From Acidobacteriota bacterium (GTDB taxonomy: Bacteria > Acidobacteriota > Aminicenantia > Aminicenantales > UBA4085): 64,000 bases of DNA. The position numbers and the translations under genes were made by a program. The notes under the pieces were generated by a model. The model saw nothing but the letters and a program-made list of their open reading frames with translations. It was not told the DNA's origin and made no database searches. The DNA lies in NCBI GenBank assembly GCA_028749235.1, contig JAQULS010000001.1, forward strand, positions 755 through 64,754, written 5' to 3'. Shown here piece after piece: positions 1 through 64,000 of the stretch (positions are counted from its first letter, which is position 1; each line of letters opens with the position of its first letter).

Positions 1-1273
1 GCTGATGGATGAGCTCGGCCGCCTCCGACCCGACCAGGTGGGCGCCCAGAAGCCGGTGCGAGCCCCGGTCGAAGATCATCTTGATCAGCCCGGGCATGAA
101 GGAATAGGTGGCGCAGGCCTTGACCAATCCCGAGTAGGCGCAGGTCCCGACGATGACGGCGCGCCCGCCCGCTACGGCCGCTTCCTCGGTCATCCCGACG
201 GAGCCGATTTCGGGCTGGGTGTAAATCCCGCTCGGAACGAATCGCTCGTCGAGGAGCCGGTCCCCGCCGAGCGCGTTTTCGGCCGCCACCGCCCCTTCCA
301 GAATGCCGGTGGCGGAGAGCATCCAGCGGCCCAGGACGTCGCCGGCGGCGTAGACGCCGGGGAGGGACGTCCGCAGGCGGTCATCGGCCAAAACCTGACC
401 CTTCGCCCCCAGCGCGATCCCAGCCGCCTCGAGCCCCAAGCCGGCCGTGGCCGGAGCGCGGCCGACGCAGACCAGGACCTTGTCCGAGGCTATGCGCTCG
501 CCTTGACCGGTCGTAACGGCCGGCCGCCCGTCCGGCCCCGTCTCATAATTCCGGACCATGGTTCCCGGCAGGAACCGGATGCCGCGCCGCTTCATCTCCT
601 TCTCGATGACCGCGACGATGTCCCCGTCCTGCCCGGGCAGGGCATGCTCGAGCTTCTCGATCAGCGTGATTTCGACGCCGAAGGTCCGGAAGATGAAGGC
701 GTACTCACAGCCGATGACTCCCGCGCCGATGATGACCATGCGGGCCGGGAGCTCGGGCATGTCCACCAGTTCGTCGGTCGAAAGCAGGGCCCGGCCGTCC
801 GTGGGCAGGCCGGGAACCGGGAAAGGCCGCGACCCCGTCGCCAGGACGAGACGCGGCGCCTCGACTTCGATCTCGGCGCCGGTGGGCGTCCGGACGAGAA
901 GATGCCGCTCGTCGCGCAGGCTCGCCTCCCCGCGCACGATCCGGACGTTCGGCCCGCGCAAGTGGGCGCCGATGACGCCCTGGTCGCAGCGGGTGATGCG
1001 GGTCCGGCTGGCCAGGACTTCCTTGTAGTCGAGCGCGAATCCGCCCTCGGCCTTGATCCCGAAATTCGCGATCTTCCGCAAAAGCTCGTAGACGCCGGCC
1101 GAAATCGAAAAGACCTTGCTGGGCAAAGTCCCGGTGAAGACGCAGGCGCCGCCGAGCTGGGCCGCCCGCTCGACGACGACAACCCGGGCTCCCATTTCGG
1201 AGGCCCGCACGACGGCGGCGAGGCCCGCTTCGCCGCCCCCCAGGACGGCGATGTCGGCGGCGATTCGTTCCAT
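1..1273 (-). CDS. FAD/NAD(P)-dependent pyridine nucleotide-disulfide-family oxidoreductase, SthA (soluble transhydrogenase)-like; partial, 3-prime end lies beyond the window start
   Basis: My own reverse-complement translation from ATG (revcomp of 1271-1273) reads MERIAADIAVLGGGEAGLAAVVRASEMGARVVVVER (GxGxxG Rossmann) and GGACVFTGTLPSK (CxxxxT, single Cys as in SthA). A second Rossmann motif VIIGAGVIGCEYA follows. The + strand 428-aa ORF here is Arg/Gly-rich antisense. The ORF track does not list this frame because no in-window stop exists. Confidence 0.75.
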   Translation of the reverse strand, partial: MERIAADIAVLGGGEAGLAAVVRASEMGARVVVVERAAQLGGACVFTGTLPSKVFSISAGVYELLRKIANFGIKAEGGFALDYKEVLASRTRITRCDQGVIGAHLRGPNVRIVRGEASLRDERHLLVRTPTGAEIEVEAPRLVLATGSRPFPVPGLPTDGRALLSTDELVDMPELPARMVIIGAGVIGCEYAFIFRTFGVEITLIEKLEHALPGQDGDIVAVIEKEMKRRGIRFLPGTMVRNYETGPDGRPAVTTGQGERIASDKVLVCVGRAPATAGLGLEAAGIALGAKGQVLADDRLRTSLPGVYAAGDVLGRWMLSATGILEGAVAAENALGGDRLLDERFVPSGIYTQPEIGSVGMTEEAAVAGGRAVIVGTCAYSGLVKACATYSFMPGLIKMIFDRGSHRLLGAHLVGSEAAELIHQ

Positions 1274-3633
1274 TATTCCGTTCGGCCGTAGAGCGTCCGC
1301 AGGCGGATCTGAGCCGCGGCCAGCCGGCGCAGGAAGGCGACGGCTTCATCCGAGCGCCGGAACACGGGCATCCCGGCCGCCGCGAGTTTGGCCGCCATCG
1401 GGTCGTAGAGGGCGCCGGCGTCGATGCAGGCGACCACGGGCTTGGACGTGGCCCGGAACATCGCGATCATCCGGGAGGGCGTGCTCTCGGGAGCCTCGAT
1501 CGATTCCGTATGTCCCTGGCCGGGAGCCAGCGTCTGCAGGGCCCGGGTCATGGGAACGGGAGAGATGACGGCGCAGTCGACGGCGGGATCGTCCAGGATG
1601 GCCCGGGCGCATTCGCCGAAGGCCGCGTCGTCGGCCGTCGGGGTGGTGTCCATCGGATTCTTGATGTCCTGCAGCTTGTCGATCCCGGCCGGGGCCAGGA
1701 TCTCCGCCAGGCGCTTCTTGGTCGCCTCGGAGAAGGCGGCCAACTCCAGCCGCGCGCCGTTCTTCAGGCTGTCCGACATGATCACGCACTCGAACCCGGC
1801 GTTGCTGATCAGCCCGACCCGGTTGCCGGCGGCGAAGCGCCCGTGGAGCGAAGGCAGGGCGGCGACGAAGCCGTCGAACTCGGCCAGGCTGCCGGCCACG
1901 ATCACGCCGGCGTCTTCCAGGACCGCCCGGCAGACGCCGTATTCGCCCGCCACGGAGGCGGTGTGGCCGGCCGAGGCCATGCGGCCCTCGGGCGTCCGCC
2001 CGCTCTTGTAGGCGATGACGTAGCGGCCCGGCATCTTGAGGATGTCGCGGGCCGCCTTGGCCGTCAGGTATCCGTCGCCGGGCTTGAAGCCTTCGACGTA
2101 AAGGGCCAAGACCCGGGCCGAAGGCTCGTCCTTGAGATAGTTCAGATAATCGGAGAACCGCAGATCGATCTGGTTCCCCAGCGAGACGGCGTAGAGCGGC
2201 TCGATGGCGTCCATCCGGCTGATGCGGCTGATCATGAAGGCGCCGCTTTGGCTGATGTGAACGAGCTCCGGCCGTTCGTTCCGGGGGAAGCGAAGCTTAT
2301 GCTCGGGGATGAAGGTCGTGTCGTAAAGGCCGGGCCGCGAGTAGATGCCCAGGCAGTTGCCGCCGTTGACGACCGGGGTCGTCTTGCCCTCGCGTCGGCC
2401 TTCCGCCAGGATCGCCTGGATGCGGCCCTCGATCGACTGGGTGCCCTGCTTTTCGCCCATGCCGCCGGCGATGACGATGGCCGAGCGGGCCTTGCCGTGG
2501 GCCACGAGATCCCGCAGGACGCCCTCGCACTGTTCCGCGCCCAGGGTCAGGACGAAGAGATCGACCGTCTCGGGCAAGTCGGCCACGGTGGGGACGCAGC
2601 GGCAGCCGTCGATTTCGGACGGGCCCGGCTTGACGACGTAGACACGGCTCCGGTCGAAGCCCATCTTCAGGATGTTGCGCAGGATGACCCGGCCCAGGTT
2701 GACTTTCTCGGAGACGCCGATGACGGCGGCGGACGCGGGTTTGAGCAGGCTCCCGAGGCCCGCGACCGGACGGTCGTGGACGTCCACATGGGCGCGGCTG
2801 AACCGGCACAGCCCGTCCAGGGGGACGAGCGCGCCGCCGGTCATGACGAAAGGATTGACCTCGGCTTCCTCGATGACGAAGCCGTCGCCCTTGGCGAAGG
2901 GCGAGTAGTGCGCAGCCAGGGCGAGGAATTCGGCGAAAGTCCCGGCCAGCGCCTCGGCCGTCAGGGGCGCGGGACGGCCGCGGAAAGGCTTGACCAGCTT
3001 GTCGAAGACGGCCAGCGGAGCCAGGTGGGACGCAATCGCGTCCCGCGTCAACAGGTGGGCGGAAGCCATGGAAACGGCCTGCCCCTCCTTCAGCCTCTGG
3101 TTGAGATATTCGACCTCGATCCCGCCCGCGCCGAGGGAGACGACGGGGCCGAACTCCCGCGAATGGCGGACGCCGAGCAGGAGCTCGGTCCCGAAGCCGA
3201 CTTTGTCGTAGGCGACCTTCTCGCAGATCAAAACGCCGCGCAGGTCGTTGGCCACGGCTTCCGGAGTCAGGCGTTTCGCTTCTTCCGGGCTTTTCTCCGC
3301 CAGCCAGGAGAGGAAGCGGCCCGGAACGTCCGCTTCCATGAGCCGGATCCCGGCTTTCACGGCGGCCGTCTCCGTCCGGACGAAGGCCACCCCGCCCACG
3401 TCGGTCTTATGCTGGATGAGGGGCGCTATGATCTTCAACACGACCTCGGACGAATGAAACTTCGCCAGGTCGGAAGCTTCGACCGTACCGCCCCGCGGCA
3501 CGAAACAAAAGACCGGCGTCCGCACCCCGGCCGCGGCCAGCACACCGTAGAATTCGTGCTCGAAGAGCGAGGAGCGGCCGTCCTTTTCGGCGGCGGCGAA
3601 GATGGCGTCGATGGCCTTGAAGTCGGCGCCCAT
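1273..3633 (-). CDS. acetate/acyl--CoA ligase, ADP-forming (NDP-forming acyl-CoA synthetase; ATP-grasp domain N-terminal, CoA-binding/ligase domains C-terminal)
   Basis: 786-aa ORF with ATP-grasp-like N-terminus and succinyl-CoA-synthetase-like CoA-binding region (VIGVSEKVNLGRVILRNILKMGF). Start ATG at 3633 is 1 nt from the iorB stop. Stop TAA at 1273-1275 overlaps the next start (TAATG). Confidence 0.8.
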   Translation of the reverse strand: MGADFKAIDAIFAAAEKDGRSSLFEHEFYGVLAAAGVRTPVFCFVPRGGTVEASDLAKFHSSEVVLKIIAPLIQHKTDVGGVAFVRTETAAVKAGIRLMEADVPGRFLSWLAEKSPEEAKRLTPEAVANDLRGVLICEKVAYDKVGFGTELLLGVRHSREFGPVVSLGAGGIEVEYLNQRLKEGQAVSMASAHLLTRDAIASHLAPLAVFDKLVKPFRGRPAPLTAEALAGTFAEFLALAAHYSPFAKGDGFVIEEAEVNPFVMTGGALVPLDGLCRFSRAHVDVHDRPVAGLGSLLKPASAAVIGVSEKVNLGRVILRNILKMGFDRSRVYVVKPGPSEIDGCRCVPTVADLPETVDLFVLTLGAEQCEGVLRDLVAHGKARSAIVIAGGMGEKQGTQSIEGRIQAILAEGRREGKTTPVVNGGNCLGIYSRPGLYDTTFIPEHKLRFPRNERPELVHISQSGAFMISRISRMDAIEPLYAVSLGNQIDLRFSDYLNYLKDEPSARVLALYVEGFKPGDGYLTAKAARDILKMPGRYVIAYKSGRTPEGRMASAGHTASVAGEYGVCRAVLEDAGVIVAGSLAEFDGFVAALPSLHGRFAAGNRVGLISNAGFECVIMSDSLKNGARLELAAFSEATKKRLAEILAPAGIDKLQDIKNPMDTTPTADDAAFGECARAILDDPAVDCAVISPVPMTRALQTLAPGQGHTESIEAPESTPSRMIAMFRATSKPVVACIDAGALYDPMAAKLAAAGMPVFRRSDEAVAFLRRLAAAQIRLRTLYGRTE

Positions 3634-3634
3634 G

Positions 3635-4219
3635 CTATTCGGCCGCCCGCCGGCCCGACTCGAAGGCTTTCAGGTTGGCCTCCAGGATGGCTTCGCCCCG
3701 CTTGGCAAAGAGCACGCGGACGAATTCGAGCAGCGCTTCCCGGCCCGGCAGAAGATGCCGGGACGCGGCGCCGAGCATGACCGTGTTCTGGGCCCGAACG
3801 GAGCCGGCTTCCTTGGCCAGGGCCTCGCTGTCCACGATGACGCTCCCCGGCAGGGCCCTGAGGCGGCCCAGCAGGGCGGCTTTGTCGGGATAGTCGGGGA
3901 TGTTGACGAAGGGGGTGCTGCTGGTCACGATCCGGCCGCCGGGTGCCAGGTAGTCGAGATAGCGCAGGGCTTCCAAGGGCTCGACGCTCAAGATCACATC
4001 GGCCCCGCCGCGCGGGATGAGATCGCTCCAGATCCGTTCGCTCGACAGCCGCAGGTGGGAGGTCACCGCGCCGCCCCGCTGGGCCATGCCGTGGACCTCG
4101 GCCTGCTTGACATGGTAGCCCTCCTTGAGGGCGGCGCTGTCGATGACGAAGGCGATCGACAGGATGCCCTGCCCGCCGACGCCGGCCAGGATGATGTCCT
4201 GCTTGCGCTTGTCGCTCAT
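3635..4219 (-). CDS. iorB: indolepyruvate:ferredoxin oxidoreductase subunit beta
   Basis: MSDKRKQDIILAGVGGQGILSIAFVI... is a typical IorB/2-oxoacid:ferredoxin oxidoreductase gamma-like fold. ATGA overlap with the iorA stop at 4216-4219. Confidence 0.85.
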   Translation of the reverse strand: MSDKRKQDIILAGVGGQGILSIAFVIDSAALKEGYHVKQAEVHGMAQRGGAVTSHLRLSSERIWSDLIPRGGADVILSVEPLEALRYLDYLAPGGRIVTSSTPFVNIPDYPDKAALLGRLRALPGSVIVDSEALAKEAGSVRAQNTVMLGAASRHLLPGREALLEFVRVLFAKRGEAILEANLKAFESGRRAAE

Positions 4220-5820
4220 CGGGCGCCTCCGAGCTTGTTCTTTTTCTTGGCCTCTTCCAGGCATTCCCGGACCGCCACCACGACCGACAAGCCGCGGCGG
4301 GCGATCTCCTCGCGAAAGACTTTCACGTTATCCTCGTGGAACTTGGGCAGCGGGGTGATGATCCGGATGCGTTCGGCCGGGACGCCGACGCCCCGGATGA
4401 TATCGAGCAGCCTGGCGCCGGTCGAGAAGGAGGGCTGGGTTCCGGTCATGGCCACGGTGCCGTTGTCCAGGACGACCAGGACCATGTCGGCATCGACGGC
4501 CGCGGCGCTCAAAAGGGCGGTGATGCCCGAGTGGCCGAAAGTCGAGTCCCCGATGACGCCGAGGGCGGGATGGAGGCCCGCTTCGGCCGCGCCGTGGGCC
4601 ATGCCGATGCTGGCGCCCATGCAGACGCAGGAATCGATGGCGTTGTGGGGCGGGAAGTAGCCCAGGGTGTAACAGCCGATGTCCGAGAAGACGACGGCGC
4701 CGGGCTGATCTTCCAAGGCCTTCTTGAGGGCCTTGAACGTGTCGGCGTGGGGACAGCCGACGCAGAGCTGGGGCGGCCGATTGGCCAGCGGGACATCGCC
4801 CATCGACCGCCGCTCGAGCGGCGCCAGGCCCAAAGCGGCCCGGATGGACTCGGGCGAGAGCTCGCCCTGGGCCGGCAGATGGCCCGACAGCCGGCCGATC
4901 ACGGTCTTGCCGGGGATTCCGAACAGGCCCCGGATCTGGCGCTCGATGAGGGGATAGCCCTCCTCGGCCACCAGGATCGTGTCGCAGTGATCGGCCAGGC
5001 GGCGCACCAGGTCCTCGGGAACCGGATAGACCGAAATCTTAAGGATCGACGGTTTAAGCCCCGAGCCTTCCAGGTTTTCCATGACGTAGTTATAGCCGAT
5101 GCCGGAGGCGATGATGCCCAGCTTGCGGTCGCCGGGAGCGAGATCGAGCCGATTGAAGGGCGATGCGGAGGCATAGCGGGCCAGCTCGGGCTGAAGCTCG
5201 AGAACCCGTTTGAATCGGCGCCGGGCGTTGCCGGGAAGAAGCGTCCACGAGGACCGCTCCCCCTTCCGGACCTCGTTTTGGGGCCGCGCCGGACGCGTCT
5301 CGACCCCGGCCCGGCTGTGCGACAGCCGGGTGGTCATCCGGATCATGACCGGCAGGTCGAGCCTCTCCGAAAGGTCGAAGGCCTCCCGGACCATGTCGTA
5401 GGACTCCTGGTGGTCGGCCGGCTCGAAGCAGGGGATCATGGCGAACTGGGCGTAGAACCGGCTGTCTTGCTCGTTCTGGGAGCTGTGCATGCTGGGATCG
5501 TCGGCCGAGCAGACGACGAGCCCGCCGTTGGCCCCGGTCAGGGAGGCGCTCATGAACGGGTCGGCGGCCACGTTGAGCCCGACGTGCTTGAAGGAGACGA
5601 AAGCCCGCTTGCCGGCGTACGAGCAGCCCAAGGCCTCCTCGAAAGCGGTCTTCTCGTTGACCGACCAGGCCGCCCGGAAGGCGGCGCCGCGGCCGATCTT
5701 GATCAGATACTCCATGATCTCGGAGGCCGGCGTGCCGGGATAGGAATAGGCGCCGCTCAAACCGGCGTGGACCGCTCCCAAACCGATGGCTTCATCGCCC
5801 AAGAGAATTTCCTTGCTCAT
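4216..5820 (-). CDS. iorA: indolepyruvate:ferredoxin oxidoreductase subunit alpha (TPP and 4Fe-4S binding)
   Basis: 534-aa ORF. A CxxCxxC-like cluster (LCVGCPHADTF), a TPP-binding region (GDSTFGHSGITALL) and length match IorA. Confidence 0.88.
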   Translation of the reverse strand: MSKEILLGDEAIGLGAVHAGLSGAYSYPGTPASEIMEYLIKIGRGAAFRAAWSVNEKTAFEEALGCSYAGKRAFVSFKHVGLNVAADPFMSASLTGANGGLVVCSADDPSMHSSQNEQDSRFYAQFAMIPCFEPADHQESYDMVREAFDLSERLDLPVMIRMTTRLSHSRAGVETRPARPQNEVRKGERSSWTLLPGNARRRFKRVLELQPELARYASASPFNRLDLAPGDRKLGIIASGIGYNYVMENLEGSGLKPSILKISVYPVPEDLVRRLADHCDTILVAEEGYPLIERQIRGLFGIPGKTVIGRLSGHLPAQGELSPESIRAALGLAPLERRSMGDVPLANRPPQLCVGCPHADTFKALKKALEDQPGAVVFSDIGCYTLGYFPPHNAIDSCVCMGASIGMAHGAAEAGLHPALGVIGDSTFGHSGITALLSAAAVDADMVLVVLDNGTVAMTGTQPSFSTGARLLDIIRGVGVPAERIRIITPLPKFHEDNVKVFREEIARRGLSVVVAVRECLEEAKKKNKLGGAR

Positions 5821-6002
5821 GATTCCATCCTTTTGGAGTTGCTGCGGGAACGGTTAGGATACCTTCCCCGCCGCCGGAGTGTCAAGGCGCGTCGGGCGCT
5901 TATCCTGATAAAATCTATAAAATTAGGTTGATATTCGGGCCGGGCTTGATCTATGATGAAAAGGCGCGACGCCCGGCATTCCTTCCCGCGCAGGAGTTCG
6001 GC
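5821..6002. promoter_or_regulatory. divergent intergenic region between the iorA operon and the Rrf2 regulator gene, with an AT-richer core (ctgataaaatctataaaattaggttgatatt)
   Basis: Only strongly AT-enriched stretch in an otherwise GC-rich region, located between two divergently oriented starts. Promoter/operator role is inferred, not demonstrated. Confidence 0.3.
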
Positions 6003-6458
6003 ATGATCAAGCTGTCGACGAAAGGCCGCTACGGAACCCGGCTGATGGTCAGCCTGGCCCGCCATTACCGCGAATCGCAGGATACCGTCATCCTCAAAAG
6101 CGTGGCCGATGAAGAGGGCATTTCGATCCGCTATCTCGAGCAGATCATCATTCCGCTCAAGATCAACAAACTGGTCAAGAGCATCCGCGGCGCCGGCGGC
6201 GGCTACACCCTGGCCCGGGCCCCCAAGGACATCAAGCTCTGCGACATCCTGCACGCCCTGGAAGGCTCCTGCAGCCTGGTCGAGTGCGTCGAGGACGAGA
6301 GCGTCTGCGCCAAGGTGTCCACCTGCGGCACCTACGAGATATGGAAAACGGCCACGCATTTGATGAAAGACTACTTCGACAACGTCTCCCTGCAGGATAT
6401 CATCGAAATCGCCGAAAAGAAGGCGGCCTCCGCCCGCAAGAAGGGCCGGGCCAAGTAG
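6003..6458 (+). CDS. Rrf2 family transcriptional regulator with a three-Cys cluster (IscR/NsrR-like Fe-S sensor)
   Basis: MIKLSTKGRYGTRLMVSLA... helix-turn-helix of the Rrf2 family. CSLVECVEDESVCAKVSTC supplies cluster-ligating Cys. In-frame ATG at 6003 within track ORF 5928..6458. Confidence 0.8.
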   Translation: MIKLSTKGRYGTRLMVSLARHYRESQDTVILKSVADEEGISIRYLEQIIIPLKINKLVKSIRGAGGGYTLARAPKDIKLCDILHALEGSCSLVECVEDESVCAKVSTCGTYEIWKTATHLMKDYFDNVSLQDIIEIAEKKAASARKKGRAK

Positions 6459-6496
6459 GCCGGCGCCGCCGCATCCGCCCGGCCCCGGTTCGGCTC

Positions 6497-7852
6497 ATGC
6501 GCTCCCTCATTCGCTTCTTCAGCTCCCTCCGGCTGGCCATCGTCCTGATCATCCTCCTGGCCGCCGCCTCGGTTCTCGGCACGCTCATTCCCCAGGGACG
6601 GACGCTCGAGGAATACGCCGTTCGCTACGGAGGGGCGGCCGGGATCCTGGTCAAGTCCGGGCTGACCGGGTTGTACCATGCCGCGGGCTTCCTCGCCCTT
6701 CTCATCCTGCTGGGACTCAACATCGCGGTCTGCACCCTGACCCGTCTTCCCGGCAAGCTCCGCCGGGCCTTCCGCCCGCGCCTGGAAACGGAGGCCAAGG
6801 CCCTGGCCGGGTTCAAGATCCACGATCGCCTCAAGCGGAGCGCCCCCCTGGCCGAAGTCAGGGAACGGCTCGAGACGGCCATGCGCGAAGCGGGCTGGCG
6901 GGTCCGTTCGGAATCACGGGAAAACCGCGTCCACATCCTGGCCCGCAAGCGGACGGCCGGCTTGTTCGGCTCGGACATCGTCCACCTCGGCCTTCTCGTC
7001 CTCCTGGCGGGCGGCATCGTCACGGCCGCGGCCGGATTCCGGACCGAGCTGGCCCTGAGCGAAGGCCTGACGCTCGACGTGCCGAAGGCGGGCTTCGCCC
7101 TGCGCCTGGACAAGTTCGATACGGAATACCATCCCGACGGCAGCGTCAAGGCCTGGAAAAGCTCCGTGACCGTCCTGGAAGCGGAGCGGCCGGTTCGGCA
7201 AGCGGTCATCGCCGTCAACCATCCCCTCACGCACCGCGGCTATTCCTTCTACCAGATGAGCTACGGGGACGACTGGGACGCGACCCGCGTGACGCTGGCG
7301 GTCCGCAAGAAGGACGATCCGGCGCCCGCCCGCCCCATCATCCTTCATCCGGGCCGGCGGCTCGCTCTCGGCGACGCGGCCGGATCGGAGATCGAGCTGA
7401 AGCGATTCCTGCCCGATTTCGTCCTGGGCGAAGGGAACCGGCCTGAAAACCGGTCCTACCGGCCCGACAATCCGGCCGCCCTGGTTGAAATCCGCGGCGG
7501 CGGGGAGACGGCCTTCGAGGGCTGGGTCTTCGCCAACTATCCCGGCTTCGCCCAAGCCCACGGACGCGAGGCATCCGGCTGGGAGGTCGGGATCAAGGCC
7601 TTCGACGCCCCTCGCTTCTCGGTTCTGGAAGCGGCCAAGGATCCCGGCGTCCCCCTCATCTGGATAGGCTGCCTGCTGGGCATGGCCGGGCTCTTTTTGG
7701 CTTTCTATTGGCCGGCCCGAGAGATACGGGCCGGGCTGGAGGAGGCCAACGGCCGGACGGACATCGGCTTGGGCGGAACGGCCGCCAAAGGCCGGGACCG
7801 CCTGCAGGCCGAATTCACCGCCCTCGTCGAATCGCTCCGGAGGCCAACATGA
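6497..7852 (+). CDS. ccsB: cytochrome c biogenesis protein ResB/CcsB (System II)
   Basis: MRSLIRFFSSLRLAIVLIILLAAASVLGTLIPQG is the canonical ResB N-terminus. Large periplasmic domain and C-terminal TM. Stop overlaps the ccsA start (ATGA at 7849-7852). Confidence 0.85.
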   Translation: MRSLIRFFSSLRLAIVLIILLAAASVLGTLIPQGRTLEEYAVRYGGAAGILVKSGLTGLYHAAGFLALLILLGLNIAVCTLTRLPGKLRRAFRPRLETEAKALAGFKIHDRLKRSAPLAEVRERLETAMREAGWRVRSESRENRVHILARKRTAGLFGSDIVHLGLLVLLAGGIVTAAAGFRTELALSEGLTLDVPKAGFALRLDKFDTEYHPDGSVKAWKSSVTVLEAERPVRQAVIAVNHPLTHRGYSFYQMSYGDDWDATRVTLAVRKKDDPAPARPIILHPGRRLALGDAAGSEIELKRFLPDFVLGEGNRPENRSYRPDNPAALVEIRGGGETAFEGWVFANYPGFAQAHGREASGWEVGIKAFDAPRFSVLEAAKDPGVPLIWIGCLLGMAGLFLAFYWPAREIRAGLEEANGRTDIGLGGTAAKGRDRLQAEFTALVESLRRPT

Positions 7853-8637
7853 CCGAATCGACGTTCTTCGCCGCCGCCCTCGCGGTTTATGCCGCGGCCG
7901 CCTTCTTCTATCTGCTCTTCCTGTTCAACGGGAAGGAACGGTCGGCCAAGACGGGCTTCGCCGTGGCGGTGGCCGGATTCGTCCTCCACACCGGCGCCTT
8001 GATCCTGCGGACGGTCGAAAGCGGGCATGCCCCCTTCACCAACATGTACGAATCGCTGTCCTTTCTGGCCTGGGCTTCGGTTCTGGCCTTCGTCCTGGTC
8101 ACCCTGCGCTTCCGCATGCACCGTGTCGGCCCCTACCTCCTGCTGATCGTCATCGGGTTGATGGCCCTGGCCTCCTCTCCCCTGATGCCCAAGGAAGCGA
8201 CGCCGCTCGTGCCGGCCCTGCAGAGCTACTGGCTGTGGCTTCACGTCTCGGTGACCCTGCTCGGCGAGGCCTTCTTCGCCATCGCCTTCGTCACCAGCCT
8301 GATGTACCTCAAGGCCCGGGATCCGGAGAAGAAGGAACGCTTGGACGCGGTCAGCTACCGCGCGATCTCGGTCGGCTTTCCCCTCTTCACCCTGGGCGGG
8401 CTCGTCTTCGGCATGGTCTGGGCCCAGAAGGCCTGGGGCACCTACTGGAGCTGGGATCCCAAGGAAGTCTGGAGCCTGATCACCTGGTTCGTCTTCGCCC
8501 TTTATCTTCACACCCGGATCGTCATGGGCTGGAAGGGCCGGCGATCGGCGTTCATCGCCGTTCTCGGCTTCCTGGCCGCCCTATTCACCTTCTTCGGCGT
8601 CAACTACCTGCTGGCCGGCCTTCACAGCTACGCTTGA
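7849..8637 (+). CDS. ccsA: cytochrome c-type biogenesis protein CcsA/ResC (heme export/lyase subunit)
   Basis: Polytopic membrane protein with a Trp-rich WWD-like region (WGTYWSWDPKEVWSLITW). Start MTESTFF at 7849. Confidence 0.85.
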   Translation: MTESTFFAAALAVYAAAAFFYLLFLFNGKERSAKTGFAVAVAGFVLHTGALILRTVESGHAPFTNMYESLSFLAWASVLAFVLVTLRFRMHRVGPYLLLIVIGLMALASSPLMPKEATPLVPALQSYWLWLHVSVTLLGEAFFAIAFVTSLMYLKARDPEKKERLDAVSYRAISVGFPLFTLGGLVFGMVWAQKAWGTYWSWDPKEVWSLITWFVFALYLHTRIVMGWKGRRSAFIAVLGFLAALFTFFGVNYLLAGLHSYA

Positions 8638-9278
8638 GCGGAAGTCCCCGTCCCATCGATGAGCATCCGCAGGCCGCGCGCGGCGCCTTCCGGGTCCGCC
8701 GCGGCCATGATCGCCGAGACGACGGCCAGGCCGTCCGCCCCCGCCTCCAGAACGGCGGCGGCGTTGGCGGCGGAGATGCCTCCGATGGCCACCAACGGAA
8801 GCGCGATCGAGACCCGCAGCGCCCGTAAGCCCTCCAATCCCCAGCCCGGTCCGGCCTCCGGCTTGGTCGGCGTCGCAAAGACCGGACTCACGCCCAGGTA
8901 ATCGATGTCCCGGCCGGCGGCCGCGCGCGCTTGGGCCATGGTTTCCACGGACAAGCCGATGACGGCGTCCGGCCCCAGCCGCCGGCGGGCTTCCTCCGGC
9001 GAAGCGTCGCTTTGACCGAGATGAACTCCATCGGCTCCCGCGGCCAGCGCAATGTCGACGCGGTCGTTGATGAGAAGGGGAATCCCGAAAGGGATCAAGA
9101 GGGATTTCAAACGGACCGCGGCTTGGATGAACGCGGCGGTCTCCAGCCGTTTTTCCCGGAGCTGCACGGCCGTCACGCCGCCCCTCGCCGCCGCCGCGAC
9201 GACATTCTCCAGGCCGCGCCCCCCGGCCAGATCCCGGTCGGTGACCAGATAGAGCCGGGGATTGAAAAGCCGTTTCAC
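8628..9278 (-). CDS. thiE: thiamine-phosphate synthase
   Basis: VKRLFNPRLYLVTDRDL... then GVTAVQLREK... is the ThiE signature. GTG start at 9278 overlaps the thiM stop (GTGA). Confidence 0.85.
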   Translation of the reverse strand: MKRLFNPRLYLVTDRDLAGGRGLENVVAAAARGGVTAVQLREKRLETAAFIQAAVRLKSLLIPFGIPLLINDRVDIALAAGADGVHLGQSDASPEEARRRLGPDAVIGLSVETMAQARAAAGRDIDYLGVSPVFATPTKPEAGPGWGLEGLRALRVSIALPLVAIGGISAANAAAVLEAGADGLAVVSAIMAAADPEGAARGLRMLIDGTGTSAQA

Positions 9279-10075
9279 GCCTCTTCCACCTTCAGCCTGG
9301 AGCGGATGTCGTCTTCCTTCAAGGCATAGAGGGCGTCGATGAACCGGACCTCCAGGGAAGCCGGCCCGGCCGCGCCTTCGGCGGCCATCTCGCCGGCGAT
9401 GCCCATCACGGCCATGGCATGGGCCGCGGCCTGGACGGGAGAGGGATTGACCGCGGCGAAGGCGGCGGTGAGGGCCGTAGCCGCGCAACCCAGGCCCGTC
9501 ACGCGGGGCATCAGGGGATGGCCGTTGGCCACCCGCAACAGCCTGGTTTCGCCGACGATGAGATCGACCGGGCCGCTGACGCTGACGACGACGCCGAAGC
9601 CGGCCAAGGCCCGGGCGGCTTCCAGGGCGTCGGCGGAATCGTGGCGGCTGTCGACGCCCTTGGTCGCCGCTTCGGCCAGGACCAGGGCCCGGATCTCCGA
9701 GGCGTTGCCGCGGACGATGCAGGGCCGGCAGGCCTCGATCAGGCTCAAGGCCGTTTCCGTACGGAAGCGGGTCGCGCCGGCTCCGACCGGGTCTATGACG
9801 ATCGGTATTTTCTTGGCCTTGGCCGCAGCGGCGGCCAGCCGCATCGATTCGATCCAGGGCCGGCTGAGAGTCCCGATGTTGAGGACCAGGGCTTGGGCGA
9901 TCCCGGCCATCTCGGCTGCCTCCTCGGGAGCCTGGGCCATGACCGGAGAGGCCCCCAGGGCCAGCAGGGCATTGGCCGTCAGATTCATGACCACATAGTT
10001 GGTGATGTTATGAATGAGCGGCCGGCCGGCGCGGATCCGCTCGACGTCCTGCCATACGGTTCGGGCATCGGTCAT
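9275..10075 (-). CDS. thiM: hydroxyethylthiazole kinase
   Basis: 266-aa ORF with ThiM-like regions PLIHNITNYVVMNLTANALLALGASPVMA and DPVGAGATRFRTE. Confidence 0.85.
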   Translation of the reverse strand: MTDARTVWQDVERIRAGRPLIHNITNYVVMNLTANALLALGASPVMAQAPEEAAEMAGIAQALVLNIGTLSRPWIESMRLAAAAAKAKKIPIVIDPVGAGATRFRTETALSLIEACRPCIVRGNASEIRALVLAEAATKGVDSRHDSADALEAARALAGFGVVVSVSGPVDLIVGETRLLRVANGHPLMPRVTGLGCAATALTAAFAAVNPSPVQAAAHAMAVMGIAGEMAAEGAAGPASLEVRFIDALYALKEDDIRSRLKVEEA

Positions 10076-10117
10076 GTCATCCTCCTGTGCCGCGGCCGCG
10101 CCTTGGGGCCGCCCGCG

Positions 10118-10165
10118 AAAAAAAAGGCCGTTTCCGCCGGCGTCTCATCGCCGGAGAAAACGGCC
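10118..10165 (-). terminator. rho-independent terminator downstream of the YHS-domain gene
   Basis: On the minus strand the sequence is GGCCGTTTTCTCCGGCG-atgaga-CGCCGGCGGAAACGGCC followed by T8. It lies immediately after the stop at 10173. Confidence 0.7.
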
Positions 10166-10172
10166 TGACGGC

Positions 10173-10940
10173 TTACTTCTTGGTCGCGCAGGAAGCGCAG
10201 GCTCCCTCGGCGCAAGCCGACGGGCCGCCGGCGGAATCCTTCTTGGCCTCTTTCATCTTGGCCGCGTGCTCCTGGATCTTCTTGACCGTCTCGGCGTTCT
10301 TGGAGGTCACGGTGATGACGACGCCGTCCTTGACGATCTCGACCTTGCGCTCGACGTCCGCGCCCATCATCGGACAGCCGGCCTTGTTCCCGGCCTTCAT
10401 TTGTCCCTTCATCATCTGGCCGTGCATCATGCCCTGGCCGTGGATCATGCCCTGGCCGTGGATCATGCCTTCAGCGGGCTTGGCCGCGGCCGCCAGGAAC
10501 TTTTCCGGCTCCTTGACGAACTCCGCCTTGCTGCCTTCGCAGCAGAAGTAGTACTTGGTCCCCTTGTATTCGTACGTCGCATTGGCCGTGGCCTTGTCGA
10601 TCATCATGCCGCGGACCGGATCCTTAGCCTTGGCCGGATCGTCGGTTTTGGCCGGCATCATCTGGCCGTGCATCATGCCTTCGTGGGTCATACCGGCGGC
10701 GGGCTTGGCCTCGGCCGCCAGGAACTTTTCCGGCTCCTTGGCGAACCTCGTCTTGCAGCTTTCGCCGCAGAAATAATACGTCGTGCCCTTGTAGTCATAT
10801 GTCCACTTGGCCGTGGCCTTGTCCACCGACATGCCGCAAACCGGGTCCTTGGCCTTGTCGGCCGTTTGGGCCGCGCCCAGGCAAACGCCGCCCGCGACAA
10901 TCAGCAGCAGGGCTAGAATCAACCAATTCATTCTCTTCAT
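10173..10940 (-). CDS. secreted tandem YHS-domain, Met/His-rich putative copper-binding protein
   Basis: Signal peptide MKRMNWLILALLLIVAGGVCLGAA. Two YHS/TRASH-like repeats (DPVCGMSVDKATAKWTYDYKGTTYYFCGESCKTRFAKEPEKF and DPVRGMMIDKATANATYEYKGTKYYFCCEGSKAEFVKEPEKF), each followed by Met-rich tracts (GMIHGQGMIHGQGMMHGQMM). C-terminal Cys cluster CAEGACASCA. The DNA shows a tandem duplication of about 290 nt. Confidence 0.8.
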   Translation of the reverse strand: MKRMNWLILALLLIVAGGVCLGAAQTADKAKDPVCGMSVDKATAKWTYDYKGTTYYFCGESCKTRFAKEPEKFLAAEAKPAAGMTHEGMMHGQMMPAKTDDPAKAKDPVRGMMIDKATANATYEYKGTKYYFCCEGSKAEFVKEPEKFLAAAAKPAEGMIHGQGMIHGQGMMHGQMMKGQMKAGNKAGCPMMGADVERKVEIVKDGVVITVTSKNAETVKKIQEHAAKMKEAKKDSAGGPSACAEGACASCATKK

Positions 10941-10990
10941 GAAGACCTCCGTTTGAATCCGTCTCCCTGACGGGATGGCGCCGAAAGATG

Positions 10991-11019
10991 ATTATACATT
11001 GGAATGATAGGAACAATAA
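10991..11019 (-). promoter_or_regulatory. candidate sigma70-type promoter for the YHS gene (minus strand TTATTG-17 nt-TATAAT)
   Basis: Minus-strand reading ttattgttcctatcattccaatgtataat is about 45 nt upstream of the start at 10940. Pattern match only. Confidence 0.3.
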
Positions 11020-11116
11020 ACCCGTTCGATGCCCCGGGCTTAAGGCAGGGTTAATACTGAGCGGCGCTTATAACCCCGATTTGAAAATCGGGGTTATAAG
11101 CGCCGCGAATGTATCA
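11015..11116. repeat. intergenic repeat element family 1, copy A; contains a perfect 20-nt inverted repeat at 11063-11104
   Basis: aataaacccgttcgatgccccgggctt...agggttaatactgagcggcgcttataaccccgatttgaaaatcggggttataagcgccgcgaatgtatca. Near-identical to 24324-24421. The terminal ...gcgcgaatgtatca is shared with 52171-52189. Lies just downstream of the copA stop. Confidence 0.75.
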
Positions 11117-11138
11117 ACTTCACCCGGCTCCGCTCCCG

Positions 11139-13400
11139 TCATTCGCCCGGGCGGAAGCGCTTGAGGCGAAGGGAATTCGAGACGACCGACACCGAGCTGA
11201 AAGCCATGGCGGCCGAAGCCAGCATGGGATTGAGGAGGATGCCGAAAAACGGGTACAGGGCTCCGGCCGCCACGGGGATGCCCACGACGTTGTAGATGAA
11301 AGCCCAGAAGAGGTTCTGCTTGATCGTCCTCATCGTCCGGCGGCTCAAGGCGACGGCCCGGGCCACGCCGGCCAGGTCGCCCCGGATCAGGGTGATGTCG
11401 GCCGCGTCCATGGCCACGTCCGTTCCCGTGCCGATGGCGATGCCGATGTCGGCCTGGGCCAGGGCCGGGGCATCGTTGATGCCGTCCCCGACCATGGCCA
11501 CCCGGCGGCCTTCGGCTTGCAGGCGGCGGATCTCGGCCGTCTTGTCGGCCGGGAGGAGCTCCGCCAGGACGCGCTCGACGCCCGCCGCCCGGGCCACGGC
11601 CTCGGCCGTCCCGCGATGGTCGCCCGTCAGTATGATGACATCCAGGCCGAGCCCCTGGAGCTTGCGCACGGCGGCTTTCGCCCCTTCCTTGAGCGGATCC
11701 GCGATCGCCAGGAGACCGGCCGCGCGGCCGTCGACGGCCGCGTATATCGGAGTCTTGCCCTCGCCGGCCAGGATCCCGGCCCGGGCCGCCCAAGCCGAGG
11801 CGTCAATGCCCCGCTCTTCGAGAAGAGCGCGGTTCCCGATCAGGACGGAGCGGCCGCCGACCGAAGCCGCCACTCCCCGGCCCGCCACGGCGGAAAAATC
11901 GGCGGCCGAAACGGGCGCCAAGCCGCGGGAGCGGGCCGCTTCGAGGACCGCTCCGGCCAGCGGATGCTCGGACAGGCGCTCGGCCGAAGCCGCGACGGCC
12001 AAAAGCCCCGCCTCGTCCCAGCCTTCGGCCGGCCAAACGTCGGTCACTTCCGGCGCCCCTTTGGTCAGGGTGCCGGTCTTGTCGAAGACGACGGTCGTGA
12101 TCTTGTGGGCCGTCTCCAGGCTGGCCCCGTTCTTGATCAGGATGCCGAGTTCGGCGCCTTTGCCGGTCCCGACCATGATCGCGGTCGGAGTGGCCAGACC
12201 CAGGGCGCAAGGGCAGGCGATGATCAGGACGGCCACGAAATTGAGCAGCGCCATGGTCAGGGACGGACGGGGGCCGAAAGCCCACCAGGCCGCGAAGGTC
12301 AGGACGGCGATCGACAGGACGACCGGGACGAAGACCCCGGCTATGGCGTCGGCCAGGCGCTGGATGGGGGCCTTGGATCCCTGGGCCTCCCGGACCAGCC
12401 TGACGATCTGGGCCAGCGCGGTGTCCCGGCCGACCCGGGTGGCCCGCATTTCGAAGCCGCCCGTCTTGTTCAGCGTCGCTCCGATGACCGGATCGCCGGC
12501 CGTCTTGGCCGCGGGCATGCTCTCGCCGGTGATCATCGACTCGTCCACGGCCGATCCTCCCCGCACGATGACGCCGTCGACGGGGACGCGCTCGCCCGGA
12601 CGGACCACCAGGACATCGCCGACCGCGACCTCGCGGACCGGGATCTCGATTTCATTCGGGCCGCGCAGGACGCGGGCCGTCTTGGGCTGCAGCCCGATGA
12701 GCGCGCGGATGGCGTCCGAGGCGCGCCCCTTGGCCCGGGCCTCGAGCAGCCGCCCGAGCAGGATCAAGGTGATGATCACGGCCGAAGTGTCGAAATAAAC
12801 ATGGGGAGCCGGCCCGCCCCGGGCGAAAAGTCCGGGGGCCAGGGTGGCCGCGGCGCTGTAGGCATACGCGGCGGTCGTGCCGACCGCGACCAGGGTGTTC
12901 ATGTCGGCGGCTCGATGCCTCAAGGCGGACCAGGCGCCCCGGTAAAAACGGGCTCCGATCCAGAACTGCACGGGAGTGGCCAGGGCCCAGAGAAGAAACG
13001 GATTGTGCAGAAAGGCCGGAAAGCCCGACACGAGCCGTCCCATGCTTCCGGCCATGACCATGGCGCTCAAAGCCAGGCCGATGAAGAAGCGGGACCGGAG
13101 GCGCCTTATGTCGCGATCCCGCTGCCTCGCTTCGACGTCCTCCTCGTCCTCCTCTTCGGAAACGCGGACGACCCCGTACCCGGCCGCTTCGATGGCCGCT
13201 TCCAACCCGGCCCGCCGGACCCGGCCGGTCAGGTACTCGACCGTGGCCCGGTTCGTAGCCAGGTTGACCGAGGCGCTCACGACGCCCGGAACGCCGAGCA
13301 GGGCGGTTTCGGCCCGGCGGACGCACGAGGCGCAGTGAAGGCCCTGGATGGCGATCTCGGCCTTGACCGGGGCCGGACCGGTTCGTTTTGTTTCGTTCAT
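11139..13400 (-). CDS. copA: copper-translocating P1B-type ATPase
   Basis: N-terminal HMA domain [11 protein letters not shown] transmembrane motif ([13 protein letters not shown]), DKTGTLT phosphorylation site and [10 protein letters not shown] hinge. ATG at 13400 with RBS GAGGAGAAAGACG. The track ORF extends to an alternative TTG at 13415. Confidence 0.9.
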
Positions 13401-13411
13401 CGTCTTTCTCC

Positions 13412-13699
13412 TCAACGCCGGAACCGGGAGCGACCCAAAAGCTCCAGGATCTCGGCGATCTTGCGGTCCTGATCGACGCGGTTGCTCCCGGCCAGGGACT
13501 CACGGACGCAGGTCCGCAGATGCCGGGCCAGGATATTGTCCTCGACCTTCCGCAGCGCTCCGGCGACGGACTGGAGCTGGGTCAGGACGTCGATGCAATA
13601 GCGGCCATCCTCGATCATCCGCCGGACGCCCTGCACCTGGCCCTCGATCTTTCGCAACCGGCTCACTTCGTCGACATGTTTTTCGGGCGAAACACTCAT
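13412..13699 (-). CDS. csoR: CsoR/RcnR family metal-sensing transcriptional repressor (copper-sensing)
   Basis: 95-aa ORF with the characteristic C...H...C motif context ([33 protein letters not shown]). Directly upstream of copA. Confidence 0.85.
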
Positions 13700-13796
13700 C
13701 GGGCACCTCCTCGTCCATTATACCATACCCCCCCATGGTATATGCCATAAACCCGGAGCGAAGTTCTGATGGGGAAGTCGGCCGGGCCCAGACGGG

Positions 13797-14915
13797 CTAA
13801 ACGATCGTTCCGCCGCCCAGGATGACGTCGCCGTCGTAGAAGACCGCCGCCTGCCCGGGCGTCGCGGCGCGCTGGGCCCGCTCGAACTCGACCACGATCC
13901 GGCCGCCCACCTCCGGATGAAGGACGGCCCGGGCTTCGGCATGGCGGGAACGGATCTTGACCGAGGCCGTCCGGGGCGCCTTCAGTTCCTCGATCGCCGA
14001 CCAGTTCACGCCTTCGACGAGCAAACGGCGGCGGAGCAAGGCTTCGTTCGGCCCGACCATGATCCGGTTGGCCGCGGCGTCGATGCCGACGACGTAAAGC
14101 GGCCGCGGCGCCGCGATGCCGAGACCCTTTCTCTGGCCGACCGTGTAGCGGGCGATCCCGCCGTGGCGGCCGATCGTCCGGCCGTCCGGACCGGCGATGT
14201 CGCCCGGCCGAAAGGCTTCGGGCGCCCGCGGCTTCAGGAATCCCACGTAGTCGTCGTCGGGGACGAAGCAGATTTCCTGGCTCTCCGGTTTGCGGGCCAC
14301 GGGCAGGCGCATCTTTTCGGCCAGGGCCCGGACCTCGGTTTTGCGCAGGCCGCCCAGGGGGAAGATCGTCCTGGCCAGGACGTCCTGCGGCAGGGAGTAC
14401 AGGAAATACGACTGGTCCTTGGCCGGATCGGACGCCTTGCGCAGCAGCCAGCGGCCCGAGGCCGCGTCCATCCCGACCCGGGCGTAGTGCCCGGTGGCCA
14501 AGGCCGCGGCGCCGAGCCTCCCCACCCGCCGCAGGAGCGGCCCGAACTTGACGAACCGGTTGCAGCGCAGGCAGGGATTCGGGGTCCGGCCCCGCCGGTA
14601 TTCGGCGACGAAATCCTCGATCACGGCTTTTTCGAACGTTCGCCGGAAGTCGGCGACGAAAAACGGGATGCCCAAGGTCGCGGCGACCGCGCCCGCGTCC
14701 CGCCGGGCCCCCGACCCGCAGCAGCCCGGCGAGGCATCCTCTCCGCACCGCCCGCCGGGCGGATGGAACAAGTCCATGGTCAGGCCGAAGACATCGAATC
14801 CCGCCTCCTGGAGCAGAGCCGCCGCAACCGAAGAGTCCACGCCGCCGCTCATGGCCACGGCGACCGGGCCGCCGCCCGGGCCGCGTTCGAAGGCCGTAAC
14901 AGATTGTGCTATCAT
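13797..14915 (-). CDS. mnmA: tRNA-specific 2-thiouridylase
   Basis: PP-loop SGGVDSSVAA and the conserved Cys pair (PCLRCNRFVKF). Start ATG at 14915 (M11 of the track ORF) is assumed. An alternative GTG at 14945 is possible. Confidence 0.8.
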   Translation of the reverse strand: MIAQSVTAFERGPGGGPVAVAMSGGVDSSVAAALLQEAGFDVFGLTMDLFHPPGGRCGEDASPGCCGSGARRDAGAVAATLGIPFFVADFRRTFEKAVIEDFVAEYRRGRTPNPCLRCNRFVKFGPLLRRVGRLGAAALATGHYARVGMDAASGRWLLRKASDPAKDQSYFLYSLPQDVLARTIFPLGGLRKTEVRALAEKMRLPVARKPESQEICFVPDDDYVGFLKPRAPEAFRPGDIAGPDGRTIGRHGGIARYTVGQRKGLGIAAPRPLYVVGIDAAANRIMVGPNEALLRRRLLVEGVNWSAIEELKAPRTASVKIRSRHAEARAVLHPEVGGRIVVEFERAQRAATPGQAAVFYDGDVILGGGTIV

Positions 14916-14962
14916 GACGTTATAGGTAGGCAGCCATTGTACCACGGCCAGGGAGGAGCCCC

Positions 14963-15826
14963 ATGAAAATGCCGCGCCTTGAAATCGTCGCCGCCGCCGT
15001 TATGAGCCTGGCCGGCCTGGCCGCCGCCCAGCCCCGCCTGGAGCTGTCCGTCGGGATCGGCAACTGCGTTTCCTCCTGGAAGGACGTCTCTTACAGCCAT
15101 GCTTATACGCCGCCGTTTCTCTATGACTCGACGGCCGTCACCTCGGGCCTGCAAACACTGACTCTCGGAGTCGATTCCATCTTCGGGGGATCCCTCAGCG
15201 CGGCCGTGATCGCCGGCCACTTCGGCGTCATGGTCACGTACCTCGCCTTCAACCCCGATATCTTCGGCACGAGCTCGGCGGACGCCGTCAGCGTCCGCTA
15301 CACCGCCATGCAGCCGCCGGACTACACCCCCACTCCGGCCGCCTTGGACTTCTCGACCAAGATGGCGGATCCCAACGGCGAGCTTCGCGAGACGACGATC
15401 AGCCTGGACGGCATCTTCCGCGTCGCCTTACCGGGCTGGTTCAGCCTGGACTTGTCGGCGGGCTTGACCTGGTTCAACATCGAGGGCGAAATAGGGGTTC
15501 TGGACTATTGGAAATTCTGGCTGGGCGGACATTCCGTCCTCTTTGCCCAGCAATACCAGCTGCTGATGGACATCGAATCGTTCAACCGGATCGGAGGCAA
15601 CGCCGGCGCGACTTTGAACTGGCACATGGCGACCAACGCGTCGCTCTGGATCGAGGCCCGTTACTATTTGGCCGGGTCCGGCCAGGCCGACTTGAGCTTC
15701 GAGCCGGTCGAATCCGAATCCGTCATCGTGGCCTTCGATCCCGAGACCGACATCATCCCGGTCGGCGACCTTGTCATCAAGCCCAGCTTCTTCCGCTTCG
15801 CCGCGGGCTTCCGGATCGTGTTCTGA
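14963..15826 (+). CDS. outer membrane beta-barrel protein (hypothetical)
   Basis: Signal peptide MKMPRLEIVAAAVMSLAGLAAAQP. Alternating amphipathic beta-strand pattern and C-terminal aromatic terminus ...AAGFRIVF. Confidence 0.7.
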   Translation: MKMPRLEIVAAAVMSLAGLAAAQPRLELSVGIGNCVSSWKDVSYSHAYTPPFLYDSTAVTSGLQTLTLGVDSIFGGSLSAAVIAGHFGVMVTYLAFNPDIFGTSSADAVSVRYTAMQPPDYTPTPAALDFSTKMADPNGELRETTISLDGIFRVALPGWFSLDLSAGLTWFNIEGEIGVLDYWKFWLGGHSVLFAQQYQLLMDIESFNRIGGNAGATLNWHMATNASLWIEARYYLAGSGQADLSFEPVESESVIVAFDPETDIIPVGDLVIKPSFFRFAAGFRIVF

Positions 15827-15842
15827 CGCGGCGGGCACACCC

Positions 15843-17108
15843 GTGGCAAGCCGACCGGAAGGGAGCCACACGGCCTTTTTCCGCTTTCATCTCCGGGTCG
15901 GCGTCCGGATAGGGCTCCGGCTCCTGGCCCCGATCCTGGCGGGCCTCTTCGCCGCCTACTACCTTCTCCGCCCCGAGCTGATCCTGCTGCTGCTCGACCA
16001 CTTGCTCAAAAGGGGCGGCGCCTTCGGGCGCGGCCTATCCCTCGCCGTCGTCAACGGGCTCATCGGAGCCGTCATCGCGCCCAGGGTGACGCTCGGCTTG
16101 GGCGGGTGGATCCGCCATCTTCCCGCCGCTTCGCGCTCCCAGCGGGGCATGGCGGCCGTTTCCATCCTGATCGCCGAAATCCCGATCCTTCTTCCGCTCG
16201 CGGCCGCGGCCCTTCTTCTGCCCGACAAAAACAGCCCTGCCCAGGTCTGGGCCTCGGTCGCGGGCCTCTTCGCCTCGGCTTTTTTCATGGCCCTCTATCT
16301 TCTCCCCGTGCGGCAGCCGCTCTGGGCTTCCGGCCTGACCTTGGCCGCCTGCATCCTGGCGGGATCGGGACGGCCGCTCCTTATGGCGGCGGCCGCGGCT
16401 GCCGCGTTCCTGGCCGATAGGGCGACGGGGCCGTTCCTGGGACGAGGCCGGCCGAAGAGACGGCTGATCCGTCCGTCTTCCGAACCGGCGTTTTTCGGTT
16501 TCCTCTTGAACCTGCGGGCGGCCGGATTTTCCATACTCTGGTCTCTTCTCCCGCCGGCTCTCTTTTTCGGCTGGCTGGTCGTCTTCCTCGCCAACAATCC
16601 CCTGGCGCCGGGACCCATCCGGGCGGCCGTTCGGCTGGCCGCCGGCGGAGCCGCAGCCGGCGCCCTGGCCGCGGCCGCCGCAAGCCTGGGAAAGCATCGG
16701 CCGGTCTGGCCCTGGAGCCGATCCTTGCCGATCGGATCCCGCAAGCGCGTGCTGCAGGACGCCCTGTTCCTGGCCGTTCCGGGCGCCGCGGCGCTGGCGG
16801 CGTTCGCCCTTTATTCCCCGGCCGCGCTCCCAGCGGCGGGACTTCTCCCCTACGCCGCCTTCCGGGCGGCGGCCGCCGCCCGGCCGTCCATGGAGACGCC
16901 GCGAAGCCCCATTCCCGGTCTGGTCTTGGAGCTGCTGTTGGCCGCGATCATGACCGCTTTAATCCCCGCGGCCGCCGGACTTCTCGCCGTCCTGGCCGTC
17001 CCCGCCTGGTCGATCGCCGCCCGGCGGGAGCGCTCGCTCAAGACCGGATTATGGCTGGAACGACGATACTCGGCCGACGGTGATTCCCTGACCTGGAGCT
17101 CCCGATGA
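15843..17108 (+). CDS. polytopic integral membrane protein (hypothetical), translationally coupled to the downstream ABC ATPase
   Basis: About 10 or more hydrophobic helices, Ala/Leu/Gly-rich. Stop overlaps the ATPase start (ATGA at 17105). Start codon uncertain (GTG 15843 chosen, in frame). Confidence 0.55.
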   Translation: MASRPEGSHTAFFRFHLRVGVRIGLRLLAPILAGLFAAYYLLRPELILLLLDHLLKRGGAFGRGLSLAVVNGLIGAVIAPRVTLGLGGWIRHLPAASRSQRGMAAVSILIAEIPILLPLAAAALLLPDKNSPAQVWASVAGLFASAFFMALYLLPVRQPLWASGLTLAACILAGSGRPLLMAAAAAAAFLADRATGPFLGRGRPKRRLIRPSSEPAFFGFLLNLRAAGFSILWSLLPPALFFGWLVVFLANNPLAPGPIRAAVRLAAGGAAAGALAAAAASLGKHRPVWPWSRSLPIGSRKRVLQDALFLAVPGAAALAAFALYSPAALPAAGLLPYAAFRAAAAARPSMETPRSPIPGLVLELLLAAIMTALIPAAAGLLAVLAVPAWSIAARRERSLKTGLWLERRYSADGDSLTWSSR

Positions 17109-17806
17109 TCGCTTTCGAATCGGTGTCCTTCGGTTACCTTCCGGGCCGCCCTTTCCTGCGCGGCGTGAGCGTGCGGATCGGCCCCGGGCTGACCCTCGTC
17201 GCGGGGCCGAACGGGGCCGGCAAAAGCACTTGGCTGAAGCTGGCGGCGGGGGTGGAGCCTCCCGATGCGGGCCGCGTCCTGATCGACGGGCGGGACTTGT
17301 GGCGGGAGGAGGCGGCCGCCCGGGCCGGCCTGGCCTATGTCTCCGAACAGCCCGACTTGACGCCTTATGCCACGATTGAGGACATTCTGCGGCTCGTGAG
17401 CCGGGTCCGGCGCCGCCCGGCGGGGGAAGCCGACGAGGCGCTGGCCCGGATGGGGCTGGAACGCTTCGCCGGCCGCTCGGTGCGCGAGCTTTCGCTGGGC
17501 CAAAAAAGGCGGGCCGCCTTCGCCGCCGCCCTCATCGGCTCGCCCGATCATCTTCTCCTCGACGAGCCGTTAGAGGCCATGGACCGGGCCTCGCGCGATC
17601 TCATCATCGACTGGATTCTGCGCCGGAAGGCGGAGGGAGCCGTGGCCGTCGTCGTCTCGCATGACCTCGAACCGTTCGCCGCCGCGGCGGACCGCGTCCT
17701 GGCACTCCGCGAAGGGACGGCCGTCCTGCGGGACGTCCCGCGGGCCGCCCCGGAAGACCGGCGGGCATTCCTCGACCGCCTGGCCCGGGGAGAAAAGGCC
17801 GTCTGA
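17105..17806 (+). CDS. ABC transporter ATP-binding protein
   Basis: Walker A GPNGAGKST, signature LSLGQKRR, Walker B LLLDEPLEAMD and H-loop VVVSHD. Confidence 0.88.
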   Translation: MIAFESVSFGYLPGRPFLRGVSVRIGPGLTLVAGPNGAGKSTWLKLAAGVEPPDAGRVLIDGRDLWREEAAARAGLAYVSEQPDLTPYATIEDILRLVSRVRRRPAGEADEALARMGLERFAGRSVRELSLGQKRRAAFAAALIGSPDHLLLDEPLEAMDRASRDLIIDWILRRKAEGAVAVVVSHDLEPFAAAADRVLALREGTAVLRDVPRAAPEDRRAFLDRLARGEKAV

Positions 17807-17898
17807 ACCGGGGCCGGCCGGCCTCGCGGCGCATTGCGACCGGAGGCGGTTTGTGTTACTATTTTGCGGCATTATCTCGTCTCCAAGGAGCTCACTCA

Positions 17899-18652
17899 TA
17901 TGTCCGGACACTCTAAATGGGCCTCGATTAAGCATAAAAAGGGCGCCGCGGACGCCAAGCGGGGCAAGATTTTCACCAAGATCATCCGCGAGATCGCGGT
18001 GGCGGCCCGAGCCGGCGGCGGCGATCCGGATATGAATCCCCGCCTGCGCACGGCCATCCAGGGCGCCAAGAACGCCAACATGCCCGCCGACAACGTCAAG
18101 CGGGCCATCCAGAAAGGCACCGGCCAGCTCGAAGGCGCCCAGTACGAGGAAGTCATCTACGAAGGCTACGGCCCCGGCGGCGTCGCCATCTACATCACCG
18201 CCCTCTCGGACAATAAAAACCGGACGGTCTCCGAAGTTCGGCACATCTTCATGAAGAACGGAGGCCAGATCGGGACGCAAGGCTGCGTCTCCTTCCGATT
18301 CAAACGGGGCGCCTACATCGACATCGACAAAGAGCAGGCCGACGAAGAGAAGCTCATGGATCTGGCCCTGGCTGCCGGGGCCGACGACATCAAGGACGAG
18401 GGCGATGCCTGGGAAGTCATCACGACTCCGGAAAAGTACGAGGCCGTCCTGGAGGCGATCAAGGGGGCGGGGATCGAAGTCGCGGATTCCAGCGTCGGCT
18501 ACATCCCGCTGGATTATACCAAGGTCGAGGGCAAGCAGGCCCACCAGGCCCTCAAGCTGGTTGAAGAGCTCGAGGACCACGACGACGTCCAGAGCGTCGC
18601 CGCCAACTTCGACATCGACGCCAAGGACATCGCCGAGTACGAGAACTCCTGA
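17899..18652 (+). CDS. yebC: YebC/PmpR family DNA-binding transcriptional regulator
   Basis: MSGHSKWASIKHKKGAADAKRGKIFTKIIREI is the highly conserved YebC N-terminus. Confidence 0.92.
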
Positions 18653-18666
18653 CCGGACCGCCTCCC

Positions 18667-19167
18667 ATGCGGGTCCTCGGCCTCGACCCCAGCAGCCAAG
18701 CCACGGGCTATGGCCTTATTGAATCCGACGGCGGAGACGCCGTCGTCCTCGCCTACGGAGCCATCAAGCCCTCGCCCAAAGAAAGCCTCCCGGCCAAGCT
18801 CCTGCGCATTCGAACCGGCGTCGCCGAGATCATCGCCCGCCATCGCCCCGACGAAGTCGCCGTAGAGAATCCCTTCTTCGCCCGCAACGCCCGGACCGCG
18901 CTCATCTTGGGCCAGGTCCGGGGCGCGGTCCTCGTCGCGGTCGCCGAAGCGAGACTTCCGCTCGCCGAATACTCCGCCCTGGAGATCAAAAAGGCCGTGA
19001 CGGGCTACGGGCAGGCGGAAAAGAACCAGGTCGGGGTGATGATCCGGGCGCTGCTGCGGATCGAGGACCCGGCCATGAAAGAGGACGCCGCGGACGCCCT
19101 GGCCTGCGCCCTCTGCCATATGAACACGCGGCAGTTCCGGGCCAAGCTGGAAGAATCGGGCTTCTGA
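18667..19167 (+). CDS. ruvC: crossover junction endodeoxyribonuclease RuvC
   Basis: MRVLGLDPSSQATGYGLIE... is the RuvC catalytic N-terminus. 166 aa. Confidence 0.92.
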   Translation: MRVLGLDPSSQATGYGLIESDGGDAVVLAYGAIKPSPKESLPAKLLRIRTGVAEIIARHRPDEVAVENPFFARNARTALILGQVRGAVLVAVAEARLPLAEYSALEIKKAVTGYGQAEKNQVGVMIRALLRIEDPAMKEDAADALACALCHMNTRQFRAKLEESGF

Positions 19168-19251
19168 AGCTCCGGCCTCTCGCCTCGCCCTTGTATCCCG
19201 CCGGAAAACGAGCTAGCATTTGCTTATCTCTATAGCCGGGGGATACACCCC

Positions 19252-22200
19252 ATGGACGAACGAAGGAAGCCGAGTCGAATCCCAATGCGGACGGTGGCCG
19301 CCCTGCTGACGGCCGGCGGGATCCTCCTGGCTTTGGGCTGGTGGGTCGGGAAGACGAACGCCCGGCGGGAGGATTCCCAGATGCGCGCGAACCTGCTCCG
19401 CCAGGTGCAGGACATCGCCGGCAACATCAACTCCCAGCTCGCCAAGCGGCTCACCTTCACGGAGTGGGACAAGGACACGCCGGCTTACGAGGTCCTGTGT
19501 GAGCAGATGATCGCCTTCGGCCGTTCCATCCGGCAGCGCGGCATCTACAGCATGGCCCTGCGCGGCGGGAAGATCATCTTCGGGCCGGAGAACTACCCGA
19601 AAGGCGATCCCATGGCCAGCCCCCCGGGGACGGTCTACGATCAGCCCTCGCCGGAAAATTTCCGGATTTTTCAGGACAAGCGTCCGACGACGCTGGGCCC
19701 GGTGACGGACGAATACGGAACGTTCATCTCGGCCCTGGCGCCCGTCCTCGACCCACACAGCGGCGAAGTGCTGATGGTGGTCGGCCTGGACATCCTGGCC
19801 GGCGAATGGCAGGCCCGGCTCCGCGCCGTTCGGCGCGCCCCGCTCCCGGCCGTCATACTGCTGGCACTTCTGCTGGCGGGAGGCGTCTTCGTCTACCGTC
19901 ATTATACCCGGCTGGCGCGGCCGGACACGACCAAATTCAAGACCTGGGTCATCGTACCCGCCGCCTTGACGGTGGCGGCCGCCATGGCCATCTACGCGGC
20001 GAGCGCGTACCAGCAGTACCGGCAGGGGGCCCGGCAAGCCGCGCGGGGCGGCGCCGAGCGGCTCCGGGCCGAATGGTCCCGGACCCTGCGCAACGAAGCC
20101 CGGCTTCTCAAGGCTCAAATCGACGCGATCTCCGTCCGGCCTGATCTCCAGCGGGCTTGGCGGGATAAAAACCGCACCGTCTTGACCGACCTGGTCCGAT
20201 CCTCCTTCGACCGGCTGAATCTCGATTACAACATCACCCAGTTCAACTTCATTGCCCTGGACCGGACCATGTTCCTCCGGGTTCATCGCCCCGGCCGCCA
20301 AGGCGACGTTATCGCCCGGTCCACGCTGAACACGGCCGTCCGGACGGATGAAGACGCCTGGGGCATTGAAACGGACGCCGCCGGCGTCTTCACTCTCCGC
20401 TACGTGAAGCCTTGGAAACAGGCGGATCGGACGCTCGGATACCTGGAGCTGGTTTTGGAGGCCGGCTCCTTGGCCGAGCGCCTGGCCCGCGACATGAGAC
20501 TGGATCTCCTGGTCGTCGTCCGAAAACGGTTCACGCCGCGTGAAAAGTATGAGGAGGAGCGCCGTCTTCTCGGATTGACCGAGAGCTGGGACACCTACGC
20601 CGACTTCGCCGTGATCAATCGGACGACCAAGGACATCCCGCCGGAAGTCGCGCAGCGGCTGAACCGGGACTCCGGAGCGACCGACGCCATCGAGATCTTC
20701 GACGCCCGGCTGGGCGACAAGCGCCTGGCCTGCGGTGTGGTCCGCCTGGACGATGCAGCCGGCCGGAACGTGACCGACTTCATCGTCATGGGCGATGTGA
20801 CCGCCGAAGCCGGGGCGGCCAGCAGCTCCCTTATGCTGAACCTGGGTTTCATGATCGCGCTGTTCGGCGGCGTCCTGGCTCTGATCTGGTCGATTACCTC
20901 GGCGGCGGAGCGCCGGCTCGGAACGGCCCTGGTCCGGATCAAGGAGAACGAGTCGCGGACGCGGGCCTTGACCAATGCGGCCCAGGACGCGATCATGACG
21001 ATGGACCCGGAAGGCCGTATTTCCTTCTGGAACCCGGCCGCCGAAAGGATCCTGGGCTACTCTAAGCAGGAGGCCATCGGCCGCGTTCTTCATGATTTTA
21101 TCGTCCCAGATCCTTTTCGGGATACGCACCGGGCGGCCTATCCGGCCTTTCTCGAGACGGGACAGGGTGCCATCGTCGGGAAAACCCTCGACCTCGAGGC
21201 GCTCCGCAAAGACGGCCGGACGATCGACGTCCAGATGTCTCTCTCGGCGGTCCACCAGAACGAAGGCTGGAACGCCATCGGCATCCTGCGCGACATCACC
21301 GACCGCAAGCGGGCGGAAGAGGGCCTGCGCGAGAGCAACCGCCGGCTGGAGGCGGCCACGGCCCGGGCCAAGGAGCTGGCCGCCCAAGCCGAGGCCGCCA
21401 ACCGGGCCAAGAGCGAATTCCTGGCCAACATGAGTCACGAGATCCGGACCCCCATGAACGGCATCATCGGCATGACCGGCCTTCTTTTGGACACGGACCT
21501 GACCCCCGAGCAGCGCCAGTTCGCCCAGATCGTCCGCGGCAGCGGCGAGGCCTTGCTGGCGCTGATCAACGACATCCTCGATTTTTCCAAGATCGAGGCG
21601 CACAAGATGGAGCTTGAGACGCTCGACTTCGACCTCCGCGCCGTCATGGAAGACACGGCCGAGCTGTTGGCCGTCAAAGCCCACCCCAAGGGACTGGACC
21701 TCATCAGCCGGATCGACCCCGACGTGCCCGTCTTCCTGCGGGGCGATCCGGGGCGCCTCCGGCAGATCATCACCAACCTGGGCGACAACGCCATCAAGTT
21801 CACGGCCCGCGGCGAAGTCTCGATCCGCGTCAGCCTGCAATCCGAGAGCGAGAAGCGGGCCCTGGTGCGCTTCGCCGTGACGGATACGGGCATCGGCATT
21901 CCCCGGGACAAGCAGGCCAAGCTGTTCTCCCCCTTCACCCAGGTGGACGGATCCACGACCCGCAAATACGGCGGCACGGGCCTGGGCCTGGCCATCTCCA
22001 AGCAGATCGCCGAAATGATGGGCGGGACGATCGCTCTGGACAGCGAGGAAGGCCGGGGCTCTTCCTTCTGGCTAACCGCCGACTTCGAAAAGCGGGCCGG
22101 CCCGCCGGCCGCGAAGCCGCAAGCCGCCGGCATCCCGGCCGGAGCGCGCATCCTGGTCGTCGACGACAACGCCACCAACCGCCTGCTGGTGAAAGCCTGG

Positions 22201-23394
22201 TTGAAAAAATGGGGGTGCCGCTTCGATGAGGCGGTGGACGGTCCGGCGGCGCTGGCCCTTTTGGAAAAAGGCGTTCAGGAGGGGGACCCCTATCTGGCCG
22301 CCCTCGTGGACGCCCTCATGCCGGGCATGGACGGCTGGGAATTGGGGCGCCGGATCAACGAGAGCCCGGCGCTCCGCGGGACGCACCTGATCATGATGAC
22401 CTCCATGGGAGGTCCGGGCGAGTCCAGGCCTCTGGCCGGCGCAGGCTTCACCCGCTGCCTGGCCAAGCCTCTGCGCCCTGCCCTGCTCCGGGAAAGCCTG
22501 GCCCGCGTCCTGGGCAGCCCGGAAACGGCCGCCAGGGCTGGCGGCCCGGCGCCGGCCGCAGTCAAGAGGTCCGGCCGCATCCTTCTGGCCGAGGACAACG
22601 CCACCAACCAGATCGTCGCTTTGAAAATCCTGGAGAAGCTGGGCTACCGGGCCGAAGCCGTGGCCAACGGCCGGGAGGCCGTCGAAGCCCTACGGACCAT
22701 ACCTTACGATGTCGTGCTGATGGACTGCCAGATGCCGGAGATGGACGGCTTCGAAGCCACCCGCCGGATCCGCGAGCTCGGACCCGATGCCCCGGCGTCC
22801 CGCGTTCCCATCATCGCCATGACCGCCCACGCCATGAAGGGCGACCGGGAAAAATGCCTGGCGGCGGGAATGGACGACTACCTGAGCAAACCGGTTCGGC
22901 CGGAAGAACTGGCCGCCGTCCTGGAGCACTGGCTCAACCGGCCCGAGACGGATTCTCCGACCGAGGCGTCCGCTCCGGCCGCGGCCCCCGCGCCCGCGGC
23001 GGATTCCGCCTCCCCCGACGTCCCGGTCTTCGACAAGGCCGGCTTCCTGGCCCGTCTTTCGGGCGACGAGGAACTGGCCCGGACGATCTCCGGGGTTTTC
23101 CAGTCCGACATGCCCGCCCAGATCGAGCAGTTGGCGGCCCTTGTCGCCGCCGGCGACGGCACGGCGGCCGGGAGGCAGGCGCATAAGATCAAGGGCGCCG
23201 CGGCCGGAGTGGGCGGCGAAGCCATGCGGGCGACGGCCTTCGAAATGGAGAAGGCCGGTCAAGCCGGGCGGCTCGACGACCTGCGGATCCTTCTGCCCGA
23301 GCTGGAAGCCCGCTATGCCCGGCTCCGCGAAGCAATGGACAAGGATCTCGGAAGCGGCGGGACGCCACCGGAAGGATCCACATGCGCATCCTGA
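19252..23394 (+). CDS. hybrid sensor histidine kinase/response regulator. Predicted 4 TM helices enclosing two extracytoplasmic domains, followed by PAS, HisKA, HATPase_c, two REC domains and a C-terminal HPt domain
   Basis: TM segments near aa 13-33, 197-217, 232-252 and 527-547. PAS (MTMDPEGRISFWNPAAERILGYSK), H-box LANMSHEIRTPMNGI and G-boxes (DTGIGIP, GGTGLGLAI). REC domains with LVDALMPGMDG and VVLMDCQMPEMDG. HPt with QAHKIKGAAAGVGG. Confidence 0.88.
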   Translation: MDERRKPSRIPMRTVAALLTAGGILLALGWWVGKTNARREDSQMRANLLRQVQDIAGNINSQLAKRLTFTEWDKDTPAYEVLCEQMIAFGRSIRQRGIYSMALRGGKIIFGPENYPKGDPMASPPGTVYDQPSPENFRIFQDKRPTTLGPVTDEYGTFISALAPVLDPHSGEVLMVVGLDILAGEWQARLRAVRRAPLPAVILLALLLAGGVFVYRHYTRLARPDTTKFKTWVIVPAALTVAAAMAIYAASAYQQYRQGARQAARGGAERLRAEWSRTLRNEARLLKAQIDAISVRPDLQRAWRDKNRTVLTDLVRSSFDRLNLDYNITQFNFIALDRTMFLRVHRPGRQGDVIARSTLNTAVRTDEDAWGIETDAAGVFTLRYVKPWKQADRTLGYLELVLEAGSLAERLARDMRLDLLVVVRKRFTPREKYEEERRLLGLTESWDTYADFAVINRTTKDIPPEVAQRLNRDSGATDAIEIFDARLGDKRLACGVVRLDDAAGRNVTDFIVMGDVTAEAGAASSSLMLNLGFMIALFGGVLALIWSITSAAERRLGTALVRIKENESRTRALTNAAQDAIMTMDPEGRISFWNPAAERILGYSKQEAIGRVLHDFIVPDPFRDTHRAAYPAFLETGQGAIVGKTLDLEALRKDGRTIDVQMSLSAVHQNEGWNAIGILRDITDRKRAEEGLRESNRRLEAATARAKELAAQAEAANRAKSEFLANMSHEIRTPMNGIIGMTGLLLDTDLTPEQRQFAQIVRGSGEALLALINDILDFSKIEAHKMELETLDFDLRAVMEDTAELLAVKAHPKGLDLISRIDPDVPVFLRGDPGRLRQIITNLGDNAIKFTARGEVSIRVSLQSESEKRALVRFAVTDTGIGIPRDKQAKLFSPFTQVDGSTTRKYGGTGLGLAISKQIAEMMGGTIALDSEEGRGSSFWLTADFEKRAGPPAAKPQAAGIPAGARILVVDDNATNRLLVKAWLKKWGCRFDEAVDGPAALALLEKGVQEGDPYLAALVDALMPGMDGWELGRRINESPALRGTHLIMMTSMGGPGESRPLAGAGFTRCLAKPLRPALLRESLARVLGSPETAARAGGPAPAAVKRSGRILLAEDNATNQIVALKILEKLGYRAEAVANGREAVEALRTIPYDVVLMDCQMPEMDGFEATRRIRELGPDAPASRVPIIAMTAHAMKGDREKCLAAGMDDYLSKPVRPEELAAVLEHWLNRPETDSPTEASAPAAAPAPAADSASPDVPVFDKAGFLARLSGDEELARTISGVFQSDMPAQIEQLAALVAAGDGTAAGRQAHKIKGAAAGVGGEAMRATAFEMEKAGQAGRLDDLRILLPELEARYARLREAMDKDLGSGGTPPEGSTCAS

Positions 23395-24314
23395 TCGCCG
23401 AAGACGATTTTACGTCGCGGGCCATGCTCACGGCAACGCTCCGGAAATGGGGCTTCGAGACGGCCGCGGCCCAGGACGGCGCCGAGGCCTGGCGGATGAT
23501 CCGGCAGCCGGGCGCCCCCAAATTGATCCTCCTCGACTGGAACATGCCGGAGATGGACGGCTTGGAAGTCATCCGCCGGATGCGGGCCGAGGAGACCGAG
23601 GAGCCTCCCTACGTCATCCTGCTGACATCCAAAGGCGAGAAAGAAAGCCTGGTCGCCGGCTTGAACAGCGGGGCCAACGACTACATCGTCAAGCCCTACG
23701 ACGCCGAGGAATTGCTGGCCCGGATCCGCGTCGGCCAGCGGATGGTGGAGATGCAGACCGGATTGGCCCAAGCCCGCCGGGATCTGGCCTATCAGGCCAT
23801 GCACGACGTTCTGACGGGAGTCTATAACCGCCGGGCCATCATGGAGGCGCTGAACCGGGAAATCGCCCGAACCGGCCGGGGAGGCGGCCCCTTGGCCGTC
23901 GGAGTCGGCGATATCGATCATTTCAAGCTCGTCAACGACCGGTATGGTCACGCCGTGGGCGACGAAATCCTGTGCGCGATCGTCCGCCGGCTGGAAAACG
24001 GCCTGCGGGCCTACGATCTTCTGGGCCGCTGGGGCGGCGAGGAGTTCCTGATCCTCGCCCCGGGCTGCCCGGTCGAGGAAGCCTATAAGCTGTTCGACCG
24101 CCTTCGGGCATCCATCTCGGCCGAACCGATTCCCACCAAGGCCGGACCGATTCCCGTCACGATCAGTCTCGGAGTGGCCGTTGGAGACGGAAGCCAGGCG
24201 GGCGCGGATCTCTTCGCCGCCGCGGACGCGGCCGTGTACCGGGCCAAGGACGAGGGCCGGAACCGCGTCTGCCTCTCCGTTGGGACCGGCCCGACGGATG
24301 CGGGCGCCGCTTGA
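23382..24314 (+). CDS. response regulator with GGDEF diguanylate cyclase output domain (PleD/WspR-like)
   Basis: REC domain (ILLDWNMPEMDG). GGEEF active-site motif preceded by an RxxD I-site (RAYDLLGRWGGEEF). Overlaps the kinase gene by 13 nt. Confidence 0.88.
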   Translation: MRILIAEDDFTSRAMLTATLRKWGFETAAAQDGAEAWRMIRQPGAPKLILLDWNMPEMDGLEVIRRMRAEETEEPPYVILLTSKGEKESLVAGLNSGANDYIVKPYDAEELLARIRVGQRMVEMQTGLAQARRDLAYQAMHDVLTGVYNRRAIMEALNREIARTGRGGGPLAVGVGDIDHFKLVNDRYGHAVGDEILCAIVRRLENGLRAYDLLGRWGGEEFLILAPGCPVEEAYKLFDRLRASISAEPIPTKAGPIPVTISLGVAVGDGSQAGADLFAAADAAVYRAKDEGRNRVCLSVGTGPTDAGAA

Positions 24315-24323
24315 GCGGCGGAT

Positions 24324-24421
24324 AATAAACCCGTTCGATACCCCGGGCTTTGTAGGGTTAATACTGAGCGGCGCTTATAACCCCGATTTGAAAATCGGGA
24401 TTTGACGCCGCGAATGTATCA
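24324..24421. repeat. intergenic repeat element family 1, copy B
   Basis: Near-identical to 11015-11116 over about 100 nt. The right arm of the inverted repeat is degenerate here (atcgggatttgacgcc). The last three nt (tca) form the TGA stop of ychF. Confidence 0.75.
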
Positions 24422-25501
24422 GACGGCGAACCGGAAGTTGATGATGTCGCCGTCGCGGACGGGATAATCCTTGCCCTCCAAGCGCAGCGTCCCGTTCGAC
24501 TTGCATACCTGCATGTCGCCCGCGGCCTCGAAGTCCGCATAAGCCGTGACCTCGGCCCGGATGAAGCCGCGCTCGATATCGGAATGAATGGCTCCCGCTG
24601 CCCGCACGGCGGGCGTACCGGCCCGGATCGTCCAGGCCTTGACCTCGTCGGGGCCCACGGTGAAGAAGGACACCAGTCCCATCAGACCGTAAGCCGTGGC
24701 GATCAGCTTGGCCCGGGCCGGCCGCTCGATCCCGTAGTCCTGCAGGAAGCGCCGCGCGTCCTCCTCGGACAGTTGACGGATCTCCATCTCCAGCCGGGCC
24801 GAAAGGGCGATGACGGCCGAAGACCCGCCGGCCAGCCAAGGCCGGAAGAGATGAAGCGCTTCGGCTTCGTTGGAAATATCGTTCTCATCCAGGTTCAGGG
24901 CCACGATGAGCGGCTTAAGAGTCAGAAAACGGTAGGACCGCAGAAGGAGATCCTCGTCCGGCGTCAGGCCCGCCCGGCGGAGCGGCGTTTCGGCCTCCAG
25001 GAAGGTCCGGCACCGCTCCAGGGCGGCCCGTTCCCGGACGTCGCGGTCGGACTTTTTGGCCGCGATCTGCTTGACCAGCCGCTCCAGCCGGCTCTCGATG
25101 ATCGCCAGATCGGCCAGGAGAAGCTCCGATTCGATATGGCGCAGGTCGCGCAGGGCGTCGACGGTCTCGAGCGGATGAGCGACGGTCGGATCGCGGAAAG
25201 CCCGGACGACGGCGAGCAGGGCGTCCGCGACGCGGAGCTTGCCCAGGGCCTGCTCGGTGAACGCGGCCTTGCCCGGCTCGCTCGAGGTCAGCCCCGCCAG
25301 CTCGCTGAACTCGATCGCGGCCAGGGTCTTCTTTTTGGGCTTGTAGACGGACGCCAGCATCTCGACCCGGGCATCCGGGACCTTGACCACGGCTACGGGC
25401 TCGGCCCCCTTGGCCGCGGCGGCTTCGGGATCCAGCCCCGTCAGCGCGCCGAACAGGGAGGATTTGCCGGATCGGGGCAATCCGATGAGACAGATGTTCA
25501 C
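24419..25501 (-). CDS. ychF: YchF/OLA1-like redox-regulated ATPase (Obg family GTPase fold with C-terminal TGS domain)
   Basis: P-loop GLPRSGKSSLFGALTG. Length about 360 aa. C-terminal TGS-like ...DGDIINFRFAV. GTG start at 25501. Confidence 0.75.
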   Translation of the reverse strand: MNICLIGLPRSGKSSLFGALTGLDPEAAAAKGAEPVAVVKVPDARVEMLASVYKPKKKTLAAIEFSELAGLTSSEPGKAAFTEQALGKLRVADALLAVVRAFRDPTVAHPLETVDALRDLRHIESELLLADLAIIESRLERLVKQIAAKKSDRDVRERAALERCRTFLEAETPLRRAGLTPDEDLLLRSYRFLTLKPLIVALNLDENDISNEAEALHLFRPWLAGGSSAVIALSARLEMEIRQLSEEDARRFLQDYGIERPARAKLIATAYGLMGLVSFFTVGPDEVKAWTIRAGTPAVRAAGAIHSDIERGFIRAEVTAYADFEAAGDMQVCKSNGTLRLEGKDYPVRDGDIINFRFAV

Positions 25502-25604
25502 GTTCGTTTCCTTCGGGGGATGAGCGATCGGTAAAAGAAATCTTAGCGCATCCGGGCCCGGAACGCAAACCGGCCCGGACCGCCCGCGGCCCGGTGCGGA
25601 ACGA

Positions 25605-27899
25605 TCAACGGACGACGATTTCGTCGACGAAGATCCAGGCCGCGCCGCCGGCCGAGGCGTGCCAGTCCGGGTTGGTTTTCATCCCCTCGACTTGAAGCCG
25701 TATGAAGCGCGGGCCGGCCGGCGCGACCGTCCACTCGAAGACGCGGACCGTCTCTTCCCGCCGCTGATCGCCGTCGATGATGACGGCGCCCACGGGACGC
25801 CAAGCCGTTCCGTCCGCGGACGCTTCGCACGTCACCCGGCGGGGATGAAAGATCCAGCTCTTGGGGTCGTAAAGCGTGCTGACGGCGATCGTCCGGGCAT
25901 CGCGCCCTTCGCCCAGGTCCAGAACGAGGCTGAAGTCGGTCCCCTCCCAGCCGAGCCAATGGACCTTGAAATCCCCGGCCCCGCGCACGCCGTCGGTGAG
26001 AAGAGCCAAGTCGCCCCGGCCGTACTTGGCCGCCGGCGGCGGATCGGCCGCGACGGGCCGACGGAAGGCCCGGTTGCCCTCGACCTGGACGTCGATGAAG
26101 CGACGGCCGGCATCGTAATAGTCCTTGGGAGTCAGGCCCGATTCATTGAGAGCCCGGACGCCGGCATCCAGGCAGCCCGTGTAAAAACGCTCCAGCAGGC
26201 GCGCCTTCTCCGGCCGCAAAATGAACCGGCCCTCCGTTTCGTCGTAGAATCCGCGCGGCCCGAACAGCTCGGCTTTTCCGATTTCGATCTCGGCGTAGAG
26301 GAACGGGAGCCGGGCCGAACGGACGCGGCGGAGCCGTTCGGGATCGGAGGCGACGGCCGTCTCAGCCAGGTCGAAGGCGGCGGCATAAGCGGCCAGGCGC
26401 TCGGCGGACAGGAAATCATCGGCGTGGGCGTTGGGCGGCTCGTAGATGCCCAGGTCCGTGCCCGAGGCGGCCAGGGACTCCCGGGCCGAGTCGATGACAC
26501 TTCGGATGAAAGGCGCGGCCGCCCCGTAATAGCCGGCCAGAAAATCGTTGACGGCCGCATCGACGTCCCGTTCGGGATTCCAGAGAAGCTTGGCCAGGAG
26601 CCAGCTCTTGAGCTCGGAGAGATCGTGCCCCGGCGAGGTGTTGGTCTGCTGGAAGTGCCGACGGATGCCGTAACCCGAGAAGAAGCGCAGGTTGGGCCGC
26701 AGGACATGAAGGTTGGGAAAAGGCGAGACTTGGTGGGCGAAATCGACGGTGTAGTCCCAGAGGTAGATGTTCTTGGTCAGCCGGCTCCAGTCCCCGATGT
26801 CCCGGACGAAGGAGGCGCTCGCGGGATCCTCGACGATGGGCCGGCTGCGGTTGAGCTCGATCGTGCAGAGCATGATCTGGACATTATCCGCCGGCCTGGT
26901 CAGACGGGGCGCGGGCCGGGAGAATTGATAGGCCAGGGTGGAAATGACCTTATCCGGAAAGCGGGAGGCCAGCCTGTTGACCAGGCGGAGGATCGGCCCG
27001 GCAGGCGAGCCCTCCTCGGCGATGATTTTTTCGCACTCCGGGCAGCGGCAATAAGTGGAATTGTCGTTCTGGCTGACCGACCAGACTCGCTTATCCGGCT
27101 GGGCGGCCATTTCCTTCGCCAGCCGGGCGGCAAGGATGTCGAAGACCTCGGGCCGCGAGGGGCAAAGCTGATCCGCGGTCCGCCGGCCGTTGACCAGGGC
27201 GAAATATTCCGGATGGTCCGCGAAATATTCATCGCGGGGAAGCAAACGGCCGAAGGAGTGGACATAGTAGCCGCGGGCGAATATCTCGTCCGTTTCGTTG
27301 AGCCTCATCCAGTCCCGATAGTCGGCGTCCTGGATGAATTCGCCGTTGACGCAGCGGAAATCGTTGGCCGGGTTGTCCCGATCGAAGACCCGGGGAAGAA
27401 ACAGCGACTCCGAGGCCGGGAAGAAATCGGCCGTGGGGCTGTACTTCCGGCAGCCGAGATATTTTTCGAGCAGATGAACGACGCCATAGATCGAGCCTTT
27501 GCCGCCGCCCGAGACGATGTAGACGGCCCGCTTCGAGACGACGGCCAGGAAGCCGTCCGGATGCAGTCCGGCGTATTGGGACCGGAAGGAGTCCGGGTAG
27601 ACGGATCGGGCGAACCCGAGCCAGACTTCTCCCTCCCGGACGGGGCGGGATTTTTCCACCACGGGCAGGACGGTCCCCGTCATCCGCCGCACGGCCTCCC
27701 GCAGGATTTCGGCCGCCCGGCGGTCGGCTGGAGCCGCTTCGGACGGCAGGACGATCGAACAGGCGGGCCGGCCGTCCCGGACCAGGGGGAATCCGTCCCC
27801 GGCGGGCGAAACGGAAAACCCGCCCGCAAAGGAGAAGGGCGCGGCCAGAGCCGCCAGGATCAAGACGGCGGCCGGGCGGAATCGCCTGGGCTTCGTCAT
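25605..27899 (-). CDS. secreted glycoside-hydrolase-like protein (DUF4838-like catalytic region) with C-terminal F5/8 type C (discoidin) carbohydrate-binding domain
   Basis: Signal peptide MTKPRRFRPAAVLILAALAAPFSFA. 764 aa. C-terminal discoidin-like segment (...KVHWLGWEGTDFSLVLDLGEGRDARTIAV...). Family assignment is by recollection of architecture, not search. Confidence 0.6.
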   Translation of the reverse strand: MTKPRRFRPAAVLILAALAAPFSFAGGFSVSPAGDGFPLVRDGRPACSIVLPSEAAPADRRAAEILREAVRRMTGTVLPVVEKSRPVREGEVWLGFARSVYPDSFRSQYAGLHPDGFLAVVSKRAVYIVSGGGKGSIYGVVHLLEKYLGCRKYSPTADFFPASESLFLPRVFDRDNPANDFRCVNGEFIQDADYRDWMRLNETDEIFARGYYVHSFGRLLPRDEYFADHPEYFALVNGRRTADQLCPSRPEVFDILAARLAKEMAAQPDKRVWSVSQNDNSTYCRCPECEKIIAEEGSPAGPILRLVNRLASRFPDKVISTLAYQFSRPAPRLTRPADNVQIMLCTIELNRSRPIVEDPASASFVRDIGDWSRLTKNIYLWDYTVDFAHQVSPFPNLHVLRPNLRFFSGYGIRRHFQQTNTSPGHDLSELKSWLLAKLLWNPERDVDAAVNDFLAGYYGAAAPFIRSVIDSARESLAASGTDLGIYEPPNAHADDFLSAERLAAYAAAFDLAETAVASDPERLRRVRSARLPFLYAEIEIGKAELFGPRGFYDETEGRFILRPEKARLLERFYTGCLDAGVRALNESGLTPKDYYDAGRRFIDVQVEGNRAFRRPVAADPPPAAKYGRGDLALLTDGVRGAGDFKVHWLGWEGTDFSLVLDLGEGRDARTIAVSTLYDPKSWIFHPRRVTCEASADGTAWRPVGAVIIDGDQRREETVRVFEWTVAPAGPRFIRLQVEGMKTNPDWHASAGGAAWIFVDEIVVR

Positions 27900-28040
27900 C
27901 GGCCTCCTCCATGGCGCGGGCCGGGAATATGAGATCTATGTATTCGATTTCACCCGCCGGGTCAATCTCTTCGGGTCCCGCCCGGAGCGGCGCCGGGTCT
28001 TTTGCTTTCCCGGCGGGCTTTGGTCTACAATGCTCGCGGT

Positions 28041-28631
28041 ATGATCGCGCACCTCAAGGGAACCCTCCTTCGTAAGGAACCGCACCAGGTGGTGATCGAC
28101 TGCCAGGGCGTCGGCTACGCCGCCGGGATCCCCCTCTCCACGTATTTCAAGCTGGGCGAAGAAGGCTCGCCGGTCGAGCTTCTCATCCATACCCACCTGA
28201 CCGACACTTCGCTCTCGCTCTACGGCTTCGCGACGCCGGAGGAAAAGGAGCTCTTTCTCAAGCTCATCGGCATCTCCGGCATCGGGCCCAAGCTGGCCAT
28301 CGCCGTCCTGTCCGGGATGGGGACGGAGGAGCTGGCCGAGGCCGTCCGGGCCTCCGACGTGGCCCGCCTGACCCGGGTTCCCGGCATCGGCAAGAAGACG
28401 GCCCTGCGCATCGCCATGGAGCTGGCCGACAAGCTGGAGAAAAAGGAGAGCCTGCTGCGCGGCGCGGCGTCCCAGGAGACCGAGGACCTCGTCTCGGCCC
28501 TGCTCAACCTCGGCTTCCGCCGCAAGGAGATCGAGGAGGTCGTGCAGGAGACCGTGCGGGCTCACCGCGGCAAGGACGAAGGCTTTGAGAAGATGCTGCG
28601 CGAATGCCTGAAGAAACTGGCCAGGCTGTGA
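28041..28631 (+). CDS. ruvA: Holliday junction branch migration complex subunit RuvA
   Basis: MIAHLKGTL... and two HhH motifs (LIGISGIGPKLAIAVL, LTRVPGIGKKTALRI). Confidence 0.9.
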   Translation: MIAHLKGTLLRKEPHQVVIDCQGVGYAAGIPLSTYFKLGEEGSPVELLIHTHLTDTSLSLYGFATPEEKELFLKLIGISGIGPKLAIAVLSGMGTEELAEAVRASDVARLTRVPGIGKKTALRIAMELADKLEKKESLLRGAASQETEDLVSALLNLGFRRKEIEEVVQETVRAHRGKDEGFEKMLRECLKKLARL

Positions 28632-29683
28632 ACCGAGTGAGCGCCCCCGCCGTCCTCAATCCCGTCCGGACCAAGGAGGATCTTCTCTTCGAGGACGGCC
28701 TCCGGCCGCGGAACTTCGACGAGTTCATCGGCCAGGAGACCATCAAGGCCAACCTGAAGATCTTCATCGCCGCCGCCCGCAAGCGCGGCGAGCATCTCGA
28801 CCACGTCCTGCTCTACGGGCCGCCCGGCCTGGGCAAGACGAGCCTGGCCTACCTTCTGGCCAAGGAGCTGGGCGTGGGCATCAAGCCCACCTCGGGACCG
28901 GTCATCGAGCGGGTCGGGGACCTTTCGGCCATCCTGTCCAACCTGCAGACCAAGGAAATCCTCTTCATCGACGAGATCCACCGCCTTCAGCCCGCGGTCG
29001 AGGAGATCATGTACTCGGCCATGGAGGACTTCTGCCTGGATATCGTCATCGGCCAGGGGCCCGCCGCCCGCAGCCACAAGCTGGCCCTGAAGAAGTTCAC
29101 CCTGATCGGGGCCACGACCCGGGCCGGGAGGATCACCGCGCCGCTGCGGTCCCGCTTCGGCATCATCCACCGGCTGGATTACTACCGGGACGAGGAGATC
29201 AAGCGGGTGCTCCTGCGCTCGGCCGGGCTGATGAACGTCCGGCTGGACGAGGAGGGCGCGGATGCCATCTCCCTCCGCTCCCGCGGAACGCCCCGGGTGG
29301 CCAACCGGCTGTTGCGCCGGGTGCGCGACTACGTCGACGTCCGCGGCGGCGGCGTCATCACCGGGCCGGAAGCCCGCTACGCCCTGGACATGATGGAGGT
29401 CGACGCGATCGGCCTGGACGACGTGGACCGCAAGATCCTGGGCACGATCATCGAAAACTTCGGCGGCGGCCCGGTCGGCATCTCGACCATCGCCGCGGCC
29501 ATCGACGAGGACAAGGACACCATCGAGTCCATCTACGAGCCGTTCCTGATGCGGATCGGCTTCCTGGACCGCACGCCGCGCGGACGCAAGCTCACGGACA
29601 AAGCCTGGCGCCATCTCGGCTTTGCGGCGCCGGGCGAAAACCCGGCGGCGGGACGGACGGGTGGGCAGAAAAAGCTCTTTTAG
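28604..29683 (+). CDS. ruvB: Holliday junction branch migration DNA helicase RuvB
   Basis: Walker A LLYGPPGLGKTSLA, Walker B ILFIDEIHRL and sensor regions. Start is either ATG 28604 (28 nt overlap with ruvA) or GTG 28628 (GTGA overlap with the ruvA stop). Confidence 0.9.
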   Translation: MPEETGQAVNRVSAPAVLNPVRTKEDLLFEDGLRPRNFDEFIGQETIKANLKIFIAAARKRGEHLDHVLLYGPPGLGKTSLAYLLAKELGVGIKPTSGPVIERVGDLSAILSNLQTKEILFIDEIHRLQPAVEEIMYSAMEDFCLDIVIGQGPAARSHKLALKKFTLIGATTRAGRITAPLRSRFGIIHRLDYYRDEEIKRVLLRSAGLMNVRLDEEGADAISLRSRGTPRVANRLLRRVRDYVDVRGGGVITGPEARYALDMMEVDAIGLDDVDRKILGTIIENFGGGPVGISTIAAAIDEDKDTIESIYEPFLMRIGFLDRTPRGRKLTDKAWRHLGFAAPGENPAAGRTGGQKKLF

Positions 29684-29815
29684 CCGACCTGACCGTCCTC
29701 GATACCTCCATCAAGATGGCCTTCAAGCTTGTCGAAGCGAAAACGATGGAAAAGGAACTGGGAGGGAGTTTACCAATGACCCAAGGCGCGGGCGCCCGCG
29801 GAGCGCCGCCGGAGC

Positions 29816-30670
29816 CTACTTGATGTACAGGTAGACGGCGTGTTCCGTCCCGACATCGTCGGTCAGCGTTTCCGACTTGGCGCCCCTCGACTCCCAGCCC
29901 TCGATGGTGTAGTTGTGGGAGACGACCCGCGTCCCCTTCCTCAGCTGGGCTTCCAGCTTGGGCCGTAGGAGGAGGTTGGACTCCGGCAGGAGGTAGAGGG
30001 TCACCACGGTGGCGGCCGAGATATCCAGGGTCATGGCGTCCTGCCGGCGGAATTCGACCAGGCGCTCGACCCCGGCCGCCTTGGCCGCGGCCAGGCACTC
30101 CCGGATCCGCTCGGGGACGATATCGACCCCGACACCGCGGGCCCCGTACTCGCGGGCGGCCGTGATCAGGATGCGGCCGTCGCCGCAGCCGATGTCGTAG
30201 ATGATGTCTTCGGGCCCGACCCCGGCCGTCTCGAGCATCTTCTCGACCACCGGCATGGGCGTGGGGACATAGGGGGCCAGGTCCGCGGCGTCGGCCAGTC
30301 CGTGCGCGCCCTTGAACATCTCCAGCTTCCCGCGTTCGTCCAGCCGGAAAGAGTGGGCCGAGCCGGGCTCCAGCCGATAGAGCTTGTCATGGTCGCCGTT
30401 GGAGAACTGGAGGTCCATGGCCGTCCGGCTCGAGAAGCGGTCGACAGTACCCGGAGCCAGCGTCCGGGCCATCGGCCCGACGTTCGAGAACAGGACCCGG
30501 ATGGTGTAATGGACGGGATCGGACGTGACGTTGCGGAGGGTCGTTTCGGGCGCGGCGGCCGGTTCGGGGGACTTGTCGGGCCCCTCCGGCCGGCAGGCCG
30601 AAACCCCGGCGAAAGCCGCCGTTACGACCAGTACGGCCGCGAAAGCTCGGAAGATCGGGCGCCTTTTCAT
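29816..30670 (-). CDS. putative lipoprotein with a class I SAM-dependent methyltransferase domain
   Basis: Signal peptide plus lipobox-like AGVSAC. Motif I DIGCGDGRILITAA, and the acidic motif II region of Rossmann-fold methyltransferases. Confidence 0.65.
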   Translation of the reverse strand: MKRRPIFRAFAAVLVVTAAFAGVSACRPEGPDKSPEPAAAPETTLRNVTSDPVHYTIRVLFSNVGPMARTLAPGTVDRFSSRTAMDLQFSNGDHDKLYRLEPGSAHSFRLDERGKLEMFKGAHGLADAADLAPYVPTPMPVVEKMLETAGVGPEDIIYDIGCGDGRILITAAREYGARGVGVDIVPERIRECLAAAKAAGVERLVEFRRQDAMTLDISAATVVTLYLLPESNLLLRPKLEAQLRKGTRVVSHNYTIEGWESRGAKSETLTDDVGTEHAVYLYIK

Positions 30671-30813
30671 GAGTCGTTCGTCCCGCGGAGGGCGGGTATC
30701 ATCATACGCCGATTCCCGGCCCGCGGTCATCCCGCCCGGATGATCCCGGGCCGATCCTCCCCTTGCGGCCGAGGCCGGTTTCCCGCTATGCTGGCCCCCG
30801 GACAAAACCCGCC

Positions 30814-31854
30814 GTGAATATCCAGGAATTCGACTTCGACCTGCCGCCGGAGCTCATCGCCCAGCACCCCGCCGCCCGCCGCGACGAGTCGCGAATGATG
30901 GTCGTCGACCGGGCGGCGGGACGTATCTCCCACCGGATGTTCCGCGATTTTCCCGATTGGCTCCGCGGGGACGAGCTCCTCGTGCTCAACGACGCCAAGG
31001 TCATCCCGGCCAAGGCCTGGGGCAAGAGGGGTGCGGCGACGGTCGAGTTTCTCTTCCTGAAGGAAATCGAGCCCGGCCTCTGGGACGTCCTCTGCAAACC
31101 CGCCCGCCGCATTCGCCCGGGAGACGAGATCGTCTTCGCCGACGACCTCAAGGGCACGGCCGAAATGCCCGCTCCCGGCTCGGACGAAGGCCGCCGCCGC
31201 ATCCGCTTCGGAATGCCCGACGTCCTGGGCCGGCTGAAGCGCATCGGGTTCGCCCCCCTGCCGCCCTACATCAAGCGGGCCAAGGCCGACCGGGGCGAGC
31301 GCGAACGGGACCTCGAGCGCTACCAGACCGTCTTCGCCTCGCGCGAGGGCGCCATCGCCGCACCGACGGCCGGCCTGCACTTCACGCCCGAGGTCCTGGA
31401 GCGGATCCGGGCCAAGGGCGTCGAATCCGCCCGGGTCACGCTTCACGTCGGCCTGGCCACCTTCCAGCCGATGCGGACGGACCGGATCGAAGACCACCGC
31501 ATGCTCGAGGAATCCTACGACGTGCCCGGAGAAGCGGCGGACGCCGTCGACCGGGCCAAAGCCGGAGGCCGGCCCGTCCTGGCCGTCGGCACGACCGTCG
31601 TCCGGACGCTGGAAAGCGCCGGCCGCTCAGGCCGGCTCGCGCCGGGACCGGGAGTGACGTCGCTCTTCATCACCCCCGGATTCGAATTCAAGATCGTCGA
31701 CCGCCTGCTGACGAACTTCCACCTGCCGCGTTCGACGCTGCTTCTTCTCGTCTCGTCCCTGGCCGGGCGGGAGCTCATCCTGAGCGCTTACCGCGAAGCC
31801 GTCCGCGAGCGCTATCGCTTCTTTTCCTACGGCGACTGCATGCTGATTCTATGA
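30814..31854 (+). CDS. queA: S-adenosylmethionine:tRNA ribosyltransferase-isomerase
   Basis: VNIQEFDFDLPPELIAQHPA matches the QueA N-terminus. GTG start at 30814 is in frame with track ORF 30763..31854. Confidence 0.88.
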   Translation: MNIQEFDFDLPPELIAQHPAARRDESRMMVVDRAAGRISHRMFRDFPDWLRGDELLVLNDAKVIPAKAWGKRGAATVEFLFLKEIEPGLWDVLCKPARRIRPGDEIVFADDLKGTAEMPAPGSDEGRRRIRFGMPDVLGRLKRIGFAPLPPYIKRAKADRGERERDLERYQTVFASREGAIAAPTAGLHFTPEVLERIRAKGVESARVTLHVGLATFQPMRTDRIEDHRMLEESYDVPGEAADAVDRAKAGGRPVLAVGTTVVRTLESAGRSGRLAPGPGVTSLFITPGFEFKIVDRLLTNFHLPRSTLLLLVSSLAGRELILSAYREAVRERYRFFSYGDCMLIL

Positions 31855-31879
31855 ACCAGCCGCCGGAATTCTCGAAAGC

Positions 31880-33244
31880 TCAGGCCGTGATGATGCCCAG
31901 CGGGGGGTTGGTCTTCCACAAGCCGCGGGTGAAGTCGGGGATCGCGACCGGCTTGCCCTTGGCCGCGACGCTGCGGCAGGAAGCCTCGACGACCGCGCTC
32001 CAGGCGGCCGCGTCGTAGACGTCCTGGTCCAGCGGCTCGCCTTTGCGCAGGGACTGGATCAGGCGGTAATCCTCGATGTAATCCATGCCGCCGTGGCCGC
32101 GGCCCTCGCCCTTCGAGGCGATGGCCTTCCATAACGGATGATCGTACTCGGCCGCGAACCTCTCGAAGTCGTCCCAGGCGTGGGCTTTTTCGGCCTTGCC
32201 CTCGACGTAGATCCGGTCGGGCCACTTGTGGGCCAGGCCCTTGGTCCCCTGGACCAGGTTGATGCGGGTATAAGGCCGGGGCAGGTTGGTGTCGTGGATG
32301 AGGATGATCGTCTTGCCCAGCTTGGTCCGGATCAGGGACGTATTGACGTCGCCCAAGACGAATTTCTCGGCCGCCTGGGGAGAGCCGGCGCCGAACTTCT
32401 CGACGGCGTACTCATGCAGCCCCCGCCCGGGCGAGCTCATCGAGACGAGGACGTCGAAGGCGTCGCCCCGGTTGATGTTCATGCACTGGGCCACGGGGCC
32501 GAGGCCGTGGGTCGGATAGAGGTTGCCGTTGAGCTTCTGGGCCCAGGCCCGCCGCCACAGGCCCTCGCCCTCCTTGGAGAACTTGACGTCGCGCAGGTCG
32601 TGCAGGTAGCCCGCCTCGGCGTGCAGGATCTCGCCCAGCAGGCCCTGCCGGACCAGGTTCAAGGTCATAAGCTCGATCCGGTCGTAGCAGCAGTTCTCCA
32701 TCATCTGGCAGTGCTTGCCGTACTTCTCGGCCGTCTCCACCAGGGCCCAGCAGTCGTCCAGGAACATCGCCGCCGGGACCTCGGTCGCGGCGTGCTTGCC
32801 GTTCTTCATGGCCGAGAGGCATACGGGGACATGCCACTCCCAGGGGGTCGCCGTCATGACCAGGTCGAGGTCCTCCTTCTCGCACATCCGCTCGAAGTCG
32901 CGGGGGCCGTTGGAGTAGCCCGCCGGCTTGGGCCGGCCGGCGTCCGTGCACATCTTCTGGGCCCGTTCGACCTTGGCCGGAACGATGTCGCAGATCGCCT
33001 TGATCTCCAGGCCGTCGATAGCCAGGTAGTTTTGGACATGGGACGAGCCCATGCCGCCGACGCCGACGAAGCCGACCCGGACGGTTTCGACCGGGGCCGT
33101 TTTGAACCCAGATCTGGCCTGCCCGGGGCGCGCGTTCGCCTCGCCCGGCAGCGTCAGGCCGGTCAGGGCCGTGCCCGCGGAAAGGACCGCTCCCGTTTTC
33201 AGAAAATCGCGGCGGGTGGTGCTTTGGGAATCATCCATGATCAT
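31880..33244 (-). CDS. TAT-exported Gfo/Idh/MocA family NAD-dependent oxidoreductase (GH109-like glycosidase architecture)
   Basis: Twin-arginine signal TRRDFLKTGAVLSAGTALTG. Rossmann motif VGFVGVGGMGSSH. 454 aa. Confidence 0.8.
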   Translation of the reverse strand: MIMDDSQSTTRRDFLKTGAVLSAGTALTGLTLPGEANARPGQARSGFKTAPVETVRVGFVGVGGMGSSHVQNYLAIDGLEIKAICDIVPAKVERAQKMCTDAGRPKPAGYSNGPRDFERMCEKEDLDLVMTATPWEWHVPVCLSAMKNGKHAATEVPAAMFLDDCWALVETAEKYGKHCQMMENCCYDRIELMTLNLVRQGLLGEILHAEAGYLHDLRDVKFSKEGEGLWRRAWAQKLNGNLYPTHGLGPVAQCMNINRGDAFDVLVSMSSPGRGLHEYAVEKFGAGSPQAAEKFVLGDVNTSLIRTKLGKTIILIHDTNLPRPYTRINLVQGTKGLAHKWPDRIYVEGKAEKAHAWDDFERFAAEYDHPLWKAIASKGEGRGHGGMDYIEDYRLIQSLRKGEPLDQDVYDAAAWSAVVEASCRSVAAKGKPVAIPDFTRGLWKTNPPLGIITA

Positions 33245-33386
33245 GCCTCCGATGCTTCTCGCGCTTCGTCCCCCCGTTTATACCCAATCCGGAATCCCCT
33301 GTAAAGGCGCTTGAGATTCTGGAGCGCCGGTTTGAATCTCGGGGCCTAAAAACGTAAAATGCGGATAGTCTGCTCTATAGCTATCC

Positions 33387-34679
33387 ATGGAAGACACTCT
33401 GTTCGAAAACGGCACGGTGGGCTGCGGCGGAGCCGGTTTCCCCGCCTCGGTCAAGCTCGCCGGGCACGTTGAGACCCTGATCGTCAACGCCGCGGAATGC
33501 GAGCCCCTTCTCCACAAGGATAAGGAGCTGTTGGTCCGCCGCGGCGACGAATTCTTCGCCGGGCTGGCCGAGGCGATGAGGCGGGTGACGGCCCGCCGGG
33601 GGATCATCGCCCTCAAGAAGAAATACGCCGATCTCGCCTCGTCCGTCGCCAAGCGATGCCCGTCGGACGTCGAAGTCCATCTCCTGGACGACGTTTATCC
33701 CGCGGGCGACGAATTCGTCCTGGTCTACGAAGTCACCGGCCGGATCATCGGGCCCGGCGGCCTGCCCAAGGACGTGGACGCCGTGGTCCAGAACGTGGAG
33801 ACGCTGGTCAATATCGGCCTCGCCCGTCCGGTGACCCGCAAGGCCCTGACCGTGGCCGGATTGGTGGCCCGCCCCATGACCCTGGAAGTTCCCGTCGGCG
33901 CGCCGTTCGCGGACATCCTGGCCGCCGCGGGGGGGGCTCTCGAGCCCGATTTCGGCGTCCTCGTCGGCGGAGTCATGATGGGCCGCCTGGCCGGCGATCT
34001 CTCGGAGCCGGTGACCAAGACGACGGCGGGATTGATCGTACTGCCGATAGACCATCCTCTCCTCCGCCGGCATGCCCGGCGTCCGGAGGCCGTGCGGCGG
34101 ATCGCCCGGGCGGCCTGCGACCAATGCACGTTCTGCACCGAGCTGTGCCCCCGCTACCTCCTGAACCATCCCGTCGAGCCCCACCGCGTCATGCGCAGCT
34201 TCGGCCTTGGAATTTCCGCCGACGGCGCCGCCCGCTACGCCCGGTATTGCTCCGGCTGCCGGTTGTGCAGCCTGGCCACCTGCCCCGAAGGGCTCGACCC
34301 ATCGGAGATCTGCGGCCTGGTCAAGAACGCGACCGCGCAGGGAAGCCCCCCCCGCGGCGAGAGCCCGGCCCCGAGGCCCCATCCCCTGCGGTTCGCCCGG
34401 CGCATGCCCACGGCCAGGCTGGTCCGCAAGCTCGGCCTGGAAGGGATGCCCGATCACGCCCCTTGGAGCTCCGTCCGGATCGCCCCGCGCCGCGTCCAGA
34501 TTCCGCTCCGCCAGCACGTCGGCGTGGCGGCCGAGCCGGTGGTGCGGGTCGGGCAAACCGTGAGCGAAGGCGACTGCATCGGACGGATCCCCGCCGGCAA
34601 GCTCGGGGCGCCGGTCCATGCCAGCATCGACGGGCGCGTAGTGTCCGTCGCGGACACGGTCGTGATCGAAGCCGAATAA
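33387..34679 (+). CDS. RnfC/PduS-like flavin- and Fe-S-containing NADH oxidoreductase (microcompartment-associated redox protein)
   Basis: 51-kDa-subunit-like nucleotide-binding site GCGGAGFPASVK. Two 4Fe-4S motifs (CDQCTFCTELCP and CSGCRLCSLATCP). C-terminal barrel-sandwich RnfC_N-like segment (LRQHVGVAAEPVVRVGQTVSEGDCIG...HASIDGRVVSV), i.e. the permuted order seen in PduS. Confidence 0.8.
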   Translation: MEDTLFENGTVGCGGAGFPASVKLAGHVETLIVNAAECEPLLHKDKELLVRRGDEFFAGLAEAMRRVTARRGIIALKKKYADLASSVAKRCPSDVEVHLLDDVYPAGDEFVLVYEVTGRIIGPGGLPKDVDAVVQNVETLVNIGLARPVTRKALTVAGLVARPMTLEVPVGAPFADILAAAGGALEPDFGVLVGGVMMGRLAGDLSEPVTKTTAGLIVLPIDHPLLRRHARRPEAVRRIARAACDQCTFCTELCPRYLLNHPVEPHRVMRSFGLGISADGAARYARYCSGCRLCSLATCPEGLDPSEICGLVKNATAQGSPPRGESPAPRPHPLRFARRMPTARLVRKLGLEGMPDHAPWSSVRIAPRRVQIPLRQHVGVAAEPVVRVGQTVSEGDCIGRIPAGKLGAPVHASIDGRVVSVADTVVIEAE

Positions 34680-34686
34680 GAAAACC

Positions 34687-35247
34687 ATGGACAACATCAA
34701 CAACATCGGGATCATGGAGCTCGGCTCGCTGGCCGCGGGCTACCGGGTCGAAGACGCGCTGCTGAAGACGGCGCCCGTTTCGATCCTGATCGCCCGGCCG
34801 ATCTGCTCGGGCAAGTTCCTGATCGTCGTGGCGGGCTCGGTCGCTTCCGTCAAGGCCTCGCTCGCCGGCGGCATCCGGGTCGGCGGCGAATCGATCATCG
34901 AGCATCGGATCATCAACAACCTGCATCCCGCGGTCCTGCCCGCCCTGGGGCTTGCCGTCGAGATCGGGACGGAATTGCCGGGCGCGCTCGGCATCGTGGA
35001 GACCTTCTCGGCGGCCGCCGCCGTGGAAGCCGCCGACGCGGCCGTCAAGAACGCCCCGATCGGGCTGTTCCGGATCCACTTGGCCATGGCCATGGGCGGG
35101 AAAGGCCTGGTGCTGTTTTGCGGCGGCCTGGGCGACGTCCGGGCCGGGCTGGACGCGGCCGTCGCCGTCATGGCCGAATCGGGCATGCTCGCGGGCAGCG
35201 CCCTGATTTCGGCCCCCTCGGCCGAGCTGCTGCGGGAATACATGTAA
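34687..35247 (+). CDS. BMC-T shell protein, tandem BMC domains, PduT-like (possible Fe-S pore)
   Basis: Two BMC-fold repeats (IGIMELGSLAAGYRVEDALLKTAPV and LGIVETFSAAAAVEAADAAVKNAPIG). Cys in ARPICSGKF, at a position comparable to the PduT cluster ligand. Confidence 0.8.
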   Translation: MDNINNIGIMELGSLAAGYRVEDALLKTAPVSILIARPICSGKFLIVVAGSVASVKASLAGGIRVGGESIIEHRIINNLHPAVLPALGLAVEIGTELPGALGIVETFSAAAAVEAADAAVKNAPIGLFRIHLAMAMGGKGLVLFCGGLGDVRAGLDAAVAVMAESGMLAGSALISAPSAELLREYM

Positions 35248-35259
35248 GGAGACAAGACG

Positions 35260-35988
35260 ATGGCGGGAACATTCGACCGGACAGCCGTCGAGAAGATCGT
35301 GCGGGACGTCCTGCGGGATCTTCCCAAGGCCGAGGGCGCACCGCGCGGTGACGGCCCGGCGACTCCTCTCCCGGTCAATGTATCGGCCCGCCATATCCAC
35401 CTCTGCCGCAAGGACTTCGAAGCGCTCTTCGGCCCGGGCGCCCAACCGACGCTCCTGCGGTCTCTCTATCAGGAGGGCCATTTCGCGGCCCGGGAGACCG
35501 TGGCCATTATCGGCCCCAAGAAGCGGATGATCCCGGAACTCCGCATCCTGGGCCCGCTGCGGGACCATTCGCAGGTCGAGCTGGCCTTCACCGACGTCAT
35601 CCACCTGGGGCTCGAAAACGTCCAAGTCCGCATGTCGGGAGACATCGAGGGCACGCCCGGGGCCTGGATCCAGGGTCCGGCCGGCATGCTGGAGTTGAAG
35701 CAGGGCGTGATCCGGGCGGCCCTGCACGTCCACATGAACGAGCGCGACGCGGCCCGGATGGGGGTCGTCCACAAGGGCTTTCTGGCCCTCCGGGTCGAAA
35801 GCGACGCCCCGGTCGTTTTCGGACGCGTCCACGTCCGCGTCGACCCGTCCTTCAAGCTCGAAGTCCACATGGACACGGACGAGGCCAACGCCTGCCACCT
35901 GGCGGCGGCCCGAAACGTGTCCCTGATTCCCGTACCCGGGAGCATCGAAAGTCCCGACGACATCCACCATAAAGGAGCGCGTGCATGA
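35260..35988 (+). CDS. pduL: phosphate acyltransferase PduL (phosphotransacylase)
   Basis: Two PduL repeats with the signatures VNVSARHIHLCRKDFEALFG and AALHVHMNERDAARMG. RBS aaggaga upstream. Confidence 0.85.
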   Translation: MAGTFDRTAVEKIVRDVLRDLPKAEGAPRGDGPATPLPVNVSARHIHLCRKDFEALFGPGAQPTLLRSLYQEGHFAARETVAIIGPKKRMIPELRILGPLRDHSQVELAFTDVIHLGLENVQVRMSGDIEGTPGAWIQGPAGMLELKQGVIRAALHVHMNERDAARMGVVHKGFLALRVESDAPVVFGRVHVRVDPSFKLEVHMDTDEANACHLAAARNVSLIPVPGSIESPDDIHHKGARA

Positions 35989-36275
35989 GAAAAGCATTGG
36001 GCATGATTGAGACGATCGGCTTCGTCCCCATGCTGGAAGCCACGGATGCGGCCTGCAAGGCCGCCCACGTGACCTTCCTCCATTGGGAGCCGGCCGGTTC
36101 GGGCATGGTCACGGCCTTCTTCGAGGGCGAGGTCGCCGCCGTCAAGGCCGCCGTCGACGCCGGCGCCGAGGCCGCGGCCAAGCTGGGCAAGGTCGTGGCC
36201 GCCCAGGTCATCCCGAATCCGTACCAGGATCTCGAGGCTTTCACCGCGGGGAAGCCCAAGCCCCGGACCGCTTGA
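35985..36275 (+). CDS. BMC-H shell protein (hexamer, PduA/EutM-like)
   Basis: ALGMIETIGFVPMLEATDAACKAAHV is the BMC (Pfam00936-like) core. 96 aa. Confidence 0.85.
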   Translation: MRKALGMIETIGFVPMLEATDAACKAAHVTFLHWEPAGSGMVTAFFEGEVAAVKAAVDAGAEAAAKLGKVVAAQVIPNPYQDLEAFTAGKPKPRTA

Positions 36276-36299
36276 AGCGGGCCGAGCGAGAGGACGCAA

Positions 36300-36581
36300 A
36301 TGAGCAATCAAGCCATCGGCATGCTGGAAACGCGGGGCATGGTCGGGCTGGTCACGGCCGGTGACGCCATGTGCAAGGCCGCCAACGTGACCATGATCCG
36401 GACGGTCGAGATCGGCGGCGGCTTCGTCACCACCGTGGTCAAGGGCGAAGTCGGCAGCGTCAAGGCCGCCGTCGAAGCCGGGCTGCTGACCCTGAAGGCC
36501 GTGGGGGCCGAGATCATCGCCGCCCACGTCATCCCCCAGCCGCACGATTCCACCCTCGGGCTCGTGGACAAGAAAGGCTGA
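36300..36581 (+). CDS. BMC-H shell protein (hexamer, PduA/PduJ-like)
   Basis: AIGMLETRGMVGLVTAGDAMCKAANV. 93 aa. Confidence 0.88.
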   Translation: MSNQAIGMLETRGMVGLVTAGDAMCKAANVTMIRTVEIGGGFVTTVVKGEVGSVKAAVEAGLLTLKAVGAEIIAAHVIPQPHDSTLGLVDKKG

Positions 36582-36594
36582 GGCGCCGGCCGTC

Positions 36595-37767
36595 ATGAAG
36601 ATCCTGGTGCCGAACATCGGCAGCACGTCGTTCAAGTATCGGCTCATCGATATGGACGGCGAGGCCGTGCTCGGCGAGGGCAAGATCGAGCGCATCGGCC
36701 GGCCCGGCGGCGACTGCCCCGATTACCCCGCCGCCATCCGGCGCTGCCTGGACGCGCTGGTCGGCCCGGGCAAGCCGCTGGCCGCCCTGGACGAGCTGTC
36801 GGCCGTGGGCTTCAAGGCCGTTCACGCCCACGGGCTGACGGGCGCCGTGCCCGTGACGCCGGAAGTCCTGGCGGCCATGGAGGAATACGCCTTTCTCCTG
36901 CCGGCCCACAACCCGCCCTATGTCGCGGCCATGAAGGCCTTCGCCGCCGCGGCGCCCACGGTCCCGTCCGTGGCGCTTTTCGAGACGGCCTTTTTCACGG
37001 ACATGCCCGAGGCGGCCTCCATCTACGCCGTGCCTTGGTCGTGGCGGGAGGAGGACGGGGTGCGGCGTTTCGGCTTCCACGGCGCCAGCCACCGCTATGC
37101 CAGCGACCAGGCGCGGCGTCTGGTCGGGCGGGACGGGCTGGCCCACATTTCCTGCCACCTGGGCGGCAGCTCGAGCCTGGCCGCCGTCAAGGACGGCCGG
37201 GCCGTCGACACCAGCTTCGGCATGACCCCCCAGAGCGGCATCCCCCAGAATAACCGGGTCGGAGACGTCGACGTCTTCGCCGTGCTGTATCTCATGAAAA
37301 AACACGGGCTCGGCCCCGACGAGATGGCCCGGACGCTGGCCCAGGAATCCGGGCTGGCCGGCATCTCGGGCCTCAGCGGCGACGTCCGCGACCTCGAGGC
37401 CGCGGCGGCCCGGGGACACGAGCGGGCCCGGCTGGCCCTGGAAGCCTATGTCTACGCCGTGCGCCGCTTCCTGGGGGCCTTCCTGATCGAGCTCGGCAAG
37501 GTCGATGTGATCACCTTCTCCGGCGGCATCGGCGAGCACTCGGCCTGGGTCCGGCGGCGCGTCCTGCGCGGCCTGGAGCCGTTCGGCATCATCCTCGACG
37601 ATCGTCGCAACGAGGCGGCGGAGAAAAACACGCGCATCTCCGCCGAGTCCTCGCCGGCGCAGGTCTGGGTCGTCGAGACCAACGAAGAGATCGTCGTGGC
37701 CCGGGCCGCGGCGGACGTCCTGAAAAGAATCCAAGCGGAAAAATCGGCGGGACGCGCGGCGTCCTGA
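36595..37767 (+). CDS. ackA: acetate/propionate kinase
   Basis: MKILVPNIGSTSFKYRL is the acetokinase N-terminal signature. Also ...VGFHGASHRYA... 390 aa. Confidence 0.88.
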   Translation: MKILVPNIGSTSFKYRLIDMDGEAVLGEGKIERIGRPGGDCPDYPAAIRRCLDALVGPGKPLAALDELSAVGFKAVHAHGLTGAVPVTPEVLAAMEEYAFLLPAHNPPYVAAMKAFAAAAPTVPSVALFETAFFTDMPEAASIYAVPWSWREEDGVRRFGFHGASHRYASDQARRLVGRDGLAHISCHLGGSSSLAAVKDGRAVDTSFGMTPQSGIPQNNRVGDVDVFAVLYLMKKHGLGPDEMARTLAQESGLAGISGLSGDVRDLEAAAARGHERARLALEAYVYAVRRFLGAFLIELGKVDVITFSGGIGEHSAWVRRRVLRGLEPFGIILDDRRNEAAEKNTRISAESSPAQVWVVETNEEIVVARAAADVLKRIQAEKSAGRAAS

Positions 37768-37785
37768 GACAAAGGAGTTCCTATC

Positions 37786-38061
37786 ATGGTGAATCCGGCG
37801 ATCGGAATGATCGAAACGCGGGGCCTGACGGCCCTGGTCATGGCCACCGACGCGATGCTCAAGGCGTCGGCGGTGGAGTTCATGGGCTGGCGGAAGGTCG
37901 GCAGCGGTTTGTGCTCCGCCTACGTCAAGGGCGACGTGGCCGCCGTGCGGACCTCCCTGGACGCCGGCATCGCCATCGCCCGCGAGGTCGGCCAAATCGT
38001 CAACACCCAGGTCCTGTCGCGCCCCCACGACGAGATCCAGGGCATGGTCCCGAAGCGCTGA
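37786..38061 (+). CDS. BMC-H shell protein (hexamer)
   Basis: AIGMIETRGLTALVMATDAMLKASAV. 91 aa. Confidence 0.88.
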   Translation: MVNPAIGMIETRGLTALVMATDAMLKASAVEFMGWRKVGSGLCSAYVKGDVAAVRTSLDAGIAIAREVGQIVNTQVLSRPHDEIQGMVPKR

Positions 38062-38080
38062 CCGGGCGCGGAGTCAAGAC

Positions 38081-38378
38081 CATGCTACTGGCCAAAGTCA
38101 TGGGGACGGTCGTCTCTTCGCAGAAGCACGCCAAGTTCCAGGGTATGAAGCTTTTCCTCATCCAACCCTGCGGTAGCTCCGATAAGAAGCTCGTCCCGCA
38201 GGGCGGCAGCTTGGTCGCCGTCGACTGCGTGACCTGCGGCGTCGGCGACCTGGTCCTCTTCACCCAGGGCAGCTCGGCCCGCATGACCGAGTGCACCAAG
38301 GACAGCCCCGTCGACGCCGTGATCATCGGCATCGTCGATGCCGTCGAGGTCCACGGCAAGCCCCTGGGGAAGCCCTAG
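38081..38378 (+). CDS. BMC-P vertex (pentamer) protein, EutN/PduN/CcmL family
   Basis: MLLAKVMGTVVSSQK... is the typical BMC-P N-terminus. 99 aa from ATG 38081 within a longer track ORF. Confidence 0.8.
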
Positions 38379-38402
38379 CCGGGGAAGGGAGCGCGTTCGG
38401 CC

Positions 38403-39866
38403 ATGATGAGTTTCCCCCCTCCTCCTCCCTACCGCGACCTGGACATCCCGGCCGTCGTGGCCGAGGTCGTCCGCCGGATGTCCGCCGAGCGGGCCGCCGG
38501 AAGCGCCGCGGACGCCGCGGCCGGCCCGGAGCCCGCGCATCCCGGGGCGGACGGCGTCTTCCCGACCGTCGACGAAGCCGTGGCGGCCGCCCGCCGGGCC
38601 CAGCCCAAGCTGGCCGCGCTGACCCTCGACCAGCGGGGCCTCATCGTCGACATCATCAAGAAATACTGCGTGGAAAACGCCGCGGAGCTGGCCCACATGG
38701 AGTTCCAAGAGTCCCGCATCGGGCGGGAGGACCACAAGCTCCAGAAGCTGACCATCATCTCCAAGGTCCTCGGCGTCGAGTCCCTGCGGACCAGGGTCCG
38801 GGTCGACGACACCGGGACCGAGTTCATCGCCGCCGCCCCTTTTGGCGTCATCGGCATGGTCACGCCGGCGACGCACAGCGTCCCGACCATGGCCGGCAAC
38901 GCCATCAACGTCATCGCGGCCGGGAACACGGCCGTCTTTTCGCCCCACCCCGCGGCCAGCCGCTGCCTGCAGTACGCCTTGAAGCAGATCAACCGGAGAA
39001 TCCGGGCCAAAACGGGGCTGGAGAACCTGATCACCACCATGGCCAAGCCGTCCATCGAGGCGGCCGGCGAGCTCTTCCGTCATCCGGGCATCGCCATTCT
39101 CAACATCACCGGCGGCCCGGCCGTCGTCAAGGCGGCCATGAAAGCCGGCAAGCGGGTCATCGCCGCGGCGCCGGGCAACCCGCCCGTCGTCGTCGACGAG
39201 ACCGCCGACATCCCGGCCGCCGTCAAGCACATCATCTTCGGGGCCTCCTTCGACAACAACCTCCTGTGCCTCGGCGACAAGGAGGTCTTCGTCGTCGAAG
39301 CGGTCATGGACGAGTTTATGACAGCCATGCGCCGGGCGGGAGCGGTCGAGCTCGCTCCCGGCCAGATCGAGCGCCTGGCCCAGGCCGCCTTCGTCCTCGA
39401 CAAGGCCTCCGGCGAGCGGCACGTGAACCGCGACTTCGTCGGGAAAAGCGCGGCCGTCCTGGGCCGGGCGGCGGGCGCGATCGTAGCCGACTCCGTCGAC
39501 CTGCTGTTCGGCGAGACGGAGGAGAACCATCTTTTCGTCCAGGAGGAGCAGATGATGCCGTTCCTCCCGATCGTCCGGGTCAAGGACGTCGACGCCGCGA
39601 TCGCGGCGGCCAAGCGGGCCGAGCACGGCTACCATCACTCGGCCATGATCCACACCCGGAACGACGAGACGGCCCGGCGGATGGCCCGCATCCTGGACAC
39701 CACCCTGTTCGTCCGCAACGCGGCCTGCACGGCGGCCCTCGGCGTCGACGGGCCGGGCTACCTGAGCTACAGCATCGCCACGGCCACCGGCGAGGGAGTG
39801 ACGACGCCGCTGACCTTCACCCGCCAGCGGCAGATGATCATCGGCGGCCGCTACGACTATTTTTAA
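38403..39866 (+). CDS. CoA-acylating aldehyde dehydrogenase (PduP/EutE family) with N-terminal encapsulation-peptide-like extension
   Basis: Catalytic Cys context FDNNLLCLGDKEV. PduP-like length (487 aa). N-terminus has a Pro-run (PPPPPY) followed by an amphipathic helix DIPAVVAEVVRRMSAE. Confidence 0.85.
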   Translation: MMSFPPPPPYRDLDIPAVVAEVVRRMSAERAAGSAADAAAGPEPAHPGADGVFPTVDEAVAAARRAQPKLAALTLDQRGLIVDIIKKYCVENAAELAHMEFQESRIGREDHKLQKLTIISKVLGVESLRTRVRVDDTGTEFIAAAPFGVIGMVTPATHSVPTMAGNAINVIAAGNTAVFSPHPAASRCLQYALKQINRRIRAKTGLENLITTMAKPSIEAAGELFRHPGIAILNITGGPAVVKAAMKAGKRVIAAAPGNPPVVVDETADIPAAVKHIIFGASFDNNLLCLGDKEVFVVEAVMDEFMTAMRRAGAVELAPGQIERLAQAAFVLDKASGERHVNRDFVGKSAAVLGRAAGAIVADSVDLLFGETEENHLFVQEEQMMPFLPIVRVKDVDAAIAAAKRAEHGYHHSAMIHTRNDETARRMARILDTTLFVRNAACTAALGVDGPGYLSYSIATATGEGVTTPLTFTRQRQMIIGGRYDYF

Positions 39867-39883
39867 ACCGAGGAGAGAATCCG

Positions 39884-40171
39884 GTGTACCTGGCGAGAAT
39901 CGAGGGCTCGGCGGTGACGACCCTTCACCACAAGAGCCTGGTCGGCCGCAAGCTGCTCATCGCCCGGCGCTGCGAGCCCGACGGCCGTCTGGCGGCCGAG
40001 CCGGTACTGGCCCTCGACGCCGTGGGAGCGGGCCTGGGCGACCTGGTCCTGATCTCCACGGACGGCGAGCTGGCCCGCAGCCTGACCGGCCACAAGACGG
40101 CGCCCGTGCGCCTGACGGCCGTGGGCATCGTCGACGCCGTCGACGGACCGAAGCCGGGAGACATCCGATGA
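39884..40171 (+). CDS. BMC-P vertex (pentamer) protein, second paralog
   Basis: VYLARIEGSAVTTLHHKSLVGRKLLIARR...LISTDGELARSL...AVGIVDAVD. GTG start with RBS aggagag. Hidden in the track as the tail of a spurious 626-aa ORF. Confidence 0.7.
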   Translation: MYLARIEGSAVTTLHHKSLVGRKLLIARRCEPDGRLAAEPVLALDAVGAGLGDLVLISTDGELARSLTGHKTAPVRLTAVGIVDAVDGPKPGDIR

Positions 40172-40461
40172 GGCTGGGCATCGTCAAGGGAACCGTGGTC
40201 CTCGGCCGCGGGCTGGCCGCCCTGGAGGGCACCCGCTACCTGATCATCGAGCCCTTGACGTCGGACGACCTGAAAGCCGGCGCCACCCGGGGAAGCGGCC
40301 GGGAAGTCGTGGCCGCCGATCACCTGGCCCCCGGCCCGGGGCAAATGGTCTGCTTTGAAGAGGGCCGCGAAGCCTGCGCTCCGTGGCTTCCGGCCGGCGT
40401 CCCGATCGACGCCTACGTCAGCGGCATCATCGACTCGATATCCTATCAACCGGCGGAATGA
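40168..40461 (+). CDS. BMC-P vertex (pentamer) protein, third paralog
   Basis: MRLGIVKGTVVLGRGLAALEGTRYLIIEPL... 97 aa. ATGA overlap with the previous gene. Confidence 0.78.
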   Translation: MRLGIVKGTVVLGRGLAALEGTRYLIIEPLTSDDLKAGATRGSGREVVAADHLAPGPGQMVCFEEGREACAPWLPAGVPIDAYVSGIIDSISYQPAE

Positions 40462-40465
40462 CAAC

Positions 40466-41587
40466 ATGAAACAGCTTTCCCTGCGGGGCCAAAACGTGAT
40501 TTCGGGCGCGGTCATCGGCCAGGCGGCGCGCGACGGCTGCACGGAGATCCTCATCGACGGCGACGCGGTCGTCACCTCGCTGGCCCTGGATTCCGCCGCG
40601 ATGGCGGGCATCCGCCTCGTCCGCGAAGGAGACGCCCGCCGCTTCGACGCCCCCGCCGGGGCCTTCGCCGCCGCGGGCGGGCCGGCTTCCCCCGAGGTCC
40701 TGTTTGCGTCCGCCGAGGCGCGGGCCGCCAAGGACGAGATCGTGGCCGTCGGCAGGAAGCTCTGGCAGCGATCCTACGTCGACGGCAACGGCGGCAACAT
40801 CTCCTGCCGGATCGGGGACAAGCACGTCCTGTGCACGCCGACCCTGGTCAGCAAGGGCGACCTTACCCCGGACGACCTCTGCCTGGTCGATCTGGACGGG
40901 AACCAGATCGCGGGCCGCAGGAAAAAGACGAGCGAGATCCTGCTCCACCTGGAGATCATGAAGGCCCAGCCCAAGGCCCGGGCCTGCGTCCATGCCCATC
41001 CCCCGCATGCCACGGCCTACGCCATCACGGGCATGGTGCCGCCCGTGCGGGTCATCCCCGAAGCCGAGATCTTCGTCGGATACGCCGCCTTCGCCCCCTA
41101 CGGCACGCCCGGCACGGCCGACATCTCCCGCCACGTCGTCGAGCTCGTCGCCGACCACAACACCATCCTGCTGGGAAATCACGGCGTCATCTGCTGGGCC
41201 GACACGCCCCTGCGCGCCGAATGGTGCATCGAGATCCTCGAGACCTACTGCCAGACGCTCCTTATCGCCTCGCAGTTGAACGTCCCGATCAAGACGATCC
41301 CCTCGGACAAGTCCGCCGCCCTCCTCGACACCAAGAGAAAGTTGAATCTGCCCGATCCCCGCTTGAGCGGACGGGCATGCGACGGGGAGGACCTCGGGAG
41401 CGAGCTGACCGGCATCACCGTCTGCCCGGGCGCCTGCGCCGCCGGCAACGGCCCCTGCCGGCTGAACGGATCGTGCGACTGCCCGCGGGAGCGGACCGGG
41501 ACGCCGGTTCCGAAGCGCGCGAGCGGCGAATCCGAGGCCCTGATCGGCCGCATCGTCGACGAGGTCATGAAGGCCCTCGGCCGATAG
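40466..41587 (+). CDS. class II aldolase/adducin-family protein (fuculose/rhamnulose-1-phosphate aldolase-like) with N-terminal extension, Cys-rich C-terminal segment and terminal encapsulation-peptide-like helix
   Basis: Aldolase core (WQRSYVDGNGGNISCR, HAHPPHATAYAI, LLGNHGVICW). Extra 80 aa at the N-terminus. C-terminal CPGACAAGNGPCRLNGSCDCP then EALIGRIVDEVMKALGR. Confidence 0.8.
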   Translation: MKQLSLRGQNVISGAVIGQAARDGCTEILIDGDAVVTSLALDSAAMAGIRLVREGDARRFDAPAGAFAAAGGPASPEVLFASAEARAAKDEIVAVGRKLWQRSYVDGNGGNISCRIGDKHVLCTPTLVSKGDLTPDDLCLVDLDGNQIAGRRKKTSEILLHLEIMKAQPKARACVHAHPPHATAYAITGMVPPVRVIPEAEIFVGYAAFAPYGTPGTADISRHVVELVADHNTILLGNHGVICWADTPLRAEWCIEILETYCQTLLIASQLNVPIKTIPSDKSAALLDTKRKLNLPDPRLSGRACDGEDLGSELTGITVCPGACAAGNGPCRLNGSCDCPRERTGTPVPKRASGESEALIGRIVDEVMKALGR

Positions 41588-41664
41588 GCCGTCGAGCCGC
41601 GAATCGATCCCCTGCGGCGCCATGAGCCTGCTTCTCGAAGGCCTCCGCCGCTGGGGACGCCCGC

Positions 41665-43401
41665 TCATCGATCGGCCAAGGCCGCCGCTGTGAGATAAAC
41701 CAAGCGGATGATCCGGGCCATCCACTCGGGGTTGATTTTGGCGGCTTCGTCGCCCGTCTGATGATAGTCCGCGTGCATGACGCCCGCCCAGTATAGATAG
41801 GGCACGCCGGCGGCGGCGAAAGGCAGGTAGTCGCTGACGATGCCGGAGCTCTTGACCACGGCTTCGGCCTGCGGCCAGAGATCGATGCCGATCGTCTGAT
41901 CGGCCTGCCGCAGGATCTCGCCCAAGCCACGGCCCGCCGCGAAAGCGACCACGGCGAAATTATCGGCCGAGATGTTTTTTTGCGCCTCGGCCGGGACCTT
42001 GAGCCTCCTCATCCGGGCCTTCAGGCTCTCCTCGTCATAGGTTCGCCCGATCATGTCGAGATTGAGGTAGGCCGCCGCGCGGGACAGGGGGAAAGCGGGC
42101 TTCCGGATATAGGCGGACGAGCCGAGCATACCCAGCTCTTCCCCGGTCCACAGGCAAAAGACGATCGTCCGTTTCGGCTTCACGGGCAAGCCGGCGATCG
42201 CCCGGGCGATCGCCAGGACGCCGGCCGCGCCGCTGCCGTTGTCGTCGGCGCCGTTGAAGACATACCGGTCCCGCCGGCCCAGGTGATCCAGGTGCGCGCC
42301 TATCGTCACGGTTTCGTCTTTCAGCTTCGGATCGCTTCCGGGAATGAAGCCGACGACGTTATGGCAGCGCAGCAGCCGTTCGCACTCGGCCGTCGTCCGG
42401 ATGGTCAGCTTGCCGCCGGCGATTTCAAGGGAGGCCGGCTTCCAATCGCTTTTGATCCTGGCCCGCAGGCCTTCGATGTTCCGCCCCGAAGAGGACAGGA
42501 GGACATCGGCCGCTTCCCGGGTTATGAAGATGGCTCCTCCTTCCCGCTTCGCGCCGGGCAGGGTGCACAGACGGCTCGGCTCCGTGATCAGCGGCCGCTC
42601 GTCGCTCTCCGCGGCCGGCCCCATCTGATCGTAGATATCGCCGTCTTTCATGTCATCCCTGACCACGAGGACGGCGACCGGGCCGAGCTTGGCGACTTCG
42701 GCGGCCTTGTTGAGCGGGCCGATGAAGGAGCGGAACCCCTTGTATTTTTCGGCCAGATCCGCCTTCATGAACGGAGAGGCCGGATCGTCCCGGCCGGGAA
42801 CCCCGTCGAGGATCATGACGATCCGGCCTTTGACGTCCAGCTTGGCGAAGTCGTCATAGCCGATCGAGTCCTCGCGGATGCCGTAGCCGGCGAAAACCAC
42901 GGGCGCGGTAAGCGTCTCCGGGATCCGGTTCCGATAATAGTTCTCCAAGTCGACGCCTTCGTGGAAGACCCGGCCGCCGCCGGCGCTCTCTTGGCTTCCC
43001 TGCCAGGAGAGCGTGCATCCCAGGCCGGTATACTCCTTCATCACGACTTCCTGCAGATAGCTTCGGGCCCCGTCTCCCCCCGAGTCTCCGGCCGGCTCGA
43101 TCCGCCAAAGGGCGAAGAGCGACGCGGCGTACTCGGCCGCCAAGCGATAGCCGCGGGAGCCGGCCTCCCGGCCCTCCAGGAAATCAGAGGCCAGGAAGGA
43201 AAGTAAGGCTCGGGAAGCCGGGCCGGTCAGGGTCTCGAATCCGGCCCGATAGCGCTCCGGAACGGCCGCCCGTGTTTCGACTTTGATCAAGGCGTTATCG
43301 CCGGCCCCGCCGCCTTGTTTTGGTTCCTGCGGCACGGCTTGTCCGGGAACGGCCGCGAAACTGAAAAGAACCAATATCCCTGTCGCAAATGATCGGCGCA
43401 T
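41665..43401 (-). CDS. secreted M28 family aminopeptidase with PA domain
   Basis: Signal peptide MRRSFATGILVLFSFAAVPGQA. Zinc-ligand context HLDHLG...GADDNGSGAAGVLAIA...GEELGMLGS. Start taken at M104 of the track ORF to avoid overlap with the next gene. Confidence 0.8.
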   Translation of the reverse strand: MRRSFATGILVLFSFAAVPGQAVPQEPKQGGGAGDNALIKVETRAAVPERYRAGFETLTGPASRALLSFLASDFLEGREAGSRGYRLAAEYAASLFALWRIEPAGDSGGDGARSYLQEVVMKEYTGLGCTLSWQGSQESAGGGRVFHEGVDLENYYRNRIPETLTAPVVFAGYGIREDSIGYDDFAKLDVKGRIVMILDGVPGRDDPASPFMKADLAEKYKGFRSFIGPLNKAAEVAKLGPVAVLVVRDDMKDGDIYDQMGPAAESDERPLITEPSRLCTLPGAKREGGAIFITREAADVLLSSSGRNIEGLRARIKSDWKPASLEIAGGKLTIRTTAECERLLRCHNVVGFIPGSDPKLKDETVTIGAHLDHLGRRDRYVFNGADDNGSGAAGVLAIARAIAGLPVKPKRTIVFCLWTGEELGMLGSSAYIRKPAFPLSRAAAYLNLDMIGRTYDEESLKARMRRLKVPAEAQKNISADNFAVVAFAAGRGLGEILRQADQTIGIDLWPQAEAVVKSSGIVSDYLPFAAAGVPYLYWAGVMHADYHQTGDEAAKINPEWMARIIRLVYLTAAALADR

Positions 43402-43475
43402 ATCGGAAGCCTCCCAAACGATGGATTCATAGATAGAACGCTTGGCGGCCGGGAACAGGGACATAAAGACGACGG

Positions 43476-44198
43476 TCATTCGGCGGCGATGGCGTTGAGC
43501 GCCTTGCGCCGCTCCTTCCAATCCGGCAGGCACCGGGCCAATAGCGAGTAGAAAGACGCGCCGTGGTCGTGATGCTTGAGGTGGCAGAGCTCGTGCAGGA
43601 CGACGTACTCGACGAGAGACGGAGCCGTTTGCACCAGGCGGGTATTGAAGACGATGCGCCCGTCCCGGCCGCAGCTCCCCCAGCGCCTTTTCATCCAGCG
43701 GAGAGACCACGGCGGCGCGGCGAGGCCGCCGAAGGGATCCGCCTCCAAGCCCCGGTCCAGGGCCGCCGCGAGAACCTGCCCGGCCCGCCGCTTAAGCCAG
43801 GATTCGATCCTGCGGCGGACGGCCTCCCGGTCATGGATGTCCGCGACGGGCACGACGAGAACGCCGTCCGCGAATGCCGCCCGCCTGGCCCGGCCCGGCT
43901 CGATCTTCACGGGATAGGTTTGGCCGAGGATCGAGATCAGGCCCGTTTCGGCGGACTTCGCCGGGGCATGCAATCGGATGCGGGTTTCGCTCTTTCGGAC
44001 GGCGCGTTCGATCCAGGCGGCCTTCTCGCGGGCGAAGGCCAGGACCCGGGCCGGAGCGACGCCGCGGGGGACGGAGGCCCGGACGCGGCCGTCGTCGAGA
44101 ACGGCAATCCGTATCCGCCGCCCCTTGCCCCGCTCCAGAGAAAGGGGGATTTTCCGGGAAGCCGTCTCGAGGATCAGGGTTTCCGCCGCGGGCCTCAC
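43476..44198 (-). CDS. M48-family/DUF45 (YgjP-like) metal-dependent hydrolase
   Basis: HELCHLKHHDH zinc-binding HExxH context near the C-terminus. 240 aa. Confidence 0.75.
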   Translation of the reverse strand: MRPAAETLILETASRKIPLSLERGKGRRIRIAVLDDGRVRASVPRGVAPARVLAFAREKAAWIERAVRKSETRIRLHAPAKSAETGLISILGQTYPVKIEPGRARRAAFADGVLVVPVADIHDREAVRRRIESWLKRRAGQVLAAALDRGLEADPFGGLAAPPWSLRWMKRRWGSCGRDGRIVFNTRLVQTAPSLVEYVVLHELCHLKHHDHGASFYSLLARCLPDWKERRKALNAIAAE

Positions 44199-45763
44199 CC
44201 GAGAAGCTTCCTCTTCTTCAGCCAGCGCTCGCGCAGGCGGACGCTGTCCAGGCCGAGGCAGGCGCCGCCGGACAGGGGATTCTTGCCCAGGCCTTCGAAG
44301 CGCAGGGTGTGCTTGCCCGTCTTCAGGGTGTAGCTCCCCAGGTAGTGCTCCTGGACGAAGAGCGTCTTGGCGTAGAGGTCGTAGTCCTTGGTCTTCTGGC
44401 CGGCCATGTAGTCCTCGGGCTGACCGATGACCTTGCCGTCCAGGAAGATGCGCCAGATGCCGGAATTCTCGGCATGGGTCAGCCAGAGCATGAGGCCTCG
44501 GTACTCTTCCTTGTCCACCGTGAACTCGACTTCGAACACGGGATGGTCGAAGACGGGCTGGAAGAGGATCTGCCCCTCCCCCGTCCAGTCGTAGCCCTTC
44601 TCGAGGCTCACGACCCCGTCCGAGTGCTTGGCCGTCGGGAGCATGGTCTTGGCTTCGATCACCCGGTCGAGCTCGGGCAGGATCCGGTCCGCGAGCGGCG
44701 GCAGTTTGGTGAACCGCTTGGGCTGGCCGATCTGGTACCAGAAGGCGACCGTGGCGATATCGTCCTCGCGCTCGACGTGGCCCTCGGTCTTGCCGCTCTC
44801 CGTCTCGTCGCCGGTGATCCAGCCGGTGTGCTCGATCTCGAAGCGCAGCGACTTGGTGAAGCGGACCGGATCCGGGATGTGCCAGCGGTAGAGCGTGTAG
44901 CGGGCCCCCAGGTCCTCGAAGTCCGGGCTCATGAAGGTGCAGCCGAAATAAGGATAGAGGGCCTGGTTCAAGCCCCAGGCCATCAGGAAATAGTCCTCCG
45001 TCCCCGTGCCCTGAATGCTCGGCTTCGCGTCGCCGTCGACGTAAAACTTGGCGTCGCCCTCGCCGAACCAGAAGGGGCTGCGGGAGCGCGCCGAAAGGAC
45101 GGTGCCGATGTAATGCCCTTCGCCCTCGGCGTCCAGGATCAGGTAGTCGTGCCCCGTCTTCTCGGGGAACTCGTTGCGGTACTGGGCGCAGAAATATCCC
45201 GTCCGGGGCGGCACGGGCTGCTCGGTGTAGTCGATGTGATAGTAGAAGGAGCGGACGTTCTTGGCTCCTTCATTGGTCACGGTGATGAGGCCGCGCTTAT
45301 GGAAAGGCATCGGAAAGTAGACGTTGTAGCCGTCGCCGCCCTCGACCATCATCGGCAGGGAGGCGATCTCGCGCCGCGCGCCGAAGCCCGCGGCGAAGAA
45401 GTCGCCGAGCGGCGCCTCGACCGCCGGCTCCTTGGCGTCGTCCCAGTACATCCGCAGGACGATCTCGTCGGGGCGGGCCGAGCCGGTCGGCTCCAGCCAG
45501 TTCGGCCGGGCCTCGTTGAAGGTCAGCCAGATGTGGTTGATCACCGCCGGTCCCTTGATGTCGGCCAGGACCTTGGTCTCGCCGGGGACGATGTACCGGA
45601 CGCGGTCGCCGTTGCCGGCCGGATTCGGATCGGCGGACGTGACCGCTTTCGACCGGCCCGGCTGGATTTGGGCCAACCCGGCCAGGTCTTGCGCGGACAG
45701 CCCGGCGGCGACGAGAAGCAGGAACCCGGCCGTCAGGAGACGGCGGGAGACGAATGAGCGCAT
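44195..45763 (-). CDS. secreted DUF2961 domain protein (family reported as glycoside hydrolase GH172)
   Basis: Signal peptide. Conserved DUF2961-like regions (GTGTEDYFLMAWG, YRWHIPDPVRF). 522 aa. Family call from memory of motif pattern. Confidence 0.6.
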   Translation of the reverse strand: MRSFVSRRLLTAGFLLLVAAGLSAQDLAGLAQIQPGRSKAVTSADPNPAGNGDRVRYIVPGETKVLADIKGPAVINHIWLTFNEARPNWLEPTGSARPDEIVLRMYWDDAKEPAVEAPLGDFFAAGFGARREIASLPMMVEGGDGYNVYFPMPFHKRGLITVTNEGAKNVRSFYYHIDYTEQPVPPRTGYFCAQYRNEFPEKTGHDYLILDAEGEGHYIGTVLSARSRSPFWFGEGDAKFYVDGDAKPSIQGTGTEDYFLMAWGLNQALYPYFGCTFMSPDFEDLGARYTLYRWHIPDPVRFTKSLRFEIEHTGWITGDETESGKTEGHVEREDDIATVAFWYQIGQPKRFTKLPPLADRILPELDRVIEAKTMLPTAKHSDGVVSLEKGYDWTGEGQILFQPVFDHPVFEVEFTVDKEEYRGLMLWLTHAENSGIWRIFLDGKVIGQPEDYMAGQKTKDYDLYAKTLFVQEHYLGSYTLKTGKHTLRFEGLGKNPLSGGACLGLDSVRLRERWLKKRKLLG

Positions 45764-45821
45764 GACGGACCTCCTCGAAACTTCTCCCCTGTCATCGGAA
45801 AACCGGGGCCGGGCGCCGCGC

Positions 45822-47735
45822 CTACTCGAACCGCTCCACGATGGCCCGGTTCTGCTCGTTCAGGATGCTCTTGGCCTCGGGCGTGAACAGGTACTCGATC
45901 CGGTTCCGGTAGTAGTCCTCGATCTTGCTGCGGACCATCTTCATCGTCGAGTTGAGCAGGTGGTTCTGCTCGGAGAAAGGCTCGCCCAGGACGGCGATCG
46001 TGGCAGGCAGCCAGCGGCCGGGGAACTGGCCGGCGAACTCGCCGCCTTCCTTGTACTTGGCCACCTCGGACTCGAGCAGGCGCAGCACCGCGTCCTGGCC
46101 TTCCGCCGTCTTGACCGACAAGCCTTTCTTCTTGAGCCAGCCCAGGACCGCTTCCTTGACCGGCACGAGCAGGCCCACGGTGTAGGGCGACTGGTCGTTA
46201 TAGAGCATCAATTGCTCGATGTAGGGCGAGTTGTCGGTGATGGCCTCCTCGATCAGTTCGGGGCTGTACTTCTCGCCGTCGTTGGCGATGAGCAGGCTTT
46301 TGACCCGGCCGAGCACGTACAAGTAGCCGTCCGCGTCGAGGTAGCCCAGGTCGCCGGTGTAGAGCCAGCCGCCGCGCAGCGCTTCGGCCGTGGCCTTTTC
46401 GTTGCGCCAGTATCCGGCCATGACGTTCTCGCCCCGAACGACGATCTCGCCGGAAGCCCCGGTCGGCAGAGAATTGCCATCCGAGTCGCAGATACGGATC
46501 TCCAGGTTCGGCATGACCCGCCCGGAGGAGCCCAGCTTGTGGTGGGTCAGGCTGTTGGCCGAGATGACCGGGGCGGCTTCGGTCAGCCCGTAGCCCTGGA
46601 GCATGGGGAAGCCGACGGCGTAGAAGAAGCGCTGCAGCTCGATGTCGAGCAGGGCTCCGCCGCCGACGAAGAACTTCAGGCGGCCGCCGAAGTTCTCCCG
46701 GATCTTGCTGAACAGCAGTTTGTCGTAGAGGGCCATGACGGGCGCCTTCAGCTTCTGCGCGCCGCGGCCGCGGTTCCAGCCTTCCTTGTTGTAGGCGTAG
46801 GCCGTCTTCATGGCCTTGGCGAAGAGCGCTTCGATTTTGGGGCCCTTGTCCCGTATCCCCTTTTCGATCGTCTTGCGGAAGTTCTTGGCCAGGGCCGGCA
46901 CGCTCAGGAAGACGTGGGGGCGCAGCTCCTTGATGTTGAGCGGGACGTTGCGGAGGGTCTCCAGGGCCGTCTTGCCCTGGGCGACGGAGGCGATCGAAGC
47001 CCCGCTCTTCATCATCATATAGAGGCCGCAGGTGTGCCCGAAGGCGTGGTCCCAGGGCAGGACGTTGAGCAGGACCCAATCCGGCTGGGGATCGATCAGG
47101 GCCGTGCCCTGCTCGATGTTGGCCGTGTAGTTGCGGTGGGTCAGGACGATGCCCTTGGGATCGGCCGTCGTGCCCGAGGTGTAGCAGATGTTGGCCGGAT
47201 CATCCTCGCGCACGGACTGCCAGCGGGCCTCGAAGGCGGCCCGGCTGTGGCCGAGGAAGTCCTCGCCCTTCTTGAGCACGGTTGCGGCCGAGATCTCGTC
47301 GGCCTCGAAGGACTTGAGGCCGTCGAAGCAGATGGTCAGCTTGAGGTCGGGCAGGTCGGGTTTGACCTGGCGGATCTTGCCGATATGGTTCTGGGAGACC
47401 AGCGCCATCCGGCAGCCCGAGTGGAGGAGCCGGAACTTGAGGTCGGCCCGCTCGTCCAGCTTGACCGAGATGGGCACGTCGACGGCGCCGACGTAGAACA
47501 GCCCCAGTTCGCCTATGACCCAGTCGTTGCGGCCTTCGGAGATCAGGGCCACCCGGTCGCCCTTCTCCAGGCCCAGGCTCATCAGCCCGGCCGCGAAGCG
47601 GTGGACGAGCGGCTTCATCTGGGCGAAGGTGGTGCCCTCGTACTTGTCGGCTTTCTTCTCCCACATCAGGACGTTGTCGGGATACCGTTCCACGCTGGTC
47701 TCGAACAAGCGGGGCAAAGTGCGCGGTGCGTTCAT
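45822..47735 (-). CDS. long-chain fatty acid--CoA ligase (AMP-binding ANL superfamily)
   Basis: AMP-binding motif YTSGTTADPKGIVLTH. GYGLTE and ...GDLGYLDADGYLYVLGR motifs. Strong RBS GGGAGGAGCGA before ATG 47735. Confidence 0.85.
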   Translation of the reverse strand: MNAPRTLPRLFETSVERYPDNVLMWEKKADKYEGTTFAQMKPLVHRFAAGLMSLGLEKGDRVALISEGRNDWVIGELGLFYVGAVDVPISVKLDERADLKFRLLHSGCRMALVSQNHIGKIRQVKPDLPDLKLTICFDGLKSFEADEISAATVLKKGEDFLGHSRAAFEARWQSVREDDPANICYTSGTTADPKGIVLTHRNYTANIEQGTALIDPQPDWVLLNVLPWDHAFGHTCGLYMMMKSGASIASVAQGKTALETLRNVPLNIKELRPHVFLSVPALAKNFRKTIEKGIRDKGPKIEALFAKAMKTAYAYNKEGWNRGRGAQKLKAPVMALYDKLLFSKIRENFGGRLKFFVGGGALLDIELQRFFYAVGFPMLQGYGLTEAAPVISANSLTHHKLGSSGRVMPNLEIRICDSDGNSLPTGASGEIVVRGENVMAGYWRNEKATAEALRGGWLYTGDLGYLDADGYLYVLGRVKSLLIANDGEKYSPELIEEAITDNSPYIEQLMLYNDQSPYTVGLLVPVKEAVLGWLKKKGLSVKTAEGQDAVLRLLESEVAKYKEGGEFAGQFPGRWLPATIAVLGEPFSEQNHLLNSTMKMVRSKIEDYYRNRIEYLFTPEAKSILNEQNRAIVERFE

Positions 47736-47897
47736 TCGCTCCTCCCGGTTCAAAGTGCGTTCATCCTATCGCGCCGCCGGGGGTCTTGTCAAAATGCCCG
47801 TTGACAAGCCGCGACCGGGGCCGATATCCTGGGAGCAGGGGAAAGAGGCCCGATGAATAAAGCGACCCCGCCCGCGACGGCCTCGAAAGGAAATCCC

Positions 47898-48338
47898 ATG
47901 ACCCGCCGCTCCCGCTTCATTTTTCCGAGCCTTCTCCTGGCGGCGGCCGCCGCGGCGATGATGGCGGCCGGCCCGGCCTGCAAGGGAGGAACCCGCCTGA
48001 CCGGCGCGGCCGACAAGGCCCTGGCCGAACAGGAAGCCGCCGAGGCGGCCGACAAGGCCGCGTCCGAGGAGGCGGCCGCCAAGCCCGAGCCCAAGCCCGA
48101 GCCCAAGGTCAACGACGCGATGTACGTCGAGATCACGGCCCGCTCCGTCCTCATCCGGGAGAAATACGCCGAGACGCCGGAGACAATCGATCCGGAAATC
48201 GACAAGGTCTACGACGCATTCAGCATCACCGCGGCCGATTACCGGGAGTTCGCCAAGACCCTCGTCCCGCCGAAGTCCTACGAGCTTCAGAAGAAGATCC
48301 AGGAGAAGATCCAAACCCTGGCCCACGAATACCGATGA
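47898..48338 (+). CDS. hypothetical lipoprotein, Ala/Glu/Lys-rich
   Basis: MTRRSRFIFPSLLLAAAAAAMMAAGPAC is a signal peptide with a lipobox-like Cys. Low-complexity EAAEAADKAASEEAAAKPEPKPEPK linker. Confidence 0.55.
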   Translation: MTRRSRFIFPSLLLAAAAAAMMAAGPACKGGTRLTGAADKALAEQEAAEAADKAASEEAAAKPEPKPEPKVNDAMYVEITARSVLIREKYAETPETIDPEIDKVYDAFSITAADYREFAKTLVPPKSYELQKKIQEKIQTLAHEYR

Positions 48339-48400
48339 CCTCGGGATCCGGGCCGGCCGCCGAATTGATGGCGGCGGGCCGGATATGGTAGATTGAGGAC

Positions 48401-48742
48401 ATGGCCGAAGATCCCGCCGTCAGCGACCAGATGGACGACATCCTGCATCCGGATACCCGGGCCAAGTCGTTCCGCATCACCATCGTGTTCGGACGCCGGG
48501 TCCACCCGAACTACGCCCCGGCGGTCGCCTGGGCCAAGCGCAACCCGACCTACCGCGAGGAAGGGCAGGGCGATTGGATCCGCCATTCGGCGGTCTACAC
48601 CCCGGCCGAGGTCGAGGATCTTTTCAAGCTGTTCAACCTGGTCCACGACTGGGAGACAACCGAGATCCTGGTCAACCACAAGCGCCTGCCCTACGGCCAC
48701 CAGCTCTGGCTGCCGTTGATGTGGTTCTACCGCATCCGCTGA
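48401..48742 (+). CDS. hypothetical protein, Trp-rich C-terminus
   Basis: 113-aa ORF in a GC-rich background with codon usage similar to neighbours. No recognisable motif. Confidence 0.4.
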   Translation: MAEDPAVSDQMDDILHPDTRAKSFRITIVFGRRVHPNYAPAVAWAKRNPTYREEGQGDWIRHSAVYTPAEVEDLFKLFNLVHDWETTEILVNHKRLPYGHQLWLPLMWFYRIR

Positions 48743-48767
48743 ATCGCACGGAATGGAGGTTCCTCCC

Positions 48768-51700
48768 ATGAAAAAGACCATCGCCCTGACCGTTCTCCTT
48801 CTCTCGCTGGCCGGGCTGGCCGCGGCCCTCGAGGAAGGCAGGTTCTTCACCTACCCGACCATCCATGGCGACACAATCGTCTTCACCTACGAGGCCGACC
48901 TCTGGACCGTGAGCGCCCAGGGCGGCACGGCGGTCCGCCTGACCACGTTCCCCGGCACCGAGAACTTCGCCAAGCTGTCCCCCGACGGGAAATGGCTCGC
49001 CTTTTCGGCGTCCTACGACGGCATCACGGCCGTGTACCTCATGCCGGCCGAGGGCGGCGCCCCGGTGCGCCTGACCTATACCCCCGGCGCGGCCCAGGCC
49101 ATCGCCTGGACGCCGGACGGGACGGAAGTGGTCTTCCGCTCAGCCATGGAGAACTTCATCGGCCGCGATCCGGCCTTGTACTCGGTCAGCCGCCGGGGCG
49201 GAGCGCCCGTGCGGCTCGTCGACCGGGGCGTCCTGATCAGCTTCATGCCCGAGGAGCACAAGTTCCTCTACAACCGCCGCGGCGCGGAGGAATACTACTG
49301 GAAGCGCTACAAGGGCGGCCAGTACATGGACATCTGGATGTACGACGCGGCGGCCAAGACGTACGCGCCGGTCACCGACTACGTCGGACGCAACAGCTAC
49401 CCGATGTGGATCAACGGCTTGATGTGTTTCGTCTCCGACCGCGGCAACGGCATCTGCAACCTTTACACCCAGAAGCTGGGCACGGCGGACGTCAAGCCGG
49501 TCACCCGCTACGATGACGTCGACGTCATGTACCCCAATACCGACGGCCGCTCGATCGTATACGTCCAGGACGGCCATCTTCACGTCCTGGAGGCCAAGTC
49601 CGGACAGGACCGCGAGATCCAGGTCCGAGTCCCGTCCGACCGTTGGGCCCTGCGGACCAAGGTCATCAACCCGCGCGATTACGTCCATACCGTCAATCTG
49701 GCCAATGACGGCAAAACGGTCGTCCTGGAGGCCCGCGGCGACGTCTTCCGTGTGCCCACGGGCCGCGACGTCACGGATAACCTGTCCAACACGCCGGGCA
49801 CCCGGGAAACGTACCCGGCCCTCTCGCCGGACGGCAAGACCGTGGCCTTCTTCAGCGACAAGAGCGGCGACTACCAGCTCTACACCCAGAGCGTCGGCGG
49901 CGGCGAGTGGACGGCCCTGACGACCGACTTGAACCGGGCCGCCTACAAGCTGATCTGGTCCCCCGACGGCAGGAAGATCCTCTTCGGCAACAAGGACTTC
50001 AGCCTGTTCTACGTCGACGTGGCCAGCAAGAAGCTGGTCAAGTTCGACTCCTCCAACCAGATGAAGAACGACGAATTCATCTGGGAGATGGCCGATTACG
50101 CCTGGTCCCCCGACTCCCAGTGGATCGCTTACGGCCTGGTCCAGTACAACCGCAACAACAAGATCTTTCTCTACAGCCTGGCGACGGGCCGGAAGACCGC
50201 GGTGACCGACGACTTCTACGACAACCTCTACCCCTCCTTCGACGCCGACGGCAAGTACCTCTACTACGTCTCCAGCCGCGCCTTCGACGTCCAGATGGAC
50301 TTCTACGAGGACAACCACGTCCTGCCGGCTCCCCAGCAGGTCATGGCCGTTCAGCTTCGCGCCGGCGAAAAGCCGCCCTTCGCGGCCGCCGACGCCGTCA
50401 AAGGCGAGGCCAAGGCGGAGGCGGCGGCCTTCCGCATCGACACCGAAGGGCTGCTGCAGCGGACCTACCCCCTGCCCGTCCCGGCCGGCAACTATTTCTA
50501 TCTCAAGGCCGGCAAGGGCAAGGTCCTGTGGGCCTCCATCGACGCCTTCAGCGAGACCGAGTACGAGGAAATCTTCCGGCCCAAGTACAATCAGGCCAAG
50601 TGGAGCCTCCACGTCTTCGACATGGCCGAGCGCCGCGACGTCGTGCTCACCGACAAGATCAGCGACTTCGGCCTTTCGGCCAACCAGGAGCAGATCATCC
50701 TGCGCAAGGAAGGCGACTTCTTCACGACGGCCGTCGACCGGGCCTTCGCCTCCAAGGGACTGGGCGAGCGACTGAGCCTGTCCGGCCTGCTTTACACCGT
50801 CGACCCGCAGAAGGAATGGCACCAGATCTTCGACGACGCCTGGCGCTGGTACCGGGACTTCTTCTATGACGCCAACTTCCACGGCCGCGATTGGAAGGCC
50901 ATGGGCGCCCGCTACCGGGCTTATATCCCCTACCTGTCCTCGCGCGGCGAGCTGAACTGGGTGCTGTCCCAGATGGTCGGCGAGCTGTGCGTTTCCCACA
51001 CCTACGTCGGCGGCGGCGACCTCGGACCGGCCGCAGCCCCGGGCTCGCCGGTCTTCACCGGCCTGCTGGGAGCCGACCTGGCCGCGGACAAGGCCTCCGG
51101 CCTCTACAAGCTGGCCAGGATCTACGGCCCGACCAACGTCAATCTGAGCCTGACCGGTCCCCTCGTCCGGCCCGACATCGCGGTCAAGGAAGGCGACTTC
51201 CTGCTGGCCATCAACGGCACCGCGCTGAAGTCCGGCGACGACTACTTCAAGCTCCTCCAGACGACCCCCGGGCGCACGATCAAGGTGACGATCAACGCCA
51301 AGCCGGCCCTGGAAGGGGCCAAGACCTACGAGATCGAGCCCCTGCGCAGCGACACCCAGCTGCGGTATTTCCGCTGGATCCAGGACAACATCAGCACCAT
51401 CGAAAACGCCACCGGCGGCAAGGTCGGCTACATGCACATCAACGCCATGGGCTCGGGCGGCATCGGCGAGTTCGACAAGTACTGGCGGGCCTTCCGCAAC
51501 AAGGACGGCATCATCATCGACGTCCGCCGCAACAGCGGCGGCTGGACGGAGTACTTCCTGATCGACAAGCTGGAGCGGGCCATGACCAGCCAGAACGTCC
51601 TGCGCGGCATGGTTCCCTTCCGCTATCCCGGGACGGCCGGCAACGGCAACTACGTGGTCATCTCCAACGAGAACAACGGCTCGGACGGCGAGGCCTTCGT

Positions 51701-52016
51701 CGAGGACTTCAAGGCCCGCCGGCTGGGCACGGTCGTCGGCGTCCGCTCCTGGGGCGGCCTGGTCGGCATCCTCAACCAGCAGCTGACCATCGACAACGGC
51801 ACGGTCGAGCAGTCCAACAACGCCTTCTACGGCCGCGACGGCAAGTGGATCGTCGAGAACCACGGCGCCGATCCCGACGTTCTGGTCGAGAACGATCCGT
51901 CATCGATCGCCGCCGGACGCGACCTGCAGCTCGAGAAGGCCATCGAGGTGATGTTGGACAAGATCAAGAAGAACCCGGCCGCCTTCCCGCTGGTTCCCGC
52001 TTACCCCAAAAAGTGA
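48768..52016 (+). CDS. tricorn protease homolog (S41 peptidase with beta-propeller and PDZ domains)
   Basis: Signal peptide MKKTIALTVLLLSLAGLAAA. Repeated PD40/WD40-like propeller motifs (SPDGKWLAF, SPDGKTVAF, SPDGRKILF). C-terminal S41 core (DVRRNSGGWTEY). RBS ggagg before ATG 48768. Confidence 0.8.
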   Translation: MKKTIALTVLLLSLAGLAAALEEGRFFTYPTIHGDTIVFTYEADLWTVSAQGGTAVRLTTFPGTENFAKLSPDGKWLAFSASYDGITAVYLMPAEGGAPVRLTYTPGAAQAIAWTPDGTEVVFRSAMENFIGRDPALYSVSRRGGAPVRLVDRGVLISFMPEEHKFLYNRRGAEEYYWKRYKGGQYMDIWMYDAAAKTYAPVTDYVGRNSYPMWINGLMCFVSDRGNGICNLYTQKLGTADVKPVTRYDDVDVMYPNTDGRSIVYVQDGHLHVLEAKSGQDREIQVRVPSDRWALRTKVINPRDYVHTVNLANDGKTVVLEARGDVFRVPTGRDVTDNLSNTPGTRETYPALSPDGKTVAFFSDKSGDYQLYTQSVGGGEWTALTTDLNRAAYKLIWSPDGRKILFGNKDFSLFYVDVASKKLVKFDSSNQMKNDEFIWEMADYAWSPDSQWIAYGLVQYNRNNKIFLYSLATGRKTAVTDDFYDNLYPSFDADGKYLYYVSSRAFDVQMDFYEDNHVLPAPQQVMAVQLRAGEKPPFAAADAVKGEAKAEAAAFRIDTEGLLQRTYPLPVPAGNYFYLKAGKGKVLWASIDAFSETEYEEIFRPKYNQAKWSLHVFDMAERRDVVLTDKISDFGLSANQEQIILRKEGDFFTTAVDRAFASKGLGERLSLSGLLYTVDPQKEWHQIFDDAWRWYRDFFYDANFHGRDWKAMGARYRAYIPYLSSRGELNWVLSQMVGELCVSHTYVGGGDLGPAAAPGSPVFTGLLGADLAADKASGLYKLARIYGPTNVNLSLTGPLVRPDIAVKEGDFLLAINGTALKSGDDYFKLLQTTPGRTIKVTINAKPALEGAKTYEIEPLRSDTQLRYFRWIQDNISTIENATGGKVGYMHINAMGSGGIGEFDKYWRAFRNKDGIIIDVRRNSGGWTEYFLIDKLERAMTSQNVLRGMVPFRYPGTAGNGNYVVISNENNGSDGEAFVEDFKARRLGTVVGVRSWGGLVGILNQQLTIDNGTVEQSNNAFYGRDGKWIVENHGADPDVLVENDPSSIAAGRDLQLEKAIEVMLDKIKKNPAAFPLVPAYPKK

Positions 52017-52034
52017 ACGTTTCGGCCTTTTAAC

Positions 52035-52064
52035 GGGGAACGCCTTCGGGCGTTCCCCTTTTTT
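52035..52064 (+). terminator. rho-independent terminator after the tricorn-like gene
   Basis: GGGGAACGCC-ttcg-GGCGTTCCCC followed by TTTTTT. Confidence 0.8.
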
Positions 52065-52075
52065 AGGATCTTCTC

Positions 52076-52189
52076 CCATCTCCGGGGATAGCGTTCCGGG
52101 GTTACCGTTCGGGGGAACGGTACAATGCGCCGTGATCGGGTCTTGACTGGACAATTGTTCCATGGAGATTCTACGGCGCGAATGTATCA
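52076..52189. repeat. intergenic repeat element family 2, copy C (its 3-prime end shares the family-1 terminus cgcgaatgtatca)
   Basis: ccatctcc...accgttcgggggaacggtacaatgcgccgtgatcgggtct...ctacggcgcgaatgtatca. Homologous to 60911-61021. Internal hairpin ACCGTTC-GGGG-GAACGGT. Confidence 0.7.
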
Positions 52190-52196
52190 CAAGCGG

Positions 52197-53582
52197 TCAG
52201 CCGATCTCCTCGAAGCGGGCCGTGAAATGGCGGAGGAATCGCGGCTCGTCCACGATGCGCAGGCCCCAGACCCGGTCCCTATGGCGGTTGATGGCGGCCA
52301 GGGCTTCGGCCACGTAGCTAAGATGGGCGGCCGTGTAGACGCGGCGGGGCAGGGCCAGGCGGACCATCTCCAGCCGCGGGAAGACCATCTTCCCCGTCCG
52401 GGGGTCCTTATGGCCGAACATGACGCCGCCGATTTCGACCGCTCTCACGGCGCTCTCGCGGTAGAGGGCCACGGTCAGGGCCCAGCCCGGGAATTGCTCC
52501 CGCGGGATGTCCGGCAGGATCCGGTCGGCCAGAAGGTATATGGCGCTCCCACCCGCCGGCTTGAAGTACGGCACGCCGGCCTCGTCGAGAAGGGCCCCGA
52601 GATAGGCGGCCTGGGCGGTCCGATAGGCGAGATAATCCTCCTCCACGACCTCGGCCAGCCCCTGGGCGATGGCTTCCAGATCCCGGCCGGCCAGCCCACC
52701 ATAGGTGTAGAATCCCTCCGAGATGATCAGGATGCTCTTCAGGCTCTTGGCCAGCTCGCCGTCGGCGAGGGTGATGAAGCCGCCGATGTTGACCAGGCCG
52801 TCCTTCTTGGCGCTCATGGTCGCCCCGTCGGCGTGGGAGAACATCTCCCGGGCGATGGCGGCGACCGTCTTACGGGCGTAGCCCTTCTCCCGCCGCTTGA
52901 TGTACCAGGCGTTCTCGGCGAAGCGGCAGGCGTCGAAGAAGAAGGGGATCCCGGCTTTCCGGCAGACGGCGCTGACCTTGCGGATGTTGGCCATGGACAC
53001 CGGCTGGCCGCCGCCGCTGTTGTTGGTCACGGTCAGCATGACCAGGGGAATCCGGGTCCGGCCCTTGGCGGCGATGAACGCCTCCAGCTTGGCCACGTTC
53101 ATGTCGCCCTTGAACGGGCAGTCCGAATCGGGATCGTAGCCCTCGTCGCTGACCAGGTCGACGGCCGTCGCGCCCCGGACCTCCACGTTGGCCCGGGTGG
53201 TATCGAAATGGATATTGCTCGGGACGAAGTCGCCCTTTTTGACCAGGCCCTCGAACAGGATCCTCTCGGCGGCGCGGCCCTGGTGGGTCGGAATGACGTG
53301 CTCGAACCCGAAGAGGTTCCGCACGGCCTTCTCGAAGCGGAAGAAGCTGCGGGCCCCGGCGTACGACTCGTCGCCGCGCATGATCCCCGCCCACTGGACG
53401 TCGCTCATGGCCGCGGTGCCCGAGTCGGTCAACAGGTCGATGAAGACCTTCTCGGCCGGTATGCCGAAGACGTTGAAACCGGCTTTCCGCAAAACCTGCT
53501 CCCGCACGGCGCGGGACGGAAGGTGCACGGACTCCACGGTTTTGATGCGAAAGGGCTCGACGGGCGGTTTGATGGTGGTCAC
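52197..53582 (-). CDS. tnaA: tryptophanase/tyrosine phenol-lyase family beta-eliminating lyase (PLP-dependent)
   Basis: 461-aa ORF with the beta-eliminating lyase family N-terminus (MTTIKPPVEPFRIKTVE) and PLP-lysine region (SAKKDGLVNIGG). Confidence 0.8.
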   Translation of the reverse strand: MTTIKPPVEPFRIKTVESVHLPSRAVREQVLRKAGFNVFGIPAEKVFIDLLTDSGTAAMSDVQWAGIMRGDESYAGARSFFRFEKAVRNLFGFEHVIPTHQGRAAERILFEGLVKKGDFVPSNIHFDTTRANVEVRGATAVDLVSDEGYDPDSDCPFKGDMNVAKLEAFIAAKGRTRIPLVMLTVTNNSGGGQPVSMANIRKVSAVCRKAGIPFFFDACRFAENAWYIKRREKGYARKTVAAIAREMFSHADGATMSAKKDGLVNIGGFITLADGELAKSLKSILIISEGFYTYGGLAGRDLEAIAQGLAEVVEEDYLAYRTAQAAYLGALLDEAGVPYFKPAGGSAIYLLADRILPDIPREQFPGWALTVALYRESAVRAVEIGGVMFGHKDPRTGKMVFPRLEMVRLALPRRVYTAAHLSYVAEALAAINRHRDRVWGLRIVDEPRFLRHFTARFEEIG

Positions 53583-53602
53583 GGGATTCTCCTTGGCTGC
53601 GG

Positions 53603-54505
53603 TCAGAACGAAACGAGCTTCTTGAAATCGGTGTAGCGGGCGGCGATCTCGTCCGGCCGCAGGGGCTTGAAGCGTTCGAGGCCGAAGCCTTCGATGGTGA
53701 ACGAGGCCATGACGCTGCCGTAGACGGCGGCCCGCCGGATCTCACGGCGGCTGAAGCTCCCGGCCTTGTCCAGCCAGCCCAGGAAGCCGCCGGCGAAGCT
53801 GTCCCCCGCCCCGGTCGGATCGACGACCCACTTGCAGGGTAGGGCCGGAATGGACAGGACGAGATCCGGGCCGAAGACCATGGCCCCGTGCTCGCCCTTC
53901 TTGACGACGACGATGCGCGGCCCCATCTCCCGGATCGCCGCAGCGGCCAGGATCAGGTTGCGCTCGCCGGTCAGCAGGCGGGCCTCCTCGTCGTTGGCGA
54001 AATAGACGTCGACCCGCTTCAGGATCCGCCGCAGCGCCTCGGGCTTGGAGTCGATGTACAGCCGGATCGTGTCCAGGGCCGTCAGGCGCGGTTTTTCGAC
54101 CTGGTGGAAGATGGCCTCCTGCAGGTCGGGGTCGATATTGGCCAGGAAAAGGATGCCGGCTTTCTTGTAAGCGTCCGGAATTTCCGGCCGGAAGTCGAGA
54201 AAGACATTGAGGTCGGTCCGGATGGTGTCGCGCTGGTTGGGATCATCGCCGTAGCGGCCGTGCCAATGAAAAGTCCGGCCGCCCTTGACGGTTTTCAGGC
54301 CCTTGAGATCCACGCCCCTCTTCTTCAGAAAGGCCACGACGCTCTTGGGAAAATCCTCGCCCACCACGGCCACGATCCCGGGCCGGGTAAAATAGCTGGC
54401 GGCCACGGCGCCGTAGGTGCACGATCCGCCGACGATCTTGTCGCGGCGCTCGCCGGGGGTTTCGATGGTGTCGAAGGCGACGGAACCGACGATGACCAGG
54501 CTCAT
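53603..54505 (-). CDS. PfkB family carbohydrate/nucleoside kinase
   Basis: N-terminal GG-like motif (GGSCTYGA) and C-terminal DPTGAGDSFAGGF anion-hole motif. Confidence 0.8.
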   Translation of the reverse strand: MSLVIVGSVAFDTIETPGERRDKIVGGSCTYGAVAASYFTRPGIVAVVGEDFPKSVVAFLKKRGVDLKGLKTVKGGRTFHWHGRYGDDPNQRDTIRTDLNVFLDFRPEIPDAYKKAGILFLANIDPDLQEAIFHQVEKPRLTALDTIRLYIDSKPEALRRILKRVDVYFANDEEARLLTGERNLILAAAAIREMGPRIVVVKKGEHGAMVFGPDLVLSIPALPCKWVVDPTGAGDSFAGGFLGWLDKAGSFSRREIRRAAVYGSVMASFTIEGFGLERFKPLRPDEIAARYTDFKKLVSF

Positions 54506-55416
54506 CGGACGCCACCCGGCAGGTATTTGCCGATGATCAGGGCCAGCCGCCGCCGCATGGCGGGTGTGATCCGCTTGGGATCGGTGACGAGCGCCCCGGC
54601 CAGGGCGTTGCGGCAGCCGCAGGCCGCGTCGTCATGCGGCGGCAGGGAAGCCACGGCCTTGCGGATGATCGTCTTGGCGTTATGGATGTTGAGCCGCAGG
54701 TTTTCCAGGATGAGGTCGACCGTGACGCTCTCCTCCCCGGCGTGCCAGCAGTCGTAGTCCGTGGCCAGGTTCATGGTGGCGTAACAGATCTCGGCCTCGC
54801 GGAAGAGCTTGGCCTCGGTCGCGCCGGTCATGCCGATGACCGAGCCGCCCCACAGGCGGTGCATCTCGGATTCCGCCTTGGTCGAGAAGGCCGGCCCTTC
54901 CATGCAGACGTACGTCCCGCCCGGGTGGGAGCGGATGCCCAGATCCTCGGCCGTCCGGTAAAGATGGCGGGACAGGACGCCGCAGACGGGCTCGGCCAGG
55001 GCGACATGGGCCGCGATGCCCCGGTCGAAGAAGGTGGAGAGGCGATGGGTCTTGTCGATGAACTGGTCGGCAAAGACGATGTCGCGGGGCTTGATCTCGG
55101 CCCGCAGGGAGCCTACCGAATTGACCGAAATGATCCTCTCGACGCCCAGCATCTTGAAGCCGTAGACATTGGCCCGGTAGTTGACGTCGGCCGGAAGGTA
55201 CCGATGGCCGCGACCGTGGCGGCTCAAGAAGGCCACTCGCCGGCCCTCGAGCGTCCCGACCATGTAGGCGTCCGACGGGTCGCCGAACGGGGTCTTGAGC
55301 TGGTGCTCTTTCAGGTTCTTGAAGCCTTCGATCTCGTAAAGCCCCGTCCCGCCGAGAATGCCGATCTCGGCCCGGGGCTGCGAAGCGCTGGGCGCGGTTT
55401 TCTTCTTCAGCGGCAT
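54502..55416 (-). CDS. mtnP: S-methyl-5-thioadenosine phosphorylase (purine nucleoside phosphorylase family 2)
   Basis: IGILGGTGLYEI...GTLEGRRVAFLSRHGRGHRYLP is the MTAP signature. ATGA overlap with the downstream kinase. Confidence 0.82.
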   Translation of the reverse strand: MPLKKKTAPSASQPRAEIGILGGTGLYEIEGFKNLKEHQLKTPFGDPSDAYMVGTLEGRRVAFLSRHGRGHRYLPADVNYRANVYGFKMLGVERIISVNSVGSLRAEIKPRDIVFADQFIDKTHRLSTFFDRGIAAHVALAEPVCGVLSRHLYRTAEDLGIRSHPGGTYVCMEGPAFSTKAESEMHRLWGGSVIGMTGATEAKLFREAEICYATMNLATDYDCWHAGEESVTVDLILENLRLNIHNAKTIIRKAVASLPPHDDAACGCRNALAGALVTDPKRITPAMRRRLALIIGKYLPGGVR

Positions 55417-55556
55417 GAGTCCTCCAAGGGTTATAAAGAGGGTAATATACCGGATAATGGGTGTCGTGCCAACCTCGGACCGGTCCGCCGGGAAGCGTTT
55501 TTTGATTTTTAGGCCGGAAAACGCTATCCTACTGTGATTCCAAAGGATCGCAGCTC

Positions 55557-56726
55557 ATGACACATGTTTACCTCGACGCCTTCGCCGGCTTGAGCGGCGA
55601 TATGATGCTGGGGGCGCTTCTCGACCTGGGCGTCTCCCGGGCCAAGTTCCGCAAGGCCGTCGCCTCCCTGGACCTGCCGATCCGGCTCGTCATCCACGAC
55701 GTCGAACGATCGCATCTGCGCGGCCTCAAGGTCGACGTTCTGATCGCTTCCCCGGGCTCCCCGGCCCGCCGCTTCGCCGACGTCGAGCGCTTCCTGCGCC
55801 GGGCTCCCTTGGCCCCGGCGGTGCGGGAGCGAAGCCGGGCCGTCTTCGAGACCCTCTTCCGGGCCGAGGCCAAGGTTCACGGCGAACCGTTCGATCGCGT
55901 TCATCTGCACGAGGCCGGGGCGGACGACGCCCTGGCGGACGTCGTCGGGACCTGCTGGCTGCTCGATGAGCTGGGCGTCACGGACCTGGCCTGCTCGCCG
56001 CTCAACGTCGGCTCGGGCTGGGTCAAGACGTCGCACGGCGTCCTGCCCGTGCCGCCGCCGGCCGTGGCCGAGCTTCTGCGGGGCCTGCCCGTCTATGCCG
56101 CCCACGCCGAGGCGGAGCTCGTCACTCCGACCGGGGCCGCCCTGGTCAAGACGCTCGCCTCCCGCTTCGTCCCGTTCCCCGAGCTGACCTACGACCGGAT
56201 CGGCTGCGGGGCGGGCGGCCGCGACCTGCCCGGCCTGCCCAACGTCCTGCGGGCCTTTGGCGGCTCGCGGCCCGTCCTCGATCCCGGCCGCCGGGTCTAC
56301 CGGATCGAGGCGACGATCGACGACTCCACGCCTCAGGTCCTGGCCGCCTTTCTCGACCGGGCCCTGGAGCTCGGGGCCCTGGACGCCTTCCTGGCGCCCG
56401 TGGTCATGAAAAAGGGCCGGCTGGGGACGCAGCTGACGCTGCTGGCCGATGCCGCGCGCCTGGACCGTCTGATCCAGGCCGTCTTCGAGGAGACCAGCTC
56501 GATCGGCGTCCGCTACCACGCCGTCGAGCGCCGGACCCTGGAGCGGACGATGGAGAAAGCCGCCCTGCTGGGGGCCTCCATCAGGATCAAGACGGCCCGG
56601 ATGGGCGGCCGGGTCGTCAACGCCCAGCCCGAGTACGACGACTGCCTGGCTCTGGCCCGCCGCAAGGGCCTGCCGCTGCGTGACGTTCAGCGGCTGGCCG
56701 CGGCCGCCCACGCGCTGCGGAAATGA
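55557..56726 (+). CDS. larC: nickel-pincer cofactor biosynthesis protein LarC (DUF111 family nickel insertion protein)
   Basis: [25 protein letters not shown] is the canonical DUF111/LarC N-terminus. 389 aa. Confidence 0.8.
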
Positions 56727-56733
56727 GGTTTCG

Positions 56734-57375
56734 ATGACGACCGCAAAAAAGACGAAAAATCCCGCCGCTCCCAAACCGGAGCCGACCAAGGGCATGGACT
56801 TGGCCCGCATCGAGAAGGGCGTGCGACTGATCCTGAACGGGGTGGGCGAAGACCCGCGCCGGGAAGGCCTGCGCGAGACCCCGGCCCGGGTGGCCCGGAT
56901 GTACCGCGAAATCCTGGGCGGACTGCACGAAAACCCCGAGATTCATCTGCGGACGGTGCACAAGGAAAAACACGACGAGATGGTCCTGATCAAGAACATC
57001 CCTATGTACTCGATGTGCGAACACCATATGCTGCCCTTCGCCGGGGTGGCCCACGTCGCCTACATCCCCAAGGACGGCCGGATCGTCGGCCTGTCCAAGA
57101 TCGCCCGCGTCGTCGAGGGCCTGTCCCGCCGTCTCCAGGTGCAGGAGCGGCTGACCAAGCAGACCGCCGACATGATCATGGACCATCTCGACCCGCAGGG
57201 CGTCATGGTCGTGATCGAGGCCGAGCACATGTGCATGTCCATGCGGGGCGCCAAGAAACCCAAGTCGATCACCATCACCTCGGCCGTGCGGGGCATCTTC
57301 CGCACCCACCCGGTCACCCGGGCCGAGGCCATCACGCTCATCCGAGGAGGGCTGACCGGTGGAAAAGAAGTCTAA
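56734..57375 (+). CDS. folE: GTP cyclohydrolase I
   Basis: ...[22 protein letters not shown]... with the FolE zinc-site signature. Confidence 0.88.
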
Positions 57376-59320
57376 GCAAACCTTTTTCGTCACGACGCCG
57401 ATCTACTACGTCAACGACGTGCCGCACATCGGCCACGCCTACACCACGATCATCGCCGACGCCCTGGCCCGCCACAACCGGCTGGCCGGGCGCGAGGTCT
57501 TCTTCCTGACCGGGACGGACGAGCACGGCCAGAAGATCGAGAAGGCGGCCGCCGAGCGCGGCATCACGCCGATCGAGCTGGCCGATTCCGTCGTCACCAG
57601 GACCCAGAACCTGTGGCAGGCGCTGGACATCTCGCAGGACTTTTTCGTCCGGACGACGATGCCCTTTCACGAGAAGGGCGTCCAGGAGATCTTCCGCCGC
57701 ATGCTGGCCAAGGGGGACATCTACAAGGGCGAGTACAAGGGCTGGTACTGCGTCTCGGACGAGGCCTTCCTGCCCGACGATGCTCCCATCGGCAAGGACG
57801 GCGCCAAGATCTGCCCGGACTGCGGCCGGGCGGCCGTCGTCCTGGCCGAGCCGACCTACTTTTTTCGGCTCTCGGCCTACCAGCAGAAGCTCCTCGACCA
57901 CTTTGAGGCTCACCCGGACTTCGTCCGGCCCCCGAGCCGGATGAACGAGGTCGCCAGCTTCGTCCGCGGCGGCCTGCGCGACATCAGCATCACCCGGACG
58001 ACCGTCAAGTGGGGCGTTCCGGTCCCCGACGATCCGGCCCACACGATCTACGTCTGGTTCGACGCCCTCCACAACTACATCACGGCCCTGGGCTGGGACT
58101 GGAACAGGGAGCGGTTCGAGAAGTTCTGGCCGGCCAGCCTCCACCTCATGGGCAAGGACATCCTGCGCTTCCACGCCGTCTATTGGCCGGCCTTCCTGAT
58201 GGCCTCGGGCTTCGCCCTGCCGGACTGCATCTTCGGTCACGGCTGGTGGCTGAAGGACGAGGCCAAGATGTCCAAGTCCCTCGGCAACGTCCTCGATCCC
58301 TACCTGATCATCAACACCCTGGGCCCGGACCCCCTCCGTTACTTCCTGCTGCGCGAGATCCCGATCGGCCTGGACGGCAATTTCTCCCACGAGGGATTCA
58401 TCCACCGGGTCAATTCCGACCTGGCCAACGACTTCGGCAATCTGGTCCACCGGACCCTGAACATGGTCCAGCAGTATTTCGGCGGCACGATCGGGGAGCC
58501 GGCCGCGGAGGAGGCCCAGGACGCCGCCCTCAGGGCCGCCTTCGAAAGCGCCCGGACCGCCGTCTTGGCCCACTACGAAGACTATGCCCCGGCCAAGGCG
58601 CTCGAGGAGCTGTGGGCTTTCATCGGCCTGGCCAACAAGTACCTGGCCGACAACGCGCCCTGGAAGCTGGCCAAGGACCCGGCCCTTCGCGGGCGCCTGG
58701 CCAGGGTTCTCTGGCAGGCGGCCGCGGCCATCCGCGGCTCGAGCCACCTGGCCGCTCCGGTCATGCCCGGCTCGGCCCGCAGGATCTGGGACCTTTTGGG
58801 CGAGACGCGCTCGCCGCTCGACGTTCTCTACGCCGATTTCCGCTTCGATGACCTCGATCCGGCCCGGCCGATGAAGCCGCCCGTCCCCCTCTTCCCCCGG
58901 ATCGATCTGAAAGAATTCCTGGCCGGGCCGGCGGCGGTCCCGCCGGCAGCCGAGCGCCCGGCGGAGCCGAAAAAGCCCCCGAAGGAGACGACCATGGACA
59001 TCATCACCTACGAGGAATTCAAGAAGCTCGACCTGCGCGTGGGCCTTGTTCTCAAGGCCGAGCGGGTCGAGGGGGCGACCCGGCTGCTGAAGCTCCAGAT
59101 CGACCTGGGCGGCGAGCAGCGCCAGATCGTGGCCGGCGTCGCCGAAACCTACGCGCCCGAGGACCTGGTGGGGAAACGGTTCACGGTCATCGCCAACCTC
59201 AAGCCGGCCGTGATCCGGGGCGTCGAATCGCAGGGCATGCTCCTGGCCGGGATCAGGGACGGCAAGGCTTTCATCCCGTTTTTCGAGGGCGACATACCGG
59301 CCGGCAGCAAGGTCCAGTGA
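57359..59320 (+). CDS. metG: methionine--tRNA ligase with C-terminal tRNA-binding (EMAP/Trbp111-like) domain
   Basis: HIGH motif (PHIGHAYT), zinc knuckle CPDCG, KMSKS (KMSKSLGN). C-terminal ...[26 protein letters not shown]. Confidence 0.92.
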
Positions 59321-60790
59321 TCAGAGCAGGGGGACTTTCTTCTCGGCGAACACTTTAAGGCAGGCGTCCACCACGGCGATATCGAATTGTTTGCCGCGCT
59401 GGGAGCGAAGCTCATCCAGGGCCGCTCCGATCCCCAGGGCCGGCCGGTAAGGCCGGTGGGAAGCCATGGCCTCGATGACGTCGGCCGCGCCTATGATCTG
59501 GGCCTCGATCAGGATCTGATCTCCCTGCAAACCCCTCGGATACCCGGAGCCGTCCAGACGTTCGTGGTGCTGGTGGACGATCTCGGCGATGGGCCAGGGA
59601 AACTCCACGTTCTTCAAAATCTCGAAGCCGAAGCGGGCATGCTCCCGGACCAGGCGCCGCTCGGCTTCCGAGAGCCGGCCCGGCTTGCTCAGGATCTCGG
59701 CCGGGATCGAGGTCTTACCCACGTCGTGGATGACGCCGGCGAAACGGATGGCTTCGATCTTCGTGGCGTCCAGGCCCATCTCCGTGCCGACGGCCCGGGC
59801 CAGGTTGGCCACCCGCTTCTGATGCCCCGCCGTCCCCGGGTCGCGCATTTCGACGGTCGCGGCCACGACGTTGATGATGTTGCCCAGGGCCTTGCGGAGC
59901 TGGCCGGCGATCAGGGCTTGTTCCGCCTCGGCCCGCTTGCGGTCGGTCAGGTCGCGGATGACGTACTGAATGCCATAGACGCGGCCGTCGGCGTCCTTGA
60001 CCAGGGCGCCCCGGATCTCGACCGGGAGCTTGACGCCGTCCCTCCGGCGCAGCGTTCGTTCCACCGCGGGCACATCCTCGCCGCGCTTCAAGGATTCGAA
60101 TCTGGCCGAGATCGCCTCGGCATCTTCGCCGATTATGAATTCATTCGCCGTGCAGCCGGCGATGTCCTCGAGCGGAACGCCGAGCAGGAGCCCCCCCTGG
60201 CGGTTGGCCGTCACGGCCCGGCCCCGCTGGTCGACCAGGAAGACGCCGTCGGCGGACGACTCGAAAAGGATCCGGAACCTCGTCTCGCTTTCCGTGACGG
60301 CCCGTTCCTGGCTCTTGCTCCGGCTGATGTCCTGGCCGATGACCAGAATGGCGGCCGGGTCTCCGGTCGTCCCGCGGACGATTCGGGCGGAGACAAGGGC
60401 GTCGAAAGACTCCCCGGTCCCCTTGCGGCAGAGGCATTCCCGGTTGGAAAAAAGGCCCAGGTCCGTGATCACGGCCAGACCCCGGACGGCCGCTTCGTAC
60501 TCGCGGGGATCGAGGAGCTGGTCGGCTCTCATCCCGACGAGATCAAAGCGGTTCGGGTAGCCGAAGAGATCCGCCGCCGCCTTGTTGCAGTCGATGATGA
60601 TCCCCTTGAGGGAAACCAGGAAGATGGCGGCCGGGGACATCTCCATGAACAGGGGGACGTCCATCACCGGCAGGGCGATCGCTTCCATCTCGCCTATCGG
60701 CTTGTCTAACGGAAAAAGATCGGTCCCGGCGGAAGGCGGAGCGAATCCGGCGTTCGAGGGGCTCGACCCGGCCCGGCGGCGGTTAAACAT
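59321..60790 (-). CDS. PAS-domain-containing HD-GYP c-di-GMP phosphodiesterase
   Basis: Two PAS-like regions, then HD motif (VIHDVGK) and HHERLDGSGYPRGL (GYP motif). Stop abuts the metG stop (convergent). Confidence 0.85.
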   Translation of the reverse strand: MFNRRRAGSSPSNAGFAPPSAGTDLFPLDKPIGEMEAIALPVMDVPLFMEMSPAAIFLVSLKGIIIDCNKAAADLFGYPNRFDLVGMRADQLLDPREYEAAVRGLAVITDLGLFSNRECLCRKGTGESFDALVSARIVRGTTGDPAAILVIGQDISRSKSQERAVTESETRFRILFESSADGVFLVDQRGRAVTANRQGGLLLGVPLEDIAGCTANEFIIGEDAEAISARFESLKRGEDVPAVERTLRRRDGVKLPVEIRGALVKDADGRVYGIQYVIRDLTDRKRAEAEQALIAGQLRKALGNIINVVAATVEMRDPGTAGHQKRVANLARAVGTEMGLDATKIEAIRFAGVIHDVGKTSIPAEILSKPGRLSEAERRLVREHARFGFEILKNVEFPWPIAEIVHQHHERLDGSGYPRGLQGDQILIEAQIIGAADVIEAMASHRPYRPALGIGAALDELRSQRGKQFDIAVVDACLKVFAEKKVPLL

Positions 60791-60910
60791 GGAGCCATTC
60801 TAAAAGCAACGGGATGAAGAAGGAATCGCCCACAGGAAGCATTCCGGGGGGTGATTTTTCCCGCCGGCCTCTCACCCCGAAAGATGAGCCTCTCCGCCTC
60901 TAAATATGGT

Positions 60911-61021
60911 CCATCTCCCGATTTCGGGAAACGCGGCGGGGAGTCACCGTTCGGGGGAACGGTGCCATGCGCCGTGATCGGATCTCGGCTGGGCTATTGT
61001 TCTGAGGAAAGGCTACGGCGC
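60911..61021. repeat. intergenic repeat element family 2, copy D
   Basis: ccatctcc...caccgttcgggggaacggtgccatgcgccgtgatcggatct...ggctacggcgc. About 80 percent identical to 52076-52179 by eye. Confidence 0.65.
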
Positions 61022-61076
61022 AAGACCGTCCCGGCCAGGCTTGGCGCGGCCCTCGTTAGGACGAATTCCTATTCGG

Positions 61077-61104
61077 TCCTCGCGAGGACGGCGCGGGTTT
61101 TTTA
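61077..61104 (+). terminator. possible rho-independent terminator (GTCCT-cgcg-AGGAC ... ggcgcggg TTTTTT) on the plus strand in a gene-free region
   Basis: Palindrome gtcctcgcgaggac followed 8 nt later by a T6 run. No annotated plus-strand gene upstream, so it may end a small RNA or be coincidental. Confidence 0.3.
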
Positions 61105-61129
61105 CGCCTTTTTCCGCTACTCTGACTCG

Positions 61130-61158
61130 CACCGTTTTTCATGATATGAAAAACGGTG
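61130..61158. other. perfect 13-bp inverted repeat CACCGTTTTTCAT-gat-ATGAAAAACGGTG in the AT-richer intergenic region
   Basis: Seen directly in sequence. No flanking T-run on either strand, so more likely a protein-binding site than a terminator. Confidence 0.5.
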
Positions 61159-61336
61159 TCAAACATACTCCGGCGCCCCGCCGCGCTTCGCAGTCCTTGG
61201 AGGGACGTCGCTTCGAAAGTCCCCGCGAGGATTGGGTTCCCTCGGAGAGGTGCGTAAAAAGGCTAAAACCCGCGCGATTTCGCCGTTGGCCGGCACTCCC
61301 CACCGCTTAACTTTTCCCGATATCGGGAGATGATCC

Positions 61337-61978
61337 TCAAATATCAAGGACGGTCCGGATCCGGTCCCACGCAACGGCTCCCGGACGGAGGAGGAGGGGT
61401 TCCGGGCCCGACAGGTCGACGATCGTCGAAACGGCTCCCCCCGGCGTCTTCCCGCCGTCGATCATCAAGTCCACCCGGCCCTCGAAAAGGCGCCGGGCCT
61501 CGGCCGCCGCATCGATCTCGGACGCTCCGGAGCGGTTGGCGCTGGTCGAGGTCAGGGGGAATCCCGTCCGATCGAGCAGACCGCGAAGCCACGGCAGGGC
61601 GGGGACGCGCATGGCCACCGTGCCGCCCGGGCCGAGCATCGCGGCCGGAAGAACGGGCCGGGCCGGGACGACCAGGCTCAACGGCCCGGGCCAAAACACG
61701 GCCGCCAGCCGGCGGAACGCCTCCGGGAGGACGGCGGCGACGGCCGCCGCCATCTCGAGGCCCGAGACCACGATCGGCAGGGGCCTGTCGCGGAAGCGTT
61801 CTTTAAGCTCATAGATCCGGTCCACGGCCGCGGCCGAGAAGGCGTTCCCGCCCAGCCCGTAGAAGGTGTCGGTCGGGTAAACCGCGATTCCATCCCGGCC
61901 GAGGATGGCCGCCGCCTCCCCTTCCTGGGGCAGGGACCGGGCGTCCGGGAGCGCGTAAAGAATGCGTGTGGCAGGCAT
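61337..61978 (-). CDS. tsaC: L-threonylcarbamoyladenylate synthase (YrdC/Sua5 family)
   Basis: ...DGIAVYPTDTFYGLGGNAFS... and ...FPLTSTSANRSGASEI... are YrdC signatures. 213 aa. Confidence 0.85.
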   Translation of the reverse strand: MPATRILYALPDARSLPQEGEAAAILGRDGIAVYPTDTFYGLGGNAFSAAAVDRIYELKERFRDRPLPIVVSGLEMAAAVAAVLPEAFRRLAAVFWPGPLSLVVPARPVLPAAMLGPGGTVAMRVPALPWLRGLLDRTGFPLTSTSANRSGASEIDAAAEARRLFEGRVDLMIDGGKTPGGAVSTIVDLSGPEPLLLRPGAVAWDRIRTVLDI

Positions 61979-62140
61979 GGAGACCGTTCGAACCCACTTT
62001 ATGGGAGCCCGGCCCGCCTGTCAATCTTTACAAACCGAACCCTTCCCTTTAAACTGAGAGGGCGGGAAAAGCGGGCCTTCGAAGCGAGGGCCCCATCCCG
62101 GGCATGGCATCTGCGCCGAACGGGGCGAAGGAGATCCGCG

Positions 62141-62902
62141 ATGAAAAGAGCTCTCGTCCCTTTGATCCTGGCCCTGCTGGCCTTGACCGCCGTCCCGGCC
62201 GCGGCCGACATGGCGTCGTTCCGGCTGAGCTTCAATATACCGACCATGCGGAGCGATTTCTGGACGAACGAGTTTACCCAGCTGACCCTGACCAGGAAGG
62301 GCTTCCAGGAAACCTCCTTCGGGCTCGCCTATGAGTTGTTCCTGACCCGCGAAATCAGCCTGGTCCTCGGCCTGGACATTTTCGCCAGGACCAAGAGCGG
62401 GATGTACCGCGATTACGTGGCCTATTCCCTGGCGGAGGGGGAGTTCGCCTTCCCTGACAACTACTACGGCGACTACATTCCCACCCATACCATCCGTTAT
62501 TCCGTGACCCCGATCCAGCTTTCGGTCAAGCTGACTCCGCTCGGACGCCGGGCCGGTTTGATTCCCTACGTCGGCGGCGGCATCGCCGTCTATTTCTACA
62601 ACCTGCGGAGGTCCGGCGACGTCATCGACTTCGACAACCCCTCCCCTTACACCGACGCCCAAGGCAACGAAGTCCGGATATACCCGATCTCCGATACCGA
62701 CGACTATGAAAGCAGCTTCGGCCGCTTCGGCTTCGGCTACCAGGTCTTCGGAGGCTTGATGATCCCGATCGGAGACCAGATGACGATCGACGGCGGGATT
62801 CAGTTCAACAGGGGGCAAGCCAAACTGAAGTCTTTTCCGGGATTCGAGCCGCTCGACCTGGGCGGCTTTCTGATCTCGATCGGGTTCAACTACTGGTTCT
62901 GA
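62141..62902 (+). CDS. outer membrane beta-barrel protein (hypothetical)
   Basis: Signal peptide MKRALVPLILALLALTAVPAAA. Alternating hydrophobic beta-strands. C-terminal ...GFNYWF aromatic terminus. Confidence 0.7.
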   Translation: MKRALVPLILALLALTAVPAAADMASFRLSFNIPTMRSDFWTNEFTQLTLTRKGFQETSFGLAYELFLTREISLVLGLDIFARTKSGMYRDYVAYSLAEGEFAFPDNYYGDYIPTHTIRYSVTPIQLSVKLTPLGRRAGLIPYVGGGIAVYFYNLRRSGDVIDFDNPSPYTDAQGNEVRIYPISDTDDYESSFGRFGFGYQVFGGLMIPIGDQMTIDGGIQFNRGQAKLKSFPGFEPLDLGGFLISIGFNYWF

Positions 62903-63756
62903 TTCTTCCGGACCGGAACGCTCTCGCTCCGGTCGAAGGGCAGGACGATCCTTCCCCATTCCCAGGCCGCCTCGACCTGGCCCTGGAAGCGGATCGGGAC
63001 GAGAAGGCTCCCGAAGGCCTCGGCCACGTCCTTGCCGATCTCCCAGAAGTCCAGCAGGAGGTCCACGGCCAGGGTCTTCTCTCCCCGCGCCTCGACCGGA
63101 CCGGCGTCCCGGATCGTCCCCTCGGCCAGGACCTTGTCGCCGACGCTCAGCTTGTAGGCGACGCTCTCGATCCGCAAGGGGAAGCCGTTGGGATTGACGA
63201 GCGCGCCCCGGAAGGTCAGGTCCCCGCCGCCCAGAGAGAGGGAGCGGGCCTCGAACGGAAGGCCCTTGGCGTCGAATCCGAGGAAGACGGGAAACTCGCC
63301 GCTGAAGGCGATCGGAACGCGCTCTTCCCGCCGCCTCTCGTCCTGGAACACCATCCCGCCGACGAGATTGCAGGCGATCCGATCCCGTCCCCGGATTCCG
63401 GGGATGACGGTATAGAGTGTATCGTAGGTGAAGCGGACCGGGAAGGCGACGGTCGTCTCCCCCTTGGCCGGAACGGGGATGGCCGCTTCCAGGTCCATCT
63501 CCTGCCTGAAGTAGTCGATCGAGCCGATGATGACGCGGTAATCATAGCGGGTCAGGGACCGCTTGGAGGACGTCAAGTTCTTGAGATCGAGGACGAAGAC
63601 CAGGGTCACGCCCTGCGGGCTGACCTCGCGCGCGATCCGCTCGCGAACGGCGACTTCGACGTCGTATTTTTGGGCCGGGACGGCCGCGGCGGCCGCCGCG
63701 CCCGCCGCCAGGACGAACAGGAGAGCCGTCGCGAGTCGAACATTTGATTGGGACAT
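62890..63756 (-). CDS. LEA14-like (LEA_2/WHy domain) secreted protein, two repeats
   Basis: Signal peptide MSQSNVRLATALLFVLAAGAAAAAA. Two repeats with LEA_2-like pattern (VTLVFVLDLKNLTSSKRSL...YDYRVIIG and IESVAYKLSVGDKVLAEGTI). Assignment tentative. Confidence 0.45.
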   Translation of the reverse strand: MSQSNVRLATALLFVLAAGAAAAAAVPAQKYDVEVAVRERIAREVSPQGVTLVFVLDLKNLTSSKRSLTRYDYRVIIGSIDYFRQEMDLEAAIPVPAKGETTVAFPVRFTYDTLYTVIPGIRGRDRIACNLVGGMVFQDERRREERVPIAFSGEFPVFLGFDAKGLPFEARSLSLGGGDLTFRGALVNPNGFPLRIESVAYKLSVGDKVLAEGTIRDAGPVEARGEKTLAVDLLLDFWEIGKDVAEAFGSLLVPIRFQGQVEAAWEWGRIVLPFDRSESVPVRKNQNQ

Positions 63757-63868
63757 CTTCGTCTCTCGGCCGCCCGAAGGCGGAGAAAGAAAGCTTAGTC
63801 TACACGAATCGCGGCCGGGGGACAACCCGCGTAGTCTCGTGTATAATACCCTCCGGATCGAAGTCCTC

Positions 63869-64000
63869 ATGCCGATTCCCGAGCCCTCCTTTCGCGACCG
63901 GGCGCTCTTCGTCCGGCTCTTCGGCCCCGACGTCTACGCCGTGGGCGGATACGTCCGCGACCTTCTGCGGGGCGCCGGGCCGGAGGAAGTGGACCTTTTG
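63869..64000 (+). CDS. tRNA nucleotidyltransferase (CCA-adding)/poly(A) polymerase family protein, N-terminal fragment (runs off window end)
   Basis: MPIPEPSFRDRALFVRLFGPDVYAVGGYVRDLLRG is the GG(Y/A)VRD head-domain motif. Confidence 0.6.
   Translation, partial: MPIPEPSFRDRALFVRLFGPDVYAVGGYVRDLLRGAGPEEVDLL

What the first reader, a model, noticed from the sequence alone, without database searches (positions are those of the whole stretch)
40466..41587. Class II aldolase with an 80-aa N-terminal extension and a seven-cysteine C-terminal segment ahead of an amphipathic encapsulation-like helix
The aldolase core (GNGGNISCR, HAHPPHATAYAI) starts only around residue 95. Before it lies a Gly/Ala-rich domain (MKQLSLRGQNVISGAVIGQAARDGCTEILIDGDAVVTSLALDSAAMAGIRLVREG) of unknown function. 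After the core, residues around nt 41375-41530 contain CDGEDLGSELTGITVCPGACAAGNGPCRLNGSCDCP. The protein ends with EALIGRIVDEVMKALGR, a predicted amphipathic helix of the kind that targets cargo into BMC shells. A Cys-rich, potentially metal- or disulfide-forming linker in a microcompartment cargo enzyme is unusual.
Basis: seen in the sequence. Interest (0 to 1): 0.6.

Follow-up and report, generated by a model that had tools for sequence, protein, structure and literature searches.

The report
Microcompartment aldolase with two docking modules
This gene encodes the sugar-phosphate aldolase of a bacterial microcompartment. Besides the known C-terminal targeting helix, it has an N-terminal domain related to the shell-binding module of EutQ and a conserved, uncharacterised cysteine block.

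Summary
The ORF (40466-41587, +, 373 aa) is real and is the last gene of a PVM-type microcompartment operon in an Acidobacteriota (Aminicenantes-like) MAG. It has five parts:
- an α/β N-domain (aa 1-55);
- a disordered linker;
- a FucA-like class II aldolase core (about aa 76-300);
- a conserved Cys-containing tail;
- an amphipathic C-terminal helix (aa 357-373).

The start codon is correct: more than 100 homologues cover the full length, and 565 or more genome loci encode relatives.

The C-terminal encapsulation peptide on microcompartment aldolases is already published.

Two things are not described in the papers I could search. First, the N-domain is homologous to EutQ residues 2-47, the region experimentally shown to bind the Eut shell. 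It shows a one-per-locus pattern: where the aldolase lacks it, a separate protein (targeting helix plus N-domain, usually followed by an RpiB-like domain) is encoded in the same locus.

Second, C305 is conserved in 111 of 118 homologues. The nine sequences of the closest clade share an invariant block, CPGAC-x6-C-x7-CP, which matches no known family.

Verdict: a new variant of a known kind. Function of both features is inferred only. Interest is moderate.

The parts
40466..41587 (+). Complete aldolase gene (373 aa plus stop), last gene of the microcompartment operon
   Evidence: ORF list and sequence. Identical protein P0001 in NCBI, named 'MAG: Acidobacteriota bacterium'. A terminator-like hairpin lies at 41712-41730.
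40466..40630 (+). N-domain, aa 1-55: small β-α-β-α-β domain homologous to EutQ residues 2-47
   Evidence: AF2 pLDDT 90-98 in the full-length model and 88 mean alone. hhalign against E. coli EutQ: probability 83%, E 8.8e-6. HMM against EutQ: 20-22 bits, conditional E 1-2e-8. Weak Pfam PDU_like hits in 9 of 44 members. No Foldseek PDB match with E below 0.05.
40631..40690 (+). Gly/Ala/Pro-rich disordered linker, aa 56-75
   Evidence: pLDDT below 50 for aa 56-71. Length and sequence vary among homologues.
40691..41365 (+). Class II (FucA-like) aldolase core, aa 76-300
   Evidence: Pfam PF00596 at aa 91-265, E 4e-45. Foldseek to YgbL and FucA, E 1e-18 to 1e-16, TM about 0.88 on the target. E157, H176, H178 and H239 are invariant in 118 sequences and align with the S-E, H-x-H and N-H-G motifs of solved FucA chains.
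41342..41422 (+). Conserved post-core motif, aa 293-319 (LNLPDPRLSGRACDGEDLGSELTGITV), containing C305. It overlaps the last 8 residues of the core as defined above.
   Evidence: The family consensus is L-G-L-P-D-x-R ... E-C-x-L-[C/S/A]-D-x-P-E-x-x-G-x-I-[A/T]-[V/L/I]. C305 is present in 111 of 118 sequences. The second Cys is present in 76 of 118 and is replaced by Glu (E308) here. AF2 pLDDT is below 50 for aa 307-322.
41423..41488 (+). Four-Cys block, aa 320-341 (CPGACAAGNGPCRLNGSCDCPR): C320, C324, C331, C339, plus C337, which is shared only with P0003
   Evidence: I317-R341 is nearly invariant in the 9 sequences of the closest clade (window protein plus P0002-P0009), while aa 342-356 vary. 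The block is present in only 15-21 of 118 family members. No Pfam or PDB sequence match. pLDDT about 50.
41489..41533 (+). Variable linker, aa 342-356
   Evidence: Poorly conserved even among the closest relatives. Low pLDDT.
41534..41584 (+). C-terminal encapsulation-peptide-type amphipathic helix, aa 357-373 (EALIGRIVDEVMKALGR)
   Evidence: Highest hydrophobic moment in the protein. AF2 helix at aa 355-372, pLDDT about 93. The consensus E-A-[LI]-[VI]-x-x-[IV]-T-D-x-V-M-x-A-L is conserved through the family, including PVM aldolases without the N-domain. Published as an EP class.
33387..40461 (+). Rest of the operon: PduS-like (33387-34679), PduT-like BMC-T (34687-35247), PduL-type PTAC (35260-35988), BMC-H (35985-36275; 36300-36581), acetate kinase (36595-37767), BMC-H (37786-38061), BMC-P (about 38082-38378), aldehyde dehydrogenase (38403-39866), BMC-P (about 39884-40171), BMC-P (40168-40461)
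   Evidence: Pfam scans and translations. The same gene order occurs in related loci. PTAC and AldDH carry N-terminal EP-like helices. The operon is bounded by a GH109-like gene on the - strand (31880-33244) and an M28 peptidase on the - strand (41665-43710).

Best explanation
The gene encodes the signature enzyme of a PVM-type metabolosome. It is a Zn-dependent class II aldolase that most likely cleaves L-fuculose- or L-rhamnulose-1-phosphate into DHAP and lactaldehyde. The co-encoded aldehyde dehydrogenase, PduL-type phosphotransacylase and acetate kinase would then process the lactaldehyde inside the shell.

The enzyme carries two organelle-association modules on flexible tethers:
1. The known C-terminal encapsulation peptide (aa 357-373).
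2. An N-terminal 55-residue α/β domain that is homologous to the H1/H2 module of EutQ, the part of EutQ that associates with the Eut shell.

Class II aldolases of this type are tetramers. Each particle would therefore display four N-domains and four encapsulation peptides. This would let the signature enzyme itself act as a multivalent link between the shell and the cargo core. In canonical PVM loci a separate protein (EP, N-domain, RpiB-like domain) would play that role.

Between the core and the encapsulation peptide lies a conserved Cys motif (C305). In this clade it is followed by an invariant CPGAC-x6-C-x7-CP block. This most likely forms a small metal-bound or disulfide-stabilised knot that structures or cross-links the tether.

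Shown by computation:
- the domain layout;
- the conservation;
- homology to EutQ residues 2-47;
- the complementary locus distribution.

Inferred:
- the substrate;
- the tetramer;
- shell binding by the N-domain;
- any metal or redox role of the cysteines.
For: **Core and locus**
- Pfam, fold and catalytic-motif matches to FucA.
- Operon content of PTAC, three BMC-H, acetate kinase, three BMC-P and aldehyde dehydrogenase.
- The same gene order occurs in related loci. Most of the 80 related loci contain homologues of these operon genes, with counts limited by flank length (49-73 of 80).
- The same order occurs in Puniceicoccus vermicola.

**Encapsulation peptide**
- Hydrophobic moment and AF2 helix.
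- The family-wide conserved EP sequence is also present on aldolases in canonical PVM loci.
- Literature.

**N-domain**
- Confident fold prediction.
- hhalign against EutQ aa 2-47: probability 83%, E 8.8e-6. hmmsearch conditional E 1-2e-8.
- E. coli EutT N-terminus also hit at 22.7 bits.
- Deleting EutQ residues 9-41 disconnects EutQ from the shell, and EutQ 1-99 targets GFP to Eut microcompartments (PMC12487888; PMC4827028).

**Complementary distribution**
- Among the window, the 80 related loci, L084 and L091, the only N-domain is on the aldolase. In five frame-shifted loci it sits in the ORF directly upstream. L069 gave no hit above E 1.
- In all 4 distinct microcompartment loci whose aldolase lacks it (L082/L083, L085, L090, L088), another locus protein carries an N-terminal EP-like helix plus the N-domain. 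Scores are 15-35 bits, conditional E 4e-6 to 1e-12.
- In three of those four, the extra gene sits between the second and third BMC-P genes and ends in an RpiB-like domain. That gene is absent from N-domain-aldolase loci.

**Cysteines**
- C305 is present in 111 of 118 sequences.
- The block at aa 317-341 is invariant in the 9-sequence clade while the flanks vary.
Against: - The EutQ match spans only about 45 residues at 18% identity. The hhalign template was a single sequence.
- EutQ shell binding was mapped by deletion and imaging, not by a structure of the complex.
- The aldolase lacks EutQ's H3/H4 EP-binding helices.
- The window's clade has diverged at the otherwise conserved T-P-x-A-R-D motif (TSLALD here).
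- AF2 gives no confident placement of the N-domain relative to the core (pTM 0.68).
- AF2 gives low confidence (pLDDT about 50) for the whole Cys region.
- Some EP-bearing aldolases have no tail cysteines at all (P0127, P0141).
- The window protein lacks the second Cys of the common CxLC pair.
- No Pfam or PDB match was found for the Cys block.
- The complementary-distribution sample on the N-domain-less side is only four loci.
- No fucose or rhamnose kinase, isomerase or DeoR gene was found in the window, so the substrate rests on homology and synteny.
Confidence: 0.6

Rival explanations
1. The N-domain is not a shell adaptor. It is instead a ligand-binding, regulatory or oligomerisation domain that happens to be shared by enzymes of microcompartment pathways (EutQ, EutT, PduL, RpiB-like, aldolase).
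For: The most conserved feature is a short T-P-x-A-R-D motif (T37 and A40 invariant), which looks like a binding motif. The domain occurs on enzymes that handle phosphorylated or nucleotide substrates. It shows weak similarity to the peripheral-subunit-binding (E3_binding) motif.
Against: Deletion of EutQ 9-41 specifically uncouples EutQ from the shell, and EutQ 1-99 is sufficient for targeting. Apart from E. coli EutQ and EutT, every hit was in a microcompartment locus. There was no other hit below E 0.5 among about 17,500 flanking ORFs. The one-per-locus pattern fits a structural role better than an enzyme-specific one.
Confidence: 0.22
2. The cysteines in the tail have no specific function. 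The tail is simply a flexible tether whose composition drifts, and the Cys-rich stretch is a lineage quirk.
For: AF2 pLDDT is about 50 over aa 301-352. Cys number and spacing vary widely across the family, from 0 to 9 per tail. There is no match to any known metal-binding family. The published view is that the linker is poorly conserved.
Against: C305 is kept in 111 of 118 sequences. Sixteen of the 25 positions in aa 317-341, including four cysteines, are invariant in nine sequences that are only 70-83% identical to the window protein overall, and the next 15 residues vary freely. Cys is 6.4% in the tail and 1.1% in the equally disordered N-terminal linker of the same proteins.
Confidence: 0.2
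3. The Cys block binds an iron-sulfur cluster. It takes part in electron transfer together with the PduS-like flavoprotein and the PduT-like shell trimer encoded at the head of the operon.
For: There are four to five cysteines within 20 residues, ending in C-P. The locus encodes a PduS-like Fe-S flavoprotein and a BMC-T with the PduT-type 'ICxGK' cysteine. No Ldh-type NAD+-recycling gene is present in the window or in the 80 related loci.
Against: The spacing (C-x3-C-x6-C-x7-C) matches no ferredoxin or radical-SAM motif. Only one marginal hit to an Fe-S Pfam family was found, in 1 of 10 sequences at E 0.07. Most family members that keep the PduS/PduT pair have only 2-3 tail cysteines. An aldolase has no need for electrons.
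Confidence: 0.08
4. The N-terminal extension is an annotation artefact, with the true start near residue 85-90.
For: Pfam and the solved homologues begin only at residues 84-91. In a few related long-read MAG loci the N-domain lies in a different frame from the core (L040, L048, L064, L070, L071).
Against: The 55 residues are conserved at the protein level in 117 of the 118 aligned homologues (P0003 is N-terminally truncated) and in 79 of the 80 loci. They fold confidently. They start 5 nt after the upstream stop codon. They are homologous to a domain found in other microcompartment proteins.
Confidence: 0.02

Closest known systems
PVM microcompartment class II aldolase (Planctomycetes/Verrucomicrobia fucose/rhamnose organelle; Erbilgin 2014, as cited in PMC4207490 and PMC4594438)
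   Same: Same Pfam family and the same conserved C-terminal EP sequence. The post-core 'L-G-[IL]-P-D-x-R ... C-x-L-C' motif recurs. The operon order is the same: PTAC, BMC-H, acetate kinase, BMC-P, AldDH, BMC-P, BMC-P, aldolase.
   Different: Canonical PVM aldolases (for example P0145, P0150, P0151) have no N-domain. Their loci instead encode a separate EP, N-domain, RpiB-like protein, and two of the three (L082/L083; L085 and L090 lack it) also an Ldh-type dehydrogenase. Of the three, only L082/L083 extends far enough upstream to show a DeoR regulator. The window locus has the N-domain fused to the aldolase and a PduS/PduT-like pair. It has no Ldh and no adjacent DeoR, and it is in Acidobacteriota.
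EutQ N-terminal region (H1/H2) of the ethanolamine-utilisation microcompartment (PMC12487888; PMC4827028)
   Same: Sequence-profile homology over EutQ residues 2-47, with the same helix-containing core and the T-P-x-A-R-[DE] motif. It sits at the extreme N-terminus and is followed by a flexible linker.
   Different: In EutQ the module is followed by the H3/H4 helices that bind cargo EPs and by a cupin acetate-kinase domain. Here it is followed by an aldolase that carries its own EP. Shell binding has been tested only for EutQ.
ACI microcompartment aldolase of Acidobacteria (Sutter et al. 2021, PMC8217296)
   Same: A pfam00596 aldolase with a C-terminal EP in an Acidobacteria locus with a BMC-P triplet.
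   Different: ACI is described as having its AldDH on a satellite locus and a hydroxyacid dehydrogenase in the main locus. Here AldDH, PTAC and acetate kinase are in the main operon, and no such dehydrogenase was seen in it. The paper does not mention an N-terminal domain.
Pfam PF15953 'PDU_like' (putative propanediol utilisation)
   Same: The last 40 or so positions of this 153-position model match the N-domain weakly: 9 of 44 aldolase N-domains, and 20.7 bits for the L088 264-aa protein.
   Different: All scores are below the family's gathering cut-off of 27 bits. The rest of the model has no counterpart in the aldolase.

Membership tests
Class II aldolase/adducin (PF00596), FucA-like | Significant match to the family profile | tested here: met
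   154 bits against a cut-off of 22.2, aa 91-265. No NCBIfam equivalog reaches its cut-off, so the exact substrate class is not assigned.
Class II aldolase/adducin (PF00596), FucA-like | Zn-binding His triad and catalytic Glu (E73, H92, H94, H155 in E. coli FucA; numbering from my own knowledge) | tested here: met
   E157, H176, H178 and H239 are invariant in 118 sequences. They align with the S-E, H-x-H and N-H-G motifs of solved FucA chains.
Class II aldolase/adducin (PF00596), FucA-like | Fold | tested here: met
   Foldseek to YgbL and FucA: E 1e-18 to 1e-16, TM 0.87-0.89 on the target, rmsd about 2 Å.
Class II aldolase/adducin (PF00596), FucA-like | Aldol cleavage of L-fuculose- or L-rhamnulose-1-phosphate | not testable with these tools
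   Needs an enzyme assay. No kinase or isomerase genes were found in the window.
BMC encapsulation peptide (Kinney 2012 / Aussignargues 2015 definition) | A terminal peptide of about 15-20 aa predicted as an amphipathic helix | tested here: met
   AF2 helix at aa 355-372, pLDDT about 93. Top hydrophobic moment of the protein, shuffle fraction 0.009.
BMC encapsulation peptide (Kinney 2012 / Aussignargues 2015 definition) | Separated from the catalytic domain by a linker and absent from non-BMC homologues | tested here: met
   A tail of about 56 aa separates the core from the helix. Solved non-BMC FucA and YgbL chains end at or just after the position aligned to query residues 283-289.
BMC encapsulation peptide (Kinney 2012 / Aussignargues 2015 definition) | Linker poorly conserved | tested here: not met
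   aa 293-319 are conserved family-wide, and aa 317-341 are invariant within the clade. Only aa 342-356 behave as a variable linker.
BMC encapsulation peptide (Kinney 2012 / Aussignargues 2015 definition) | Actually directs cargo into the shell | not testable with these tools
   Needs a targeting experiment.
PVM-type microcompartment locus | PF00596 aldolase with AldDH, PduL-type PTAC, acetate kinase, BMC-H genes and a BMC-P triplet | tested here: met
   The order is identical to the Puniceicoccus vermicola locus L084.
PVM-type microcompartment locus | DeoR regulator and Ldh-type dehydrogenase in the locus | tested here: not met
   No homologue of either is present in the 64-kb window.
PVM-type microcompartment locus | Host in Planctomycetes or Verrucomicrobia | tested here: not met
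   The identical protein is labelled Acidobacteriota. The nearest genome loci are 'Candidatus Aminicenantes' MAGs.
ACI locus (Sutter 2021) | AldDH on a satellite locus; hydroxyacid dehydrogenase (pfam00389/02826) in the main locus | tested here: not met
   AldDH lies within the operon at 38403-39866. No such dehydrogenase is among the operon genes scanned.
EutQ N-terminal shell-binding module | Sequence homology to EutQ residues about 2-47 | tested here: met
   hhalign probability 83%, E 8.8e-6. hmmsearch 20-22 bits, conditional E 1-2e-8. The region is short and identity is 18%, so homology is probable rather than certain.
EutQ N-terminal shell-binding module | Followed by the H3/H4 EP-binding helices and a cupin domain | tested here: not met
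   A disordered linker and then the aldolase core follow the module.
EutQ N-terminal shell-binding module | Binds shell proteins | not testable with these tools
   Experimental for EutQ only.
Pfam PDU_like (PF15953) | Score above the gathering cut-off (27 bits) | tested here: not met
   Best aldolase N-domain hit is E 0.0065 (9 of 44 members hit at all). The one member scored reached 14 bits.
Known Cys-based metal sites (zinc ribbon, rubredoxin, ferredoxin) | Match to a curated family or a solved structure | tested here: not met
   No Pfam hit below E 0.006. The only PDB sequence hits are at E 1.4.

The most novel reading that the evidence does not exclude
The 55-residue N-domain is the general shell adaptor of aldolase-type (PVM-like) metabolosomes and is needed once per organelle locus. 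It is supplied either by a dedicated protein (EP, N-domain, RpiB-like domain) or, after gene fusion, by the signature aldolase itself. In the fused form the aldolase tetramer would become the scaffold that couples cargo core to shell, which is the role EutQ, CcmN, CsoS2 and the PduB N-terminus play in other microcompartments. The same module on EutQ, EutT and some PduL proteins would make it a second, domain-type targeting signal distinct from the amphipathic encapsulation peptide. The clade-specific four-Cys knot would add metal- or redox-dependent cross-linking of the tether.
Probability: 0.3. Interest if true: 0.65.

Novelty: new variant of a known kind. Interest (0 to 1): 0.5.

Why it matters
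Targeting to microcompartments is usually explained by short amphipathic encapsulation peptides. Only in 2025 was a folded region of EutQ shown to link shell and cargo. If the same module is fused to the signature enzyme in at least 565 species representatives (mostly Acidobacteria in the 80 loci listed), and is supplied in trans in canonical PVM loci, two things follow. It would be a portable, domain-type shell tag that could be used to engineer synthetic organelles. It would also identify the missing assembly factor of a very widespread, mostly uncultured class of sugar-degrading microcompartments in soil and sediment bacteria. The conserved cysteine block raises a testable question: do metals or redox state control cargo tethering? 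The enzyme, the locus type and the C-terminal peptide are already known, so the advance is incremental rather than categorical.

Tried and rejected
- **Pfam and NCBIfam on the isolated N- and C-terminal extensions.** No family passes its threshold. Only marginal TubC_N, PDU_like and E3_binding hits appeared.
- **Profile search of the N-domain against PDB sequences.** The top hits were de novo TIM-barrel designs. They match through repeated short 18-residue stretches, each insignificant on its own, so I rejected them. L7Ae/YbxF hit at E 0.2, not significant.
- **Foldseek of the N-domain model against PDB.** Best E was 0.05, to fragments of TRiC, LpxI and RlmB. No convincing fold relative.
- **Profile of the Cys block against PDB and Pfam.** Nothing found.
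- **The search for homologous proteins with a mixed EutQ/aldolase N-domain profile.** It returned only fragments of 90 aa or less, so it could not give domain architectures. It did reveal PTAC fragments with a C-terminal N-domain and one fragment labelled 'EutT'.
- **Literature search for a cysteine-rich linker on microcompartment aldolases.** No paper found. A search for EutQ together with PVM aldolase found only Axen 2014, whose EutQ and N-terminal passages do not mention an N-terminal domain on aldolases.
- **Mis-called start.** Rejected on conservation and fold.
- **ACI classification.** Rejected because AldDH is in the main operon.
- **Sugar kinase, isomerase and DeoR genes in the window.** None found by BLAST with the Puniceicoccus proteins.
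Full report
**1. The observation**

The ORF runs from ATG 40466 to the stop at 41585-41587 on the + strand and encodes 373 aa. Pfam places the class II aldolase domain at residues 91-265 only (E 4e-45). Solved FucA and YgbL chains align from query residues 84-88 to 283-289.

Two details need correcting:
- The quoted C-terminal segment holds six cysteines (C305, C320, C324, C331, C337, C339), not seven.
- The first 55 residues are not Gly/Ala-rich filler. AlphaFold2 predicts a compact β-α-β-α-β domain with pLDDT 90-98 in the full-length model and 88 mean on its own. The Gly/Ala/Pro-rich stretch is the disordered linker at aa 56-75.

The C-terminal 17 residues contain the strongest helical hydrophobic moment in the protein. 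Only 0.9% of shuffles of the tail match it. AF2 predicts a helix at aa 355-372 with pLDDT about 93.

**2. Context**

The gene is the last of a co-directional operon at 33387-41587. The gene order is:
- PduS-like flavoprotein
- PduT-like tandem BMC-T
- PduL-type phosphotransacylase
- two BMC-H
- acetate kinase
- BMC-H
- BMC-P
- aldehyde dehydrogenase
- two BMC-P
- the aldolase

The operon is bounded by a GH109-like gene and an M28 peptidase on the opposite strand. A terminator-like hairpin follows the aldolase. The phosphotransacylase and the aldehyde dehydrogenase have N-terminal amphipathic helices of the encapsulation-peptide type.

An identical protein is in NCBI as 'MAG: Acidobacteriota bacterium'. 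The nearest genome loci (77% and 72% identity) are 'Candidatus Aminicenantes' MAGs with the same gene order.

**3. Real gene, real start**

- More than 100 homologues of 345-390 aa cover 99-100% of the query at 46-83% identity.
- A scan of one genome per species found at least 565 loci encoding relatives. Nearly all of the 80 listed are Acidobacteriota.
- An HMM of the N-domain hits 79 of the 80 loci fetched. L069 gave no hit at E up to 1.
- The ATG lies 5 nt after the stop of the upstream BMC-P gene.

The 'mis-called start' alternative is rejected.

**4. The core**

Foldseek matches YgbL and FucA structures with E 1e-18 to 1e-16 and TM about 0.88 on the target. E157, H176, H178 and H239 are invariant in 118 sequences. 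They align with the S-E, H-x-H and N-H-G motifs of solved fuculose-phosphate aldolases. These correspond to the catalytic Glu and the three Zn ligands of E. coli FucA (residue roles from established knowledge of that enzyme).

No NCBIfam equivalog reaches its cut-off. No sugar kinase, isomerase or DeoR gene is in the window. The substrate (L-fuculose- or L-rhamnulose-1-phosphate giving lactaldehyde) is therefore inferred from homology and from synteny with the PVM organelle.

**5. The C-terminal helix is already known**

Aussignargues et al. 2015 describe a C-terminal peptide of about 17 aa on 21 of 23 microcompartment-associated class II aldolases, separated from the core by a 23-81 residue linker. 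Sutter et al. 2021 note a C-terminal encapsulation peptide on the Acidobacteria 'ACI' aldolase.

The peptide sequence here (EALIGRIVDEVMKAL) fits a family-wide consensus. That consensus also occurs on aldolases of canonical PVM loci, for example DALVKVITDQVMKAM in P0145.

**6. The N-domain**

*No curated family.* No Pfam or NCBIfam family passes its threshold. However, 9 of 44 N-domains give weak hits to the C-terminal 40 positions of PF15953 'PDU_like'.

*Homology to EutQ.* Recalling a similar motif at the start of EutQ, I fetched E. coli EutQ.
- hhalign of the N-domain alignment against it gives probability 83% and E 8.8e-6 over EutQ residues 2-47.
- hmmsearch gives 20-22 bits, conditional E 1-2e-8.
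- The EutT N-terminus scores 22.7 bits.

*What that region of EutQ does.* Yang et al. 2025 (PMC12487888) show that EutQ residues 1-99 are sufficient to target GFP to Eut microcompartments. Deleting residues 9-41 (helices H1/H2) leaves EutQ with the cargo but detached from the shell. Helices H3/H4 bind cargo encapsulation peptides. Held et al. 2016 found that removing EutQ 1-100 abolishes binding to EutM. The aldolase N-domain therefore corresponds to the shell-associating half of the EutQ adaptor region.

*No solved fold relative.* Foldseek found no PDB structure with this fold (best E 0.05).

**7. A complementary, one-per-locus distribution**

A search of 50%-identity cluster representatives reached more distant aldolases.

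*Aldolases that keep the N-domain.* Examples are P0130, P0134 and P0137. P0137 is from the verrucomicrobium Puniceicoccus vermicola.

*Aldolases that lack it.* P0145, P0150, P0151 and P0196 start directly at the core but keep the tail and the C-terminal peptide. There is no room for an N-domain between the aldolase and the preceding gene.

*Loci where the aldolase has the N-domain.* This set is the window, the 80 related loci, L084 and L091.
- No other ORF within 8-10 kb matches the N-domain HMM.
- In the two fully annotated loci (L084, L091) the two downstream BMC-P genes are adjacent.
- No RpiB-like homologue was found in the window or the 80 loci.

*Loci where the aldolase lacks it.* In all four distinct microcompartment loci of this kind, another gene encodes an N-terminal amphipathic helix followed by the N-domain.

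| Locus | Extra protein | N-domain HMM score | Conditional E | Rest of the protein |
|---|---|---|---|---|
| L082/L083 | 213 aa | 27.9 bits | 9e-11 | RpiB-like (sub-threshold, 16.3 bits) |
| L085 | 262 aa | 15-18 bits | 4e-6 to 2e-7 | RpiB-like (PF02502, 25.7 bits) |
| L090 | 263 aa | 22.9 bits | 1e-8 | RpiB-like (PF02502 on record) |
| L088 | 264 aa | 35.3 bits | 1e-12 | N-domain at the C-terminus, the PDU_like layout |

Sources. In the first three loci the gene lies between the second and third BMC-P genes.

*Other carriers.* Fragments of PduL-type phosphotransacylases with a C-terminal N-domain also exist, for example P0394.

*Specificity.* Among about 17,500 ORFs of 40 aa or more in the window and loci L001-L081, the only hits below E 0.5 outside aldolase genes were E. 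coli EutQ and EutT.

This fusion-or-separate pattern argues that the module has a microcompartment-level function and works together with the aldolase. The N-domain-less side of the comparison rests on only four loci.

**8. The cysteine-containing tail**

*Family-wide pattern.* Across 118 homologues, Cys frequency is 6.4% in the tail, 1.1% in the N-terminal linker, 0.9% in the N-domain, 2.9% in the core and 0% in the terminal helix. The first part of the tail is not a poorly conserved linker. Its consensus is L-G-L-P-D-x-R-...-E-C-x-L-[C/S/A]-D-x-P-E-x-x-G-x-I-[A/T]-[V/L/I]-x-P.

| Cysteine position | Present in | In the window protein |
|---|---|---|
| First Cys | 111 of 118 | C305 |
| Second Cys | 76 of 118 | Glu (E308) |
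| Third Cys | 63 of 118 | C324 |

*Outside the Acidobacteriota family.* Related 'C-x-L-C-[D/G]-N' motifs occur on PVM aldolases without the N-domain. A few EP-bearing homologues have no tail cysteines at all (P0127, P0141).

*The clade-specific block.* In the nine sequences of the closest clade (the window protein plus P0002-P0009, which are 70-83% identical to it), the block I317-T-V-C-P-G-A-C-x-x-G-x-G-P-C-x-L-x5-C-P-R341 is essentially invariant. The following 15 residues vary freely. This indicates purifying selection on a four-Cys unit. C337 is shared only with P0003.

*No known match.* The block matches no Pfam family or PDB sequence, and AF2 confidence there is about 50.

*Prior literature.* The 2015 review's own Table 2 lists 5.5 ± 3.6% Cys for aldolase linkers, against 0.2-1% for three other listed cargo linkers (AldDH, PduE, PTAC). 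It does not discuss cysteine. No paper in the searchable library links a cysteine-rich linker to microcompartment aldolases.

*Reading.* A small metal-bound or disulfide-stabilised knot is the most economical reading. It is inference only.

**9. Mechanism proposed**

The aldolase produces lactaldehyde inside the shell. The aldehyde dehydrogenase, phosphotransacylase and acetate kinase process it, following the published PVM scheme.

FucA-type aldolases are C4 tetramers (established knowledge). If this one is too, each particle presents four N-domains and four encapsulation peptides on flexible tethers. It could then bridge shell and cargo core the way EutQ does in trans.

The locus type differs from canonical PVM loci in three ways:
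- the N-domain is fused to the aldolase;
- the locus carries a PduS/PduT-like pair;
- it lacks the Ldh-type dehydrogenase.

**10. Classification and novelty**

The protein is a member of the class II aldolase family and of the microcompartment-aldolase subgroup with a C-terminal encapsulation peptide. Both are known.

The locus meets the PVM core definition but not its accessory or taxonomic features. It does not fit the ACI description.

The N-domain fusion and its relation to EutQ, the one-per-locus pattern and the conserved Cys block are not described in the papers I could search.

I rate it a new variant of a known kind, with moderate interest.

Noticed in passing
window 33387-35247: A PduS-like Fe-S flavoprotein heads the operon, with its RnfC_N barrel-sandwich domain at the C-terminal end. 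It is followed by a PduT-like tandem BMC-T carrying the 'PICSGKF' cysteine. The pair is conserved in at least 49 of 80 related loci. No Ldh-type dehydrogenase is present in the window or in those loci, whereas loci L082/L083, L084 and L091 have one right after the aldolase. The pair may replace the alcohol dehydrogenase for NAD+ recycling.
   Followed up: partly
L082:9025-9666; L085:3939-4727; L090:5187-5978: Canonical PVM loci encode a protein of 213-263 aa between the second and third BMC-P genes. It has an N-terminal EP-like helix, the N-domain and a divergent RpiB/LacAB-like domain (above the Pfam cut-off only for L085; on record for L090). This gene is absent where the aldolase carries the N-domain.
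   Followed up: yes
L088:11142-11936: In a different aldolase-type locus, a 264-aa protein has an EP-like N-terminus and the N-domain at its C-terminus (35 bits). This matches the layout of Pfam PDU_like, although the Pfam score is below threshold.
   Followed up: partly
P0386, P0394, P0396 (protein fragments): These look like the C-terminal ends of PduL-type phosphotransacylases followed by the N-domain. P0394 matches PF06130 positions 147-175 and then the N-domain. This would be another cargo enzyme carrying the module.
   Followed up: partly
L001:18506-19318 (E. coli eutT): The N-terminus of EutT matches the second half of the N-domain HMM (22.7 bits). A metagenomic fragment labelled as EutT (P0366) was also retrieved.
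   Followed up: no
P0052, P0077, P0100, P0105 (homologues, alignment A2): Some homologues carry a Cys cluster, such as 'CNGCSGCSTC', in the N-terminal linker rather than in the C-terminal tail.
   Followed up: no
P0178 / L086:9001-9993; P0207 / L087:4769-5668: These aldolases have the tail and the C-terminal peptide but are encoded away from any shell genes, so they may be satellite cargo. P0178 has a tail of about 110 aa that is extremely rich in Gly and Cys.
   Followed up: no
L082:12080-13396: The Pfam-less 438-aa protein that follows Ldh in this PVM locus ends in a Cys/His-rich stretch (HGCGCHANG...APACACH). Pfam-less proteins of 429 and 421 aa occupy the corresponding position in L091 and L090.
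   Followed up: no
P0122; P0197: P0122 has the C-terminal half of a BMC-H domain in front of the aldolase core in place of the N-domain. P0197 has a tandem duplication of the N-domain. Either could be an assembly or gene-calling artefact.
   Followed up: no
L040, L048, L064, L070, L071 (about 7400-8400): In several long-read MAG loci the N-domain lies in a separate reading frame immediately upstream of the aldolase core. This could be a frameshift error in the linker or a genuinely split gene.
   Followed up: no
window 40574-40621 (aa 37-52): The 'T-P-S-A-R-D-x-A-x-x-x-G-[IL]' stretch of the family's N-domain gives sub-threshold hits to the E3-binding (peripheral subunit-binding) domain, best 21.4 bits against a cut-off of 23.7.
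   Followed up: no
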